In this document: positions 1 through 62,648 of the stretch, piece by piece
How positions within the stretch are numbered: the stretch's first letter is position 1
Layout: each line of letters begins with the position of its first letter
Assembly: GCA_033549325.1 (NCBI GenBank)
Contig: JAWSUU010000001.1
Location: forward strand, 1 to 62,648
DNA: 62,648 bases
Source of the DNA: Bacillota bacterium
GTDB taxonomy: Bacteria > Bacillota > Clostridia > Tissierellales > Dethiosulfatibacteraceae
Direction: 5' to 3'
Made by a program: the position numbers and the translations under genes
The notes under the pieces: generated by a model
Told to the model about the DNA's origin: nothing
Database searches by the model: none
The model's input: the letters and a program-made list of their open reading frames with translations, nothing else

Positions 1-491
1 TCATAGGATATATCATCTGCTACCCATATTTCTATATTGTCTCCTACACTTCTTAGAGTATAAGATTTAAAGTAATATCCTCCATTATCGTATCCTAAGA
101 AGTCTTTCGTTCCACCGTTATAAGTGAAATTCTCATTGTCTCCTTCTTCTGCTTCTGCTACTTCATTTGATTTAAGTTTTGCTGCATTTTCCTTTACATC
201 TTTGTCTAGTTTTTTTCTCATATCGGTCTGCTTATCCATGTACCTTAAATACGAGCCAATATCCATTGGAATTAAATCCTTATCGAATTTTTTCTTCTCT
301 GGATTTTCTAGTGTTTTTTTAGGTACAGCTTTTTCTACTTCTCTGTCTTTTTCTACTTTTTCCGAGATAGCATCTCTTCCTTTCATATTTTTAACACCAT
401 TTGCTGATGCTTCCACATTTAATGCTAGGGAAGCAGTTATAGAGAAAATTAAAGTTATCACCAAGATGATTGATAATAGTTTCCTATTCAT
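1..491 (-). CDS. secreted protein, 5' part only (runs off window start); N-terminal region resembles M6 / immune-inhibitor-A-type metallopeptidases
   Basis: Not in the ORF track because it is open at the edge. Reverse strand has GAGGAG then ATG at 491..489. It reads MNRKLLSIILVITLIFSITASLALNVEASA (signal peptide) ... FTYNGGTKDFLGYDNGGYYFKSYTLRSVGDNIEIWVADDISY with no stop down to position 1. The + strand ORF 124..519 is its low-complexity antisense shadow. Confidence 0.6.
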   Translation of the reverse strand, partial: MNRKLLSIILVITLIFSITASLALNVEASANGVKNMKGRDAISEKVEKDREVEKAVPKKTLENPEKKKFDKDLIPMDIGSYLRYMDKQTDMRKKLDKDVKENAAKLKSNEVAEAEEGDNENFTYNGGTKDFLGYDNGGYYFKSYTLRSVGDNIEIWVADDISY

Positions 492-704
492 TTTAAATTC
501 ATCTCCTCATATTATTTAATAGAAAACCGTCCTTGACCCCCTATAAATAGCAATACAAAGATGCATTAATTAGTTTTTGTAATTCATATAAGTAGTGGAT
601 TTTAATTAAGATTAGTATTCATAATGAGTAGTGGTTTGGTAAGATTTACTGCAAATAAATTATATCATAATTAATATTTTTTTGGAATATACCCAGAAGT
701 TTAA

Positions 705-736
705 AATAAAAAACTACCCTTTCAGGTAGTCTTTTT
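705..736 (-). terminator. intrinsic terminator after the DUF1622/YeeE operon
   Basis: Stem ACTACC (713..718) / GGTAGT (725..730). The A-run on the + strand gives a U-tract on the - strand, just past the stop at 741. Confidence 0.6.
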
Positions 737-740
737 CAAT

Positions 741-1100
741 TTATTCCATTATATCTTTTTCATGAGCTTCCAGCTCTTTTTCTAAGAAATAACTTATAAA
801 TGTTCTTATTAATACTATGGCTCCTAATAAAGCTACTTCCATTATAGTAGGGTTTATGATAGTTTCAATTATATCCGCTACGATTAGTATTTCGAGACCT
901 ATTAGTATATATGAACCTAATTTAATTCTAAGCTCTTCTCTTTTTTTGTGTAGTATGGTACTTTTCTTTCTTTTTAATTCATGATACAACCATTTACTAA
1001 ATGTAATAAAGGTTCCCCATACTAGGACTGATACTGCCATCATAGCTATTATAATGGAAAAGTTATGAAGTAGATTGTAAGGAAAGTTCCACATATCCAT
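741..1100 (-). CDS. DUF1622 family membrane protein
   Basis: 119 aa with several TM segments. The C-terminal LGLEILIVADIIETI signature recalls the DUF1622 family. One-nt gap to the next gene upstream. Confidence 0.65.
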   Translation of the reverse strand: MDMWNFPYNLLHNFSIIIAMMAVSVLVWGTFITFSKWLYHELKRKKSTILHKKREELRIKLGSYILIGLEILIVADIIETIINPTIMEVALLGAIVLIRTFISYFLEKELEAHEKDIME

Positions 1101-1101
1101 T

Positions 1102-1662
1102 TTAAAGCCCCGCTACTTCAAGAATTACCATAAATACAAAAAGTATTAAGGCAAATGGTACTGTGAATTTAAGTGTATTTCCCTCTATTTTATCAAATAG
1201 TGATACTTTACTAAATCTATCTTCTGTTACCAGATTCTTTTCTTTAAGTTTTGTATACATAGATGCAAATATTCCTGTACCTATTACTATACCTATCATT
1301 CCCCCGATAAGTCCATCTAAATTTCCGCTACCTACTGCAGCTGCTATTGTACCAGGACAGTATCCTAATGTGCCGAATCCAACTCCAAATATCAATCCTC
1401 CGATGATAGAATTTTTAATTGAACCACCTTTTACATGAAGTTTTACTAAACCCGAAGGTCTAAGAATACTTATTCCAATCATTGTAACAATTACTGCTGA
1501 AAGCATAATTTTTAGCACTGTGAAATCTTGAAGTCTAAGCTGAGCTAATATTATATCGTAGTTTGAAACTCCGCCTTTTTGAAGTAAAAACCCAAAAATA
1601 ATTCCAAATATCAATCCTAATACTAACTGTAGTCCTTTTGTTTGTCTGATTTCATCTAACAT
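1102..1662 (-). CDS. YeeE/YedE family sulfur-compound transport protein (half-size)
   Basis: 186 aa polytopic protein with Gly-rich helices (GGLIFGVGFGTLGYCPG). Paired with a second half-size YeeE/YedE gene. Confidence 0.7.
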   Translation of the reverse strand: MLDEIRQTKGLQLVLGLIFGIIFGFLLQKGGVSNYDIILAQLRLQDFTVLKIMLSAVIVTMIGISILRPSGLVKLHVKGGSIKNSIIGGLIFGVGFGTLGYCPGTIAAAVGSGNLDGLIGGMIGIVIGTGIFASMYTKLKEKNLVTEDRFSKVSLFDKIEGNTLKFTVPFALILFVFMVILEVAGL

Positions 1663-1676
1663 ATTTTACACCTCCA

Positions 1677-2189
1677 CTAAATTCCGTATATTAGGAGGGC
1701 TGACGCTATTCCTCCGATGAAAAAACATATAGCCGCAACCCAGCTTAAAATAGACAACTGAGCTGTACCACTAATACCGTGTCCACTTGTACATCCTCCA
1801 GCCCATCTTGCTCCTATTCCTAAGGTTATTCCACCAAACATTGCGATTATAAATCTAAGGAAAAAACTTGATGATATTTCAGCTTGCCACATGTTGGGAA
1901 CAATAATAACTTCAAATGCTCCTGATAATTTTGCTGAAATAAAGGCACCAATAATTATTCCTACTACTAACATCCATCCCCAGTCGATTGTAGGAGCTAC
2001 TTTTAGATAGTATTCATTCTTTTCAACTTTTTCTTTATTAAAAATTTTACGTATCATTCCACTTGTTTTTGCGAAAGATGTGGATGCACCTAATGCTTTG
2101 TCAGATATTATTAAAGTTGTTATGTTTAAAAGTCCTATTAATATCCCTACTACATATGGTGACCACATTTCTAGTCTAAATACATTCAT
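1677..2189 (-). CDS. YeeE/YedE family sulfur-compound transport protein (half-size)
   Basis: 170 aa membrane protein carrying the GGCTSGHG motif typical of the YeeE/YedE family. Confidence 0.75.
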   Translation of the reverse strand: MNVFRLEMWSPYVVGILIGLLNITTLIISDKALGASTSFAKTSGMIRKIFNKEKVEKNEYYLKVAPTIDWGWMLVVGIIIGAFISAKLSGAFEVIIVPNMWQAEISSSFFLRFIIAMFGGITLGIGARWAGGCTSGHGISGTAQLSILSWVAAICFFIGGIASALLIYGI

Positions 2190-2243
2190 TATAATTCCTC
2201 CTCTTTTAAATACACCTACGACTCATACCGTAGGATGCATTTT

Positions 2244-3608
2244 TTATTTGTCTTTATATGCCATATAGGATTGAATTCCTCCACCTAAATTGGACACATT
2301 TTCAAAACCTTTTGATCTAAGTATACTTGCTCCTAGACTTGATCTAGCTCCAGAGTTACAGTATAAAATTATTTTTTTATCTTTATCCAATTCAGTATAT
2401 CTTGTTCTTAGATCAGGTGAAGGAATGTTAACGGCTCCTTCTACGTGATTTTCTTCATATGCTTTTTTATCTCTACCATCTACTATTACATATTTAGCAT
2501 CATCTTTGTATTCATCTACTACTGATGGATGTAACTGAGGAACATCGCTTGTTTCATATGCTTTTGTCAACCAGCTTTTCATACTTCCATCTAGATAACC
2601 AATTACATTATCAATACCTACTCTGTAAAGCCAAAGTGCTGATTCTTCAGCTCTTTCCTTATCTTCAGCTACCAGAAGTATTTTTTTATCCGGTGGTACA
2701 ACCCATCCTGCAAAAGTAGGTAAGTTGCTTATAAAATCTATATTATAAGATTTTGGAATATGCTGTCCTCCAAATCCTGTGTAAGATCTAGTGTCAACTA
2801 CAAAGGTATCATCTTGTTGAGATTTTTCGTAAAATTCTCCTGCCTTCATTTTTTTAAGTTCCGGTAGTTTATAAATAGGAAGTGGTCCTTTTGCATTTAA
2901 AGCACTACATCTTGCAAAGTGATCCGGTACTTCCGGCATATCTTCAGTAAGATTTTTTATAAATTCATCGATATCTTTATACTGAAAAACAGGATTATGC
3001 TTTCTTTCATATCCTACAGTACTTCTATATTTAGCTCCCATAGCCTTCCCACAAAGAGATCCTTCACCGTGAGCGGGATATACTTCAACAAAGTCCGGTA
3101 GTTTAAGAATTTTATTGAATAGACTATCGTAAAGTTTTTTTGCCAACTCTTCTTTCCTGTCAGGAAAAAGATCCGGTCTTCCTGCGTCTCCTACAAATAA
3201 AGTATCTCCGCAGAAAATTCCAATAGGATCCTCTGATCTAGACAAATCTCTAACTATATAAGTTATATGTTCTGGAGTATGACCAGGAGTTTCAATAACT
3301 TCAAATTCAATATCTTCAAGTTTAAATTTATCTCCTTCTTCTAAAGCTTGGTGATTAAACTGTGCTTCTCCTGATTTAGGAAAATACATAGCTGCACCGG
3401 TTTTTTCTGCTAATTCTATGTGTCCAGACAGAAAGTCTGCATGAAGGTGTGTTTCCAAAATATGAGTAATTTTAACTCCCATTTTTTCCGCCTCTTCTAT
3501 ATATAAATCAACATCCCTACTTGGATCTACTACCGCACAGGTTTCACTTCCAGCAACTATATATGAACTGTGGGCTATTTTTTCTACGTAATAATGTTTT
3601 AATAACAT
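2244..3608 (-). CDS. MBL-fold hydrolase fused to tandem rhodanese domains (persulfide dioxygenase / sulfurtransferase type)
   Basis: 454 aa. HxHxDH metallo-beta-lactamase motif (ETHLHADFLSGH) at the N-terminus. C-terminal rhodanese active-site loop YCNSGARS. Confidence 0.75.
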   Translation of the reverse strand: MLLKHYYVEKIAHSSYIVAGSETCAVVDPSRDVDLYIEEAEKMGVKITHILETHLHADFLSGHIELAEKTGAAMYFPKSGEAQFNHQALEEGDKFKLEDIEFEVIETPGHTPEHITYIVRDLSRSEDPIGIFCGDTLFVGDAGRPDLFPDRKEELAKKLYDSLFNKILKLPDFVEVYPAHGEGSLCGKAMGAKYRSTVGYERKHNPVFQYKDIDEFIKNLTEDMPEVPDHFARCSALNAKGPLPIYKLPELKKMKAGEFYEKSQQDDTFVVDTRSYTGFGGQHIPKSYNIDFISNLPTFAGWVVPPDKKILLVAEDKERAEESALWLYRVGIDNVIGYLDGSMKSWLTKAYETSDVPQLHPSVVDEYKDDAKYVIVDGRDKKAYEENHVEGAVNIPSPDLRTRYTELDKDKKIILYCNSGARSSLGASILRSKGFENVSNLGGGIQSYMAYKDK

Positions 3609-3635
3609 GAACTTCCTCCTATCTAATTATAAGTT

Positions 3636-5429
3636 TTATGTATATATTATATAAACACCAAATACAGCTACTATTAGGAACAATACAGACATAATACTCC
3701 CTGATTTAATGTAATCTTTATTACTGTATCCTCCTGGTCCCATTAAAAATGCATTAACCTGATGGGTAGGTAGTATAAATGAATTTGATGCTGATATCGC
3801 TACTAACATAGATAATGCTCTTGGACTTATTCCAAAATTTTCTCCCATAATTATTACCAAGGGTACAAGTAAAACTGTTGCAGCTACATTTGACATGAAT
3901 AGGGAAAATAATGTAGTAAGTAATCCAATTACAAACATAATTGGTATTGTACCCCAGGACTCAATAATGTTCATAACAAAATCTGCAGTATACTGAGCTG
4001 CTCCCGACTGCTCGAAAGCTATACCTAATGGTATTAATCCACTTAATAAAAATACCGTTTTCCAGTCTATGCCTTTATATACTTCGTCTACAGGTATTAC
4101 ACCACTAAGTATCATAAGTAATGCTCCTGTTAAAAATCCTAATGATAATTTGAATCCTAAAAGAACTAGTAGTATCGCTATAGCTAATGATATAACTGCA
4201 TAAGAAGAATGTTTTACCTGATCTTCAGATATGTCTCCCGGAACTGGAGATACAACTACCAAATCTTCCATGTTCTTTAATTTTCTAATATCAGACCATC
4301 TACCGTATATTATTAAAGCTTGTCCTGGCTTTAAAGGTTTTTTGTAGTAATCTACTATTTCTCCCTCTCTATTTATCATAACTACTGGCTCTACATTAAA
4401 GTTTTTTCTTACAGCTATTTCGCTGATGCTTTTATCTTTTAGTTTAGACCCAGGAGGAATTATTATTTCAGCAAATCCAGCAAAACTATCTTCTTCAATA
4501 TTTGAAAAATGATCTAAATTTGTCATAAGATTAAGTTCACAATCTTTAGAAAATTCTTCTACATTTTCTATTTTACCAAGTACAGCTAGATACTGTCCTT
4601 CAGAAAATTTAGTTTTCCTCCAGGGAGCATATGTAATACTATCTCCTTCTTTTAAAGCTACTATATGTATATTGAATCTATTCCATAAATCCACCTCTTG
4701 TATCGTTTTATCTATTATAGGGCTATCTTTACTTACTTTTACTTCATATAAAGTGCTTGGAAGATCAAATAATTCTATTAATTTTTTCTGATGAGAATCT
4801 TTAGAATCATCGCCTCCTGAAGGAAGTACTTTATCGCCAAATAAATAAAAATATCCAATCCCGGTAATTAAAAGTGCTGCTCCTATAGGTGTAGGACCAA
4901 ATATGCTAAATCTATCGTATCCTGCTCCTGTAACCATATCATTTAGGATTATCAATGGTCCTGAAGCTACCATAGTAAGAGTACCTCCCAGTATAGCTGC
5001 AAAACCCATAGGCATGATAAGTTTAGAAGGACTTATTTTTGTTTTCTTAGATATTTTCATTAAAGCCGGTAAAAACAGAGCTGTTGCACCAATATTTTGC
5101 ATAAATGAAGATATAATCCCAACGGTACCGGAAACTAGTGTAAGGATTTTTTTCTGAGATGTGCCTGCGGCTTTAGTAATTTTTTCGGATACTACGTTCA
5201 TAATTCCGGATCTATCTATTCCATAACCCATAATCATTACTGCCATTATGGATACAACTGCATTACTTGAAAATCCTGAAAAAGCTTGGGTGACTTCTAT
5301 AAGTCCTGTCCAGGCTAAGACAACCATTATTATTATTGCTGTGATATCCGGTCTAACAAGTTCTGATACAAATAAAAATATAGCTAATGCTAAAATACCA
5401 TAAGCTATTAATATTTCCGTCGTCAACAA
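3636..5429 (-). CDS. SLC13/DASS family permease with central TrkA-C (RCK-C) domains
   Basis: 597 aa. Hydrophobic N- and C-terminal transporter halves flank a soluble central segment of about 200 aa. TTG start preceded by GGGGGTGA. Confidence 0.7.
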   Translation of the reverse strand: MLTTEILIAYGILALAIFLFVSELVRPDITAIIIMVVLAWTGLIEVTQAFSGFSSNAVVSIMAVMIMGYGIDRSGIMNVVSEKITKAAGTSQKKILTLVSGTVGIISSFMQNIGATALFLPALMKISKKTKISPSKLIMPMGFAAILGGTLTMVASGPLIILNDMVTGAGYDRFSIFGPTPIGAALLITGIGYFYLFGDKVLPSGGDDSKDSHQKKLIELFDLPSTLYEVKVSKDSPIIDKTIQEVDLWNRFNIHIVALKEGDSITYAPWRKTKFSEGQYLAVLGKIENVEEFSKDCELNLMTNLDHFSNIEEDSFAGFAEIIIPPGSKLKDKSISEIAVRKNFNVEPVVMINREGEIVDYYKKPLKPGQALIIYGRWSDIRKLKNMEDLVVVSPVPGDISEDQVKHSSYAVISLAIAILLVLLGFKLSLGFLTGALLMILSGVIPVDEVYKGIDWKTVFLLSGLIPLGIAFEQSGAAQYTADFVMNIIESWGTIPIMFVIGLLTTLFSLFMSNVAATVLLVPLVIIMGENFGISPRALSMLVAISASNSFILPTHQVNAFLMGPGGYSNKDYIKSGSIMSVLFLIVAVFGVYIIYT

Positions 5430-5591
5430 ATCACCCCCAAAATTAAATTTCCTTCTTTTATATTTATATCCAATTATAGAAATTTAAAACATTTTTTAAT
5501 GAATTTTCAGTTTTTTATTTTAGTTGAAAAAAATATTCGCTCTGATAGAATTAAATTAATAATCAAATACATATCCTCAGGAGAGTAAATA

Positions 5592-6110
5592 ATGAAAAAG
5601 AAATATTTTGCAATAATGGCAAGTCACAGAAAAAATAAAAATACAGATAGTGCATTAAATAAATATATAAATAAATTAGAAGATAACGGTGCTTTAGTTG
5701 AAAAAGCAAATTTATTAGATTTTAATATTAGTATATGCACCTCTTGCTACTACTGCAGCAGAAATTATAAAGAGTGTGTAATTAAAGATGATATGGAATT
5801 TTTTTACAAGAAATTTGAAGAGTATGATAATTTTATTTTTGCTACTCCAGTTTTTTTTAATAATTTAAGCACTTTAGGTAAAATTATGGTAGACCGAAGC
5901 CAAATGGTATATGCCGCTAATACTTTTTTCGAAAAAAGATTTAAATCCACTCATAAAAAAGGTAAGGCTGTAATAATATCCACAGCAGGTGCACCATATT
6001 ATGATGATCAGTTTACAGGAGTTGAATCAACTTTAAGATTATTTTTCAGAAATCTAAATGCTGAAGTAGTAGAACATATAAAAATAAGTGATACGGATAA
6101 GAATTTATAA
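5592..6110 (+). CDS. flavodoxin-fold NADPH-dependent FMN reductase / iron-sulfur flavoprotein (Isf-like)
   Basis: 172 aa. Compact Cys motif CTSCYYCSRNYKEC (C-x2-C-x2-C-x6-C) after the first beta-alpha unit, as in Isf-type proteins. Confidence 0.65.
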   Translation: MKKKYFAIMASHRKNKNTDSALNKYINKLEDNGALVEKANLLDFNISICTSCYYCSRNYKECVIKDDMEFFYKKFEEYDNFIFATPVFFNNLSTLGKIMVDRSQMVYAANTFFEKRFKSTHKKGKAVIISTAGAPYYDDQFTGVESTLRLFFRNLNAEVVEHIKISDTDKNL

Positions 6111-6208
6111 AATAATGTATTGAATTCCTTATTAAATCATGATAGTATCTAAAGATAGTTTTCAAATCGTATACATTTGTATTTATATAACTTACACGGG
6201 AGGTTTTC

Positions 6209-7477
6209 ATGAATAAAATAAATATAGGTCTATTAGGTCTAGGCACAGTAGGTACTGGCTTTGTTAAAACTCTTAACTTAAACAAGGAAAAAATATTTAA
6301 AGATTTAGGTAAGGAAATAATCATTAAAAAAATTTTAGTCGGTAACTTAAATAAGAAAAGAAATATAGATACATCGACATACGAAATGACTGATAATTTC
6401 GAAGATATTTTAGTGGATGAAGATATTGATATAGTAGTTGAACTACTTGGTGGTCTATCTCCTTCTTTCGAATATATAGAAAAATCTCTATTAAAAGGAA
6501 AAAATGTAGTAACAGCTAATAAGGCTGTCGTAGCAACATACAGTCAAGAGCTTTATAAAGCATGTGGACGTAGTAACTCTATCTTAAAATTTGAAGCAAG
6601 CGTTGGTGGTGGTATTCCTATAATAAATACTATAAAAGATAATCTAGTATCAAATAAAATAGATGAAATTATGGGAATAATAAATGGAACTACAAATTTT
6701 ATTTTAACTCAAATGACTGAACACAATATGGATTTTAAGAAAGCAGTAGTATTAGCTCAAGAAAAAGGATTTGCAGAAGCAGACCCTTCTTCTGATCTAG
6801 AGGGAGAAGATGCAGTTTATAAACTGTCAATACTATCAAACATTGCTTTTGAAAAAAGTGTCTCCCCAAAAGATATTCCAAGTGAAGGAATCAAAAAAAT
6901 AAACCAAGAAGACATAAAATATGCCGAAGAATTAGGTTACAATATAAAGTTATTAGCAATAGGGGATAACTCAAAAGAAGAATTAGAACTTTCTGTTGAA
7001 CCAACTTTTATAAAAAAATCTCATCCTCTATCTTCTGTTAAAAATGAGTTTAACGGAGTTTTTTTAAGGGGTAATTCCATTGGCGAAGTAATGTTATACG
7101 GAAAAGGTTCTGGTGGAATGGCTACTGGAAGTGCTGTATTAAGTGATGTAATAAATATTGCAAAAAATAATTGCAATACAAATCTTCTTACAGATAATAA
7201 AGTAGAAATTTTAACTTCTTCAAATATTAAACACAGATATTACATACGTTTAGAAGTTGTTGATAAGGCAGGAGTCTTAGGTCAAATTGCTCAATATTTT
7301 GGTGACGAAAATGTAAGTATAGAATCTGTAGTACAAAAAAATGCCAATGGTGATACTGTTCCTCTTATTTTTATCACTCACGAAACTCCAAAAGATAATT
7401 TGATTCGATCTATTTCCAAAATCAAAAAATTCGAATCTGTCATAGGAGTAGAAAACATTATAAGAATTCTCAACTAA
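6209..7477 (+). CDS. hom: homoserine dehydrogenase
   Basis: 422 aa. N-terminal Rossmann motif GLLGLGTVGTG, a central catalytic region, and a C-terminal ACT-like domain. RBS GGGAGG upstream. Confidence 0.85.
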   Translation: MNKINIGLLGLGTVGTGFVKTLNLNKEKIFKDLGKEIIIKKILVGNLNKKRNIDTSTYEMTDNFEDILVDEDIDIVVELLGGLSPSFEYIEKSLLKGKNVVTANKAVVATYSQELYKACGRSNSILKFEASVGGGIPIINTIKDNLVSNKIDEIMGIINGTTNFILTQMTEHNMDFKKAVVLAQEKGFAEADPSSDLEGEDAVYKLSILSNIAFEKSVSPKDIPSEGIKKINQEDIKYAEELGYNIKLLAIGDNSKEELELSVEPTFIKKSHPLSSVKNEFNGVFLRGNSIGEVMLYGKGSGGMATGSAVLSDVINIAKNNCNTNLLTDNKVEILTSSNIKHRYYIRLEVVDKAGVLGQIAQYFGDENVSIESVVQKNANGDTVPLIFITHETPKDNLIRSISKIKKFESVIGVENIIRILN

Positions 7478-7481
7478 AATC

Positions 7482-7517
7482 AAACAGGCTGAGTATTATC
7501 TCAGCTTGTTTTTTTAA
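7482..7517 (+). terminator. intrinsic terminator after hom
   Basis: AAACAGGCTGAG - loop - CTCAGCTTGTTT followed by TTTTTT. Confidence 0.8.
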
Positions 7518-7578
7518 TTGAAAATTGATTATTATTTTCTGCTGTGATATATTAGATAAATGGGAATAGGAGGCATTT

Positions 7579-8700
7579 ATGTTAATTGAATTTTTAAAAT
7601 CTTTTTTATTAATTTTTACAGCTGAAATAGGTGATAAAACTCAAATATTAGCTCTTTCATTTTCTCTATCTTACAGCATAAAAGAAATTTTTTACGGATT
7701 TCTAGTAGGGTCTATAATTAGTCAAGGATTAGCTGTTTTAGCAGGGCAAATATTACAAATATATATACCTTCAACTTACCTATATTATATGTCCGCTGTT
7801 ATATTTCTATTTTTTGGATTTTTAAATATAGTTAAATTTAGCGAAAATCCTGGAAGAAAAAATATTAATGTAAAAAACATTGTTTTATTGATAGCTTTAA
7901 CTTTTTTTCTTGTAGAATTAGGAGATAAAACACAACTTTCAGCTTTGGCCGTAGCTTCAAAATCAAACTTTCCTTTTTTTAACTTGTTAGGAGGTACCTC
8001 TTCTATTTTATCGGTAAGTGTAATTTTTATACTTATGAGCAGAAAATTAGGTTCAAAACTTCCTGAAAGATCAATCAAAATAGCTTCATCCTTTATTTTC
8101 ATAATAATTGGAATAGTCAACCTAACTTATGCTCTTCCGACATTTATCACCGAGGGATTAATTTATCTGATTGTTATTTTTGGAATTATAGGTGTTTATA
8201 TAATGATATCCATTAAGTTTTACAAACAAACTAAATTTGGAAATAATTCTTTGAGGAAATCTTCAAATGAGCTTTACAACTATTATAACAAACTTAGTAA
8301 TTATATAGATGAAATATGTCTAGGCTCAGAAACATGTGGTAACTGCATGGAAGAAAGCTGTATTATAGGTTATACAAAAAATATCATCAAAGATATCATA
8401 TATGATAAAGATATAAAAGAGAAAAACATAAAAGAATTCTATCCAAGTTTAAAGAAAAATTTTAACAATGAAAGGGTTTATGCTAGCCTAAGTATTATAA
8501 TTGGCTTTTTAAATGATCATCCTGAATATACTAATGAAGAATTATCTGTTCTCAATAAAACAAGAAATAATCTTGAAATGATTCTTTTTGGAAAGAATTT
8601 TAAATTTAAAAACATTGACTATTATCTGGAACATATTAATTCCGCTGATAAAAAAGCTGTAAAGAAGATTAAATTTTATTTAGATAAAAAAACTTTTTAG
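7579..8700 (+). CDS. UPF0016 (GDT1/TMEM165) family cation transporter with long Cys-containing C-terminal extension
   Basis: 373 aa. Two copies of the family signature (AEIGDKTQ and VELGDKTQ) lie in the membrane part. About 150 soluble residues follow, containing CLGSETCGNCMEESC. Confidence 0.7.
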   Translation: MLIEFLKSFLLIFTAEIGDKTQILALSFSLSYSIKEIFYGFLVGSIISQGLAVLAGQILQIYIPSTYLYYMSAVIFLFFGFLNIVKFSENPGRKNINVKNIVLLIALTFFLVELGDKTQLSALAVASKSNFPFFNLLGGTSSILSVSVIFILMSRKLGSKLPERSIKIASSFIFIIIGIVNLTYALPTFITEGLIYLIVIFGIIGVYIMISIKFYKQTKFGNNSLRKSSNELYNYYNKLSNYIDEICLGSETCGNCMEESCIIGYTKNIIKDIIYDKDIKEKNIKEFYPSLKKNFNNERVYASLSIIIGFLNDHPEYTNEELSVLNKTRNNLEMILFGKNFKFKNIDYYLEHINSADKKAVKKIKFYLDKKTF

Positions 8701-9503
8701 TTAATTCTTCCTCTTATAAATGAGGTGACTAAAAATACCGTTACGGCTACAAGTATTATAGTTGCTCCTGAAGGAATATTGAAAACATATGAAATATACA
8801 GACCCGAAAAACTCAAAATAATACCAAAAATAATGGATAAAACCATTATTTTTTTTAGGTCTTTTGTAAACAGCTTGGATATAGCTGGTGGTATAGTTAA
8901 AAGGGCTATAGCTAATATAATTCCAGCTACTTTAATTAAAATAACTATACTTAAAGATATTAAGATGAAAAGCAAGTACTCTAATTTTACAACATCAACA
9001 CCCATGACTTTTAAATATTCTTCATCAAAAAGATATGCCTTCCAGTAGTTAAATGCTGACGATATTATTAGAACTATGAATAGTCCTAAGACAAACATGA
9101 TTTTTATATAGGTAGTAGACACAGTTAATATATCACCAAATAAGTAAGATGTCATGTCAGGTTTATATCCGGAAGCCATTGATATAAATAAGATACCTAA
9201 AGCCATCCCTACCGCCCAAAACATACCTATCAATGTATCAGATTTTGTTTTAGTCTCTCTTCTGATTTTAGATATGCTGAGGGCTGCAATTACAGCGAAA
9301 ACTAGTCCTCCTATAATAGGTTCGAAGCCTAGAAGATATCCTAATCCAATTCCACCAAAAGAAGTATGAGCTATACCACCGCTCATACTGACCAATTTTT
9401 TTTCCACAATAATTGTGCCTATAATTCCACATACTATACTTGCAATTAAAGAAGAAACTACAGCATTTCTTAAAAAAGTGTATTCAAATAAAGCTTCAAT
9501 CAT
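8697..9503 (-). CDS. znuB: zinc/metal ABC transporter permease
   Basis: 268 aa polytopic ABC-3 type permease. Overlaps the ATPase gene by 8 nt. Part of an A-C-B operon next to a Fur-family regulator. Confidence 0.8.
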   Translation of the reverse strand: MIEALFEYTFLRNAVVSSLIASIVCGIIGTIIVEKKLVSMSGGIAHTSFGGIGLGYLLGFEPIIGGLVFAVIAALSISKIRRETKTKSDTLIGMFWAVGMALGILFISMASGYKPDMTSYLFGDILTVSTTYIKIMFVLGLFIVLIISSAFNYWKAYLFDEEYLKVMGVDVVKLEYLLFILISLSIVILIKVAGIILAIALLTIPPAISKLFTKDLKKIMVLSIIFGIILSFSGLYISYVFNIPSGATIILVAVTVFLVTSFIRGRIN

Positions 9504-10251
9504 TTAAACTCTCTCCTTCTTTGCCCATTCTTTTTTGTACTGCACCACTTTGTAATAGAAGGTTAATAGGACAGTTATAGACATCTTTTAAACTATCTTC
9601 TGTAATAGATTTATCTTCATCATGATAGTGAATGTTTTGATTAACACATGCTAAACTATCAATGTATTTAAATACATACTCCATATCGTGAGTTATAACT
9701 ACTACTGTTTTATTTTTATTTAGTTCTTTGAGCAAATCGAATATTTCCCTTTTTGCATCGCTATCTAAACTTGAAGTAGGTTCATCCAGTAATAATACAT
9801 CTGGATTATTTACTAATGTTCTACCGATTAAAACACGTTGAAGCTGGCCTCCTGACAATTCTCCAATCTGTCTATCTTTTAAATTGTAAATGTCCAGTTT
9901 TTTCATTATATCTACTGCTTCTTCTTTATCTTTTTTAGAATACTTTTTAAATGCTTTAAAGGTTTTATCAAGCTTACCCATTAGTATTACGTCTTTGACC
10001 AATATAGGGAAACTTTTATCAAAACTCGTGCTTTGAGGTACGTAACCAATTTTAATATTATCTTTAACTTTTACACTTCCTGATATAGGTTTAATCAATC
10101 CTAAAACAACCTTAAATAAAGTAGTTTTTCCACCACCATTAGGTCCTATAATACCTAAAAAAGATTTGTGTTTTATATTAAGATTAATATCTTTTAGTGC
10201 AATTACCTCACCATAATTAACCTGTAAATTTTTTATTTCTATATCATACAT
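9496..10251 (-). CDS. znuC: zinc/metal ABC transporter ATP-binding protein
   Basis: 251 aa. Walker A GPNGGGKTT, signature LSGGQLQR, Walker B LLLDEP. Confidence 0.85.
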   Translation of the reverse strand: MYDIEIKNLQVNYGEVIALKDINLNIKHKSFLGIIGPNGGGKTTLFKVVLGLIKPISGSVKVKDNIKIGYVPQSTSFDKSFPILVKDVILMGKLDKTFKAFKKYSKKDKEEAVDIMKKLDIYNLKDRQIGELSGGQLQRVLIGRTLVNNPDVLLLDEPTSSLDSDAKREIFDLLKELNKNKTVVVITHDMEYVFKYIDSLACVNQNIHYHDEDKSITEDSLKDVYNCPINLLLQSGAVQKRMGKEGESLND

Positions 10252-10261
10252 TTTCTATCAC

Positions 10262-11164
10262 CTACTTTAAAACCTGTGCAAATTTATCTCTAATTTCATA
10301 CATGTTATTGATATAATCCCCTGATAAAGGATTTACCTCTACTGCTTCTCCATCTATTTCATCGGCTATAATTTTAGCCTGGCTGCTGTCAAATTCATCT
10401 TGATAGAAAACTACCTTTATATCATTAGCTTTAGCAAAATCTACAACATTTTGAATTCTGATAGCTGTAGCTTCTTTACCAGCCTCTTCTATTGTTATCA
10501 TTTCAAGACCATAGTCTTTTGCAAAATAACTAAAAGCAGGATGATAAATAATAAAAGCTTTTGTATCTAGCTCTTTAAATGTGTTTATTAAATCTCTATC
10601 TAATTTTTCCAATTCATTAATATACTCTTGTGCATTATCAGTGTATTTAGATTTGTTATCTGAATCAATTTCCACCATATAGTCTCTTACGGCTTCAACT
10701 ATTGTAATAACTCTTTTAGGTGACAACCATATATGCGGATCTATATCTCCCTCATCATGATCGTGATCATCATTGTGTTCTTCTTCTATGTATAAAAGTT
10801 CATGTTTTTCTTTTACCTTTTTCTGTAAATCAATTAATTCCATATCTTCATTAAAATCCTTCAATTTAGGAATTATAAAAGCCTTTTCACTTTCTACTCC
10901 TATAGAAAAATAAGCATCTCCATTACTTATATCTTGTATTTCTCTAGGACTTGGTTGATAGTTGGCAGGACTATATCCTTGAGGGATAACTACTTTGATA
11001 TCTACAAGATTTTCAGTTACTTTCTCCACAAATGTCTTTTGGGGCTCTATTGATACAATTATATTTATCCTATTTTTATCTTCTTGGGATTTATCTATCG
11101 AACTATTGCCGCATCCAACCATAAAGGAAACCAGGATAATAATTATAATTATTGATTTTTTCAT
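10262..11164 (-). CDS. znuA: zinc ABC transporter substrate-binding lipoprotein
   Basis: 300 aa. Lipoprotein signal peptide with lipobox (FMVGC). His/Asp-rich loop EEHNDDHDHDEGDIDPH, typical of ZnuA/AdcA. Confidence 0.8.
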   Translation of the reverse strand: MKKSIIIIIILVSFMVGCGNSSIDKSQEDKNRINIIVSIEPQKTFVEKVTENLVDIKVVIPQGYSPANYQPSPREIQDISNGDAYFSIGVESEKAFIIPKLKDFNEDMELIDLQKKVKEKHELLYIEEEHNDDHDHDEGDIDPHIWLSPKRVITIVEAVRDYMVEIDSDNKSKYTDNAQEYINELEKLDRDLINTFKELDTKAFIIYHPAFSYFAKDYGLEMITIEEAGKEATAIRIQNVVDFAKANDIKVVFYQDEFDSSQAKIIADEIDGEAVEVNPLSGDYINNMYEIRDKFAQVLK

Positions 11165-11177
11165 TTTTCACCTCTTA

Positions 11178-11206
11178 TTGCAAATCATTCGCATTTATAT
11201 TATAAT
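11178..11206 (+). promoter_or_regulatory. sigma-A-type promoter of zur
   Basis: TTGCAA (11178..11183), 17 nt spacer, TATAAT (11201..11206). Confidence 0.55.
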
Positions 11207-11216
11207 TTAATTATAA
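11200..11216. promoter_or_regulatory. perfect 17-bp palindrome, candidate Fur-family (Zur) operator covering both -10 boxes
   Basis: TTATAATT-T-AATTATAA. It overlaps the -10 hexamers of the divergent zur and znuA promoters. Confidence 0.5.
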
Positions 11217-11238
11217 GTTAAAGGAGTTTTTATTTCAA
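11210..11238 (-). promoter_or_regulatory. sigma-A-type promoter of znuACB
   Basis: Reverse strand: TTGAAA (11238..11233), 17 nt spacer, TATAAT (11215..11210). Confidence 0.55.
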
Positions 11239-11257
11239 CTAAATTTTGGAGGTTTCT

Positions 11258-11683
11258 ATGAATTTAGATGATATTTATAGTATTTTAAGTGATTATGGTT
11301 ATAAATTAACCAGACAACGTAAAGTATTAATAGATATATTTATTAAAAAAAGAGATTTGTTTTTATCCGTTGAAGATATTCAAAATGAAATCAATAAAAA
11401 TGGTATGAATTTAGATTTATCAACAATATATAGGAATCTATCGGTTCTTGAGAATAGTAATTTAATATGTAAAATACAAAAGGAGAATTCTAATTTATAT
11501 AAAATTAGAACAACAAAAAAACATCATCATCATCTAATATGTAAAGGTTGCGGTAAGGCTGTAACTTTTGAATACTGTCCTACTGATGTTTTTACTAGTA
11601 TAGCGGAAAAAAATGGTTACACCTTTACTGATGATAAAATAGAATTGTACGGTTATTGTAATAAATGCAAAAATACCTTATAA
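11258..11683 (+). CDS. zur: Fur family transcriptional regulator, probable Zur
   Basis: Winged-helix N-terminus, an HHHH run, and CxxC pairs (CKGCG, CNKCK). ATG 11258 sits 5 nt after GGAGG (11248..11252), so I prefer it to the TTG at 11246 in the track. Divergent from znuACB. Confidence 0.75.
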   Translation: MNLDDIYSILSDYGYKLTRQRKVLIDIFIKKRDLFLSVEDIQNEINKNGMNLDLSTIYRNLSVLENSNLICKIQKENSNLYKIRTTKKHHHHLICKGCGKAVTFEYCPTDVFTSIAEKNGYTFTDDKIELYGYCNKCKNTL

Positions 11684-11706
11684 TATTGCTTTAGGAGGTG
11701 GAAAAA

Positions 11707-12045
11707 ATGCCATTTATCAATATTAAAACATACGATAATAACATGACTTTGGATTTAGATTATGTTGCACAGCAAATATCACAAAGTACGGGATTAGAAA
11801 TAGAAAGAATTTTTATAATTAAAGACATAATCGAAGATGATAAATTCTATAAGGGTACAGAAGATATAGCCCCTATTGTAACAGTTCGAATTTCTAAAAG
11901 AAACGGTAAGGAATTAATTCAAAAAATAATGAAGTCAATTGCAACAATTTTAGGAGAGATTTATAGAATGCCTGAAAAAGATATTATCGTATTATGCAAT
12001 CCTATAGAAGAAGATTACATTTATGTTAACGGAGAATTTAAATAA
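11707..12045 (+). CDS. tautomerase superfamily protein (tandem beta-alpha-beta, N-terminal Pro-1)
   Basis: Start moved to ATG 11707, after GGAGG. This gives MPFINIK... with Pro directly after Met, the hallmark of 4-OT-like tautomerases. The second half (PIVTVRISKRNGKELIQKIMKSIATILGEIYRMPEKDIIVL) looks like a 4-OT unit. Confidence 0.5.
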   Translation: MPFINIKTYDNNMTLDLDYVAQQISQSTGLEIERIFIIKDIIEDDKFYKGTEDIAPIVTVRISKRNGKELIQKIMKSIATILGEIYRMPEKDIIVLCNPIEEDYIYVNGEFK

Positions 12046-12050
12046 CATAG

Positions 12051-12083
12051 AAAATACCACAGCATTTGCTGTGGTATTTATAT
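12051..12083. terminator. bidirectional terminator between convergent genes
   Basis: ATACCACAGCA / TGCTGTGGTAT inverted repeat, flanked by an A-run and a T-run. Confidence 0.75.
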
Positions 12084-12099
12084 TTCTAATGAAAATTAT

Positions 12100-12534
12100 T
12101 TAATCCTTTAGCTTTGTTCCGCAATTTTGACAGAATTTTGCGTCATCAGGGTTTTTTTCTCCGCAATTTGGACATTCTATTTCCTTAGATTTCTCTACTA
12201 CTTCCGCCTCTTCAATTTCTTCAGTTTCTTCTGGTTCTTCGGCTAAACCTTCTTTTTCGATACTGTCTTTTTGTTCTTCTTTATCGTTAATTTGTTTTTC
12301 AATCTCCATTATGGATTCAAATTTCAAGTTAATAATTTTTTCATCTAGATTTCCATCTTTTAGCATATCATATACTACTTTTCCTAACTCATTTATTTCG
12401 TTCTTTTTGTCGTTTTTCAAAGACATTATCTGAGTTTGAAGTTTAGTCTTTTCAGCAATTTCTGCTGATTTCCTGCTAGCCTTGCTTACACCTTTATCTA
12501 TGTTCTTTTTTAGTTTGTCAAAAAAATCGCTCAT
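12100..12534 (-). CDS. zinc-ribbon domain protein with N-terminal coiled coil
   Basis: 144 aa. C-terminal CPNCGEKNPDDAKFCQNCG double-CxxC ribbon and an acidic linker. Confidence 0.6.
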   Translation of the reverse strand: MSDFFDKLKKNIDKGVSKASRKSAEIAEKTKLQTQIMSLKNDKKNEINELGKVVYDMLKDGNLDEKIINLKFESIMEIEKQINDKEEQKDSIEKEGLAEEPEETEEIEEAEVVEKSKEIECPNCGEKNPDDAKFCQNCGTKLKD

Positions 12535-12614
12535 ATGATTCCCTCCTTTTGACTCTTTCTTCTATTATATAATATTTTGAATTCTAATACAATTATATTG
12601 TATTTATTCAATAA

Positions 12615-13049
12615 TTAAGTTTCTAGGATTTTTTGGAGAGTAGCTTTAAAATTATTATCATCTTCGTCTTTTCGTTTTGATGGACCTTTAGTTCTTCCTC
12701 CAGCTTTTCTTATTTTTTGTCCCATGTATCTACTGTGGAGAAGATTGTCTATATTATCTTTTGTATATAAAAATCCGGAAGGATTAATAACAGCTTTTGC
12801 TCTATTAATTACTAGACTGGCTAGCCCATAATCCTGAGAAACAAGAATATCTCCATTATTAAACAGTTCTACTATTTTAAAATCTGCAGCATCATTTCCT
12901 TTAGACACTCGCACCACCTTAAAATCTCCCTGTATGTCGTGATCATAACTACATACTACAATAATTCCAATATCCAATTTTTTTGCTTCTTCTTCACATA
13001 TATTTCTAACTTCTTTTGGTGTTGCATCACCATCAATTATAATATTCAT
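12615..13049 (-). CDS. YaiI/YqxD family protein (UPF0178/DUF188)
   Basis: 144 aa. The N-terminal MNIIIDGDATPKEVR pattern and the size fit the UPF0178 family. Confidence 0.6.
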   Translation of the reverse strand: MNIIIDGDATPKEVRNICEEEAKKLDIGIIVVCSYDHDIQGDFKVVRVSKGNDAADFKIVELFNNGDILVSQDYGLASLVINRAKAVINPSGFLYTKDNIDNLLHSRYMGQKIRKAGGRTKGPSKRKDEDDNNFKATLQKILET

Positions 13050-13110
13050 ATTAACTCCTGTAAATAAGTAGGCTTTCTTAACAATTATTATACCATAAGT
13101 ATTGCTTCTT

Positions 13111-13590
13111 TTATTCTAGCTTGTTTTTTAGTGGATTTATTAATATTAGTGCTATAATTATTCCCACAGAAAATTGAAGTATATTGAAAGGTATATAATA
13201 TAAAGGGGAAATCACATTACCATATAGTATAAAGGCTTCGTATAGATAATATCCTATGACCATTATTAATCCCCCGGTTATCATAGTAATTACTTTACCT
13301 TTTTTATCTTTATTTTTAGCTTTTGATGCTATTAATGCCATAATACCTTTAAGTAAAAATGTAGCTGGAATATATATAGGATATCCGATCATATCAGCCA
13401 AGCTGGAACCTACAGCTGCTGCTGCAAAAGCATATCCCGGACTTAGTAAAAGCCCTGCTAAGAATACAGCCGCATCTCCAAAATTCAAATATCCTTGACC
13501 TATTGGAATTTTCACAACCATTGTAGTTACGAAAACTACTGCTGCCATCATTGCTGTCGTTGTTAGTTTTTTTGTATCGTAATTAGCCAT
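13111..13590 (-). CDS. ECF transporter S (substrate-capture) component
   Basis: Start moved to ATG 13590 (MANYDTKKLTTTAMMAAVVFVTT...) behind AAGGAG. About 160 aa with 5-6 TM helices, typical size and pattern of ECF S components. Divergent from a MocR regulator. Confidence 0.65.
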   Translation of the reverse strand: MANYDTKKLTTTAMMAAVVFVTTMVVKIPIGQGYLNFGDAAVFLAGLLLSPGYAFAAAAVGSSLADMIGYPIYIPATFLLKGIMALIASKAKNKDKKGKVITMITGGLIMVIGYYLYEAFILYGNVISPLYYIPFNILQFSVGIIIALILINPLKNKLE

Positions 13591-13693
13591 AGTAATTCTC
13601 CTTTTCTTTTTTATATTAATAGGATATAATATATTTGTACCTTTTAAAAGATACAGTTTATGACTTTTTGAGCAGTACAGATTGGAGATAATC

Positions 13694-15061
13694 ATGCTTT
13701 TAACTTTTTATGCTGATAAGGAAAATGATAAGACTATTTATATGCAGCTTTACGAATACCTAAAGGAAGAAATTATAAAAAACCATATTAAAGATGGCGA
13801 AAAACTTCCTTCTATTAGAGAAGCTTCTAAAATGTTTAAATTAAGCAAAACAACTATCGAAAATGCCTACTTTCAACTTTTGACAGAAGGTTATATTGAA
13901 AATAAATCCAGAAAAGGATACTACGTTATTCATTTGTCTGACTTTCAAATCAAAGGAGAAATAAAAGAAAGTAATAAAATATTTAAAAATATAAATATTG
14001 ATTTAGAAGAAAAGCATTATAAAAACGAAGATGTAGATCATTCTACTTTTGAAGTTAAGGATTGGAAAAAAATTTACAGTAGAGTTTTATTCACAAGAGA
14101 AAAGGAGCTTTACAGCTCCTCAGATTATCAAGGGGAGTATGAGCTGAGAAAAGAAATATCAGAATTTACAAATTTAGCACGAGGAGCAAATTCATCACCA
14201 GAACAAATAGTAATAGGCGCAGGAGTTCAGTACTTAATAGGTATCCTAGCAGGAATTATCAGAGAGGATTACAACAATGCAGCAGTGGAAAGTCCAGGTT
14301 ATGAAAAAGCTAGGTACATATTTGAAGACTACAGTTTTAATACTACCGAAATTCCCGTAAGAAATGATGGTCTTAATACGGAAATGCTTTATAAGTCTAA
14401 TGCGGATGTTGTATATGTTAGCCCATCCCATCAATTTCCTACTGGTAGCCTAATGCCCATAAAAAAAAGACTTCAATTATTAAATTGGGCAAAAGAAGAA
14501 AAATCATTTATTGTAGAAGATGATTATGATAGTTTAATTAGACACGAAAGCAAACCAGTACCATGTCTTCAAGGATTGGATAAAAATGATAGAGTGATTT
14601 ATTTAGGTTCTTTTTCAAAAATACTTCTTCCCTCTCTTCGGATTAGTTATATGATTCTACCAGTACGCTTATTGAAAAAATATAATGAAATTAAGAGCAG
14701 ATATACTCAAACTTCATCAAAAATTGAACAAATGGCATTAGAAATTTATATAAAAGAAGGATATTTACAAAAACATATAAATAAAATCAAAAGAATTTAC
14801 AAAAAAAAGATAAACTTAATACAAGAATATATAAAAAATTTCCAGGGAAATAAAATTAAAGTTTTAAGTGCTGACTCTGGTCTGCATATTGTATTAGAAG
14901 TTTTCACAAAAATATCTTCAAATTCTTTAAAAAAAGAATTTGAAGATAAAAATATTCTTATCAGAATTATCGAAGAAAAAAAATCTTCCTATATAATATC
15001 TTTGAGCTACAGCGGATTAGATTTTGAAGATATTGAAGTCTTCAAAGATTCTTTACTGTGA
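13694..15061 (+). CDS. MocR/GabR/PdxR-type regulator (GntR HTH fused to fold-type-I aminotransferase-like domain)
   Basis: About 455 aa. N-terminal winged HTH (LPSIREASKMFKLSKTTIENAYFQL) and a C-terminal aminotransferase-like domain with the SFSK lysine motif. ATG 13694 preferred over TTG 13682. Confidence 0.8.
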   Translation: MLLTFYADKENDKTIYMQLYEYLKEEIIKNHIKDGEKLPSIREASKMFKLSKTTIENAYFQLLTEGYIENKSRKGYYVIHLSDFQIKGEIKESNKIFKNINIDLEEKHYKNEDVDHSTFEVKDWKKIYSRVLFTREKELYSSSDYQGEYELRKEISEFTNLARGANSSPEQIVIGAGVQYLIGILAGIIREDYNNAAVESPGYEKARYIFEDYSFNTTEIPVRNDGLNTEMLYKSNADVVYVSPSHQFPTGSLMPIKKRLQLLNWAKEEKSFIVEDDYDSLIRHESKPVPCLQGLDKNDRVIYLGSFSKILLPSLRISYMILPVRLLKKYNEIKSRYTQTSSKIEQMALEIYIKEGYLQKHINKIKRIYKKKINLIQEYIKNFQGNKIKVLSADSGLHIVLEVFTKISSNSLKKEFEDKNILIRIIEEKKSSYIISLSYSGLDFEDIEVFKDSLL

Positions 15062-16180
15062 ATCTTCCTTCAAATCCATACTTATACCTTTTTTTTCCAG
15101 TTTTTCTTCTATATCTTCCTCTATAATTGTTTTAATTAATACTACTGTAGGTACTCCCAGTATCATTCCTAAAGGACCTGCTGCTACTGCCCCAACAGTT
15201 ACAGCTGTAATTACCCAAAAAGGACTAACTCCTATTGCTCTACCAACAATTTTAGGGTCTAAGAAATTACCATCTAACTGTTGAACGGCTAGTATTATTA
15301 TTAATGCAACAAGTGCTTTAGGGGGATCTATAAACAAAGCAACTATAATTACAGGTATAGAACCAAAGAAAGGTCCAAAGTAAGGTATCATGTTAGTAAA
15401 TCCTAATATAGTTCCCATCAATGCTGCATAGGGAACACCAAATATCCAAAATAGTATTATTAATATTATACCAACAATAAAGGAATCCAATATTTTTCCG
15501 TTAAAATAACTTTTAAAAATTTTGTTGCCTTGATTAAATGTGTTAATTATTTTATCTGCCTTTTCTTCTTCAATATATGCTTTTGTAAATTTTTTGCATC
15601 TATTTAACAAATCATCCTTTTCTATAAGCATATAAATTGAAATTATAAAGCTGGTGAATCCAGCTAAAATTCCTTCTCCTGTATTCCTAACTAAGCCGGC
15701 TCCAAATTCGGATACATACCTAAGTCCATTCATAATCTGGTCAGATAATTCACTGTTGAGTTCTCCAGTGGAATCAGTTATATAATTGAGTAAATTTCTT
15801 ATCATCTCACTTTCAGCATTGTTTTTAAGATTATTTAAAACATTGTTGAAATCGAAACTTCCGTTAACAACAAAATTATAAACACTGTTAAAATTCTGTA
15901 TGATTACCGGAACTAAAAATGATATTAATACAGTTATTAATCCTAGAATTAGCAGATAAGTAATAAAAATACTGAAATTTCTACTAAGTTTAATTCTAAA
16001 GTCTAAAAATTTAACTACAGAATCTAAAATGTAAGCTATAGCAAATGCTAGTAATACAGGTTTTACTATTGCTACTAAACGAGTTGCAGCATTGTTCCTG
16101 AAAAATAAAAACCCAATGAAAATAGCCAAAACTATCATAGGCATATAATTTTTTATTATACTTTTTGATCTTTTATCCAT
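15053..16180 (-). CDS. AI-2E family transporter (PerM/UPF0118)
   Basis: 375 aa polytopic protein with the usual C-terminal conserved block (PYFGPFFGSIP ... QQLDGNFLDPKIVG). Confidence 0.8.
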   Translation of the reverse strand: MDKRSKSIIKNYMPMIVLAIFIGFLFFRNNAATRLVAIVKPVLLAFAIAYILDSVVKFLDFRIKLSRNFSIFITYLLILGLITVLISFLVPVIIQNFNSVYNFVVNGSFDFNNVLNNLKNNAESEMIRNLLNYITDSTGELNSELSDQIMNGLRYVSEFGAGLVRNTGEGILAGFTSFIISIYMLIEKDDLLNRCKKFTKAYIEEEKADKIINTFNQGNKIFKSYFNGKILDSFIVGIILIILFWIFGVPYAALMGTILGFTNMIPYFGPFFGSIPVIIVALFIDPPKALVALIIILAVQQLDGNFLDPKIVGRAIGVSPFWVITAVTVGAVAAGPLGMILGVPTVVLIKTIIEEDIEEKLEKKGISMDLKEDSQ

Positions 16181-16263
16181 ATTTACCCCTACCTTCTTAA
16201 TGTTTATATTATAACATTAATGTAATTTCAATTCATTGTTTTTTTACATGTAAATATTAATAA

Positions 16264-16292
16264 TTGAAATTAGCTATTGAATCATGTAAAAT
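16264..16292 (+). promoter_or_regulatory. sigma-A-type promoter of the DUF1576-like operon
   Basis: TTGAAA (16264..16269), 17 nt spacer, TAAAAT (16287..16292). Confidence 0.5.
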
Positions 16293-16314
16293 ATTGTAGA
16301 TAAGGAGTGAATAT

Positions 16315-17571
16315 ATGGAAAAACAGAAAAAACAATTTAAATTAAATATGACTTATTACGTTTTAATTACCTTCAGTATTATTCAAATTATATTTGGATT
16401 AACTCAAGATTCTCCTATAGAAATAATCCTAGGTTTACAAAGCATACTTTCTAATCCAGATACATTAGTATCTGATTATTTTGGTATTGGAGGAATAGGA
16501 GCATCCTTTGTAAATTCAGGATTACTAACCTTAATGTTTTTATATATGCTTTACCGCATGAAGCACAGAGCTCACGGTGTTACTATTGCAGGCATTTTAA
16601 CTATCTCCGGATTTGCCTTTTTCGGAAAAAATCTTTTGAATGTTTGGTTTGTAGTATTTGGTGTATATTTGTATTCAAAATATCAAAAAGATAATTTTTC
16701 AAAGTATGTTGTTGTTGCATTGTTTGGTACAGCATTAGCTCCAGTAGCTACTGAGATAATGTTCAGCACCTTACTACCCTATCATATAAGTATCCCATTA
16801 GGGATTTTTTCAGGTATTTTGATGGGTTTTATACTTCCGGCACTAGCTACATCAATGCTGAATTTTCATCAAGGTTTCAACCTATATAATATAGGTTTTA
16901 CTTCCGGATTAGTTGGGACTGTTTACGTGTCTATTCTGAGATCTTACGGTTTTGTACCAGAGCCGAGATTTATTTGGACAACAGGTAACAATCTAAAATT
17001 TTCGATTTTTCTATCAGTTATATTTATAGGATTTATAATATTTGGAATATATACTAGAGATAGAAAATTATCTGAATTCAAAAATATATTTAAATATTCC
17101 GGAAGATTAATTACAGATTACGTTAAACTGGAAGGACTTCCCTTTACATTGATTAATATGGGATTAGCAGGACTTTTATCTCTTGTTTATATATTAATAA
17201 TAGGTGGAGATTTAAACGGTCCTACTATTGGAGGTATATATACAATAGTAGGTTTCGCTGCTTTTGGTAAAACTCCAAAAACCATAATACCTATTTTCTT
17301 AGGAGTTTTAATCGGTTCCCTAACTAAAACTTGGGGAATTAACGATCCTGCTATTCAGTTAGCTGCCCTTTTCGGAACAGCTTTAGCCCCTATAGCCGGG
17401 GAATTTGGTTGGATGTACGGTGTTTTAGCCGCCTTTGTACATTCTTCAGTTGTTTTAAACGTAGGATTTTTACATGGTGGCATGAATTTATATAACAACG
17501 GCTTCGCTGCTGGTATTGTAGCTGGTTTTTTACTTCCAATATTTGAAGCCTTTAGAAAGGATGAAGATTAA
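16315..17571 (+). CDS. polytopic membrane protein, DUF1576-like
   Basis: 418 aa with more than 10 TM helices. Internally repeated blocks (GTALAPVATE / GTALAPIAGE, YNIGFTSG / YNNGFAAG). The family assignment is from memory only. Confidence 0.45.
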   Translation: MEKQKKQFKLNMTYYVLITFSIIQIIFGLTQDSPIEIILGLQSILSNPDTLVSDYFGIGGIGASFVNSGLLTLMFLYMLYRMKHRAHGVTIAGILTISGFAFFGKNLLNVWFVVFGVYLYSKYQKDNFSKYVVVALFGTALAPVATEIMFSTLLPYHISIPLGIFSGILMGFILPALATSMLNFHQGFNLYNIGFTSGLVGTVYVSILRSYGFVPEPRFIWTTGNNLKFSIFLSVIFIGFIIFGIYTRDRKLSEFKNIFKYSGRLITDYVKLEGLPFTLINMGLAGLLSLVYILIIGGDLNGPTIGGIYTIVGFAAFGKTPKTIIPIFLGVLIGSLTKTWGINDPAIQLAALFGTALAPIAGEFGWMYGVLAAFVHSSVVLNVGFLHGGMNLYNNGFAAGIVAGFLLPIFEAFRKDED

Positions 17572-17912
17572 TGAAACATAAAAGAAAAAGAGTAATGAAA
17601 ATAATAGATGAAATAACAAATTTTCTTTTCTATGTTGGAGCTAAAAAAATCAGCATTGACTATGAAGAAAATGATGAAGGATTTTTAATTACCTTGGAAG
17701 GGAATTATAAAAAAGAAAAAATAAAGGAAATCTATAATTTAGTTAAATATCTGAATTATGAAAAAGAAGAGGAAATGGAAGAGTACTACTGGGAACTTTC
17801 AGGTAACTATGATATGGATACTGAGCTTACTTTAGTAGGTATGATGACCGATGATGCAAAGGTTTATTACGACAATGATAAAGTTACAATATTTTTAGTA
17901 AGATATAAATAA
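17571..17912 (+). CDS. hypothetical small acidic cytoplasmic protein, translationally coupled to the DUF1576-like gene
   Basis: 113 aa. The start ATG overlaps the upstream stop (TAATG at 17569..17573). No recognisable motif. Confidence 0.5.
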   Translation: MKHKRKRVMKIIDEITNFLFYVGAKKISIDYEENDEGFLITLEGNYKKEKIKEIYNLVKYLNYEKEEEMEEYYWELSGNYDMDTELTLVGMMTDDAKVYYDNDKVTIFLVRYK

Positions 17913-17922
17913 GGGATGGCTA

Positions 17923-18990
17923 CTAGCCATCCGTTTTTCTTCTTCTTAAAGTTTTTCTTTTTATATCATATAGTATATCGTCGCTTTTGCTGTATATGCT
18001 TTCTATACTATTTCCATCTTCCGGATATTTTGCTACGCCCCAGGAAAACCCACATTTAAAATTTTTTCCTGAATCTATGTTTATACCCTTTGATTTGCAT
18101 CTTTTGTAAAATTCTTTAAGTATATTTTCTATTTCTTTTTTGTTTTTATTTTCAAATATCAATGCAAATTCATCTCCACCTAATCTTATCGGTTCGTGGG
18201 ATGAATCTAATTTTTTTAAACTTTTTGCATAGGATTTAATAACCTCATCCCCTATTAGATGACCGTACCTATCATTGATTTCCTTGAAATTATTCAAATC
18301 AATTTGGACCATATAAAATGATTCTTTATTTTTAATTTTTTTATCCAAATAATTATACATACTGCTTCTATTTCCAAGTCTAGTAAGATAATCATGGTTT
18401 GATAAAAATTTTATTTCGTCTATCATCATAAATCTTTCAAGTATCATTTCCACTATTCCTGCTATATAATCCATAATAGTTTTATGAAATTCTGAAAAAG
18501 GTGCCAAATTTGTACTGTCAATATTTATGGAGCCATATCTTTGCTCTTTTACAAATAATGGAGCACTTATAGTAGATTTCATTAATTCGCCTTTATCCGT
18601 ATATATCTTGTTTAAAAGTCTATCTTCATTTTTATTAATTAATTTTATCAAGTCCTGTATTATTACAGTGGATTTGTAATTATCTTCACTTACTCTAAAA
18701 TGAAAAGTATCTTCTGGTTTTACCCTAACATTCTTTGCATTTTTATCTAGACCTATAATTATTTTAGGAGTCATATAACCTGAATCTTCATCCAAAAGAA
18801 GAATAGAACCGCTTTTTGAAACATCAAGTATTTTTATAGCATTAACAAGAATTTTTTCAAGTAATTTATCAATATTATCGTAGTGTATCACTTCCAAAGA
18901 AGTTTCCAATAAAAAATCTTTAACTTGGCTGATTTTTTCCCTTTCTTCTCTGCTTTCTTTTGCTTCAAATATCTTTTCTGAAGTTATCAT
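17923..18990 (-). CDS. GAF-domain diguanylate cyclase (GGDEF)
   Basis: 355 aa. The C-terminal GGDEF domain has an intact RLGGDEFALIF active site. N-terminal GAF-like sensor region. No RxxD I-site at the canonical position. Confidence 0.8.
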   Translation of the reverse strand: MITSEKIFEAKESREEREKISQVKDFLLETSLEVIHYDNIDKLLEKILVNAIKILDVSKSGSILLLDEDSGYMTPKIIIGLDKNAKNVRVKPEDTFHFRVSEDNYKSTVIIQDLIKLINKNEDRLLNKIYTDKGELMKSTISAPLFVKEQRYGSINIDSTNLAPFSEFHKTIMDYIAGIVEMILERFMMIDEIKFLSNHDYLTRLGNRSSMYNYLDKKIKNKESFYMVQIDLNNFKEINDRYGHLIGDEVIKSYAKSLKKLDSSHEPIRLGGDEFALIFENKNKKEIENILKEFYKRCKSKGINIDSGKNFKCGFSWGVAKYPEDGNSIESIYSKSDDILYDIKRKTLRRRKTDG

Positions 18991-19044
18991 TTTTATCTCC
19001 TTAAGTTAATTGTATCTATAATATCATTTGGGTATATGTATATC

Positions 19045-19095
19045 AAGAAAAAATACACCTAAGTTACTGAATAAGTCAATAACCAAGGTGTATTT
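19045..19095 (-). terminator. probable terminator after leuS
   Basis: ATACACCT (19053..19060) pairs with AGGTGTAT (19086..19093). A U-tract is supplied by the + strand A-run at 19048..19052. The loop is unusually large (25 nt). Confidence 0.5.
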
Positions 19096-19103
19096 CAAAG
19101 TTT

Positions 19104-21515
19104 TTATTTGACAACTATGTTGTAAATTCTTCCCGGTACATATATTTCTTTTATGATTTTTTTTCCTACAATAAATTCTTTAATATTTTCATCCTGATAT
19201 ACTTTCTCTTTTACTATCTCTTTATTAGCATCTTTCGAAACATCTATCTTGGATCTTACCTTGCCGTTAATCTGAATAGGTATTTCTATTACATCTTCTA
19301 CCGTCTTTTCTTCTTCCCATTTTGGCCAAGATGTCTGGTTCAACATTCCTTGATAGTTTTGTATCTTCCAAATTTCTTCTGTAATATGAGGTGCTATAGG
19401 GTTTAACACAACTAATAAATCTTTTAATTCATCTACTGTAACTTCACCATTGTCGTAAAATTCATTTACTAAACTCATCATAGCTGCAACAGCAGTATTA
19501 AACTTCATATCTTCATAATCTTCCGTTACTTTTTTAATTGTTTTGTGCATCCAAATTTCTAATTCCTTCGAGTATCCTTTTTTATCAACAAGCATATCCT
19601 GTAGATTCCAAACTCTGTCCAAGAATCTTTTACATCCTTTCACTGAACTATCGGACCATGGCGCAGGTTTTTCGTAATCCCCTATAAACATAATATATGT
19701 TCTTAAGGTATCTGCCCCAAATTCGTCTATAATATCATTAGGATTTACTACATTACCTCTAGATTTAGACATTTTTTCTCCATCTCCGCCTAAAATCAAT
19801 CCTTGAGCAGTTCTTTTCGCATAAGGTTCCTTTACAGGTACTTCACCTATATCATACAAAAATCTATGCCAAAATCTTGAATATATTAAATGTCTAGTTA
19901 CATGCTCCATTCCGCCGTTGTACCAATCTACTGGAAGCCAGTAATTTAATTTTTCTTTTGATGCTATTGCATTGTCATTTCGAGGATCAATATATCTTAA
20001 AAAGTACCAGCTAGATCCAGCCCATTGAGGCATTGTGTCAGTTTCTCTTTTAGCCGGACCACCGCATTTTGGACAGTTAGTATTTACCCATTCATCTATC
20101 TCAGCTAAAGGTGACTCTCCTGTATCTGTTGGTTGATATTTTTCTACTTTAGGCAGTTCCAATGGCAGCTCTTTTTCCGGTACCGGTACAGAGCCACATT
20201 TATCACAGTGTATAATTGGAATAGGTTCTCCCCAATACCTCTGCCTGTTAAAAGCCCAATCTTTCATTTTATAATTAACAGTTCTTTTACCTAAATCTTC
20301 ATCTTCTAAGAATTCCATCATTTTATCAATTGCAGGTTTAACTTTCATTCCGTTTATTAATTCTGAATTTATTAAAATACCATCTTCTGTATCTGTATAG
20401 GCTTCCTTTTCAATATCTCCACCTTTTATTACTTCTATTATTGGTATATCAAATTTCTTTGCAAATTCCCAGTCTCTTGTATCATGTCCAGGCACTGCCA
20501 TTATAGCTCCTGTACCGTATCCCATCATTACATAGTCTGATATCCATATAGGTATTTCTTCATTATTTACAGGATTAATAGCTTTAATTCCTTTTATCTC
20601 AACTCCTGTTTTATCCTTTGCGAGTTGTATTCTTTCAAATTCTGTTTTCTTTTTTGCTTCATCCTGATAATTATGTATTTCCTTATGATTATCTATTTTA
20701 TCATGAAGTTGGTCTAATAGAGGATGTTCTGGAGCTATTACCATGAATGTAGCACCGTATAATGTGTCTGGTCTGGTTGTAAATACTTCAAGCTCTTTAT
20801 CGGTATCCTTAACTTTAAATTTTACTTCAGTACCGTAAGATCTACCTATCCAATTTTCCTGTTCTAATTTAATTCTTGATGGAAAGTCAACTTCATTGAG
20901 TCCATCTAAGAGCTTATCAGCATATTCTCTAATCTTTAAAAACCAAACATCCTTTTCCAACTGTACAACTTCCTCACCACATCTGTCGCATTTACCATCT
21001 CTAAAATCTTCATTGGCTAATACAACCTTACAGCCACTGCAGAAATTAACATGAGTCGTATCTTTAAAGGCTAAACCTTCTTCGAACAACTTTATAAATA
21101 TCCATTGTGTCCATTTATAATAGTCAGGTTGAGTAGTATCAACTGTTCTATCCCAATCAAAGGAGTACCCAATATTTTTAAGCTGCTGTGTAAAAACTTC
21201 TATATTTTTATCAGTAACTTTCCTTGGATGTTCTCCTGTTTGTATAGCATAATTTTCTGTTGGTAAGCCAAAGGCATCAAAGCCAATTGGAAACATAACA
21301 TTATATCCTTCCAATCTTCTTTTTCTTGAGATAACTTCTAATGAAGTATATGCCCTAACGTGACCAACATGTAATCCAATACCTGATGGATACGGGAATT
21401 CTACTAAAGAATAGAATTTTTCTTTATCTGAATTATCTTCTGCTTTAAATGTATTTTCTTCTTCCCAAATTTTTTGCCACTTTTTTTCAATTTCTTGCGG
21501 ATTATATGATTTCAT
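19104..21515 (-). CDS. leuS: leucine--tRNA ligase
   Basis: 803 aa. HIGH-type motif (GLHVGH), KMSKS motif and an editing-domain insertion. Confidence 0.95.
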   Translation of the reverse strand: MKSYNPQEIEKKWQKIWEEENTFKAEDNSDKEKFYSLVEFPYPSGIGLHVGHVRAYTSLEVISRKRRLEGYNVMFPIGFDAFGLPTENYAIQTGEHPRKVTDKNIEVFTQQLKNIGYSFDWDRTVDTTQPDYYKWTQWIFIKLFEEGLAFKDTTHVNFCSGCKVVLANEDFRDGKCDRCGEEVVQLEKDVWFLKIREYADKLLDGLNEVDFPSRIKLEQENWIGRSYGTEVKFKVKDTDKELEVFTTRPDTLYGATFMVIAPEHPLLDQLHDKIDNHKEIHNYQDEAKKKTEFERIQLAKDKTGVEIKGIKAINPVNNEEIPIWISDYVMMGYGTGAIMAVPGHDTRDWEFAKKFDIPIIEVIKGGDIEKEAYTDTEDGILINSELINGMKVKPAIDKMMEFLEDEDLGKRTVNYKMKDWAFNRQRYWGEPIPIIHCDKCGSVPVPEKELPLELPKVEKYQPTDTGESPLAEIDEWVNTNCPKCGGPAKRETDTMPQWAGSSWYFLRYIDPRNDNAIASKEKLNYWLPVDWYNGGMEHVTRHLIYSRFWHRFLYDIGEVPVKEPYAKRTAQGLILGGDGEKMSKSRGNVVNPNDIIDEFGADTLRTYIMFIGDYEKPAPWSDSSVKGCKRFLDRVWNLQDMLVDKKGYSKELEIWMHKTIKKVTEDYEDMKFNTAVAAMMSLVNEFYDNGEVTVDELKDLLVVLNPIAPHITEEIWKIQNYQGMLNQTSWPKWEEEKTVEDVIEIPIQINGKVRSKIDVSKDANKEIVKEKVYQDENIKEFIVGKKIIKEIYVPGRIYNIVVK

Positions 21516-21568
21516 AATTACTGAGCCTCACCTATCTTTATTTATTTCTTTTTATCGTCATAAAAAGT

Positions 21569-21597
21569 ATTATACCAAAGAGATTATTATTTTTCAA
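21569..21597 (-). promoter_or_regulatory. sigma-A-type promoter of leuS
   Basis: Reverse strand: TTGAAA (21597..21592), 17 nt spacer, TATAAT (21574..21569). This leaves a leader of only about 45 nt. Confidence 0.6.
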
Positions 21598-21608
21598 TTA
21601 ATAGTAAA

Positions 21609-22205
21609 TTACATGCTGTCATTATATATAGCATAATGTATATGGTCTCTCCATTTATTGTTTATATTTAGGTATCTTTTTGAATACCCTTCCTTTTCAA
21701 AACCTACTTTTTCAACTACTCTAATAGAACGTAAGTTTTCCGGAATAATATTTGCTTCAACTCTGTGTAGTTTATATTCATGGAATATTATAGAAATACC
21801 TCTTTTTACAGCCTCTGTAGTATAACCTTTATTTATTTCATCTTTATCAAGTTTATAGCCTAAGAAACAGGATAAAAAGTTACCGTAAATTATGTTACTA
21901 AAGCAGATACTACCGATTACTTTTTCTTCATAATCTTTTTTATAAATCCAGAGTCTTAGTTTTGACTTGTCTTTAAATTCCAAATATTCTTCTTTCAATA
22001 ATTCCTGTTGATATTCATAAGTATAAAAATTGTCTCCTCGTTTTGGTTCCCAGTCTTCCAGAAATTCTTTATTTCTTAGATAATAATCAAGAACTTCCTG
22101 AGCTTCATGAGGTTTCAATACTTTTAATATTAACCTTTCTGAAGTATATATTTTTTTAATATTGGCTTTTTTTCTAAGTTTTGTCAATTCATTTAATATA
22201 TTCAT
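21609..22205 (-). CDS. GNAT family N-acetyltransferase (RimJ/RimL-like)
   Basis: 198 aa. Acetyltransferase core (HRVEANIIPENLRSIRVVEKVGFEKEG). Confidence 0.75.
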   Translation of the reverse strand: MNILNELTKLRKKANIKKIYTSERLILKVLKPHEAQEVLDYYLRNKEFLEDWEPKRGDNFYTYEYQQELLKEEYLEFKDKSKLRLWIYKKDYEEKVIGSICFSNIIYGNFLSCFLGYKLDKDEINKGYTTEAVKRGISIIFHEYKLHRVEANIIPENLRSIRVVEKVGFEKEGYSKRYLNINNKWRDHIHYAIYNDSM

Positions 22206-22263
22206 AGTTACCTCTCATAAATTTATACTTTCAATTTTACTATGAAAACAACTACTTATCAAT

Positions 22264-22295
22264 AAGAACTCCCGGAATTTATTCCGGGAGTTCTT
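22264..22295 (-). terminator. perfect 15-bp-arm hairpin one nt after the glutamine synthetase stop (terminator-like, no clear U-tract)
   Basis: AAGAACTCCCGGAAT tt ATTCCGGGAGTTCTT. Confidence 0.5.
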
Positions 22296-22296
22296 A

Positions 22297-24186
22297 CTAT
22301 ACAATATTTCTTTTATATTCAGTATACTTGTTTCTAACAATCGTCATTTTATCATTCATTTCTTTTTGTTTAGCTGATGCCGCTTCGTAGTCTTTGATTT
22401 TTATAGCATTTGCTATAGTTGTAAATAGAGATAGTTTTGAGGTACTATCTTTCATCAACTCTACTCTCAGAGTATTTATTTTTTCCCAGTTTATTACGTC
22501 AAGATCTGTTGCTAAATCTGTATGAAGTTTTTTAAAACTTCTTAGTATTTCTATATTATTAGGAATTATTCGCCCTATAAGTTCATTAGACCATTTATCT
22601 AAAATTACCATTTTATATGATCTTATTAGATCTTCTGTAAAAGCTCCCTCTTCTTTAAGTAGATTTACTCGAATTCCACCGTTGTTTAAATTTTCTAAGT
22701 TTTCCCAAACTGTTGCTGGAGCACTTCCGAAAAGTTTATCTCTTTCATCCTGTGTATAGTGCTCGAATACATCTTTTTCACTTCTATATGCTTTTTCTTT
22801 TTCTAAATAAAAAACGTCTTCACCAGGTTTTTTAGAAATTATATCTTCAAGTTCTTTTTCGGATAATCCTTCCTTTACAACCGCTGTTATCCCATCTAAT
22901 GCGGCTTGATATGTAGCTGCTATTACAAGATATGTATTTGAAAGTGGATTTGGAGCTCTTAATTCAATCCTTGTAGCTAATTTATTAGTCATATCTCTGA
23001 TTACCCCTAAAAGAACAGATCTATTTCTAGAAGGAATTATCTTACTATTTCCAAGAGATGTAACTGTACATACCGGTGCTTCAAATCCAGGTTTTAATCT
23101 ATTAAAGGAATCATTAGTAGACGATACAAAAGGGTTAACAATGTCATAATGTCTCAAAATTCCCATCAAAGCTCCGTATCCTATTTCACTTAAAAACTCT
23201 TTTTTCATATCTACTGGTGTAAATAGATTTATTACCTTACCATTTTTAAGTTTTACAGCTGCACCTATATGGGTGTGTTCTCCATTTCCAGCAACTCCTT
23301 CTAAAGGTTTCGCCATAAATGTAACCTCCAACCCGTGCCTTCTAAAAACATCTTCTATTACTTCTCTTGCTACAATCTCATTGTCTGCGGTCTGTAATGC
23401 TGTAGAATATTTCCAGTCTATCTCCAGTTGTTCCATTACGTATTTTAATTTTCCAGTTGTACCAACTTTATTAGCAATACCACCTACTTCTTTATGACCC
23501 ATTTCAGGTTCAAGACCGTAGTTTTCTAGTTCTTCTATTGATTTCTCTAATACAGTTCTTACTAATCCAGTTGTCCTTTTCCAGTACTGTTCTTTTAATG
23601 TTTGAGATGTAGATAAAGCTTCAATATCCGCCTTATCGTCCGGTGTCTGAACCCACAATTCCAGTTCGGTAGCTGATGTTAATAGAACTTTTTCTATTTC
23701 ATCATATTTAAATCCGTATTTTTGTGCTAATTCAGGCTTTTCTTCCAAAAGTTTAATTATTTTATTTTCAAAGCCTTCCATAGTTCTTTTCAGAATTGAT
23801 CTTGAACATACCATTTTTTCATTATGAATTAGAAAAGATGGAATTCTTAAAGTTCCTACAGGTTTTCCATTTATGTCGCAATAATAATCATAATTGTAGT
23901 CAATAAACCATCTAACTTCTTTGTCCGGTACTAAATCCACTCTAGCATTATCTAGTGTAGCTATACTCTGAAGTTCAACAGACGATCCATCTGTTTGTAT
24001 TCCTATTTCAAGCATTTCATCCATATCTTTAATGAACATTGATATAGGAATTTTTTCGTCAGTTCCATTTCCACCTATGTCGATACCCATAAGAGAGACG
24101 AACTTTATTTCCGGGTGGTCATTAAGTATTTTTGTAAGGTTTACTTTGTTTTGGTCCTTTGTTTCAATGTAAAATACTCGTTTCAT
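22297..24186 (-). CDS. glutamine synthetase family protein, long (type III-like) form
   Basis: Start moved to ATG 24186 (MKRVFY...), 8 nt after GGAGGA. GS catalytic signature KPLEGVAGNGEHTHIG and downstream ATP/glutamate-binding blocks. About 629 aa, longer than type I enzymes. Confidence 0.7.
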   Translation of the reverse strand: MKRVFYIETKDQNKVNLTKILNDHPEIKFVSLMGIDIGGNGTDEKIPISMFIKDMDEMLEIGIQTDGSSVELQSIATLDNARVDLVPDKEVRWFIDYNYDYYCDINGKPVGTLRIPSFLIHNEKMVCSRSILKRTMEGFENKIIKLLEEKPELAQKYGFKYDEIEKVLLTSATELELWVQTPDDKADIEALSTSQTLKEQYWKRTTGLVRTVLEKSIEELENYGLEPEMGHKEVGGIANKVGTTGKLKYVMEQLEIDWKYSTALQTADNEIVAREVIEDVFRRHGLEVTFMAKPLEGVAGNGEHTHIGAAVKLKNGKVINLFTPVDMKKEFLSEIGYGALMGILRHYDIVNPFVSSTNDSFNRLKPGFEAPVCTVTSLGNSKIIPSRNRSVLLGVIRDMTNKLATRIELRAPNPLSNTYLVIAATYQAALDGITAVVKEGLSEKELEDIISKKPGEDVFYLEKEKAYRSEKDVFEHYTQDERDKLFGSAPATVWENLENLNNGGIRVNLLKEEGAFTEDLIRSYKMVILDKWSNELIGRIIPNNIEILRSFKKLHTDLATDLDVINWEKINTLRVELMKDSTSKLSLFTTIANAIKIKDYEAASAKQKEMNDKMTIVRNKYTEYKRNIV

Positions 24187-24332
24187 AAATTTATCCTCCT
24201 GTTTGAAATTATGCATAATATATTATCAGAATATTCGTGTTTTTACAAGATAATTTAATACAGGAAAATGTTTTTCAATGATAATATTTTTCTTATCTAA
24301 TTTTACGAACATTTTTATTTTTTTATATTTTT

Positions 24333-25076
24333 TTATTCGCTGTATAAATCCATTAATTTTTTAAATGTTTCACCAATAAGCTCTCTAATTGTAAGATTTG
24401 CACTACTGTCGAAATTTGTCGGTGTCTTATTTATTAATACAAGATTATCTCCTTTAAAATATCTTATTAATCCAGCCGCAGGATGAACTACTAAAGAACT
24501 TCCCCCTACTATTAATGTATCAGCATTTAAAATATGATTTACTGCCTTTTCTATTACATCTGTATCTAATCCTTCTCCGTATAAAACAACATCCGGTCTT
24601 ATATTGCCTCCACATTTTTTACACTTAGGTACATCTGTTTTGGACTTCATTATATAATCAAGTCCGTATTTTTCTCCACATACCATGCAGTAATTTTTAT
24701 ATACTGTACCATGGAGTTCTAAAACATTTTTACTACCAGCTTTTTGGTGCAAACCATCTATATTTTGAGTAATTATTGCTTTTAATTTATTCATTTTTTC
24801 CAATTGGGCTAGGCCTTTGTGAGCCCAATTAGGATTGGCTTCTTGATGTATTATATTTTCTTTGTGGTATTTGTAAAAAATATCCATATGTGATGTGAAA
24901 AAGTCAATACTTAATATTTCTTCAGGTGAATGATTATATATCTCTTCAGCTTTATATAAGCCTTCTTCAGACCTGAAATCTGGAATTCCACTTTCAGTTG
25001 ATACCCCTGCTCCACCAAAAAAAACAGTATATTTGCTATTATCAATTATGGTTTTTAAGTTTTTAATCTTTTTCAA
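24333..25076 (-). CDS. cobB: NAD-dependent protein deacylase (Sir2 family)
   Basis: 247 aa. GAGVSTESGIPDFRS NAD-binding motif, catalytic HG, and a CxxC...CxxC zinc module. Confidence 0.85.
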   Translation of the reverse strand: MKKIKNLKTIIDNSKYTVFFGGAGVSTESGIPDFRSEEGLYKAEEIYNHSPEEILSIDFFTSHMDIFYKYHKENIIHQEANPNWAHKGLAQLEKMNKLKAIITQNIDGLHQKAGSKNVLELHGTVYKNYCMVCGEKYGLDYIMKSKTDVPKCKKCGGNIRPDVVLYGEGLDTDVIEKAVNHILNADTLIVGGSSLVVHPAAGLIRYFKGDNLVLINKTPTNFDSSANLTIRELIGETFKKLMDLYSE

Positions 25077-25719
25077 TTACATCAACTCCATTAATATCTA
25101 AAATTTTCAGTAATTCTTTTGGGTTTTCAATTATATAATCAGGTTTATTTCTTTCAAGACTTTCTCTTGTATTATATCCCCAATCTACTGAAGCGATATG
25201 CACCTTCATATTATGAGATGATTTTATATCTCTAATTTCATCTCCTACATAAAGAATTTCATCATTTGAAAGCTTTAATTTTTTCATGACTTTTTTAATT
25301 TTTCTTTCTTTACCTGTAAGTCCTGAGTTGTATATAAATTCGAAGTAATGTGCGTCTTTATAGTTTAGAAATTTTCTAACATTCTTCTTAGAATTAGATG
25401 TAATAATACCCACTATATATCCGGATGCTTTTATTTTTCGTATTATTTCAGGCCAGTTTTCTCTACACCAATTTACTTCATCTATACTTGCATGAAGTCT
25501 CCTTCTACCTTTACGTATCATCCCGGGTATATTTCTTTTTTTTATATTCAAATGTTCAATAATTTCTGAGGCACTAAGTTTTTTTAATTTTCTCATTTCT
25601 TCTAAACTCAGTTTCTCAATTTTATATTTATCAGATATTTCTTGAAAAATTCTAAAATTAACTTTTTCAGTATCTGCTAAAGTTCCGTCAAAATCAAATA
25701 TGACACATTTATAGTTCAT
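25063..25719 (-). CDS. HAD-IA family hydrolase (phosphatase)
   Basis: 218 aa. Motif I DFDGTLADT and motif IV GDEIRD. Overlaps cobB by 14 nt. Confidence 0.75.
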   Translation of the reverse strand: MNYKCVIFDFDGTLADTEKVNFRIFQEISDKYKIEKLSLEEMRKLKKLSASEIIEHLNIKKRNIPGMIRKGRRRLHASIDEVNWCRENWPEIIRKIKASGYIVGIITSNSKKNVRKFLNYKDAHYFEFIYNSGLTGKERKIKKVMKKLKLSNDEILYVGDEIRDIKSSHNMKVHIASVDWGYNTRESLERNKPDYIIENPKELLKILDINGVDVIEKD

Positions 25720-25844
25720 TATATCACTCCAAAGTAATTTACTTTCTTATCTGCTTAGTATACACTATATTATAAACAATTAAAATAACATTGGCAAAAT
25801 CTTCCAAATAAGTTTATAATAGATATCTGTTAAGGAAGGTATGT

Positions 25845-26408
25845 ATGAATAAATTAAAAATTAAAGAAATAATAGTAGTCGAAGGCAAAGATGATATTTC
25901 TGCAGTAAAATCTGCTGTTGATTGTGAAGTTTTGGATACCAACGGCTTAGGACTTGATAAAGAAAAATTAAATATAATAATAGAAGCTTCAAAAAAACAA
26001 GGTATTATAATACTTACAGATCCGGATTACCCTGGAGAAAAAATCAGGAACATAGTAAGTAGTAAAGCTGAAAATGTAAAACATGCTTTTATTGAAAAAG
26101 AAAAGACTATAAAAGATGGAGATTTAGGCATAGAAAATGCTTCAAAAGAAGATATAATTAAAGCTATTATAAAAGCAAAACCTCTAGTTGAAGATGTTGA
26201 AGATGCTTTTACTATTAAAGATATGATGTATTATGGTTTGATCGGCATGGAAAACTCTTCAAAGAAGAGAGAAGAACTTGGTAATATACTGAATATAGGT
26301 TTTTGCTCCGCTAAAAAATTTTTGAAAAGAATAAATAGTTTTAAGATAGATAAAAAAATTCTAGAAAAAGCCCTTATAGATATAGAAAGAAGGTATGAAA
26401 ATGAATAA
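25845..26408 (+). CDS. rnmV: ribonuclease M5 (Toprim domain)
   Basis: 187 aa. IIVVEGKDD Toprim start and LTDPDYPGEKIR. The conserved rnmV-rsmA gene pair is present. Confidence 0.85.
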   Translation: MNKLKIKEIIVVEGKDDISAVKSAVDCEVLDTNGLGLDKEKLNIIIEASKKQGIIILTDPDYPGEKIRNIVSSKAENVKHAFIEKEKTIKDGDLGIENASKEDIIKAIIKAKPLVEDVEDAFTIKDMMYYGLIGMENSSKKREELGNILNIGFCSAKKFLKRINSFKIDKKILEKALIDIERRYENE

Positions 26409-27261
26409 TCTTTATTCGCCGACATATGTAAAGAAAATTTTTAAAAAATATAATTTTCGTTACAAAAAAAAGCTTGGCCAAAATTTTTTAATAGATAAAA
26501 ATATAAACGAAAAAATCATAGAAGCTGCATCTATAACAAAAGAAGATGTAGTAATTGAAATAGGACCGGGACTGGGAAATTTAACTCAAATACTATGTGA
26601 AAATGCAAAAGAAGTTATCTCAATAGAAATAGATGAAGAGTTTAGAAAAATCCACGAAGATATTTTACACTACGATAATTTAGAAATTATCTATGATGAT
26701 TTTATGAAAATAGATTTAAATAAAATTTTAGAACCATATAGTAAAAAAGAGATTAAGGTAGTTGCAAATCTTCCATATTATATTACAACTCCAATAATAA
26801 TGAAGCTCCTTGAAGAAAAATATCCTGTAAACAAAATTGTTGTAATGATTCAAAAAGAGGTAGCAGAAAGATTTGCTTCCCCTCCTGGAAACAAAGATTA
26901 CGGAGCTATAACCTTAGCAATAAACTATTATACAGAAACTCACTATGCCTTTACAGTACCTCCAAGTGTTTTTGTTCCTAGACCAAAGGTATCATCAGCA
27001 GTGGTTGTATTTGATGTGTTAGATAAACCAAAGTATAGAGTTTATTCCGAAGAAGTTTTATTTAATGTTATAAAGGGAGCTTTTGCTAAAAGAAGAAAGA
27101 CCTTTGTCAATTCTTTAAGCACTACTTTTCCCGAATATGACAAAGATAGTATAGTGAAAACTTTAGAGCATTTCAATCTAAACAAATCCATAAGAGGAGA
27201 AAAACTGTCTTTAGAGGAATTCGTTAAAATATCAAATTATTTGATGGAAATGATTCATTGA
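26395..27261 (+). CDS. rsmA: 16S rRNA (adenine1518/1519-N6)-dimethyltransferase
   Basis: 288 aa. KKLGQNFLID motif, SAM-binding VIEIGPGLGNLT, and NLPYYITTP. Confidence 0.9.
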   Translation: MKMNNLYSPTYVKKIFKKYNFRYKKKLGQNFLIDKNINEKIIEAASITKEDVVIEIGPGLGNLTQILCENAKEVISIEIDEEFRKIHEDILHYDNLEIIYDDFMKIDLNKILEPYSKKEIKVVANLPYYITTPIIMKLLEEKYPVNKIVVMIQKEVAERFASPPGNKDYGAITLAINYYTETHYAFTVPPSVFVPRPKVSSAVVVFDVLDKPKYRVYSEEVLFNVIKGAFAKRRKTFVNSLSTTFPEYDKDSIVKTLEHFNLNKSIRGEKLSLEEFVKISNYLMEMIH

Positions 27262-27316
27262 TTTATAAAAAAATTTTTGATATAATTTATTAAAATATAT
27301 TAAGTAGGAGATTTAT

Positions 27317-27931
27317 ATGGCTCAGCTGAGTACCCATTTACACTTTGCAAAATTAGTTTTAGAAAATATTCAAGATGATATAGAAGTCCCCCCCTTTTTG
27401 TTGGGGATAACTGCACCGGATACATATACTAACAACAAAACATATCTGAAATACCACTATATAAAAGATAGAGATAATGGTGATGATGATATAGATGTAC
27501 ATGAATTTTACGAAAAATTTAACTTCAAAAAATTATCAAAATCTTTAAAATGGTTTGTTGTCGGATATTATGCTCATCTTTGGTTTGATGAATACATAAA
27601 ATTTAATACTAATAGACTTACACTTAGAAACAATGAGGGTCTTGAAGATAAGGAATTATCACAATGTATTAAGGATCTATTTAAACATTATGATAGACAG
27701 ATTACCGAAGATTATTATGATGATACTATGAAAAATAACCTAGAGAATTTTAAACTTAATCTGAATTTAAAACCATTAAAGTTTATAAAAGTTGAAAAAT
27801 GTAAAGAAGTCCTTTTAACCGAATTATCCAAAGGACCTGTGAATGATATAAAAGAAGATTTAATCTATAAGGAAGATTATTTAGAATTAATAGACAACAG
27901 TGTAGTAAAATTTTTAAAATCATTAAATTAA
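27317..27931 (+). CDS. hypothetical protein (possibly a zinc-dependent phospholipase-C-like hydrolase fold)
   Basis: 204 aa. His-containing N-terminus (STHLHFAKL). RBS AGGAG upstream and a terminator downstream. Function not supportable from sequence alone. Confidence 0.4.
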   Translation: MAQLSTHLHFAKLVLENIQDDIEVPPFLLGITAPDTYTNNKTYLKYHYIKDRDNGDDDIDVHEFYEKFNFKKLSKSLKWFVVGYYAHLWFDEYIKFNTNRLTLRNNEGLEDKELSQCIKDLFKHYDRQITEDYYDDTMKNNLENFKLNLNLKPLKFIKVEKCKEVLLTELSKGPVNDIKEDLIYKEDYLELIDNSVVKFLKSLN

Positions 27932-27977
27932 CCTCCAAGCTTTGATTCAAATTTCAAAAGCCGGGAGGTTTTTTTTA
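27931..27977 (+). terminator. terminator between convergent genes (27317..27931 and tatD)
   Basis: ACCTCC...GCTTT / AAAGC...GGAGGT long hairpin followed by T8. Confidence 0.65.
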
Positions 27978-28739
27978 TAAGTTAAAAAACTTTAAGAAGT
28001 TTTCTGATGTAGCTTCTGCTACCTTGTCAAAAGATAAGTTTTTTATTTCTGCTATTTCACTTGCCACATATCTCACATATGCTGGTTCATTTCTTCTACC
28101 TCTTTTTGGTTCAGGTGATAAATATGGACTATCTGTTTCTATGAGTAAATTTTCAAGAGGAATTTTTTTTACAACTTCCTTAACTCTTCTAGCATTTTTA
28201 AAGGTTACTGGCCCTGCAATAGAAATCATAAATCCTAATTTTATAAACTCTACTGCCATTTCATAACTTCCAGAGTAACAGTGAATTATACCTTTCATCC
28301 CTTCATATTGTTCTTCTTTTAGTATTTGAAGAATATCTCCATGTGCTTCTCTATTATGAACTATAAATGGCAGTTTTAATTCCTTAGCGAGTCTAATCTG
28401 TTTTATAAACCATTTCCTTTGAATATCTCGTGGTGAATTATCATAATGATAGTCTAATCCTATTTCACCTATTGCAATAACTTTTTCTTTTTTTGCTAAA
28501 GATTTAATGATTTGCAAGCTATCTTCATCCATTTCTTTAGCGCTATGAGGATGAAATCCAACAGCAGCATATATATTTTTGTTTTTTTGAGCCGTGTTGA
28601 CTGCTTTAACCGAGGATGTCATATCTGCTCCGGGGTGAAGTATAATTTCTATTCCATCATTTTCCATGTTTTTAATTATTTTCTCTCTATCTATATCAAA
28701 TCTTCTATCATCTAAATGAGCATGACTATCTATAAGCAT
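27975..28739 (-). CDS. tatD: TatD family metal-dependent hydrolase
   Basis: 254 aa. LIDSHAHLD start motif, and the conserved GEIGLDY and IETDSPYL blocks. Classical tatD position downstream of metG. Confidence 0.85.
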   Translation of the reverse strand: MLIDSHAHLDDRRFDIDREKIIKNMENDGIEIILHPGADMTSSVKAVNTAQKNKNIYAAVGFHPHSAKEMDEDSLQIIKSLAKKEKVIAIGEIGLDYHYDNSPRDIQRKWFIKQIRLAKELKLPFIVHNREAHGDILQILKEEQYEGMKGIIHCYSGSYEMAVEFIKLGFMISIAGPVTFKNARRVKEVVKKIPLENLLIETDSPYLSPEPKRGRRNEPAYVRYVASEIAEIKNLSFDKVAEATSENFLKFFNL

Positions 28740-28755
28740 TTTATCACCTTTCTTT

Positions 28756-30726
28756 TTATGATATTTTTGCTCCCTCTGGAATATCTTCTAATGTTGAAAC
28801 TAAAGACAATTTTTTGCCTTTTTCGGCAGCAAGGACCATCCCTTGAGATTTTATTCCTCTAAGTTTCACCGGTTTAAGATTGTATATTACTACTACTTTT
28901 TTATCTATTAAATCCTCCGGTTTGTACCATTTTTTTATTCCTGAAACTATCTGTCTTTCTTCATCGCCAATTTTTATCTTTAGTACGTATAACTTATCGG
29001 CATTAGGATGATCTTCACAACTTAGAATTTTAGCAACTCTAAAATCTAATTTTCCAAAATCCTCAATACTAACTTCCTCAATTTCTTCTACTTTTTCTTT
29101 TGGTTTTTCTTCTACTTTTTCTTTTGGTTTTTCTTCTACTTTTTCTTTTTTGTTTTCCACAATATTATCCTCAATTTCTTTTTGCTTTTTATCTTTGTCA
29201 ATTCTAGAAAATAAAATCTCAGCTTTCCCTACTTTATCTCCTATTTTCATGCCATCAAATTTATTTAGTGAATCCCAGGTATTTATATCTGTATTAAGCT
29301 GATTTAAAATCTTTTCAGCAGTTTCTGGCATAAATGGCTGAAGTAGTACTGCTGAAAATCTGATTGATTCAAGTAAATTGTATAAAACAGTAGCTAATCT
29401 ACCTTTTTTATCTTCCTCTTTACCTAGTATCCAAGGTTGTGTTTCATCAATATACTTATTACTTCTTCTTAAAAGTTTGAATATTTCATCTAGAGAAGCA
29501 GCCACCCTTAGATCTTTCATTTTTTCCTGTAGATTTTTTGGAGTTTCCAGAGCTAAACTTATTAACTCTTTATCTATATCTTCTTTTTCTTCAGGTTTGA
29601 GAATTTCACCATCAAAATATTTGTTGACCATAGTAATTGTTCTATTAACTAAATTACCCAATATATTAGCCAGTTCAGAGTTTATTCTCTCAATTAAAAG
29701 TTCGTAAGTAATAGTTCCATCATTAGCAAAAGGCATTTCATGAAGCAAAAAATATCTAACAGCATCTACGCCAAACAAATTAACTAAGTCATCTGCATAG
29801 ATTACATTTCCTTTTGATTTACTCATCTTGCCTTCTCCTACTAATAACCAGGGATGTCCAAAAACTTGTTTAGGTAATTCTACCCCTAAAGCCATAAGTA
29901 TACTAGGCCAGTAAATAGTATGGAATCTTATTATATCTTTTCCTATCAAATGAACATCTGCCGGCCAGAATTTTTTAAATTTATCGTCGCTTTCTCCATA
30001 AGGATTGTATCCTAATCCTGTAATATAATTACTTAAAGCATCTATCCATACGTATATAACATGTCCTTCATCTATAGTTACTGGTATTCCCCAGTCAAAA
30101 CTAGTTCTTGAAACACATAAATCCTGTAAACCTGGTTTTAAAAAATTATTTAACATTTCGTTTTTTCTGGATTCCGGTTGTATGAAGTTTGGATTTTCTT
30201 CTATATGCTTAATTAATTTATCCGTATATTCACTTAGTTTAAAAAAATATGCTTCTTCCTTAGTGTTTTTAACCTCTCTACCGCAATCAGGGCATTTTCC
30301 ATCTACAAGCTGTCCTTCTGTGAAAAATGATTCACAGGGTATACAGTAGAGACCTTCATACTCATCTTTATATATGTCTCCCTGTTCATATAACTTTTTA
30401 AAAATATTTTGCACAATTTCTTTATGTTCTTTTTCAGTAGTTCTTATAAATCTATCATAGGAAGTATTCATCAAATCCCAGATTCTCTTTATTTCTCCAG
30501 CTATTTCATCAACCAATTCTTGTGGTTTTTTACCTGCTTTTTCGGCATTAATTTGAACTTTTTGTCCGTGCTCATCTGTTCCAGTTTGAAAATATACATC
30601 GTACCCCTCTAATCTTTTAAATCTCGCGATGCTATCTGCTAGTACTATCTCATAAGTATTCCCTATATGAGGTTTACCTGAAGTATAAGCGATTGCTGTG
30701 CTTATATAATATGGTTTTTTATTCAT
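28756..30726 (-). CDS. metG: methionine--tRNA ligase with C-terminal tRNA-binding (EMAP/Trbp111-like) domain
   Basis: Start moved to ATG 30726 (MNKKPYYISTAIAYTSGKPHIGN...) behind AGGAGGA. KMSKS motif and a CxxC knuckle (CPDCG). Lys/Glu repeat linker, then an OB-fold tail. Confidence 0.93.
   Translation of the reverse strand: MNKKPYYISTAIAYTSGKPHIGNTYEIVLADSIARFKRLEGYDVYFQTGTDEHGQKVQINAEKAGKKPQELVDEIAGEIKRIWDLMNTSYDRFIRTTEKEHKEIVQNIFKKLYEQGDIYKDEYEGLYCIPCESFFTEGQLVDGKCPDCGREVKNTKEEAYFFKLSEYTDKLIKHIEENPNFIQPESRKNEMLNNFLKPGLQDLCVSRTSFDWGIPVTIDEGHVIYVWIDALSNYITGLGYNPYGESDDKFKKFWPADVHLIGKDIIRFHTIYWPSILMALGVELPKQVFGHPWLLVGEGKMSKSKGNVIYADDLVNLFGVDAVRYFLLHEMPFANDGTITYELLIERINSELANILGNLVNRTITMVNKYFDGEILKPEEKEDIDKELISLALETPKNLQEKMKDLRVAASLDEIFKLLRRSNKYIDETQPWILGKEEDKKGRLATVLYNLLESIRFSAVLLQPFMPETAEKILNQLNTDINTWDSLNKFDGMKIGDKVGKAEILFSRIDKDKKQKEIEDNIVENKKEKVEEKPKEKVEEKPKEKVEEIEEVSIEDFGKLDFRVAKILSCEDHPNADKLYVLKIKIGDEERQIVSGIKKWYKPEDLIDKKVVVIYNLKPVKLRGIKSQGMVLAAEKGKKLSLVSTLEDIPEGAKIS
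29083..29150 (-). repeat. in-frame 24-nt tandem repeat (~2.8 copies) in the metG linker
   Basis: + strand unit TTCTTCTACTTTTTCTTTTGGTTT at 29083..29106 and 29107..29130, plus a partial third copy. Encodes (KPKEKVEE)n. Confidence 0.9.
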
Positions 30727-30756
30727 GCTTTGTTCCTCCTTTTTTAGTTTTATCAA

Positions 30757-31035
30757 TAATTTAAGATTTTATTAGCAATAAAAAAAGCCTCTTAATAATG
30801 TTAAGAGACGAGTTATCGCGTTACCACTCTTTTTCGTATAAACTTTGCAGTTCATACCTTAGTAGGTAAATTACCTTGGATTTATAACGTAATCCCCCCG
30901 TCACCCTCTAATTATTCAAAGATGAGGCTCCAGGACCATCTTCAGCTTAATATCTAACGCCGCCTTTCAGCTAACACGGCTCTCTTTAGAAAGATGCTTA
31001 AACCTACTCTTCCTTTCACTGCTTTTGAAGTATTA
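30757..31035 (-). promoter_or_regulatory. T-box leader (tRNA-Met-responsive transcription attenuator) of metG
   Basis: On the reverse strand: AGAGAG/GCUGAAAG stem-I elements. A candidate AUG specifier in GAAGAUGG (30939..30937). T-box sequence AGAGUGGUAACGCG (30830..30817). Terminator CUCUUAA-CAUUA-UUAAGAG plus GCUUUUUUU (30807..30781). Confidence 0.8.
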
Positions 31036-31041
31036 TATTAA

Positions 31042-31070
31042 AATATATATAAAAATTTAGACTTTGTCAA
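31042..31070 (-). promoter_or_regulatory. sigma-A-type promoter driving the metG T-box leader
   Basis: Reverse strand: TTGACA (31070..31065), 17 nt spacer, TATATT (31047..31042). Confidence 0.6.
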
Positions 31071-31079
31071 GATTATTAG

Positions 31080-31322
31080 TTATTTTACGATTTCATACAT
31101 ACTCTCTGCTTTATCCTTTGGAGCATGATCAAGTAGTTCTTTAACTATAATTGTCATGGTCTTATCTCCGTATATTATTTCAACCTTATCTCCTATACTT
31201 ACTTCATTTCCAGGTTTAGCCTGACTACCGTTTATTAATACTCTTCCTGATTCACAAGCCTTTTTAGCTGAAGTTCTTCTTTTTATAATTCTCGAATTTT
31301 TTAAAAATTTATCAATTCTCAT
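31080..31322 (-). CDS. S4-domain RNA-binding protein (YabO/Hsp15-like)
   Basis: 80 aa. MRIDKFLKNSRIIKRR S4 motif. Sits in a yabM-yabN-yabO-like block. Confidence 0.75.
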   Translation of the reverse strand: MRIDKFLKNSRIIKRRTSAKKACESGRVLINGSQAKPGNEVSIGDKVEIIYGDKTMTIIVKELLDHAPKDKAESMYEIVK

Positions 31323-31342
31323 AATACCACCTTTCTTAAATT

Positions 31343-31368
31343 AAAAATCAGGCTAACGCCTGACTTTT
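31343..31368 (-). terminator. intrinsic terminator after hup
   Basis: Reverse strand: AAAAGTCAGGC-GTTA-GCCTGATTTTT. Confidence 0.75.
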
Positions 31369-31370
31369 AA

Positions 31371-31649
31371 CTACTTATTAACTGCTTCCTTAAGAGATTT
31401 ACCTGCTTTAAAAACCGGTGCTTTAGAAGCTGGAATATGAATTGTTTCCTTTGGATTTCTAGGATTTCTTCCTTTTCTAGCTTTTCTGTCTCTTACTTCA
31501 TATGTTCCGAATCCCACTAATTGAACCTTTCCACCATCTTCAAGTTCTGCTTGTACTGAGTCCATAAATGCATTCAATGCCTTTTCAGCATCTTTTTTAG
31601 TAAAGCCTGTTCTTTCAGCCATACTTGCTACTAATTCTGCTTTATTCAC
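31371..31649 (-). CDS. hup: HU family DNA-binding protein
   Basis: GTG start at 31649, behind AAGGAGGG, gives the canonical 92-aa HU sequence (MNKAELVASMAERTGFTKKDAEKALNAF...GRNPRNPKETIHIPASKAPVFKAGKSLK). The longer track ORF would overlap mazG. Confidence 0.9.
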   Translation of the reverse strand: MNKAELVASMAERTGFTKKDAEKALNAFMDSVQAELEDGGKVQLVGFGTYEVRDRKARKGRNPRNPKETIHIPASKAPVFKAGKSLKEAVNK

Positions 31650-31702
31650 AAAAAACCCTCCTTGTAAAAATTTTTTTATTATTGCAAATTCCATTTCGGA
31701 AT

Positions 31703-33136
31703 TTATTGCCTTTTTGATTTCTCCCATAATTCATCCATGTCTTCTAGAGACATGTCTTTGAGAGATTTATTTGAGTTATCTTCTATATATTTAAACCTTT
31801 TGATAAACTTATTTACTGTACGATTAAGTGCAATATCAGGATTTATTTTTAGAAATCTTGAGAAATTAACTATTGCAAATAATAAATCTCCCAGTTCCTC
31901 TTCTACTTTATCCTTATTAAATTTATCGTACTCTTTTAACAGCTCGTCAAGTTCTTCATGGATTTTTGATACTGCTCCTTTTATGTCAGGCCAATCAAAC
32001 CCTACTTCTGCTGCTATTTTTTGAATTTTATAACTTTTTGTTAGTGGGGAAAGGGCTTTAGGAACTCCCATCAATTTTTCATGATATGTATCTAATTTTT
32101 TCTCTTTACCCTTAATATATTCCCAGCTTTTTAAAGCTTCATCCACATCTTCTGCCTCAACATCTCCAAAAACATGAGGATGTCTTTCATTAAGCTTTTT
32201 ACATATACCTGTAGATACATCGTATATATTGAAATATCCTTCTTCTCTAGCTATTTGAGCATGAAATACTACTTGAAGAAGCAAATCCCCTAATTCTTCT
32301 ATAAAATTTTCATAATCTTCCTTTTCGATAGCATCGACAACCTCGTAGGCTTCTTCTATTAAACAATCTCTTATTGACTCATGAGTTTGCTTTCTATCCC
32401 AAGGACAACCATCAGGACCTCGAAGTGTTTCCATGGTCTTTAGTAAATTATTTACATTATACAACTCTTTTGTTGATTTTTCAATACTTTCAACAAAAAT
32501 ATATGTAGAAAATGAATATTTTTTTAGTTTATCTACCTTTAAAACAGGTATTTCCATTGTATTCTCTAATATAACATCGATTATGTTAACTTTATGCTCG
32601 TCTCCATAAATTTCTCCCAAATCTAATTTTATTTTTTCAGCAATATCTTTATTGAATATTTGAGTAAATAAAAGATTTGAATTTATATCAATATCGTAAA
32701 AATCATATTCTTCTCCCGATAAAGTTTTTATGTTTTCATTGTTTCCAGCAACTAAACTAACAGCTTTTTGCCAAAAACTTATGCTGTCTATGATTTCTAC
32801 TTTTATATCGTCTACTTTATTTTTTATAAAATATTCTGTAACTACATCTCCGTAATAAGGACTTCCCGGTACATAGTAGTAAATAGTGTTTTCAGTTCTA
32901 AATTTTTTTAATATTTCATCTATTATGCTCTCATAAACTTGGTTTAAATTTTTCATTTCTTCAAAATATTTATCAAAAGTTTCAAATTTTATATTTTCTT
33001 CTCTTAAATATTCAACAAAAGGATGTCTATCAGTTCTTACATATTTAAAAGCATTATCTTTTAGTGTTTTAAATCCTTCTAAAGATATGTCATTAACTTT
33101 TTTAGTTCCTGTACCAATTATTGTAAGTTTTAGCAT
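31703..33136 (-). CDS. mazG: YabN-type protein: tetrapyrrole-methylase-like N-domain fused to MazG NTP pyrophosphohydrolase
   Basis: 477 aa. The C-terminal half has two MazG EExxE/ELGDLL repeats (IEELGDLLLQVVFH, EEELGDLLFAIVNF). Confidence 0.8.
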   Translation of the reverse strand: MLKLTIIGTGTKKVNDISLEGFKTLKDNAFKYVRTDRHPFVEYLREENIKFETFDKYFEEMKNLNQVYESIIDEILKKFRTENTIYYYVPGSPYYGDVVTEYFIKNKVDDIKVEIIDSISFWQKAVSLVAGNNENIKTLSGEEYDFYDIDINSNLLFTQIFNKDIAEKIKLDLGEIYGDEHKVNIIDVILENTMEIPVLKVDKLKKYSFSTYIFVESIEKSTKELYNVNNLLKTMETLRGPDGCPWDRKQTHESIRDCLIEEAYEVVDAIEKEDYENFIEELGDLLLQVVFHAQIAREEGYFNIYDVSTGICKKLNERHPHVFGDVEAEDVDEALKSWEYIKGKEKKLDTYHEKLMGVPKALSPLTKSYKIQKIAAEVGFDWPDIKGAVSKIHEELDELLKEYDKFNKDKVEEELGDLLFAIVNFSRFLKINPDIALNRTVNKFIKRFKYIEDNSNKSLKDMSLEDMDELWEKSKRQ

Positions 33137-33145
33137 GTGTTCCTC

Positions 33146-34753
33146 CTACTTCATTAATCTAAATTTCACAAGAAATCTTTCTATTTTTTCTCCTTTAGGT
33201 AGTAGTTCTAAATCTTTCTTTGTAATAGCCTTTGTTAAAGGAAGGGCTATTATATAAACTACAACTCCAAGAATTACAGATATTAATGCTGATAGTTTCA
33301 TTCCTAAAAATCCGTACATTAATGAGTATCCAGCAAAAACAATGACTCCCATTATTAAAGATGCGGCTAATGGTCTAGGGACTATATTTCTTAGTTTAAT
33401 ATCAATTTTTGTTTTTCTTTTAAGATCTATATAGTTTAATAAAGCTGCCGTAAAGTATGCTGCGATAGTACTGTATGCAGCTCCAGCTACGTTCAAGCTT
33501 TTAATTCCAACTAATATATATGTAAGTATTACCTTTACTAATGCCCCTATCGCCAAGTTCTTCACCGGTATTTTTTGTTTTTCTACAGCTTGCAAAATTG
33601 CTGTCAACGACTGAACTACTGTAAGAAATATTACACTTATTGCCAGTATAGCAAGTAAATAACCTACGCTAACGTGTTTTGCACTACCCAAAGCAGGATA
33701 AAATAAAACTATTATAGGTTCTGCAAGGACGAAAAGTCCAATAGCTGAAGGCAATCCTATAAGCAAAGCTGTTCTTATACCTAAATTAGCAGTCATATTC
33801 AACATTTTGTATTCTTTTCTAGTAAAGGATTCTGTAATGGTCGGTACTAGACTCATAGCTATAGCTATTGAAAATACTTGAGGAAAGTTTATAAATGTTT
33901 GAGCTGTCCCACTTAACTGTCCATATAAATCTGTAGCTTCAATTTCACTGTAACCTATTGCAAGTAGCCTCATAGAGACTAATTTAGCATCTATTAATCC
34001 CATTAATGGAACTATTGATGCCCCAATTGTTATTGGAATTGCAATTTGAAAAAGTCGTTTCAGTACTCTTTTCCAATTTTCCTCTGCATTTTTTTTAGAC
34101 ATATTAATTTTTTCATCAATTTTTTTCTTGTTCATTGTGTAGACTAAAAATATTAAAACAAATCCAGCAATACCTCCGGCTGAAGCCCCAAATGATGCTC
34201 CACCAGCGGCCTTTGGCAAAGATTCTTCTACAAATATATACGCTAAGTAAAGTCCTACTGCAAATCTAAATAGCTGTTCTATAATCTGGGATAAAGCTGT
34301 CGGAACCATATTTTGCATTCCTTGAAAATAACCTCTATAAACAGACATAATTGGCACAAAGAATAATGCAGGTGTCAAGGCAAGCAAAGAGTATGAAGTC
34401 CCAGGATAACCAATAGCTACTGCAATTTGATCTGCAAAAATAAATACAAATACTGATGATACTGCAGCGAGTGTTATTAAAGTTGTCATTGATATTTTAA
34501 ATACCTGCTGAGCACCTTTGAAATTGTCTAATGCTATCTTTTCCGACACCAATCTCGCAATAGCTGTTGGAAATCCAGCGAGAGAAATTACAAGTAATAA
34601 ATTATAAACCTGGTATGCAGGTTGATAGTATCCAATACCCTCTGTTCCTATTAAATTTGTAAGAGGTATTCTATATATTGCTCCGATGATTTTCACAATA
34701 AGTCCAGCTGCTCCTAATACTGCAGCACCTTTAAGAAAGTTTTTATCTGACAT
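33146..34753 (-). CDS. MOP-superfamily flippase (polysaccharide biosynthesis / SpoVB / YabM-like)
   Basis: 535 aa with about 14 TM helices. Sits in the yabM position upstream of yabN. RBS AGGAGGA. Confidence 0.7.
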   Translation of the reverse strand: MSDKNFLKGAAVLGAAGLIVKIIGAIYRIPLTNLIGTEGIGYYQPAYQVYNLLLVISLAGFPTAIARLVSEKIALDNFKGAQQVFKISMTTLITLAAVSSVFVFIFADQIAVAIGYPGTSYSLLALTPALFFVPIMSVYRGYFQGMQNMVPTALSQIIEQLFRFAVGLYLAYIFVEESLPKAAGGASFGASAGGIAGFVLIFLVYTMNKKKIDEKINMSKKNAEENWKRVLKRLFQIAIPITIGASIVPLMGLIDAKLVSMRLLAIGYSEIEATDLYGQLSGTAQTFINFPQVFSIAIAMSLVPTITESFTRKEYKMLNMTANLGIRTALLIGLPSAIGLFVLAEPIIVLFYPALGSAKHVSVGYLLAILAISVIFLTVVQSLTAILQAVEKQKIPVKNLAIGALVKVILTYILVGIKSLNVAGAAYSTIAAYFTAALLNYIDLKRKTKIDIKLRNIVPRPLAASLIMGVIVFAGYSLMYGFLGMKLSALISVILGVVVYIIALPLTKAITKKDLELLPKGEKIERFLVKFRLMK

Positions 34754-34913
34754 TTTTTCCTCCTGTAGTAAATTAAAAAGTGCCTTGCGGCACCCACTAG
34801 AACCCTTGCCGACTTTTCGTGCCTTTCTTAGATCATCAAAAGTCTAGACATTTAGATCCTTCACTATGTTCTGGATGATCCATTCATTTATGCTTAAAGT
34901 TGGAAAGAGTCTA
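34754..34913 (-). promoter_or_regulatory. structured 5' leader with mutually exclusive helices upstream of the MOP flippase gene (unclassified attenuator / candidate riboswitch)
   Basis: 160-nt gap. The terminator hairpin lies only about 20 nt before the RBS. An upstream GGCAC copy can sequester the terminator 5' arm. Further competing helices are GGAUCAUC/GAUGAUCU and GACUUUU/AAAAGUC. Confidence 0.4.
34775..34796 (-). terminator. terminator hairpin inside the leader
   Basis: Reverse strand: GGGUGCC-GCAA-GGCACUUUUU. The GNRA loop has a 5-bp GC-rich core (34793..34780) extendable by G-U pairs. Confidence 0.5.
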
Positions 34914-35504
34914 TTATTTTCTGAATAAATTCTTTGAGAATGTAACGGAATTTCTATTGAATCTACTTCTATTAATCATTAAATTTTGAACTACTAAAAT
35001 AACTCCTATAAAAATCACAATATCTCCAATTGAAACTGCTGATGGAAATAACATCATTCTATTCCATGGAATAAATCCGCCGGCAAAAAATCTTTTGTCC
35101 GGTATTATTTTAAATAGCTTAATGTTACCTTCTGAAAGTAATTGATATATCTCCTTTGAGAAGGCAATCTGAGCTGTATTTTCTGTGATACCTATATTAA
35201 ATCCATTGGTTATAAAACTTATAAGGTTTAATACACCGCCAACAAAAATAATAGGAAGGTACTTAATCTTGAAATTTATAGCTATAGCTATTAGAATCAG
35301 TATATAGGATAAAATTAGTATTACTTCATAGTAGTTAAAATTTAAATCCAGTAACCCTGTGTTTAAAAGCAAAAACGACATCTGAATTAATAAAGAAATT
35401 AAAATTAATAACTTTCCTTTTATAACTACATCTCCAATTTTACGTATTTCACCTTTTCTTATATATCCAATTAATATTCCTATTAATAAACCTTCTAGTA
35501 CCAC
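34914..35504 (-). CDS. hypothetical polytopic membrane protein (DUF5317-like)
   Basis: 196 aa with 5-6 TM helices. The family name is from memory of similar N-termini (LEGLLIGILIGYIRKG). Low certainty. Confidence 0.4.
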   Translation of the reverse strand: MVLEGLLIGILIGYIRKGEIRKIGDVVIKGKLLILISLLIQMSFLLLNTGLLDLNFNYYEVILILSYILILIAIAINFKIKYLPIIFVGGVLNLISFITNGFNIGITENTAQIAFSKEIYQLLSEGNIKLFKIIPDKRFFAGGFIPWNRMMLFPSAVSIGDIVIFIGVILVVQNLMINRSRFNRNSVTFSKNLFRK

Positions 35505-35589
35505 TTTATCCTCCCAATGGTTAATATCATTAACATTATACTTTATAGCCTTTGGTTTTACAAGAATATAGATGCATTTATTTCCAATT

Positions 35590-35622
35590 AAAAAATACTA
35601 TCAAGCCTGATAGTATTTTTTA
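35590..35622 (-). terminator. terminator after kal (bidirectional shape)
   Basis: ATACTATCA / TGATAGTAT inverted repeat flanked by A6 and T6. Confidence 0.75.
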
Positions 35623-35629
35623 ATTATTT

Positions 35630-36022
35630 TTATTTTCTCTGTTTATTTTTAGGTACTATACAAGTTCCTGTTGCTTCACATACTATTATAGGTTCATCTA
35701 ACATATCACATGCTGATTGACTAATATCCGGTCTTGGTAAAACTACTTTTTTTGCTGTGAATTTCATTTTTCTTGATGTATTCCCTATCTTTGTTATTTC
35801 ACCTTCAACCTCTATATAATCTCCTGCATATACCGGAGCTAAAAAATCTACACAATCGTAAGATCTAAAAAGTCCTTCATCTCCGTCGCATTGTATAAGA
35901 AGCTCTGTTGCTATGTCTCCAAATAATCCAAGCATTCTAGCACCATCTACAAGATTACCTCCATAGTGTGCATCCTGAGAACTCATTCTCAGTCTTAATG
36001 TTGCTTTGTATTCTTTTTCCAT
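35630..36022 (-). CDS. kal: 3-aminobutyryl-CoA ammonia-lyase (hotdog fold), lysine fermentation
   Basis: 130 aa hotdog-size protein immediately downstream of kdd. Size and position match Kal of the lysine-to-butyrate pathway. Confidence 0.6.
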
Positions 36023-36047
36023 TCATAGTCTCCTTTCAGTTTTGCCC

Positions 36048-37088
36048 TTAGGCATAAATTTCTTGATATAACTCTCTTAATTCTTTGCTATCTCTCATAA
36101 TTTGAAGAGATATCGCAGCATGGTCTTTGGTATATCCATTTCCCATAATCATATTTACATCTTTACCTACACCCTCAGCACCTAAAGCTGCTTTTGTGAA
36201 AGATGTTGCCATAGAGAAAAAATATACTGTACCATTATCTTTACATGATAATATGCTGGACATTTCGCAGTTGGGCATATTAACACAATTGATAACTTTA
36301 TCGCATAATTTTCCATTTGTTGCTTTAGATACTTCTTCGTATACAGCTACTGCATCTGTAGCATCTCCTTCAATAAATACATCTGCCAATCCTAATTTTT
36401 TTATTTTATCTACAGGAGTATTCCAGAAAGTCATACAGATTACTTTTCCAGTTATTCCTGCTCTTTTTTTTGCTTCATATAAACATAACATTCCAGATTT
36501 TCCAGCTCCACCTATTACCATAACCGTATCCCCAGGTTTTACAAGCTTTGCTGTTTGTGCCGGTGCTCCTGCTACATCTAGTACCGAAAGAGCTAAGTTT
36601 TCAGGTAAATCTTCTGGTAGTTTTGCATATATTCCACTTTCAAAAAGTATGGCCTGTCCCTTAATATCTACCTGGTCAATATCCTTTCTAATTTCAAGAA
36701 TTTCATCGATTCTTAGTGGCGTTAGAGATAAAGAAACTAATGTGGCTATTTTATCTCCTACTTTTAAATTTCTATCTTTAAGAGCATCTCCTATCTCTTT
36801 TACCGTCCCAATAAGCATTCCTCCTGAGCCAGTTACAGGATTTTGATGCTTTCCTCTTTCCTCTACAATGCTTTTCATAATTATTTTAATTTTTTCTTCA
36901 TCGCCTCTTGCCTGTTCCTTAATCTGGGTAAAGCTAGCTGAGTCTATGTTTAATGTCTGAACGTCTATGAGTATTTCATTGTCGTATATTTCCATATTGT
37001 TGTTGATCTTAGTTGCAGGTTGAGGTAAAACTCCTTTTGGTTCAAGTACTCTATGCGTACCGTATGGATTTCCTTTTCTATGTATCAT
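36048..37088 (-). CDS. kdd: L-erythro-3,5-diaminohexanoate dehydrogenase
   Basis: 346 aa. The N-terminus GNPYGTHRVLEPKGVLPQPA is characteristic of Kdd. Rossmann motif GGAGKSG. Confidence 0.72.
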   Translation of the reverse strand: MIHRKGNPYGTHRVLEPKGVLPQPATKINNNMEIYDNEILIDVQTLNIDSASFTQIKEQARGDEEKIKIIMKSIVEERGKHQNPVTGSGGMLIGTVKEIGDALKDRNLKVGDKIATLVSLSLTPLRIDEILEIRKDIDQVDIKGQAILFESGIYAKLPEDLPENLALSVLDVAGAPAQTAKLVKPGDTVMVIGGAGKSGMLCLYEAKKRAGITGKVICMTFWNTPVDKIKKLGLADVFIEGDATDAVAVYEEVSKATNGKLCDKVINCVNMPNCEMSSILSCKDNGTVYFFSMATSFTKAALGAEGVGKDVNMIMGNGYTKDHAAISLQIMRDSKELRELYQEIYA

Positions 37089-37120
37089 CTTAACCTCCTA
37101 AAAATTTATATAATAATATA

Positions 37121-37138
37121 TTGCATGAATCATGCCAA
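37121..37138 (-). promoter_or_regulatory. sigma-54-type (-24/-12) promoter upstream of kdd-kal
   Basis: Reverse strand: TGGCATGATTCATGCA, against the consensus TGGCAC-N5-TTGCW. The GG and GC dinucleotides are at the exact consensus spacing. Lies 33-50 nt upstream of the kdd ATG. Confidence 0.55.
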
Positions 37139-37251
37139 TAATAATTATGTTCCAATACTTGAAATTACAATGTTTCTATTTTATCATTCTTTTTAATAAT
37201 ACAACATTGCCCAATTTTTATCAAGGTTGGCGCCTATTTTTCGGCACAAAG

Positions 37252-37290
37252 GCAAAATAAAAACTCTCTGAAATTCTTCAGAGAGTTTTT
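37252..37290 (-). terminator. intrinsic terminator after hpf
   Basis: Reverse strand: AAAAACTCTCTGAA-GAAT-TTCAGAGAGTTTTTATTTT. Confidence 0.85.
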
Positions 37291-37301
37291 ATAACATGTA
37301 T

Positions 37302-37829
37302 TTAAAATTCAGGTTCTATTAGTCCTACCTGCTGGTCTTTTCTCTTGTAAATTACATTAACTTCCTCTGTATCTGCATTTAGAAATACATAGAAATTATG
37401 TCTCAGTAAATCCATTTGTAGTACTGCTTCTTCAATGCTCATAGGTTTCATCGCAAACTTTTTAGTTTTTACAATTTTAATTTCATCCTCTTCTTCATCA
37501 AGGGGTTCGATATTCTCAAACCTTATTGTTTCCTTAGTATGCTTTTTATCTTGGAGTTTTGACTTGTATCTTCTTATCTGTCTTTCCACCACATCTACAG
37601 CTTTATCTATAGAGTGGTACATATCATCCGTCACTTCCTCCGCCCTGATTATTGTTCCTCCGAAAGGTATTGTGATCTCTATAATCTGTCTTAATTTTTC
37701 TACACTTAATACAACTTTTACGTCTATATCTTTATAGAAAAATTTGTCCAGCTTTGCTAACTTTCTTTCAACCATGTCCCTTAAACTGTCAGTTACATTT
37801 ACATTTTTTCCGTAGATATCAATTTTCAT
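37302..37829 (-). CDS. hpf: ribosome hibernation promoting factor, long form
   Basis: Start moved to ATG 37829 (MKIDIYGKNVNVTDSLRD...) behind AGGGGAAG. About 175 aa with the C-terminal dimerisation domain (KPMSIEEAVLQMDLLRHNFYVFLN). Confidence 0.88.
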   Translation of the reverse strand: MKIDIYGKNVNVTDSLRDMVERKLAKLDKFFYKDIDVKVVLSVEKLRQIIEITIPFGGTIIRAEEVTDDMYHSIDKAVDVVERQIRRYKSKLQDKKHTKETIRFENIEPLDEEEDEIKIVKTKKFAMKPMSIEEAVLQMDLLRHNFYVFLNADTEEVNVIYKRKDQQVGLIEPEF

Positions 37830-37946
37830 AATGTCTTCCCCTTTCATGATTTTATTTATTAATAGTTTACCCACTTATTAGGTCTTCTAATCAATTATTT
37901 AGAATATTAATATTTTTTTTATTTTTAATTATTATGTTAACAACTC

Positions 37947-38005
37947 TGTTGATAAGCTATGTTTTTTTGTGTTTTCTGTTGATAACCTCGAAAAAGTTAT
38001 CCACA
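37947..38005. promoter_or_regulatory. cluster of three DnaA-box-like 9-mers between comFC and hpf
   Basis: TGTTGATAA at 37947..37955 and 37977..37985 (reverse complement TTATCAACA, 8/9). A perfect TTATCCACA at 37997..38005. Confidence 0.45.
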
Positions 38006-38022
38006 GGTTGTTATTTTTATTT

Positions 38023-38733
38023 TTATCTTGCTAATGTTAACCCATATATATTTTTAACTTCAACCTTTAAGAGAGATTTCGAACATTCGTTTATAGTTGT
38101 TCCCGTTGTGTATACATCATCCACAATTAAAACATTTTTATTTTTTAGATGTTTTACAGCAAAAAATGTATTTTTAAGGTTATTTACCCTATCTTCTCTT
38201 TTTAACTGGTTTTGAGCCTTTGTATCCACTCTTCTTTCCATTAGTCTTTCACATGGTATATTTAGTTTTTTTTCCAAATATTTAGCCATAAGTTCAGATT
38301 GATTATAGCCTCTTTTTCTTTTCTTGTTTTTATGAAGAGGAACAAAAGAAATAATATCAACATTGATATCATAATTTTTAATATGTTTATATAACAATTC
38401 TCCCAACATCTTATAGTAATAAGGTTTATTATTATATTTGTAGTCTTTAATTACATCCCTTATTAATCCTTCGTATTTATATGGTGAATAGATTTTTTTG
38501 AAAGATTTCGGTTCTTCTATACACTCTATACATATTTCTCCGGAAGCAATTAATGGTTTGGAACATATTTTACAATTGTTAGGTTTTATGTTCTTAAAAC
38601 TGTATAGACATTCTTTACAAATATAATCTTCTCCTATGGTTTCATCCCAGTATCCACATATAAGGCAGGAATTTTTCTCTGGAAATATTAAATCTACTAA
38701 TCCATTAAATGGCTTTTTAATTAATTTTTTCAA
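38023..38733 (-). CDS. comFC: ComF family protein (ComFC-type phosphoribosyltransferase fold)
   Basis: 236 aa. N-terminal Cys4 zinc finger (CLICG...CKEC...CKIC...CIEC) and a C-terminal PRPP loop VLIVDDVYTTGTT. Confidence 0.8.
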   Translation of the reverse strand: MKKLIKKPFNGLVDLIFPEKNSCLICGYWDETIGEDYICKECLYSFKNIKPNNCKICSKPLIASGEICIECIEEPKSFKKIYSPYKYEGLIRDVIKDYKYNNKPYYYKMLGELLYKHIKNYDINVDIISFVPLHKNKKRKRGYNQSELMAKYLEKKLNIPCERLMERRVDTKAQNQLKREDRVNNLKNTFFAVKHLKNKNVLIVDDVYTTGTTINECSKSLLKVEVKNIYGLTLAR

Positions 38734-38743
38734 TTATATCCCC

Positions 38744-40963
38744 CTAAATCAAAAAATCCTTAACCTTATCCAGTCTACCTTTAAGATTCGAATATCTTCT
38801 ATCAATTCTATTATTACTTATCATTTCTTTAATGTACTTTTTGTATCCAACTAATACTACAAGGTCCTGAGCTCTTGTAACAGCTGTATAAATTAGGTTT
38901 CTAGTCAAAAGCATTGGTGGTGCCCAAGTTACTGGTATTATAATTGCCGGAAATTCACTTCCCTGACTTTTATGAATGGTTACTGCATAGGCATGTATTA
39001 ATTCATCCAGTTGATTATAGCTATATGTAACTTCTTTATTGTCGTCAAATTCTACAATTAATTCTTGGTCTATTTTATTAACATATCTTATATATCCAAT
39101 ATCTCCATTAAATACTCCTTCTCCACTTTCTACATATCCATCTTCATCAGTTTTTTTCCAGGACATTTGATAGTTGTTTTTAATTTGCATAATTTTATCG
39201 CCGGTTCTAAAGATAATTTTGTTATTTTTTAATTCTTCTTTTCCTTTAGTCATTGGATTTAATTTACTTTGAAGGATTTTATTTAGTTCATTGGTACCAT
39301 TTAAGCTTTTTTTCATTGGTGTTAAAATCTGTATGTCTTCTAATGGTTTAAAGTTATAATGTTCAGGAAGTCTTTTTTCAACTAAACCTACAATTGTTTC
39401 GTTGATATCTTCATTGTTAGTACAATCAATAAAGAAAAAATCTCCATCTTTTTTATTAAATTCAGGCATTTCTCCATCATTAATCCTGTGGGCATTTATA
39501 GTTATCATACTATCGTTGGATTGTCTGAATATTTTGTCTAGTTTAATAGTTGGTATAATATGGCTATTTATTATATCTCTCAACACAGAACCAGGTCCTA
39601 CTGAAGGTAGTTGATCTACATCCCCCACCATAATAAGGTGAGTTTTAGGTTCTATCGCTTTTAAAAGACTATTCATCAGAATAATATCTACCATAGACAT
39701 TTCATCAACTATTATTACATCGTATTCAAGGGGAGATTCTTCATTTTTATTAAAGAACAAGTTTTTACTATCTTCACTATATGTGAATTCCAGCATACGA
39801 TGAATAGTTTTAGCTTCTCTACCAGTAGTTTCGGTAATTCTTTTAGCAGCTCTTCCTGTAGGTGCACAAAGGGCTGTTTTTTTATCCATCAATTCAAATC
39901 CTTCGATTATTCCTTTTATTATTGTAGTTTTTCCAGTACCCGGTCCTCCGGTTATTACCAGAACGTTCTCTTTAAAGGATTTTTCTATTGCTTCTTTTTG
40001 TTTTATGGTTAAAGATTTTCTTGATCTTTCTTCTATTCCCGTTATTATATCTTCAACATCTTCTTCAGGATCTTTTTCCTCAGTGAGTAGTGTTACCAGT
40101 TTGTTAGCAGTACCTGCTTCAGCATAATAATAAGGTATGTAATAAACACATTCTTCTTCATCTATAGTTTCCATATGTATCTCCCCTCTGAGGGCCATAT
40201 TAGAAATTACAGCTTCCACATATTTTTTTTCTATTTCCAAGGTTTTTTCTGCTCTTTTTACAACTATATTTTTGGGTAGATAAGTATGTCCATCTGATGC
40301 AGATTCCATAAGATTGTATCTTACACCTGCTGAAATTCTATACTCAGATTTTTTATCAATTCCCATGCTTTCGGCTATTTTATCTGCAAGTTTAAATCCT
40401 ATACCGTAAACATCTGCAGTAAGTCTGTAGGGATTTTCTTTTACTTTTTCTATAGTTTCTGAGCCGTATTCCTTATATATTTTTATACCGTAAGAGGGGG
40501 ATATGTTGTATTTTTGAAGGTAAAGCATTATTTCTTTAATTTCCAACTGTTCTCTAAAGCTGTCAACTATCTTTTCTGCTTTTTTCTCACCTATACCATC
40601 TACCTTCATTATTTCTTCAGGATGATACTGAAGAATATTAAAAGTATCCTCGCCAAATTCTTCTACTATTTTAGCTGCAGTAGCATCACCTACACCCTTT
40701 ATTAGACCTGAAGCAAGGTATTTTTTTATACCGTCAATTGAATCAGGCATTATTATTTTGTACTTTTTAACTTCAAATTGTTTTCCATATCTCGGGTGCT
40801 CTATCCACTCACCTTCTACTTCTATTTGTTCTCCTAAACTTATAGAAGAAAATAATCCTGTAAAGGTAATTACATCCTCACTGGTTTCAATTATTCCTAC
40901 TGTATATCCATTGTTTTCGTTATTGTATATAATTTCTTCAACTGTTCCTGCTATTGTATCCAT
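38744..40963 (-). CDS. recD2: SF1B ATP-dependent RecD-like DNA helicase
   Basis: 739 aa. Walker A GGPGTGKTT, DExx box (IIVDEMSMVD), HhH region, and the C-terminal SH3-like and 2B domains typical of RecD2. Confidence 0.88.
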   Translation of the reverse strand: MDTIAGTVEEIIYNNENNGYTVGIIETSEDVITFTGLFSSISLGEQIEVEGEWIEHPRYGKQFEVKKYKIIMPDSIDGIKKYLASGLIKGVGDATAAKIVEEFGEDTFNILQYHPEEIMKVDGIGEKKAEKIVDSFREQLEIKEIMLYLQKYNISPSYGIKIYKEYGSETIEKVKENPYRLTADVYGIGFKLADKIAESMGIDKKSEYRISAGVRYNLMESASDGHTYLPKNIVVKRAEKTLEIEKKYVEAVISNMALRGEIHMETIDEEECVYYIPYYYAEAGTANKLVTLLTEEKDPEEDVEDIITGIEERSRKSLTIKQKEAIEKSFKENVLVITGGPGTGKTTIIKGIIEGFELMDKKTALCAPTGRAAKRITETTGREAKTIHRMLEFTYSEDSKNLFFNKNEESPLEYDVIIVDEMSMVDIILMNSLLKAIEPKTHLIMVGDVDQLPSVGPGSVLRDIINSHIIPTIKLDKIFRQSNDSMITINAHRINDGEMPEFNKKDGDFFFIDCTNNEDINETIVGLVEKRLPEHYNFKPLEDIQILTPMKKSLNGTNELNKILQSKLNPMTKGKEELKNNKIIFRTGDKIMQIKNNYQMSWKKTDEDGYVESGEGVFNGDIGYIRYVNKIDQELIVEFDDNKEVTYSYNQLDELIHAYAVTIHKSQGSEFPAIIIPVTWAPPMLLTRNLIYTAVTRAQDLVVLVGYKKYIKEMISNNRIDRRYSNLKGRLDKVKDFLI

Positions 40964-41151
40964 CTATCCACATCCTTAAAATACATTATACATTAATTGA
41001 ATGTATAGTTAAATATTAAATTAAAAAGGTTTATAAATATTACATCAATTTAAATTTCTATTTATTAATTATTTATTTAATTATGTTAAATTACACACAA
41101 ATATACTTATATTTGATATAATGAAATAGAGTTTTTATAGGAGGAAGGTTG

Positions 41152-41898
41152 ATGGCAGGAATTAAAACTAGTAAGACTTATGATATTTTAACTTTTTATA
41201 CAGATTATAAAAATAGAATAACTCCTGAAAATCTAATTGGTCTTTTTCAGGAAATAGCTACTGTACAATCAGATGAACTAAAGTTAGGTCAAAAATATAT
41301 GTCTAATGAAGATTTATTATGGGTACTTATTAAATACGATATTGAAATAAATAGAATGCCTAAATACCCGGAAAAGATTAGACTTGAGACTTATGCGATG
41401 TACACTAGAAAATTTTATATTTATAGAAAATTTGAAGTTTATGATGAAAAAAATAAACTAATATCAAGTGCTTATTCAGCTTGGAGTTTGGTAAATAAAA
41501 AAACCATGTCTTTACAAAAAATACCATCTGAATTAATGTTAGCTTACGGCTGTAGTGAAAATACTAAAGATGAAAAAGCTAATTTTGAAGGACTCAAGAC
41601 TGTTAAGAATCCAGATTTATCAAGAGAATTTTCCATAAGATATACTGATATAGATCGTAATCATCACGTAAACAATACAAACTATATATCTTGGGCTGTT
41701 AATACTGTTCCAAAAGACATAGTGATAGATTATAATTTAGAAAAAATATCTATTATATATAGAAAAGAAGGTAAATACGGAGAAGAGGTCATAGTTGATA
41801 CTAGGGTTAGTAAAAAGGATAAAGTTATTTGCGATCATGACATCAAAACAAAAACCGGCGATCTACTTTGTCAAATAAAAACTAAATGGAATAAATGA
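41152..41898 (+). CDS. acyl-ACP thioesterase
   Basis: About 248 aa double-hotdog protein. DIDRNHHVNNTNYISW catalytic block. ATG 41152 follows AGGAGGAAGG. Confidence 0.78.
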   Translation: MAGIKTSKTYDILTFYTDYKNRITPENLIGLFQEIATVQSDELKLGQKYMSNEDLLWVLIKYDIEINRMPKYPEKIRLETYAMYTRKFYIYRKFEVYDEKNKLISSAYSAWSLVNKKTMSLQKIPSELMLAYGCSENTKDEKANFEGLKTVKNPDLSREFSIRYTDIDRNHHVNNTNYISWAVNTVPKDIVIDYNLEKISIIYRKEGKYGEEVIVDTRVSKKDKVICDHDIKTKTGDLLCQIKTKWNK

Positions 41899-41899
41899 G

Positions 41900-42349
41900 G
41901 TGATATTGTTGATTGAAAATTATTTATGGCTAATAGTAGCAGTAATTTTAGCTGTCGTGGAAGGAGCTACTCTAAATTTAACTACAATATGGTTTGCTCT
42001 TGGTGCTTTAGCTGCATGGTTAGTTACATTTTTAAACTTTTCTTGGGGTTTACAAATCGGAGTATTCGTTTTAGTTTCTGGTATTTTACTTATATTCACT
42101 AAACCACTAGTTAAAAAATATTTAAAAGTAGGTAGAGTAAAAACCAATGCTGAAGAAGTTATTGGAATGAATGCTATTGTAACGGAAGAAATTAATAATA
42201 TAGATGCAAAAGGCAAAGTAAAAGTCAAAGGTCAAATATGGACAGCTAGATCGGATGATAGCCAAATTATAAAAATAGATTCAATAGTCAAAGTATTAAG
42301 AATCGAAGGTGTAAAATTAATAGTAAGAAAATTAAAGGAGGATAATTAA
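41900..42349 (+). CDS. NfeD family membrane protein
   Basis: 149 aa. TM N-terminus plus a C-terminal OB-fold tail (KVKVKGQIWTARSD). Directly precedes the SPFH gene, which is the conserved pairing. The start could be TTG 41909. Confidence 0.8.
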   Translation: MILLIENYLWLIVAVILAVVEGATLNLTTIWFALGALAAWLVTFLNFSWGLQIGVFVLVSGILLIFTKPLVKKYLKVGRVKTNAEEVIGMNAIVTEEINNIDAKGKVKVKGQIWTARSDDSQIIKIDSIVKVLRIEGVKLIVRKLKEDN

Positions 42350-43327
42350 ATGGAGTTTTTAATCTTTTTAGTACTAGTAATAATTTTAGTAATTTTAAAT
42401 ATTAAAATTGTACCACAAGCAAATGCTTTTGTTATAGAAAGACTGGGTGGATATCAAGCTACTTGGGATGTAGGTTTACACGTTAAGATACCATTTATAG
42501 ATGTTATAAAAAGTAAAGTTTCTTTAAAGGAACAGGTAGTTGATTTTCCCCCTCAACCTGTAATAACCAAGGATAATGTAACTATGCAGATAGACACAGT
42601 TGTTTTTTTTCAAATAACTGAACCTAAGTCATTTACATATGGAGTAGATAGACCTATTTCAGCTATCGAAAATCTTACTGCTACAACTTTAAGAAATATA
42701 ATCGGTGAACTGGAATTAGACGAAACTCTAACTTCTAGGGAACTTATCAATACAAAAATGAGAAGTATATTAGACGAAGCAACAGATCCCTGGGGTATAA
42801 AAGTCAATAGAGTTGAAGTAAAAAATATCACTCCACCGGAAGAAATACAGGATGCTATGGAAAAACAAATGAAAGCCGAAAGGGAAAGAAGAGAATCTAT
42901 CTTAAGAGCCGAAGGTAAAAAAAGATCAGCTATATTGGTAGCCGAAGGACAGAAAGAATCAGTTATCTTAGAGGCGGAAGCATATAAAGAATCTGCTGTA
43001 AGAAGAGCCGAAGGTGAATCAGAAGCTATCCTCAAGGTTCAGCAAGCAAAGGCTAAGGGTATAGAAATGATTCGACTTTCAAAACCAAATAAAGAAGTAC
43101 TTACAATTCAAAGTATGGAAGCTTTTATTAAAGCTGCTGACGGTAAAGCAACAAAAATTATAATACCTTCAGAAATACAAGGTATTGCAGGTTTAGCATC
43201 ATCACTAACAGAAATAATGAAAAAAGACAGTGATTACGAATCTTTTTCGACAGAAAACGAAGAGGAAACAGAATCAAAAGAAACAATGACAGAAGAAATG
43301 AGAAAACTAAAAGAATTAGAAAAATAA
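42350..43327 (+). CDS. SPFH/band-7 (stomatin-like) protein
   Basis: 325 aa. N-terminal anchor, SPFH core, and a coiled-coil AEGxK repeat region. ATG abuts the nfeD stop. Confidence 0.85.
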   Translation: MEFLIFLVLVIILVILNIKIVPQANAFVIERLGGYQATWDVGLHVKIPFIDVIKSKVSLKEQVVDFPPQPVITKDNVTMQIDTVVFFQITEPKSFTYGVDRPISAIENLTATTLRNIIGELELDETLTSRELINTKMRSILDEATDPWGIKVNRVEVKNITPPEEIQDAMEKQMKAERERRESILRAEGKKRSAILVAEGQKESVILEAEAYKESAVRRAEGESEAILKVQQAKAKGIEMIRLSKPNKEVLTIQSMEAFIKAADGKATKIIIPSEIQGIAGLASSLTEIMKKDSDYESFSTENEEETESKETMTEEMRKLKELEK

Positions 43328-43347
43328 ATAAAACTAGATATAAGTTT

Positions 43348-43377
43348 AGATAGTCTCTAAAGGCTATCTTTTTTTTG
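43348..43377 (+). terminator. intrinsic terminator after the nfeD-SPFH operon
   Basis: AGATAGTC-loop-GGCTATCT followed by T8. Confidence 0.7.
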
Positions 43378-43473
43378 AAAAACTTAAATAAGTTTAGTTA
43401 ATTATGTTTATGTTTTATCAATTTTATAGTATTGTTATTATATAATATATATTTGGAGTTATAGGAGGTTTTT

Positions 43474-44010
43474 ATGGATTTTATTTTGGGACAACCAAAA
43501 ATAGTTCTTTATGTAGTTATTTTTAGTGCTAAAATTTTCGAGGTTTCCATAGGTACTCTAAGAATTGTTCTGGTAAGCAAAGGCCAAAAGGCAAAAGCTT
43601 CGCTAATAGCTTTTTTCGAAAGTATAATTTGGGTTATGATTGTAAGTACAGTTCTGGTAGATATTACCAGCGATCCTTTTAAGGTAATAATATACTGTGC
43701 GGCGTTTGCAATAGGAAACTATATAGGTGTGACTCTAGAAAATCGATTGGCTATGGGGCTTTCTTCAATACAGGTAATAACTGATTTAGAAGAAGGAAAT
43801 GTACTGGCTCAACTTTTACGGGATAATAATTTCGGTGTTACCGTAATGAAAGGTGAAGGAAAGGAAAAAGAAAAAGAAGTTCTTATTCTTCACTTAAAAA
43901 GAAAGAGAATTACAGAGGCTGTTAATTTAATCCACTCTCAATTAGAAAACGCTTTAATTACAGTTAATGAAGTTAAAGTTGTAAGAGGTGGGTATATCAA
44001 AAGAAAATAA
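43474..44010 (+). CDS. UPF0316 / DUF2179 family membrane protein
   Basis: 178 aa. The N-terminal FEVSIGTLRIVLVSKGQK pattern and a C-terminal DUF2179-like soluble domain. Confidence 0.7.
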   Translation: MDFILGQPKIVLYVVIFSAKIFEVSIGTLRIVLVSKGQKAKASLIAFFESIIWVMIVSTVLVDITSDPFKVIIYCAAFAIGNYIGVTLENRLAMGLSSIQVITDLEEGNVLAQLLRDNNFGVTVMKGEGKEKEKEVLILHLKRKRITEAVNLIHSQLENALITVNEVKVVRGGYIKRK

Positions 44011-44012
44011 TT

Positions 44013-45042
44013 TTAAATATAAGGCAAAAGACTTTTCACATCAATAAAAGTGCGATAATCTTCATTTAATAATATATCCGATAAGTCGATTATAGTGTCT
44101 ATAACTGGGGTCTTAACCCCTTTTATTTTGCCTAAATTTGAAATAGGTGCAAGACCATAAGGTATATCCTCTTTAATGTATCTAGTATTTAGATTTGATG
44201 GTGCCAATCCATCCTTGTGTACTGAACTTTTTGATAATGATTTGAAAAGATTTGATTCTTCGGATAAATAAGTGCTTTGCATAATATCTTTCAAGCTCTG
44301 AAGTTCTATACCCCAAGCTCTTCCTACATCTATTCTTTCCTTATCTATTCTATCTATAATTCCAGCTATGGTTTCTGTTATACCTTCACCGTAAAAAGTC
44401 AAAATTACCTTTTTGATTTTCTATTCTACCTAGATTAAGTAGTAATACCGCTGGGTGAATAATAGGATTCATATTTAAAAGTTGGATTTCTAGATAATTT
44501 TCTTTTATATAAAATATATCCCATAATTCATTCAATATAGGAAGTATTGATTTTGATGATTCTCTGTCTAATGAAGCTATAAATACTTCTTCCTTAATCC
44601 CTTTAACAATAGTAAGGTTATCATTATATTTTCTGCAGGGATATATAAACGAACTAGTTCCTACAGCTTTAATCAGCCCTTCCTTTTCTGTACCGGTTAT
44701 CATATTGTTTAATTCCCATACTCCGTAGTTATCCGGAAAAAATACTATACTTATACTCTTATCTATATTAGAAATCATTTTATCTAGATATTTTTTTCTA
44801 CAAAAAGCAGGGACAGTTATAAAAATTAAATCAGCATCCATCATTGCTCTGTACATATCATTTGTAATTAAAGAAATAGTTCCTTTTGTACATAAGCTTC
44901 CTTTTATACTTACTTCCCAGTTTTTTCTTTCTCTATTTAACTTTTTTTCTTTAAATATTTTAACCTTATTCCCTTTACTGGCTAAATAAGCTCCTAGAGT
45001 AATTCCAACGTTACCTTCCCCTAATATACAGTATGTTTTCAT
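44013..45042 (-). pseudogene. NAD/NADP octopine/nopaline (opine) dehydrogenase family gene, split by a frameshift
   Basis: Two overlapping ORFs (45042..44386, Rossmann N-half GEGNVG; 44402..44013, C-half) together give a normal protein of about 345 aa. The frames switch at a coding-strand T5 run (44393..44397). Removing one T reads ...GRIENQKGNFDFYGEGITE... Confidence 0.7.
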
Positions 45043-45120
45043 TCTTATCACCAACTTTTAAAATAGTTATTATAATTATATCAAATAAATAATAATATTA
45101 AATAGAAATATAGTTAAATC

Positions 45121-45149
45121 TTGACTGAATTTTTAAATTCGTATATACT
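45121..45149 (+). promoter_or_regulatory. sigma-A-type promoter of iorAB
   Basis: TTGACT (45121..45126), 17 nt spacer, TATACT (45144..45149). Confidence 0.6.
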
Positions 45150-45161
45150 ATATTTATAAAT

Positions 45162-45177
45162 GATATGTCAACATATC
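45162..45177. promoter_or_regulatory. perfect 16-bp palindrome just downstream of the ior -10 box (candidate operator)
   Basis: GATATGT-CA-ACATATC, centred about 20 nt after the -10 hexamer and before the RBS. Confidence 0.45.
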
Positions 45178-45204
45178 TATTATGTTAATATAGGAGGTTA
45201 CACA

Positions 45205-46971
45205 ATGAAGACTTTAATGACCGGTAACGAAGCCATTGCCAGAGGAGCTTATGAAGCAGGAGTTCTTGTAGCATCTTCTTATCCCGGTACTCCAAGTACG
45301 GAGATAATGGAAAATTTTTCTCAATATAAAGATGTTTATGCAGAATGGGCTCCCAACGAAAAAGTAGCAGCTGAAGTAGCTATAGGTGCTGCAGTTAGGG
45401 GTGTTAGATCTTTTGCTTCCATGAAACATGTAGGGGTAAATGTAGCAGCAGATCCATTTATGTCTTATGCTTACCACGGTTCAAATGGTGGATTTGTATT
45501 AATTACCGCTGATGAACCTAATATGTTCTCTTCTCAAAACGAGCAGGATAATAGACTCTATGCTAAACATGCTAAGGTGGCTTTAATCGAGCCTTCAAAT
45601 TCCCAAGAGTGCATTGATTATATGAAATATGCATATGATATAAGCGAAAAATATGATACTACAGTACTTTTTAGAGTTACAACACGTATTTGTCATTCTA
45701 AAACTGTTGTAGAATTAGGAGATAGAGTAGTTCCCGAAGTAAAACAATTCGAAAAAAATCAAAAAAAATATATTATGGTTCCAGCTCATTCCAGGGAAAG
45801 ACACCCTCAAATAGAGAATAATTTAGAAGAACTAAGAAAATATTCCAACAACTGTCCTTTAAATAGAGTTGAAATGGGAGATACAAGTATAGGTATTATA
45901 TGTAACGGTATATCTTATGAATATGCTAAGGAAGTAATGGGAGATAAGGCATCATATTTAAAAATTGGATTTTCAAATCCTCTTCCCGATGAGATGATAA
46001 AAGACTTTGCAAAAAAAGTAGATAATTTATATGTGATTGAAGAAAATGAACCTTTTATGGAAACACAGATTAAATCATGGGGTATAGATTGTAAAGGTAA
46101 AGAGATTTTCCCTATATGTGGAGAATTCAGTCCTGAATTAATTAGAGAAAAACTTTTAGGTATTGAATCAAAGGTTTCGAAGACCACAGATTTACAGGCA
46201 CCATCAAGACCTCCGGTTTTATGTGCAGGTTGTCCACACAGAGGTTTATATCAAGAACTTAAAAAATACAAAAACAAAGCATTCTTCTCAGGTGACATTG
46301 GATGCTACACCTTGGGATATTTACCACCTCTTGAAGCTATGGATTTCTCAGTATGTATGGGAGGTTCAGTGACAGCAGCTCAAGGCTTCCAAAGAGGAAA
46401 TGAAATGGCTAAAGATACCAAATATAAAGCTTTTGCTTTAATTGGTGACTCAACCTTTTTTCACTCAGGTATCACAGGATTAGTTAACATGACTTACAAC
46501 AATACACCGGTTACAACTATAATTTTAGATAACAGTATTACTGCTATGACCGGTCATCAGGAAAATCCTAATACAGGAGTAACAGCAAGTGGAGAAATTA
46601 CAAATAAAATTGACATAGAAAAATTATGTGTTGCTTGCGGTATTAGTGAAGAAAATATAGTAACTATTGACCCTTACGATTTGATGGCAACTAAAAACGC
46701 TATTAAAATGGGTTACGACAGTGAAGAACCTTTTGTAATTATAGCTAAGAGAGAATGTGCTCTACTAAAGCCAATAATTAAAAAAAGAGAAAATATGAAA
46801 TGTAAAGTAGATCCGGAAAAATGTACTTTTTGCAAGTCATGCTTAAGGACAGGTTGTCCTGCATTACAAATCAAGAATGACAAAGTATTTATAGATGAAA
46901 GTCAATGCAACGGCTGTACAGTGTGTCTTCAAGTTTGTCCATTTGATGCAATCGAAAAGGTAGGTGAATAA
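45205..46971 (+). CDS. iorA: indolepyruvate:ferredoxin oxidoreductase, alpha subunit
   Basis: Start at ATG 45205, behind AGGAGG. TPP-binding GDIGCYTLG...GDSTFFHSG. C-terminal 2x[4Fe-4S] ferredoxin motifs (CxxCxxCxxxCP twice). Confidence 0.88.
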   Translation: MKTLMTGNEAIARGAYEAGVLVASSYPGTPSTEIMENFSQYKDVYAEWAPNEKVAAEVAIGAAVRGVRSFASMKHVGVNVAADPFMSYAYHGSNGGFVLITADEPNMFSSQNEQDNRLYAKHAKVALIEPSNSQECIDYMKYAYDISEKYDTTVLFRVTTRICHSKTVVELGDRVVPEVKQFEKNQKKYIMVPAHSRERHPQIENNLEELRKYSNNCPLNRVEMGDTSIGIICNGISYEYAKEVMGDKASYLKIGFSNPLPDEMIKDFAKKVDNLYVIEENEPFMETQIKSWGIDCKGKEIFPICGEFSPELIREKLLGIESKVSKTTDLQAPSRPPVLCAGCPHRGLYQELKKYKNKAFFSGDIGCYTLGYLPPLEAMDFSVCMGGSVTAAQGFQRGNEMAKDTKYKAFALIGDSTFFHSGITGLVNMTYNNTPVTTIILDNSITAMTGHQENPNTGVTASGEITNKIDIEKLCVACGISEENIVTIDPYDLMATKNAIKMGYDSEEPFVIIAKRECALLKPIIKKRENMKCKVDPEKCTFCKSCLRTGCPALQIKNDKVFIDESQCNGCTVCLQVCPFDAIEKVGE

Positions 46972-46972
46972 A

Positions 46973-47542
46973 ATGATTAAAAACATTTTATTAGTAGGTG
47001 TTGGAGGACAGGGTACAATCCTTACTTCAAAAATCCTGTCTCAAGGATTATTGGAAGCCGGTCATGATGTTAAAATGGCTGAGATTCATGGAATGTCTCA
47101 AAGAGGTGGAAGTGTAACTACTCAGATAAGATATGGCGACGCAGTTTATTCTCCTGTAATAGAAAAAGGCACTGCTGATATTATCGTATCTTTTGAAAGG
47201 TCTGAGGCTTTAAGATGGATTGAGTATCTTAAAGAAGACGGTATTTTAATATTAAACGAGCATCAGATACAACCTTTTACAGTTACACTTGATTTATCAA
47301 AATATCCGGAAAATCTCGTAGAAGAATATACGGCTAAAGTAAAAAATTTCATATCCTACAATGCTTTCGAAATGGCAAAAGACCTGGGAAATTCAAGAGT
47401 TATGAATATTATACTTTTAGGCTCTCTAGTTAAATATGTAGGTCTTGAAGATATTGATTGGAAAAATGTTATCAAAGAAACAGTCCCTGAAAAATTTGTC
47501 GAATTAAATATTAAAGCTTACGAAAAAGGATACAATATATAA
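46973..47542 (+). CDS. iorB: indolepyruvate:ferredoxin oxidoreductase, beta subunit
   Basis: About 189 aa. LLVGVGGQGT motif of the pyruvate/ketoisovalerate oxidoreductase gamma-like fold. ATG 46973 follows AGGTGA, 2 nt after the iorA stop. Confidence 0.85.
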   Translation: MIKNILLVGVGGQGTILTSKILSQGLLEAGHDVKMAEIHGMSQRGGSVTTQIRYGDAVYSPVIEKGTADIIVSFERSEALRWIEYLKEDGILILNEHQIQPFTVTLDLSKYPENLVEEYTAKVKNFISYNAFEMAKDLGNSRVMNIILLGSLVKYVGLEDIDWKNVIKETVPEKFVELNIKAYEKGYNI

Positions 47543-47545
47543 AAC

Positions 47546-47576
47546 AAAAGGTCTATCACTAAGATAGGCCTTTTTA
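47546..47576. terminator. bidirectional terminator between iorB and the GntR gene
   Basis: AAAGGTCTATC-ACTAA-GATAGGCCTTT with flanking A and T runs. The 3' arm overlaps the GntR stop codon. Confidence 0.8.
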
Positions 47577-48287
47577 ATTTAGATCTAGATCCATATAAAA
47601 TTTATATAATTCACTATTTATTATATTTTTTGAATATTCAACTATCTTGTCTTCTTCTGAATAAGTAATCTTTTCCCATAGTAGAATCGGGCTGTTTTTT
47701 TCGATTTTCATTAGTTCTTCTTCATTTTTACCGGAAATCATTGGTTCTATATATATCTTTGCTCTTTTTTGTTTTAAAAAACAGTATTCTTCAACCATAT
47801 CGTGAATAAGATTAATTTCGCTTTTTTCGATATCTAGGGATAAATAGTATTTCACCGGCAGATATACATACTCAAGGGCATTTACTTTATTGTTAATAAC
47901 CTTTGTTCTAATTATTTCATATAATTCTTCACCATTTGATATATCTAATTTTTCTGAAAGTTCTTCGTCAGCTTTTATCTTCCCTTTACTTAAAGTTTTA
48001 TGTTCGCCTTTTGTGAGAGAACTATCGTTTTCAAAACCATAAAATCTATGTTTTCTTATATCTTCTAAATTTTTTTCTGTTACAAAGGTCCCTTTACCTT
48101 GAATTCTATATACAAGTCCTTCATTTACTAAATCTCTCACTGCTGTAGTAGCAGTTATCCTACTCACATTAAAGATATCTCCCAATTCTTTTTCAGATGG
48201 AATTTTCTCTCCAGGATTGATTTTCCCTTGTTTTATATTTTCTTTAATATAATTTTTTATTTTGACGTATTGAGGTATGTTATCCAT
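47574..48287 (-). CDS. GntR family transcriptional regulator, HutC subfamily (UTRA effector domain)
   Basis: Start moved to ATG 48287 (MDNIPQYVKIKNYIKENI...) behind AAGGAGGA. HTH is PSEKELGDIFNVSRITATTAVRDLVNEGLVYRIQGKGTFV. The C-terminal 150 aa are of UTRA size. Confidence 0.8.
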   Translation of the reverse strand: MDNIPQYVKIKNYIKENIKQGKINPGEKIPSEKELGDIFNVSRITATTAVRDLVNEGLVYRIQGKGTFVTEKNLEDIRKHRFYGFENDSSLTKGEHKTLSKGKIKADEELSEKLDISNGEELYEIIRTKVINNKVNALEYVYLPVKYYLSLDIEKSEINLIHDMVEEYCFLKQKRAKIYIEPMISGKNEEELMKIEKNSPILLWEKITYSEEDKIVEYSKNIINSELYKFYMDLDLN

Positions 48288-48312
48288 AATTTCCTCCTTA
48301 TATAATGTTAAT

Positions 48313-48341
48313 ATTATAAACGACTTTTTGATATAAGTCAA
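48313..48341 (-). promoter_or_regulatory. sigma-A-type promoter of the GntR regulator
   Basis: Reverse strand: TTGACT (48341..48336), 17 nt spacer, TATAAT (48318..48313). Confidence 0.65.
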
Positions 48342-48350
48342 AATATGATA

Positions 48351-48370
48351 TATCATTTTATAAAATGATA
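48351..48370. promoter_or_regulatory. perfect 20-bp palindrome between the divergent -35 boxes (candidate GntR operator)
   Basis: TATCATTTTA|TAAAATGATA. It overlaps a second perfect 10-bp palindrome, TGATATATCA (48346..48355). A further TGATATA lies at 48329..48335. Confidence 0.6.
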
Positions 48371-48381
48371 ATATTTGCTGC

Positions 48382-48410
48382 TTTACTGAACAATTTTTAA
48401 ATGTTAAAAT
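48382..48410 (+). promoter_or_regulatory. sigma-A-type (extended -10) promoter of the giant-protein operon
   Basis: TTTACT (48382..48387), 17 nt spacer, TG-T-TAAAAT (-10 at 48405..48410). Confidence 0.55.
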
Positions 48411-48439
48411 ATTGTATATATTGCTTAGGGGAGGAAATT

Positions 48440-51400
48440 ATGAGTAGAATAACACTAAATGAACTGCACAAAGAAATACTAAACGGATTAACAGAAGAAA
48501 AGTTTTTAAAAAAACTAGATTTAACAGAAGAAAAAATTCATTCTTTAGTTTTAAACAAACACTTTGTCACCAAGCTTTCTACTTTGGTGAGCAGAGATAA
48601 AATTACCTGTCAAAATATACTTAACCTTTGTATTGATATTATGAATAACGTTTCCCAAGAAAAACATGATGACTGGCTTAATTATGCCTATAATTATATT
48701 CTCAATTTCTCTTTCCCAAATGCTGTTACTTTAGATTTAGATCCAAAATATGAAAAAGGCACACTACTATATCTTAAAATATTGAGAGTAGTATTTACTA
48801 GTGTAAAAGCAAATAGAAATTTTAATAAATTTTTAGATTTTGAATTTTTAACAGATGAAGAAATATTAAATCTTAAAAACCCGAGTGAATATACTAGGTT
48901 CTTAGAATTGTACGATAAACTCTATATCTATGAATTAATGAGATTAAATAAAGAAATTACAGGCTACAATTCACTAGACCATATAGCTGGAGTTCACCAC
49001 GTAGCTATGCATGTAGGTAAGCAGCTTGACAAAGCAGGGATCCCTATATACTTAGGTAGAGTATCCGGAGCCGCAGCTGGACATGATATAGGTAAATACG
49101 GATGCAAAGGGGAAGAACTTACTAGAGTACCCTATTTGCATTACTATTACACAGAACAGTGGTTTAGAAGATTTAATATCCCTCAAATAGGTCATATAGC
49201 TGTCAATCACTCAACCTGGGATTTAGAACTTGAAAATCTTCCTCTGGAATCTTTAGTGCTTATATATGCTGATTTTAGAGTTAAAAGCGACCCTCGAAAG
49301 AAACAGAAAAAAATGGAAATATTTGGACTTGACGAATCTTTTCAAGTTATTTTGGATAAATTAGATAATGTTGATGAAGCAAAAGAAAGAAGATACAAAA
49401 GAGTTTATGCAAAATTAAAAGACTTTGAAAATTTTATGATCAGTAAAGGTATCGATGTTTCTTTAGAAGGAGAATATAAGGAAATAGAAGAAAAAGACTC
49501 CTCTCTTATGTCTGACTATGAAGTAGTAAATAATTTCATAAATATGGCTATAAGTCATAATATAGATTTGATGTATAAATTAAGCAGCGACGAATCCTTA
49601 AGTTTAATTTTAGAAGCTGCAAGAACTGAAAAAGACTGGAAAAACATAAGAGCTTATTTGAATATATTTACAGAATACAATACTTACTTAATTCCTAAAC
49701 AAAAAATGCTTACTCTTAACTTTATGTATGAACTTTTAGTGCATAAGGAAGGTGATATAAGAAAACATGCGGCTGAGCTAATTGGTTCTATAATAGCAGG
49801 TTTTGATGATGAATACAGAAAAGAAGTCCCTAAAGACCAGGAATTAGAAAAACCTGAAACAGATAGTTTTGAACTTTGGAGTAGATATCTAGATTTGATA
49901 ATCAACCCGGATCACAAGATTATTGAAAAACATAGAGAGTGGATAGGATACTGTCTAAAAAATATGGTGGGAGAATTTTTCAAAAACTGCGATAAAGATA
50001 ATATAGACAGATACTTAGAAATTTATATAAAAACAATCAAATCTAACTTTAAAGTAGAAGAAAATATATTTTTTCTACTGGATTCACTATGGCGACTCCC
50101 TTATAGCTATGTCACCGATGAGCAGCTTAAAATAATCATCAATTTTATTGTAAATATAATGAGAGAAAATAGCAACGGTATAAATGATGACTACAACAAT
50201 CTTGTGGTGGGATTGGATACTGCTTTGCGTATTGCAGACCTGGTTGATTACAGAAATAATTCTTTAGAACCTTTAAAAGATTTTATTAGAGAGTTAAATC
50301 ATCATAACAATGTAGCTGTTTGCTTTTTAAAATATAAAATAGGATGCCATCTTCATCTTAAAGATGATGTTAAAAATTATTATAAATCAATGCTTGTTAA
50401 AACTTCTGAAAATTTATCTGAAATATTTTTGATGAACTTAAAGGCGGCTGTTCACTGGATTATGAAAGCTACCAACATCGAGTTTATAAAAGAATTCATG
50501 GAAAATATTTCACCAATGTCGAGATTACATACAGCTACTCACTTATGTAATTTAGTAAAAGTTAGTGCTGTAGAGTTTGTTAGAAACAGTGCCGGTTCAG
50601 CTTTACTTCAATTAGCTCCAATGCTGTCTTACGACCAAAGAAATGATGTATCTGTAGAGCTTTTAAGAGGTTTGGAAATTGAGGGCTATGAATTTTCCAA
50701 ATATATACCTCAGTATTTAGGAGAGTTTATGCTATATCTACCTCCTAAAGAGCTGGATGAATTTTTAGATGACTTTACCGACTATGTGAAAACTAAAAGT
50801 GGAAGAACAATACCACTAATTTTAAATACCATCAGCGTTATAGTGGAAAACTATGCAGACTATAGAGAAAGATTTGAAGAAGACGATGCTACTTTTAACG
50901 ATAGATTAAATAAAATGCTTGGAATTTTAATGTGTGGATTATCAAATTATAATTCATCAGTAAAACAAGAAGCCTTTCTATATATTGGAAAAAATATTTT
51001 TGCATCTGCTGTATTGTCTTTAGATGAAAAGAAGAAAATTTTCCAGCTAATAGGCAAAAAATTACTCACTCTACTGGCTGAAAAGGTTTCAGATGATTTG
51101 TTCTTTTTTAATAACTCTGCTTCTTTAAATCATATCTACAGATTTATTAGTGACTATAATTTCTTTGTAAGTAAACTTAATTACAAAGAAGCTAAAAAAG
51201 TAGCTTTTTTCCCGGGTACTTTTGATCCATTTTCTTTAAGTCACAAACAAATCGTAAAAGAAATCACTAAATTAGGATTTGATGTTTATCTTACTATTGA
51301 TGCCTTTTCCTGGTCTAAATTGACACAACCTAGAATGTTTAGGCGAAATATAGTTAATCTTTCTATAGCTGATGAATTAAATGTATATTTATTTCCCGAC

Positions 51401-53326
51401 AACATACCAGTAAATATAGCTAATAACAGGGATTTAGATTATTTAAAGGATTTGTTTAAAAACAAGGATTTATATCTAGTTGTAGGAAGTGATGTACTGG
51501 TCAATGCCAGTGCTTATAAAAGCAGAGCTACTAAATCTTCTATTCACTCTTTAAATCATATTATATTCAAAAGAGCTCATTCAGAAACAGAAAAAGAAGA
51601 TATTTCAAAAGCAAAAGAGGCTCAAAATAGAATAAAAGCTAAAATTATTAACTTAAAGCTACCTCTTCAATTGGAAGATATAAGCTCTTCTCAAATAAGA
51701 GAACATATTGATGAGAATAGAGACATATCAAACTTGATAGATCCACTTGCTCAACAGTATATTTACGATTACGGTTTATATTTAAGAGAACCTCAGTATA
51801 AATCTCTAATAGAGGCAAAAAGTTTAAAAATAGAGGTTATAGATAATTTAAATGAGAATATAATTAAAGAAATTGGACATCATATTTTTATACATACGGA
51901 TTTATATAAAAATACCGGTGAAAAATTTAACAGTAGAAAAATGAAACTTTTGATAATCAGAGATCATGCAAACAAGGATCAAATAGTTGCATTTTCAGCT
52001 TTTCACTATATAGAGCTGACCCAGTTGTATTCTGAATTTGAAAACACAAAGGTTACAAGCTATTTAAGAGAAAATGCAGCTGGCAAAATCATGGTAATCG
52101 ATGGATTTTACTTTAATAAAAAGGTTTCTTATTCAAATTTGGAACAGATAATAATTACTGAAACACTGTCTCACGGTTTATCAGAAAATCTAACTTTTGC
52201 AGTTTATCACAATATTTTAACTAATATAAAATCAGAAAAAATATTTGAACTTTTAAGTTTACATGGCTTTACTCAAGTTCCATCTGGAGATGATGATGTG
52301 AATGTGTATTCTGTAGATATGAGTAAAACTATATCATTAATGCTAAATATGGTGAGTTTTCTAAAAGAGCCTTTTAAAAATAACCCTATAGTAATAGACG
52401 AAATTAAAAAAGCAAGAAAAAGACTTCAAAAATCATTAGTAGAACTTTACCCGGGTTCTTTAGTTTTGTCCTTTGACAATGAAATGCTTCACCATAAGTT
52501 AATAGGAAAGATTTGTGACATAAATAACGTTCCTACAATACCTACGAAACCTAGATATTTAGGTGAGTATATGTGTGTACCTTTTGGTAATATTATGCAG
52601 GGCAAAGTTGCTCCAAATACCGTTACAAAATCTCTCCATACCGAAAAGATGTTTTATCCTGATTTAAGAGGATTTAAAGTTGGAGAATACCCTAACTACT
52701 CTACCCTGGAAAATCAAATCAAAACCATAAAATCTTTCGATAGAACGGTGATCCTAGTGGATGATCTACTCCATAAAGGATATAGAGTTAAAGCTATCGG
52801 CCCTTTATTTAAAAAAGAAGATATTCCTGTTAAAAAAATAGTAGTAGGATTATTATCAGGAAGAGGCAAAGAGCTTATGGAAATTCAAAATAATGAAGTT
52901 GACTCTGCCTATTTTATACCAAACTTAAGAAACTGGTTTAATGAAAATCTCATGTACCCGTTTTTAGGTGGGGATCATATTATGAGAAGTGATGGAAATA
53001 ACTTGAATCTAATACGTTCAATTAATCTTATTCTTCCTTATGTTGCACCTCACTTTATAAAAGATACAAATAGAGAAAAAATATTTAATTTATCAATGGT
53101 ATGTCTTGAAAACACAAAAAGTATTCTAGAAACTTTAGAAAAAGAATATCAGGAACTTTACGAAAGAAATCTTACTCTCAGCAGATTGGGTGAGGTAATA
53201 ATATCTCCAAGATATCCTGATAAAGGAAGACAAATAGATTACAAATTCAATCTTAAACCTTCTACCTTTATTATAAACGACATAGAACATCTATTAAGAT
53301 TAGAAAGAATAATCAAGGAGGAGTAG
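48440..53326 (+). CDS. giant multidomain protein: HD phosphohydrolase + HEAT-like repeats + NMNAT/cytidylyltransferase-like domain + PurF-type PRTase-like domain; function unknown
   Basis: 1,628 aa from ATG 48440, behind GGGGAGGA. The track start at 48401 lies inside the predicted -10 box. Motifs are listed in the domain features below. A single uninterrupted frame across 4.9 kb of AT-rich DNA. Confidence 0.85.
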   Translation: MSRITLNELHKEILNGLTEEKFLKKLDLTEEKIHSLVLNKHFVTKLSTLVSRDKITCQNILNLCIDIMNNVSQEKHDDWLNYAYNYILNFSFPNAVTLDLDPKYEKGTLLYLKILRVVFTSVKANRNFNKFLDFEFLTDEEILNLKNPSEYTRFLELYDKLYIYELMRLNKEITGYNSLDHIAGVHHVAMHVGKQLDKAGIPIYLGRVSGAAAGHDIGKYGCKGEELTRVPYLHYYYTEQWFRRFNIPQIGHIAVNHSTWDLELENLPLESLVLIYADFRVKSDPRKKQKKMEIFGLDESFQVILDKLDNVDEAKERRYKRVYAKLKDFENFMISKGIDVSLEGEYKEIEEKDSSLMSDYEVVNNFINMAISHNIDLMYKLSSDESLSLILEAARTEKDWKNIRAYLNIFTEYNTYLIPKQKMLTLNFMYELLVHKEGDIRKHAAELIGSIIAGFDDEYRKEVPKDQELEKPETDSFELWSRYLDLIINPDHKIIEKHREWIGYCLKNMVGEFFKNCDKDNIDRYLEIYIKTIKSNFKVEENIFFLLDSLWRLPYSYVTDEQLKIIINFIVNIMRENSNGINDDYNNLVVGLDTALRIADLVDYRNNSLEPLKDFIRELNHHNNVAVCFLKYKIGCHLHLKDDVKNYYKSMLVKTSENLSEIFLMNLKAAVHWIMKATNIEFIKEFMENISPMSRLHTATHLCNLVKVSAVEFVRNSAGSALLQLAPMLSYDQRNDVSVELLRGLEIEGYEFSKYIPQYLGEFMLYLPPKELDEFLDDFTDYVKTKSGRTIPLILNTISVIVENYADYRERFEEDDATFNDRLNKMLGILMCGLSNYNSSVKQEAFLYIGKNIFASAVLSLDEKKKIFQLIGKKLLTLLAEKVSDDLFFFNNSASLNHIYRFISDYNFFVSKLNYKEAKKVAFFPGTFDPFSLSHKQIVKEITKLGFDVYLTIDAFSWSKLTQPRMFRRNIVNLSIADELNVYLFPDNIPVNIANNRDLDYLKDLFKNKDLYLVVGSDVLVNASAYKSRATKSSIHSLNHIIFKRAHSETEKEDISKAKEAQNRIKAKIINLKLPLQLEDISSSQIREHIDENRDISNLIDPLAQQYIYDYGLYLREPQYKSLIEAKSLKIEVIDNLNENIIKEIGHHIFIHTDLYKNTGEKFNSRKMKLLIIRDHANKDQIVAFSAFHYIELTQLYSEFENTKVTSYLRENAAGKIMVIDGFYFNKKVSYSNLEQIIITETLSHGLSENLTFAVYHNILTNIKSEKIFELLSLHGFTQVPSGDDDVNVYSVDMSKTISLMLNMVSFLKEPFKNNPIVIDEIKKARKRLQKSLVELYPGSLVLSFDNEMLHHKLIGKICDINNVPTIPTKPRYLGEYMCVPFGNIMQGKVAPNTVTKSLHTEKMFYPDLRGFKVGEYPNYSTLENQIKTIKSFDRTVILVDDLLHKGYRVKAIGPLFKKEDIPVKKIVVGLLSGRGKELMEIQNNEVDSAYFIPNLRNWFNENLMYPFLGGDHIMRSDGNNLNLIRSINLILPYVAPHFIKDTNREKIFNLSMVCLENTKSILETLEKEYQELYERNLTLSRLGEVIISPRYPDKGRQIDYKFNLKPSTFIINDIEHLLRLERIIKEE
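48970..49290 (+). other. HD-domain (metal-dependent phosphohydrolase) module of the giant protein
   Basis: LDHIAGVHHVAMHVGK ... GAAAGHDIGKYG (His-Asp dyad at 49082..49087) ... LIYADFRV (Asp at 49271). This is the H...HD...D pattern of the HD superfamily. Confidence 0.7.
49700..51100 (+). other. alpha-helical HEAT/ARM-like repeat region of the giant protein (approximate limits)
   Basis: Recurrent HEAT-like units such as GDIRKHAAELIGSII, EFVRNSAGSALLQLAP and SSVKQEAFLYIGKNI. No catalytic motifs seen. Confidence 0.4.
51200..51790 (+). other. nucleotidyltransferase (NadD/NMNAT, cytidylyltransferase-like) module of the giant protein
   Basis: VAFFPGTFDPFSLSH (51200..51244) occupies the GxFxPxHxGH position. 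ISSSQIR (51680..51700) matches the ISSTxIR motif of the superfamily. Confidence 0.7.
52540..53000 (+). other. type I (PurF-like) phosphoribosyltransferase-like module of the giant protein
   Basis: DRTVILVDDLLHKGYRVKAI (VILVDDLLHKGYR = 52748..52786) aligns with the PRPP-binding loop hhhVDDxxxxGxT. It is followed by a beta-strand/loop pattern (KKIVVGLLSGRG) as in PurF. Confidence 0.6.
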
Positions 53327-53327
53327 A

Positions 53328-54569
53328 ATGTACTACTATAAATACAATAACAAGTATCTGTTATCAAAAAATGAGTATAGAAACCTGGAGAAAGTATCCC
53401 CCAACGAATGCTTCTCGAATGATGAAATTATATATTTTTTAGGTAAATTGGACCCTGAGAAATCAAAGGATAGCTTCTGTTTGTCTTGTCCTTCTTTGAT
53501 GGATATTGAGGAAGAAACCTTAGAAATTTTAAAGGAACAAAGTTATGTGGATAAAGTAAGCTATCCAATAATAAAAAAAATATACGATAGAAAAATTAAA
53601 TTTATAAATACAAATAAAAAAAATTGGAAAGAAAATTTAGATTTTGTAATGCCTAAAAAGTGGAAAATAAACATACTTGCTTTAGGAGATGTGGGAAGCA
53701 CTCTTCTTATTGGTTTAAAACTTTTAGGAAAAGATTATATAGAAAAAATAGGAATATACGACAAATCAAAAAACAACACCCTTCGATGGGAAAAAGAATT
53801 AGGTCAGATTGTTTTTCCTTTTGAAGATGGAAAACTTCCTAAAGTTGATGTAGTTGATTATGAAAATCTTTTTGACTGTGACATGTTTGTTTTTTGTGCT
53901 ACAAAGGCAGTCCCATCTTTAAATTCCAATGTCAAAGATGTTAGAATGGTTCAATTTGAAGGAAATTCGAAAATTATAGAAGAATATGCTAAGCTTGCTA
54001 GAAAGAAAAACTATAAAGGAATTTTTGCGGTAGTTTCAGATCCAGTAGATCTTCTATGTAAAAAAGCTTTCTTATCAGCTAATACAAATGAAAAAGGAGA
54101 ATTTGATGGTTTAGGCATACCCGGAGAAAGAATTAAAGGCTACGGTTTAGGAGTAATGAATGCTCGAGCAACCTACTATGCTGAAAAAAATGGAAAAACA
54201 ATCAATTATTCAAAAGAAGGTAGAGCTTTCGGACCCCATGGCAAAGGCTTAATTATCGCTAATTCTGTTGCAAACTATAATGAAGAACTATCTGAAATGT
54301 TAACCCAAAAAACAATAAAGGCTAATTTAGAAATCAGAGACTTAGGATTTAAACCTTACATAGGACCTGCATTATCCTCTGGAGCTATATCTATTATAAA
54401 CACCATTTCCAATAAATGGCACTACTCTGCTAACTTTATTGGAGGAGTTTTCATGGGTAGCAATAACAGAAACCTAGAAAGTGGTCTTGAATTCGAGAGA
54501 TTAGACCTCCCGGAGGAATTATTTATAAAAATCGAATCAACATACAATATGTTAAAGGAAATTATTTAA
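53328..54569 (+). CDS. divergent lactate/malate dehydrogenase-fold protein with ~110-aa N-terminal extension
   Basis: 413 aa. Rossmann KINILALGDVGSTLLIG (GDVG at 53685..53696), VSDPVDLL (LDH: SNPVD), GVMNARATYY (LDH: LDSARFR), and GPHG (His at 54237..54239; LDH: GEHG). The RBS AAGGAGGAG lies inside the end of the giant gene. Confidence 0.65.
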   Translation: MYYYKYNNKYLLSKNEYRNLEKVSPNECFSNDEIIYFLGKLDPEKSKDSFCLSCPSLMDIEEETLEILKEQSYVDKVSYPIIKKIYDRKIKFINTNKKNWKENLDFVMPKKWKINILALGDVGSTLLIGLKLLGKDYIEKIGIYDKSKNNTLRWEKELGQIVFPFEDGKLPKVDVVDYENLFDCDMFVFCATKAVPSLNSNVKDVRMVQFEGNSKIIEEYAKLARKKNYKGIFAVVSDPVDLLCKKAFLSANTNEKGEFDGLGIPGERIKGYGLGVMNARATYYAEKNGKTINYSKEGRAFGPHGKGLIIANSVANYNEELSEMLTQKTIKANLEIRDLGFKPYIGPALSSGAISIINTISNKWHYSANFIGGVFMGSNNRNLESGLEFERLDLPEELFIKIESTYNMLKEII

Positions 54570-55603
54570 TGGAAAATATACTGATTTGTCCTGAAAAACC
54601 TAGTGAAATCCTTAGAGATATGATATCTTCAGCCAATATAGGTGGTTTTTTTAAGGAATATTATGGCAACTATCAGAATTTGGATTTTTCTAATAAGAGA
54701 ATTCTGTTTGCTGTAGAACTTGGAGATTCAGGTGTAAATATTAAATTGTATAAGTTGATAAATATGTTGCGAATTAGAAAAGGAAAACCTATGGCAAATT
54801 CTATTGCAGGTGTAATGATACACTGTAATAGTGAGTTGTATACTAGAAGTGAAGCTAGAAACCTTATATTTGGTTGTAATTCAATGGGATGTTCCTTCCC
54901 AGGCAAACCTCTAGTTGAAGCTACGGAAAGTCTTAAGAATTTCATTAATTACGAAAAATATTTCAATATGACATTGAAAGAAGCCTGTTTAAATAGTTGC
55001 ATTGAACTTTCAGAAAGAGTGTTAAGTTTTGATAATAGTAAAATTAAAAATCCTAAAATATTAGTATTACATTCAAGCAATTCAGAAACTTCCAACACCT
55101 ATATGCTTTGGAAGTTAGTTGAAAAGAATCTAATAAATGCAAAATTAAAAGAAATACATATTGGCCAGGAGCAGATAATAGACTGTAAGGGATGCTCTTT
55201 TAAAACCTGTACTCACTTTGGTCTTCAGAACAACTGTTATTATGGTGGTATTATGGTTGAGGAAATATATCCCTCTATTATAGATACAGATTATCTTGTT
55301 TTATTATGTCCAAATTATAATGATTCTATTACAGCAAATATAAGTGCCGCCATTAATCGATTAACAGCGCTTTATAGAAAAACACCTTTTTATGATAAAT
55401 CTCTTTATTCAGTTATAGTTTCCGGTCATTCAGGAAGCGATATATTAGCTAAACAACTTATAAGTGGATTAAATATAAATAAAACCTTTAAACTTCCAGG
55501 AGAATTTGCTTTAATGGAAACTGCAAATTATCCAAAAGATGTGTTAAAGGTTCCCGATATTGAAAAAAAAGCTAAATCCTTTGCTGAAAATATTCTACGG
55601 TAA
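54569..55603 (+). CDS. two-domain protein: unknown N-domain + Isf-like flavodoxin-fold FMN reductase with Cys cluster
   Basis: 344 aa. Start overlaps the upstream stop (TAATG). The C-half has ILVLHSSNSETSNT (FMN phosphate loop position), CKGCSFKTCTHFGLQNNC (C-x2-C-x4-C-x8-C) and LVLLCPNYNDSITA. Confidence 0.6.
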   Translation: MENILICPEKPSEILRDMISSANIGGFFKEYYGNYQNLDFSNKRILFAVELGDSGVNIKLYKLINMLRIRKGKPMANSIAGVMIHCNSELYTRSEARNLIFGCNSMGCSFPGKPLVEATESLKNFINYEKYFNMTLKEACLNSCIELSERVLSFDNSKIKNPKILVLHSSNSETSNTYMLWKLVEKNLINAKLKEIHIGQEQIIDCKGCSFKTCTHFGLQNNCYYGGIMVEEIYPSIIDTDYLVLLCPNYNDSITANISAAINRLTALYRKTPFYDKSLYSVIVSGHSGSDILAKQLISGLNINKTFKLPGEFALMETANYPKDVLKVPDIEKKAKSFAENILR

Positions 55604-55604
55604 T

Positions 55605-56126
55605 TTACTTGTCTATACCTTCTCTAGATAGTACTCCTTTTTCACCGTAATAATGTTTAATTTCTTTCATTTCAGTAACTAAATCCGCATAATCTATTAA
55701 AGATTGCTCTGCATATCTACCAGTAATTATTACTTCAATGTTTTTCTTTCTATCATCTATTGTTTTAATTAAATCTTCAGATGAAAATAGTTTAAAATAT
55801 ATAGCTATAGTTGCTTCATCTAATATTACTACCTCATAATTACTTTTCGACAGTATGTTATATATCTTATTTAAACCCTTTTTTGCAGCTATAATATCCT
55901 CTTCTTTTGGATCTTCAAACACAAAACAACCTTTACCTAGCTGTTCTATAGTCAAACTGTCAAAATATTCTGTAAGTTTAGTTTCACTGTATTTCATATC
56001 TTTTACAAATTGGCCTATATATACTTTCTTTCCAGCACACAAGGCTCTAACAGCTAATCCGAAGGCTGCCGTCGTTTTACCTTTTCCATTGCCAGTATAT
56101 ACGTGTACATATCCTCTATCTTCCAT
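55605..56126 (-). CDS. cobO: cob(I)yrinic acid a,c-diamide adenosyltransferase (CobA/CobO/BtuR type)
   Basis: 173 aa. HVYTGNGKGKTTAAFG P-loop and ILDE block, typical of CobA-type ATP:corrinoid adenosyltransferases. Confidence 0.85.
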   Translation of the reverse strand: MEDRGYVHVYTGNGKGKTTAAFGLAVRALCAGKKVYIGQFVKDMKYSETKLTEYFDSLTIEQLGKGCFVFEDPKEEDIIAAKKGLNKIYNILSKSNYEVVILDEATIAIYFKLFSSEDLIKTIDDRKKNIEVIITGRYAEQSLIDYADLVTEMKEIKHYYGEKGVLSREGIDK

Positions 56127-56139
56127 CTATCTACCTTTC

Positions 56140-56883
56140 CTATATCTTTAAATTTGCCAGTAGCAAAAATCCTATCTGAGCGAATTCATTTATAAATCCT
56201 AATGTATCTCCAGTAGTACCATCTATTTTTTTAATTATTCTTTTAGTTATAATTCCAGTTAGAGCAAAGATAAGCACCATGGGTATTAACAGCATATAGT
56301 TCAATAATAATCCAATTGCAAATGCAAATATAAATGCAGAATTTCTAACATTTTTATCCGACAAGGTCACAAATTTATATCCTAAGCCTTCTTCCTCTTT
56401 TGCATAATCACTCATATATGCCGAAAGCATTGTGGCTGATTTTCCCACTATCGGCATCAACAAGATACTTTTTATACTGCTTTCTCCAAGTAATATCACA
56501 TAAGCAACCGTCACAAATATTAATCCAAGAGCACCAAAGGTTCCCAATCTACTGTCTTTCATAATTTCTAGCTGCATATCTTTTTCTCTACCACTTAAAA
56601 GTCCATCTAAGGTATCACCCAATCCGTCTAAATGTATTCCTCCTGATATCCAAAGATAGAAAAGAGTCAGAATCAAACCCACCACGTAAGTTGAATAAAT
56701 AAAGGAAAAAAACTTTAACATCCCAAGACCTATTCCTATAATTATTCCTACAACAGGCAAAAATATAATTCCTAATTTATAATCCCTATCATCAAATTCT
56801 GTTTGTTGCTTTAAAGGAATTCTTGTAAAAAATGTTATCATTAAAAATATGCTTTTTGAGCTGTTAAATAAAATATTTTTCAT
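56140..56883 (-). CDS. cobS: adenosylcobinamide-GDP ribazoletransferase (cobalamin synthase)
   Basis: 247 aa polytopic protein. FFTRIP start and GGIHLDGLGDTLDG motif. Confidence 0.85.
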   Translation of the reverse strand: MKNILFNSSKSIFLMITFFTRIPLKQQTEFDDRDYKLGIIFLPVVGIIIGIGLGMLKFFSFIYSTYVVGLILTLFYLWISGGIHLDGLGDTLDGLLSGREKDMQLEIMKDSRLGTFGALGLIFVTVAYVILLGESSIKSILLMPIVGKSATMLSAYMSDYAKEEEGLGYKFVTLSDKNVRNSAFIFAFAIGLLLNYMLLIPMVLIFALTGIITKRIIKKIDGTTGDTLGFINEFAQIGFLLLANLKI

Positions 56884-56892
56884 ATATTCCTC

Positions 56893-57642
56893 CTAAGTGT
56901 ATATACCAATCCTTTCAATAGGTTTATTAACAAGCTTTTTAATTTCTTCAATAGAAATAATATCTTTATCTATTGTTGCTATACAGCAGGTTGCTGGTCC
57001 TGAAGATTTTTCAATGTTTATTTTTTTATTTTTATAGAATTTTAAATTTAACTTCCTATTCTTAGAGATATTTTTCGATTCATATTTAATCCCTTTTGAT
57101 CCTACGGGAACTATATCAACAACACCTTTAATACTTCTAAGAACTCTAACAGTTGAAGCATCAATGTTTTCACTTTGATTTATCAGCACTTCTTCTCCTA
57201 CCTTAGGTTTTCCTACTAAAATTAGTTCGTTTTGAGATTTAGTATTATAGAATTTAAAATCTTTAACTTTTTTATATCCTATTGCTACCATCCCTAATGA
57301 TGTTTGATAGGTTTTAAAGTTCTCTTCAGTACTTCCCGTAAGCTTTATACTATCATCAGAATAGTTTTCATTTAGATATTTATTAATTCCCTCTATTATC
57401 ATCTTTCCAGTATCATTCATTTCGGCACAAACATTATTCACAATAACTTTTGGAGTTACTCCCAAAGCTTCTAGTTCAGAAGTTATAACATTTACGGTAT
57501 AGAATCCGGTTATTTCAGGAGGAACTTTAAATTCATCCATTTCTTTTAATCCTATGCCCCCGCTGGAATCACATGCTATAAAAATTTTCAAATCATTTTC
57601 TAAATCTATTACAGATACATCTCTATAATTTTCTTCCTTCAT
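56893..57642 (-). CDS. PurM/ThiL-fold protein in the cob cluster, putative alpha-ribazole kinase (CblS-like)
   Basis: 249 aa. IACDSSGGIG N-terminal motif reminiscent of AIR-synthase-related kinases. Wedged between cobU and cobS. The assignment rests on memory of CblS and on context. Confidence 0.45.
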   Translation of the reverse strand: MKEENYRDVSVIDLENDLKIFIACDSSGGIGLKEMDEFKVPPEITGFYTVNVITSELEALGVTPKVIVNNVCAEMNDTGKMIIEGINKYLNENYSDDSIKLTGSTEENFKTYQTSLGMVAIGYKKVKDFKFYNTKSQNELILVGKPKVGEEVLINQSENIDASTVRVLRSIKGVVDIVPVGSKGIKYESKNISKNRKLNLKFYKNKKINIEKSSGPATCCIATIDKDIISIEEIKKLVNKPIERIGIYT

Positions 57643-57644
57643 AT

Positions 57645-58229
57645 CTACCTCTCGTCAAATTTTTCTTCAAGACTTTTTATATCTATTCCTATACCGGATA
57701 CGGTCAAATATACTTTGTCAGATCTATCTGAAATATACTGATTGACTCTTCCTGCTGTATCTCTATACATTCTGGTAAATCTATTAATTGGTACTATTCC
57801 CATGCCTATTTCATTAGATACTAATACTGCTATTTTTCCCTGGTTTTTTATTAAGGTAATTAATTCATCTATGTCTTCAATTATTTTTTTTTCTATTTTA
57901 TCATATTCTAATATTTCCGTATTATCGTCTAATTCTTCTTCTACAAATACGTTTGATATCATAACTGTAATACAATCCAGAAGTACTATGTCAGATTTTT
58001 TAAAATTTTCAAATTCTTCTAATTCTTTGAAGTCTTTATATTTTTCTATCAAAAGCCAATCATCAGGTCTATCTTCTTTATGTTTTTTTATTCTATCTTT
58101 CATCTCTTCATCAAAGGGTACTGAAGTAGCTAAATAAAGAACCTTACCCTCCTCTGTTTTACATATTTTCTCAGCAAAATTGCTTTTACCGCTTCTAGCA
58201 CCACCTGTAACTAAAATCACTTCACTCAT
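57645..58229 (-). CDS. cobU: adenosylcobinamide kinase / adenosylcobinamide-phosphate guanylyltransferase
   Basis: 194 aa. VTGGARSGKS P-loop. Size and C-terminal blocks typical of CobU/CobP. Confidence 0.85.
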   Translation of the reverse strand: MSEVILVTGGARSGKSNFAEKICKTEEGKVLYLATSVPFDEEMKDRIKKHKEDRPDDWLLIEKYKDFKELEEFENFKKSDIVLLDCITVMISNVFVEEELDDNTEILEYDKIEKKIIEDIDELITLIKNQGKIAVLVSNEIGMGIVPINRFTRMYRDTAGRVNQYISDRSDKVYLTVSGIGIDIKSLEEKFDER

Positions 58230-58239
58230 TTTTCCTCCA

Positions 58240-59817
58240 CTAATCTTTAAGTATTTGTTCTGCTACTTTTATTCCATCCATAGATGATGACATAATTCCT
58301 CCGGCATATCCTGCCCCTTCACCACAAGGATATAAACCTTTAATATTACTTTGAAATTCATCATCCCTATCTATTCTTACAGGTGATGAACTTCGAGTTT
58401 CAACTCCTGTTAATATAGCATCAAATCTATTAAAGTTATCTATCTTGTTTCCAAAATAATTTATACCTTCTATTAAGCTTTCAATAACGTATTCCGGTAA
58501 ACATTCCCTTAAGTCTGCAAATTTATATCCAGGCTTATATGATGGTTTTATATCTCCTAATTTAATACTTACTCTATTATTTTCTAAATCTCCAAATAGC
58601 TGTACTGGAGCTTTATAATCCCCTCCTCCTAATTGAAAAGCTTTCCTTTCCCATTTTTGTTGAAATTTAATTCCATCTAAAGGACTATCTATATAATAAT
58701 CTTCCGGAGTTATATTAACCAAAACAGCACTGTTTGAATTTTCAGCATTTCTCTTAAAGTTACTCATACCGTTAGTAACTACAGAATTTTCTTCCGATGA
58801 TGCTCCTATTACATGTCCTCCTGGACACATACAAAAAGTGTAAGTACTTCTATCATTACCGTGATGAACAAGTTTATATTCAGCTGAAGGTAGTAAGTTG
58901 TGCATTTTACCGTACTGGTTGAAGTCAATATCTTCTCTCATATGTTCTATTCTTAAACCTATGGAAAAAGGTTTAGGCGTCATTTGTAAGTATTTATTCA
59001 ACATAAAGAAAGTTTCTCTACTACTGTGTCCAATAGCAATAACTATATGATCTGTTTCAATTTCTCTTTTATCCGTTAAAACTTTTTTAATATTATCATC
59101 TTCTAATACTAAATCATTAAAAGTTTCTTGGAAGTAAAATCTCCCTCCCAGATTTTCTATTTTTTTTCTAATATTAATAACAACTTTCCTTAGATTATCT
59201 GTTCCTATATGAGGGTTTTTTATGTAGTTAATCTCTTCTGGTGCTCCGGCTTCAATAAATTCTTGGAGTACTTTCAAACTTCTATTTTCCTTATCTCTTA
59301 CTAGTGTAGTTAGTTTTCCGTCAGAAAAAGTTCCTGCTCCTCCTTCTCCAAACTGTACATTTGATTTTATATTCAACTCTCCAGTTTTCCAAAAAGTATC
59401 GATGTCTTTTACTCTTTCTTCTACCTTTTTTCCCTGTTCAATTATTATAGGTTTTAAGTTGTTTTCTGCTAGTACTAAAGCACAAAAAAGTCCTGCTGGT
59501 CCTGCACCTATAATAACTGGTGATTTATCCTTTAACCTTAAATTCTTATTATCTATTTTATATTCTTTATCTAAAACTTTAGAAACACTACCTTTTTTTG
59601 CTCTTTTCAGAATACTTTCTTCATTCTTTACCTCTGCATCAACGGAGTACTGATAGGTTATTTTGTTTTTCCTTCTTGCATCAATAGATTGCTTGTTAAT
59701 TTTCCATTTGATTAACTCATCATTTCTAATTTTTAATTTTGTTAATATCTGCTGTTCTATTATTTTATCTTTATTTTTTGAAGATATATCTATTCTTATA
59801 TTACTAATTCTTATCAT
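58240..59817 (-). CDS. FAD-dependent protein (COG2509-type uncharacterised dehydrogenase)
   Basis: 525 aa. Dinucleotide-binding VIIGAGPAGLFCAL and C-terminal GEGAGYAGGI. Confidence 0.6.
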   Translation of the reverse strand: MIRISNIRIDISSKNKDKIIEQQILTKLKIRNDELIKWKINKQSIDARRKNKITYQYSVDAEVKNEESILKRAKKGSVSKVLDKEYKIDNKNLRLKDKSPVIIGAGPAGLFCALVLAENNLKPIIIEQGKKVEERVKDIDTFWKTGELNIKSNVQFGEGGAGTFSDGKLTTLVRDKENRSLKVLQEFIEAGAPEEINYIKNPHIGTDNLRKVVINIRKKIENLGGRFYFQETFNDLVLEDDNIKKVLTDKREIETDHIVIAIGHSSRETFFMLNKYLQMTPKPFSIGLRIEHMREDIDFNQYGKMHNLLPSAEYKLVHHGNDRSTYTFCMCPGGHVIGASSEENSVVTNGMSNFKRNAENSNSAVLVNITPEDYYIDSPLDGIKFQQKWERKAFQLGGGDYKAPVQLFGDLENNRVSIKLGDIKPSYKPGYKFADLRECLPEYVIESLIEGINYFGNKIDNFNRFDAILTGVETRSSSPVRIDRDDEFQSNIKGLYPCGEGAGYAGGIMSSSMDGIKVAEQILKD

Positions 59818-61301
59818 AAATCGAGACCTTTGAAGTTATGTAGAAACCCGAGTAATTTATTCTCAATTTTTTCTACTCCATTTTTAACATCTGATTCTAT
59901 ATTTACAACTACTTTTGGATCGTGCAAAGAGAGTCTCAGTAAAAACCATCCTTTCTCATCAGGATCTTCGCAATTAATTCTAATACCTTCGTAATTCGGT
60001 TCTACTACTTCCCACTCATTAATTTGCGAAACATATTCCTCCAAGTCTTTTATTACTTCATGTCCGTATTTTTTGAAATCTTCTTCAAGAATTTTAAATC
60101 TCAGTTCCTTTTCTTCAAGAGGATCTTTATATCCTACAATTAGGTCCTGTATATTTTTTCCTTCTTTTCTAAGTCTTGCAAATTCTATTAAGATTTTAAT
60201 TATCAAATAAGCACCATCATCTAAGAAATAATTTTCTTTGAATGCACAGTGTCCGCTTGTTTCAATTGCCAACCATGATTCTTTTCCTTCTAAATTTAAT
60301 TTTTTTGATTCTTCTATTACATTTTTATAACCTCTTTTAAATCTGTGGTGAATCCCTCCGCTTTTTTCAATAAATTCTTTTAATCCTTTCGACGTTATAG
60401 AGTCAGTTACTATGTAGGTTTTTGGGTGTTCTTGAAGTATTATTTTTGCTATCAATGCAATAAGTCTATTTCTATTAATTATATTTCCTTCACTGTCTAC
60501 AACAGCTGCTCTATCAACATCTGTATCAAAAATTATTCCTAAATCTGCTTCTTCCTTAAGAACTGTTTTTTGAAGGTCTTTCACTGCTTCAGTATTTTCA
60601 GGGTTTGGTTCATGATTTGGAAAAAATCCATCCGGTTCTAGGTATAAACTACCTTTAATATCAGCTCCCAATGGTTCTAACACATTGATAGGAAAAAATC
60701 CTCCGGCACCATTACCTGCATCTACTATTATCTTAGACCCTTCCAATGGTCTATCTTCTTTTGTTTCTTTTCTTATTATATCTATTAACATATCTGAATA
60801 TCTTTTTATATAATTTATTCTCATGATATTTGCTGGATAATATTCAATATCATGGTTGTAATTTTCGTCGGTTATCTCTAAAACTTTCCTTATGTCATCT
60901 TTATTTAAACTTCCATTCTTAGTAAAAAATTTCATACCGTTTCTTTCATAAGGTAAATGACTTGCAGTAATCATAATACCACCATCTGCCTTCATTTTAT
61001 CATCTTGAGTTGTCATAAACATAGATGGAGTAGATGCTATCCCGCAGTCGTAGACTTCGTGACCTAAAGATTTTAAATATGAAGCTGAATATTCTAAAAT
61101 AGGTTTACCTGTTATCCTGCTGTCTCTTCCTATAGCTATTATTAATTTTTCTTTTTTAGTTTTTTCTTTTAAAAATTCTGCAAATCCAGCTACTATATTA
61201 GCAGCAATTTCTGGAGTTAGATTTACATTTTTTTTGCTCTTATTGTCCTTAAGAGCTACGCCCCTTATGTCGGAACCGTTTTGAAGTTCGTATATATACA
61301 T
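59814..61301 (-). CDS. phosphohexomutase family (phosphomannomutase/phosphoglucomutase)
   Basis: 495 aa. Active-site serine loop ITASHLPYERNG, metal loop FDTDVDRAA, and sugar loop ETSGH. Overlaps the next gene by 4 nt. Confidence 0.75.
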   Translation of the reverse strand: MYIYELQNGSDIRGVALKDNKSKKNVNLTPEIAANIVAGFAEFLKEKTKKEKLIIAIGRDSRITGKPILEYSASYLKSLGHEVYDCGIASTPSMFMTTQDDKMKADGGIMITASHLPYERNGMKFFTKNGSLNKDDIRKVLEITDENYNHDIEYYPANIMRINYIKRYSDMLIDIIRKETKEDRPLEGSKIIVDAGNGAGGFFPINVLEPLGADIKGSLYLEPDGFFPNHEPNPENTEAVKDLQKTVLKEEADLGIIFDTDVDRAAVVDSEGNIINRNRLIALIAKIILQEHPKTYIVTDSITSKGLKEFIEKSGGIHHRFKRGYKNVIEESKKLNLEGKESWLAIETSGHCAFKENYFLDDGAYLIIKILIEFARLRKEGKNIQDLIVGYKDPLEEKELRFKILEEDFKKYGHEVIKDLEEYVSQINEWEVVEPNYEGIRINCEDPDEKGWFLLRLSLHDPKVVVNIESDVKNGVEKIENKLLGFLHNFKGLDL

Positions 61302-61302
61302 T

Positions 61303-62648
61303 TTAATCTACTCCTTTATTGTTTAATATATATTTTAATTCATTGAAAAATAATGATTCTTTTCCGCTTGATAAAACGTGGAGACTTTCTCTTGCTCTTG
61401 TCATACCAACGTAAAAAATTCTTCTTTCTTCTTCCAGAGTTTTTTCAAAATCAATTTCTTCTCTGTTTTCAGCAGGAAACTCTCCATGGTTATTGTCTAT
61501 TAAAAATACATTATCATACTCTAATCCTTTGGCACTGTGTATGGATGATAACACTACCTCTGCATCTCTGTTGTTTGATAATTCTAATCTGTTTTTTAAT
61601 TCAGACAATTTACCTTCAAATTCATGAATGTTTTTTATTTCATCTCCCAATTCCTTTAATATATCTAAAATAACCTTGGCATTTGAATATCTTATAATTC
61701 CATTTTCTTCCAATCTGTATAAATAATCTAGGTAATCCATTTCATAAAGCAGAAATTCGATACCCTCTTTAATATCCAACTTTGAAAGTTCAAGTATATT
61801 TTCTTTAAATCTGCTTATATTCTTTTCCAGCCTTTTATCTGTATCAAAGTACATGCCTAATCTTTCGTTTATACTTCCTTCTCCGTTGACTAGGAACTGA
61901 GCCATATTTTTATTAAAGTAAGAATTACATTTATAATAAATTCTTTTAAAGGAATCTTTGTCTCTACCATCTCTACTTAATTTAAAGAAAGCAATTATAT
62001 CCTTTAAAATATTGTTGTTAAAAAAATTATCTACAGAATCTTTAATATAAAAGTCTATATTCTCTTTTAATAATAAGTTTGCCGGCAATATAGCTGAAAC
62101 ATTGTATCTATATAGTATACCAGTGGTCTTCTCTGTGTTAAGTTTATCTTTTATATATTCTACAGATTCTTTTTTGTTTTCTATTTTTATTATATTTATA
62201 GGATTGATTTCTTCTTTGTTTGAAATTATTTTCTTTTGATATCTTAATTTATTGCGTTTTATAAATTTAGATGCAGCCTTAACAATATTTTTATCAGAGC
62301 GATAATTCTTACTAAGATAGTAAATTTTACCCTCAGGATAATCTTCCTTAAAATTTAACAAAAACTCAGGATAACTTCCTCTAAATGAGTAAATAGACTG
62401 ATCATCATCCCCAACCATGAAAATATTATCTCTGGATATCATTTTAATTATTAAATGCTGAATTTTTGAAGTATCCTGAACTTCATCGATTTGAATATAA
62501 TCGTATTTGTTTATTAATCTATCTCTTTGTACTTTGCTGTTTCTTAAAATTTTATAAGCATATATAAGTATATCATCAAAGTCGATAAAATTATTTTTTC
62601 TTTTGAATTTTTCGTATTTGTCAAATATCTCATCAAATTTTCTAATAT
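61303..62648 (-). CDS. UvrD/PcrA-like SF1A helicase, 3' part (continues beyond window end)
   Basis: The reading frame stays open upstream of the track's Met. The reverse strand reads ...IDEVQDTSKIQHLIIKMISRDNIFMVGDDDQSIYSFRG (motifs II and III). The C-terminus has SSIHSAKGLEYDNVF and FYVGMTRA (motifs V and VI). Confidence 0.75.
   Translation of the reverse strand, partial: IRKFDEIFDKYEKFKRKNNFIDFDDILIYAYKILRNSKVQRDRLINKYDYIQIDEVQDTSKIQHLIIKMISRDNIFMVGDDDQSIYSFRGSYPEFLLNFKEDYPEGKIYYLSKNYRSDKNIVKAASKFIKRNKLRYQKKIISNKEEINPINIIKIENKKESVEYIKDKLNTEKTTGILYRYNVSAILPANLLLKENIDFYIKDSVDNFFNNNILKDIIAFFKLSRDGRDKDSFKRIYYKCNSYFNKNMAQFLVNGEGSINERLGMYFDTDKRLEKNISRFKENILELSKLDIKEGIEFLLYEMDYLDYLYRLEENGIIRYSNAKVILDILKELGDEIKNIHEFEGKLSELKNRLELSNNRDAEVVLSSIHSAKGLEYDNVFLIDNNHGEFPAENREEIDFEKTLEEERRIFYVGMTRARESLHVLSSGKESLFFNELKYILNNKGVD

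Follow-up and report, generated by a model that had tools for sequence, protein, structure and literature searches.

A five-module NadD-related giant protein of anaerobic Clostridia with two conserved redox partner genes

The window analysed here, a 62,648-nucleotide stretch of a clostridial contig (JAWSUU010000001.1), encodes a giant protein of 1,628 amino acids that consists of five modules: an HD phosphohydrolase domain, a HEAT/ARM solenoid, a NadD-like nucleotidyltransferase, a degenerate GNAT-like domain and a type-I-PRT-like domain. Its gene comes first in a compact operon of three, an arrangement conserved across Clostridia. We tentatively propose that, as its likeliest role, the giant protein makes and turns over an adenylylated (NAD-type) cofactor in concert with two redox partners encoded downstream. 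The features of the locus are as follows.

47574..48356, minus strand: divergent GntR/HutC-family regulator, a lineage-specific neighbour (Pfam GntR and UTRA)
48429..48435, plus strand: ribosome-binding site GGGGAGG, 5-11 nt 5' of ATG 48440 (read from the sequence)
48440..53326, plus strand: full ORF of the multidomain protein (1,628 aa; stop codon at 53324-53326)
48440..49474, plus strand: N-terminal all-helical region with HD phosphohydrolase domain, aa 1-345 (Pfam HD, PDB HD structures)
49502..51169, plus strand: HEAT/ARM-type alpha-solenoid of about 555 aa, aa 355-910 (AlphaFold model, Foldseek)
51188..51790, plus strand: NadD/NMNAT-like nucleotidyltransferase of the HIGH superfamily, aa 917-1117 (TIGR00482, motifs)
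51830..52354, plus strand: GNAT-like domain lacking the Q/RxxGxG/A acetyl-CoA loop, aa 1131-1305 (Foldseek)
52355..53323, plus strand: type-I-PRT-like C-terminal domain, aa 1306-1628, with an alpha/beta core at about aa 1366-1545 (profile matches)
53328..54569, plus strand: partner 1, LDH-like NAD-type dehydrogenase of 413 aa, starting 1 nt past the stop codon of the giant gene
54569..55603, plus strand: partner 2, two-domain FMN-reductase-like flavoprotein of 344 aa (Pfam FMN_red, E 3e-19)

The giant gene and its family

The frame of the giant protein is unbroken on the plus strand over 48401/48440..53326, in agreement with the single uninterrupted ORF of the first-pass annotation, which had been made from the letters alone and whose motif positions (the HD dyad, PGTFDPFSLSH, ISSSQIR and VILVDDLLHKGYR) all proved exact. 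At a G+C content of 30%, stops make up about 8% of random codons, and by arithmetic the probability of a chance ORF of 1,628 codons is about e^-135. Translation starts at ATG 48440, behind the ribosome-binding site; homologues are 1,616-1,630 aa long.

Full-length homologues number in the thousands, with about 400 matches in a collection of one genome per species and query coverage of 95-99% in the best 120 homologues listed. The hosts are anaerobic Clostridia, including gut and amino-acid-fermenting species (Sedimentibacter, Anaerovorax, Hominibacterium, Clostridium, Alkaliphilus, Acetoanaerobium). The architecture is real, widely conserved and not chimeric: a chimeric assembly had been raised as an objection to it, and it is kept far beyond the source genome. 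The giant gene is chromosomal, and a search for phage or plasmid copies found none.

Searches of PDB sequences, of four protein-family libraries and of full-text literature brought up no characterised orthologue, as the first-pass annotation had supposed, and the literature searches gave nothing on the family; the giant protein therefore probably marks an unstudied nucleotide-cofactor system. A PDB search with the whole protein as a single sequence returned marginal matches to NadD and PPAT and nothing else; profile and structure searches recovered the HD, HEAT/ARM, NadD-like and PRT-like folds that had been named from the sequence.

Modules of the giant protein

Motif counts are given out of 80, that is, for the window protein and 79 diverse representatives. 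The N-terminal region is helical in the AlphaFold model, and its HD metal ligands are H186, H215-D216 (the HD dyad, at 49082..49087), H257 and D278, of which H186 is retained in 64/80 and the other four in 73-74/80 each. The Pfam HD family (PF01966) was matched by 12 of 15 family members (best E 1.9e-5) and not by the window sequence alone; searched against the PDB, the family profile matched the HD structure 1xx7 (E 0.0097) and the HD-GYP structure 4mcw (E 0.48). The H...HD...D module first read here thus keeps its ligands and is matched by profile to Pfam HD and 1xx7. The YqeK profile TIGR00488 gave no match to the giant protein at E<=1. HD is missing from whole clades of the family, and on the comparative evidence the module is accessory.

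The AlphaFold model of aa 1-925 (pLDDT 86) contains predicted stacked helical hairpins where about 500 aa of HEAT-like repeats had been noticed, and Foldseek matched it to CAND1, the PP2A A-subunit, karyopherins and designed armadillo proteins. There were 56 PDB matches at E<=1e-3, and HEAT/ARM proteins predominate among the 50 listed; Pfam HEAT annotation is also present on two homologues. Being swamped by HEAT, this search said nothing on the HD part.

The nucleotidyltransferase module carries the motifs PGTFDPFSLSH (aa 925-935, 51212..51244) and ISSSQIR (aa 1081-1087, 51680..51700), which take the form FDPF(S/T)x(G/S)H and ISS(T/S)xIR across the family; the final His of (S/T)xGH is kept in 71/80 and the serines of ISSTxIR in 66-67/80. 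The catalytic motifs of the main clade, those of HD included, are intact. With these conserved motifs and a match to PF01467 (Pfam CTP_transf_like) above the gathering cut-off (E 3e-5, 24.6 bits against 21), the module proposed earlier is upheld. The match to TIGR00125 is weak, and the best matches are NadD profiles (TIGR00482, E 3.5e-14 to 1.2e-15), the fold being matched over the entire 190-aa profile with (S/T)xGH, ISS(T/S)xIR and GxD kept. The module nevertheless lies at about half the NadD equivalog cut-off (TIGR00482, 53.3-58.1 bits against 112.45; NF000840, 41.7-48.3 against 150), whereas the true NadD of Acetoanaerobium noterae scores 184 bits with TIGR00482 and 240.5 bits with NF000840 (cut-off 150). 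Alignment with true NadD showed a 10-residue deletion at the PPHK loop, where the giant protein has FSWSK instead, and a SYTxDT segment that is not conserved; both elements are conserved in NadD by this alignment, and we take them to bind the mononucleotide there. With scores below the NadD cut-offs and the PPHK loop missing, the acceptor need not be a pyridine nucleotide.

The segment of about 160 aa between the nucleotidyltransferase and the PRT-like domain, which had been described as of unclear fold, exists, and its fold is GNAT-like by Foldseek. Matches to aa 1131-1628 in the PDB and BFVD were mostly GNAT acetyltransferases, as was every match with E<=0.001, and AtaT, NatD and GCN5 were matched with a Foldseek probability of 1.0 and a TM-score of about 0.5-0.6 relative to the target. 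Unlike those enzymes, the giant protein has no Pfam acetyltransferase match and lacks the acetyl-CoA pyrophosphate-binding motif: the Q/RxxGxG/A loop (beta4-alpha3) is absent, and the stretch FNKKVSYSNLEQ, between model strand 87-95 and helix 104-118, holds no Gly-rich loop. This is the least conserved module of the giant protein, and it is apparently shortened in some clades, in which the region left unaligned by BLASTP is about half as long.

The C-terminal domain is marked by the motifs CVPFG, PNTVTKxLHTEK, LVDDLLHKGYR and YPFxGGD. Its PRPP-loop motif, VILVDDLLHKGYR (aa 1437-1449, 52748..52786), follows the type I PRTs and PRT-fold proteins (HPRT, OPRT, PRPP synthetase, PurR/PyrR) in its hydrophobic strand (VILVDD), acidic pair (D1441 in 77/80, D1442 in 72/80), glycine-containing loop and helix, but the canonical 5-phosphate (D/S)TGxT after the acidic pair is absent, the loop reading LLHKGYR, with HKGYR for TGxT. 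The best PDB and Pfam matches of the C-terminus are all PRT-family proteins, although they span about 40-60 residues. Pfam Pribosyltran (PF00156) matched 15 of 21 members (best E 2.1e-5), the window protein itself scoring 12.8-15.7 bits, under the gathering cut-off of 26.3, and the best PDB profile matches (a PRTase, PRPP synthetase, HPRT and OPRT) are weak, though consistent, and align around the PRPP loop only (E 0.037-1.6). The PRT-like profile and the ComF-like PRTase of the window were aligned by hhalign over the 25-residue PRPP loop only, at a probability of 2%. The AlphaFold model has the expected beta-alpha pattern; the two lists of 50 Foldseek matches for aa 1131-1628 were filled by GNAT proteins, so that this search, swamped by GNAT, said nothing on the PRT-like part. 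Of the "PurF-type" PRPP-loop module read earlier, the acidic pair and the PRT-family matches thus stand, with the reservation that TGxT is missing and that the scores lie under the Pfam cut-off. The "PurF-type" label is not supported: the domain is preceded by the GNAT-like domain and not by an Ntn glutaminase, the glutaminase domain of PurF is lacking, and no GATase or PurF match was found in the giant protein with Pfam or NCBIfam.

Operon partners and their coupling to catalytic motifs

The stop codon of the LDH-like gene is overlapped by the start of the FMN-reductase-like gene. The LDH-like partner has weak Pfam Ldh_1_N and NCBIfam L-LDH matches and, by PDB alignment, keeps the equivalents of R109, R171 and H195 of LDH. 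Downstream of the giant gene, in the same order, the LDH-like gene is found at 76/80 loci and the FMN_red gene at 70/80, some of the FMN_red misses falling on loci cut off near the giant gene. Outside the three genes, the neighbours change from lineage to lineage (FAA hydrolase, glutamate dehydrogenase, MgtE, RelQ-like, IMPDH). The GntR gene adjoins the giant gene at only 7/80 loci, all in close relatives, and was therefore placed outside the conserved set and rejected as a general part of the system; of the three-gene neighbourhood put forward from the sequence, it is the two downstream redox genes that are conserved. No Rfam riboswitch was found 5' of the giant gene in the window or at six diverse loci, and a scan for sigma-70 promoters returned sites no more frequently than in shuffled sequence. 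A defence system or mobile element was considered and rejected: the sole PADLOC match was weak (E 0.006), to the PRTase-like ShosT, and lay at the PRPP loop, and phage and plasmid copies were not found.

In four full-length relatives without partners (loci L080 and L093-L095), the HD residues and ISSTxIR are gone, and two of the four also lack the (S/T)xGH motif, whereas an HD-less clade with intact transferase motifs retains both partners (L087, L099). Catalytic-motif integrity therefore appears to be coupled to the redox partners in these small samples of four orphan loci and two HD-less loci with partners. Despite their decayed motifs, these relatives keep an unbroken ORF. A sister clade without HD is coupled to a PEP-synthase-like ATP-grasp protein in place of the redox partners; an origin of this PPDK_N partner by gene fission was rejected, as it has no homology to the HD/N-terminal region. 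Only the PRT-like domain has motifs kept in every clade, including those with eroded nucleotidyltransferase motifs, and the nucleotidyltransferase and PRT-like modules always co-occur.

Proposed function and alternatives

In the cofactor role that we tentatively favour, the NadD-like module would use ATP to adenylylate a compound of the 5-phosphoribosyl type at its phosphate, and the product would be a pyrophosphate-linked, NAD-type dinucleotide cofactor that the LDH-like and flavoprotein partners may use or process. The PRT-like module would bind the phosphoribosyl precursor and may well itself make the mononucleotide from PRPP, and the HD module would hydrolyse the product or a by-product. 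Hydrolysis by HD beside the transferase would place synthesis and breakdown on one chain, as in NadM-Nudix, SpoT and GlnD. The solenoid may dock the partner proteins, a contact suggested by gene order alone, and the GNAT-like domain is presumably structural. The constant co-occurrence of transferase and PRT-like modules fits a logic of phosphoribosyl transfer followed by adenylylation. Since the PRT-like domain is kept where the transferase motifs have decayed, however, the two modules need not act in sequence, and the three activities do not form an obligate linear chain. Of the "self-contained factory" for a non-canonical (di)nucleotide imagined in the first-pass annotation, all the named folds and the co-occurrence of transferase and PRT-like modules remain; the obligate chain has to be given up, as has self-containment, given the constant LDH-like and FMN-reductase-like partners.

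In pairing an NMNAT-type transferase with a hydrolase able to cleave nucleotide pyrophosphate or phosphoester bonds, the giant protein resembles NadM-Nudix and the nadD-yqeK pair. For NadM-Nudix, control of NAD levels has been proposed as the task of the Nudix hydrolase (PMC9503650, which cites PMC2258087). The giant protein differs in its hydrolase, an HD domain that is not YqeK, in the 550-aa solenoid between hydrolase and transferase, and in having additional GNAT-like and PRT-like modules as well as two redox partners. The order of phosphoribosyltransferase and then adenylyltransferase recalls the two-step NAD salvage by NadV plus NadM/NadR and the phage NARP2 pathway as outlined in PMC9503650 and PMC13464706; NadV-type enzymes, however, have a TIM-barrel catalytic domain (PMC9503650), whereas the domain here resembles type I PRTs with a non-canonical PRPP loop, and the giant gene is chromosomal and not in phages, with redox enzymes as constant partners.

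Among the alternatives, a possible, if on balance unlikely, one is a sensor or regulator in which a non-catalytic PRT-like nucleotide or PRPP sensor (compare the PRT-fold domains of PurR and PyrR) would control the opposing transferase and HD activities, while the solenoid would hold the redox enzymes and tune their activity or cofactor loading to nucleotide status. The PRPP loop is indeed non-canonical (HKGYR for xTGxT) yet strongly conserved, the PRT-like domain is the sole module present in every clade, those with eroded transferases included, HEAT solenoids are typically protein-docking scaffolds, and RelQ-like, IMPDH or MgtE genes lie nearby in some lineages. CVPFG and PNTVTKxLHTEK (putative PPi and flexible loops) and the DD pair are, however, conserved like catalytic elements, and the giant protein has no DNA- or RNA-binding output domain and shows no sign of allostery. 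It is quite improbable that the transferase is instead an FMN adenylyltransferase with a function like that of archaeal RibL, loading or remodelling the flavin that the FMN-reductase-like partner carries, with HD as the reverse pyrophosphatase: the best profile matches are all to NadD, and the LDH-like partner and PRT-like domain would be left unexplained, even though RibL-type FAD synthetases belong to the HIGH nucleotidyltransferase superfamily, TIGR00125 is weakly matched and transferase integrity tracks the presence of the flavoprotein partner.

Adenylylation of a partner protein, with removal of the group by HD (compare GlnE, GlnD and Fic/de-AMPylase) and the solenoid as substrate clamp, would account for a synthetase and an HD hydrolase on one chain, for the long docking solenoid and for the joint loss of HD residues and ISSTxIR when partners are lost. 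To our knowledge, however, characterised transferases of the HIGH/(H/T)xGH fold act on small phosphorylated molecules or carboxylates (CitC) and not on protein side chains, and GlnE and GlnD have a different (pol-beta) fold, which makes such protein modification very improbable. That the giant protein is simply the NaMN adenylyltransferase (NadD) of normal housekeeping, its other domains being decoration, is suggested by the name "nicotinate-nucleotide adenylyltransferase" on homologues and by the best profile matches, but is already largely refuted and hardly credible. The scores of 53-58 bits fall short of equivalog cut-offs of 112-197 bits across profiles, the PPHK loop is missing and SYTxDT is not conserved, and ORFs stay intact in relatives whose motifs have decayed. 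A. noterae, moreover, carries the giant three-gene set and has a bona fide nadD and yqeK (150 bits against a cut-off of 70) elsewhere in its genome, so the giant gene, whose module is embedded in a 1,628-aa chain, is not the housekeeping NadD, and that identity was rejected.

A more specific form of the favoured cofactor role, which we consider rather unlikely, is a dedicated system in which the three proteins make, use and destroy a redox dinucleotide of non-canonical type as a "private cofactor" of anaerobic Clostridia. A base would be joined to PRPP by the PRT-like domain, and the mononucleotide adenylylated by the NadD-like domain; the product would serve both the LDH-like and the flavoprotein partner as their specific hydride carrier and be turned over by the HD domain. 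In the sister clade, this PRT product would instead pass to the PEP-synthase-like ATP-grasp enzyme. The comparative pattern of redox pairing, motif decay without partners and ATP-grasp swap offers hypotheses that can be tested in place of a vague annotation. Should the product prove to be a new dinucleotide, or the route of cofactor turnover new, the redox metabolism of anaerobes would gain a component; otherwise, a misleading annotation as "NadD" or "cytidyltransferase" is at least corrected. The homologues are named just "cytidyltransferase" or "NadD"/nicotinate-nucleotide adenylyltransferase, in keeping with the mention in the first-pass annotation of giant clostridial ORFs called cytidyltransferase-related. 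The giant protein is among the largest proteins of its host genomes, and annotation covers one of its five modules.

The giant gene and its distribution

The genes considered here are arranged in the window as follows.

47574..48356, minus strand: GntR/HutC gene, divergent from the giant gene
48440..53326, plus strand: giant gene (1,628 aa)
53328..54569, plus strand: LDH-like dehydrogenase gene
54569..55603, plus strand: FMN_red-like flavoprotein gene

The ORF listing and translation of the window place the giant protein in a single unbroken plus-strand frame that ends at 53326, with every motif at the position assigned to it by the first-pass annotation. As the window has a G+C content of 30%, with stops expected at ~8% of random codons, the length of this frame is not due to chance. 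The longest possible start is at 48401, but the ATG at 48440 is supported as the start by a GGGGAGG ribosome-binding site ahead of it and by the resulting length, which fits that of homologues (1,616-1,630 aa).

The architecture is not an assembly chimera, judging from thousands of near-full-length homologous sequences. The giant protein is matched by 7,471 clusters at 90% identity, of which the best 120 are 1,552-1,651 aa long with query coverage of 95-99%; by 703 clusters of 50%-identity representatives (219 with E < 1e-30); and by at least 401 confirmed stretches in a one-genome-per-species scan. Among the matches listed, nearly every named host belongs to the Clostridia (Sedimentibacter, Tissierellales, Anaerovorax, Alkaliphilus, Caloramator, Clostridium, Peptoclostridium and Formimonas), with a few metagenome-assembled genomes bearing other phylum labels. 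The homologues are named in their sources only as "cytidyltransferase", "nicotinate-nucleotide adenylyltransferase" or "hypothetical", full-text literature searches found nothing on the family, and it is uncharacterised.

Domains of the giant protein

Conservation was assessed in an alignment of 80 sequences, made up of the window protein and 79 full-length representatives (28-48% identity). The nucleotidyltransferase module is a solid prediction: Pfam CTP_transf_like matches above its gathering score, TIGR00482 (NadD) aligns end to end (E 3.5e-14), and the motifs FDPF(S/T)x(G/S)H and ISS(T/S)xIR are kept across the alignment. The HD domain went undetected in a Pfam search with the window sequence alone; its presence is supported by PF01966 matches in 12 of 15 family members, by family-profile matches to two structures, 1xx7 of the HD type (E 0.0097) and 4mcw of the HD-GYP type (E 0.48), and by conservation of the ligands H186 (64 of 80 sequences) and H215, D216, H257 and D278 (73-74 of 80). 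Residues 1-925 are all-helical in an AlphaFold model (pLDDT 86, pTM 0.81) whose structural matches include CAND1, karyopherins, the PP2A A-subunit and designed armadillo proteins, so that the repeats first described as HEAT-like are a HEAT/ARM solenoid of ~550 aa.

The ~160-aa segment beyond the nucleotidyltransferase module had been described as of unclear fold; in the model of aa 1131-1628 (pLDDT 76) it has a GNAT fold, matching AtaT, NatD and GCN5. This GNAT-like domain lacks the acetyl-CoA loop, has no match in a Pfam search and is the least conserved part of the protein; we read its role as structural. The C-terminal domain is identified as PRT-like by weak but consistent evidence: PF00156 matches in 15 of 21 family members (best E 2.1e-5), PDB profile matches to a PRTase, PRPP synthetase, HPRT and OPRT, a weak match to the PRTase-like ShosT, and a modelled beta-alpha pattern around a PRPP-type loop. 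Its loop reads LVDDLLHKGYR, whereas the canonical form is DDxx(D/S)TGxT, and no link to PurF was found for this domain; the original "PurF-type" label is not supported. A 236-aa ORF at 38023..38733 (minus strand), which may be ComF-like and served as a comparison PRTase only, has the canonical form of the PRPP loop (VLIVDDVYTTGTT) towards its C-terminal end.

Conserved partners and divergent relatives

The giant gene is followed, in constant order and orientation, by the LDH-like gene at 76 of 80 loci and the FMN_red-containing gene at 70 of 80, and some of the loci missing them end near the giant gene. Spacing in the window is a 1 nt gap and then an overlap. Flanks outside the three-gene set are lineage-specific, with the divergent GntR/HutC gene adjoining at 7 of 80 loci, in the closest relatives only. 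Searches for a riboswitch, a defence signature or a mobile context of the giant gene found none. The LDH-like protein retains the equivalents of R109, R171 and H195 of L-LDH. It comes in two sizes, a long one (~415 aa) that carries an N-terminal extension of ~110 aa and a short one of ~310-330 aa, as seen on comparing loci L041, L055, L087 and L099 with the window gene (53328..54569). The flavoprotein has an additional domain of ~160 aa at its N-terminus, in which the motif ILFAVE...GC.F.G.P..EAT is conserved. In some lineages a RelQ-like small alarmone synthetase (L010, L034, L036, L037, L045), IMP dehydrogenase (L013 and others) or MgtE Mg2+ transporter (L041, L043, L048) is encoded nearby, a hint of purine or alarmone metabolism that is not family-wide.

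The most informative result of the analysis is the comparison of clades.

Classes of the giant-protein superfamily
Class I: full length with HD; catalytic motifs intact; LDH-like and FMN_red genes downstream
Class I' (L087, L099): ~1,075 aa, without HD; transferase motifs intact; both partners present
Class II (L082, L083, L084-L086, L088-L090, L096-L097, L098): 1,065-1,300 aa, without HD; HEAT, NadD-like and PRT-like; transferase motifs frequently eroded (ISST lost, final His replaced by Asp); no LDH-like or FMN_red gene; PPDK_N protein gene adjacent upstream, seen in six lineages
Class III (L080, L093-L095): 1,553-1,591 aa, intact ORF; HD ligands and ISSTxIR lost, in some members (S/T)xGH also; both partners absent

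In a sample that is still small, transferase integrity tracks the presence of both redox partners. HD is accessory to the transferase/redox-partner unit. The PRT-like motifs VPG, PxxxTK, LVDD and YPxGG occur in all four classes; the core shared across the superfamily is the PRT-like domain. The upstream gene of class II, a sister clade, is always there in the listed loci; it overlaps its neighbour by up to 8 nt or lies 2-4 nt away and encodes a protein of ~850-900 aa in which nothing but a PEP-synthase/PPDK_N ATP-grasp domain can be recognised. This gene pair, too, is uncharacterised. Class III shares the ancestral synteny CarD-YacL-DUF421-DUF4363 with class I Sedimentibacter (DUF421/DUF4363 are missing in L094), and its members may be pseudoenzymes retaining only the solenoid and PRT-like domain.

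Possible function and other features of the window

Transferases of the (H/T)xGH superfamily move AMP or CMP onto a phosphate. From this chemistry and the coupling to the partners, we tentatively favour, as possible rather than probable, a reading in which the NadD-like module makes an adenylylated NAD-type cofactor, either for the two redox partners or jointly with them. HD would then be a turnover or editing hydrolase, the solenoid a docking platform, and the PRT-like domain a supplier or binder of a phosphoribosyl precursor. Less likely readings are a PRT-like domain, with its non-canonical loop, that acts as a sensor, FMN-to-FAD loading, and protein adenylylation. A plain NadD, suggested by the TIGR00482 alignment, is all but ruled out as the housekeeping enzyme: Acetoanaerobium noterae has on the same replicon, ~0.55 Mb from the three-gene set, a true nadD (240.5 bits, cut-off 150) followed by yqeK (150 bits, cut-off 70), whereas the transferase domain of the giant protein reaches 58 bits (NadD cut-off 112) and lacks the PPHK loop of NadD. 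This replicon, the sole "plasmid" match to the giant gene (PLSDB NZ_CP154629.1; loci L091 and L092; circular, 2.63 Mb, filed with 4 annotated features), is evidently the chromosome, since nadD-yqeK and further chromosomal genes lie on it. The earlier proposal of a factory running from base and PRPP through a dinucleotide to hydrolysis is partly supported: its modules are recovered, but the non-canonical PRT loop, the accessory HD and the constant redox partners call for changes to it. We class the family as a variant of the known synthetase-plus-hydrolase enzymes of nucleotide cofactors, one whose operon logic is unexplored.

Abutting the operon is a convergent cobamide nucleotide-loop cluster (55605..58229, minus strand; CobO/BtuR-type adenosyltransferase, CobS, a 249-aa ORF and CobU), syntenic with it in close relatives only (3-7 of 80 loci). 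An opine/octopine-dehydrogenase-like gene (44013..45054, minus strand) is broken by a frame change near 44396 into overlapping ORFs of 222 and 129 aa, whereas its orthologue in related locus L002 is a single 342-aa protein. The break is due to a frameshift, which would make the gene a pseudogene, or else to an error in sequencing. A 379-aa ORF (61303..62442, minus strand) matches PcrA/UvrD-type helicases at residues ~237-618 only; the N-terminal ATPase part is absent from the ORF, so this may be a split gene, or one truncated close to where the window ends. A T-box leader (30801..31028, minus strand; 109 bits, above the gathering score) lies upstream of a 666-aa ORF (28756..30756).
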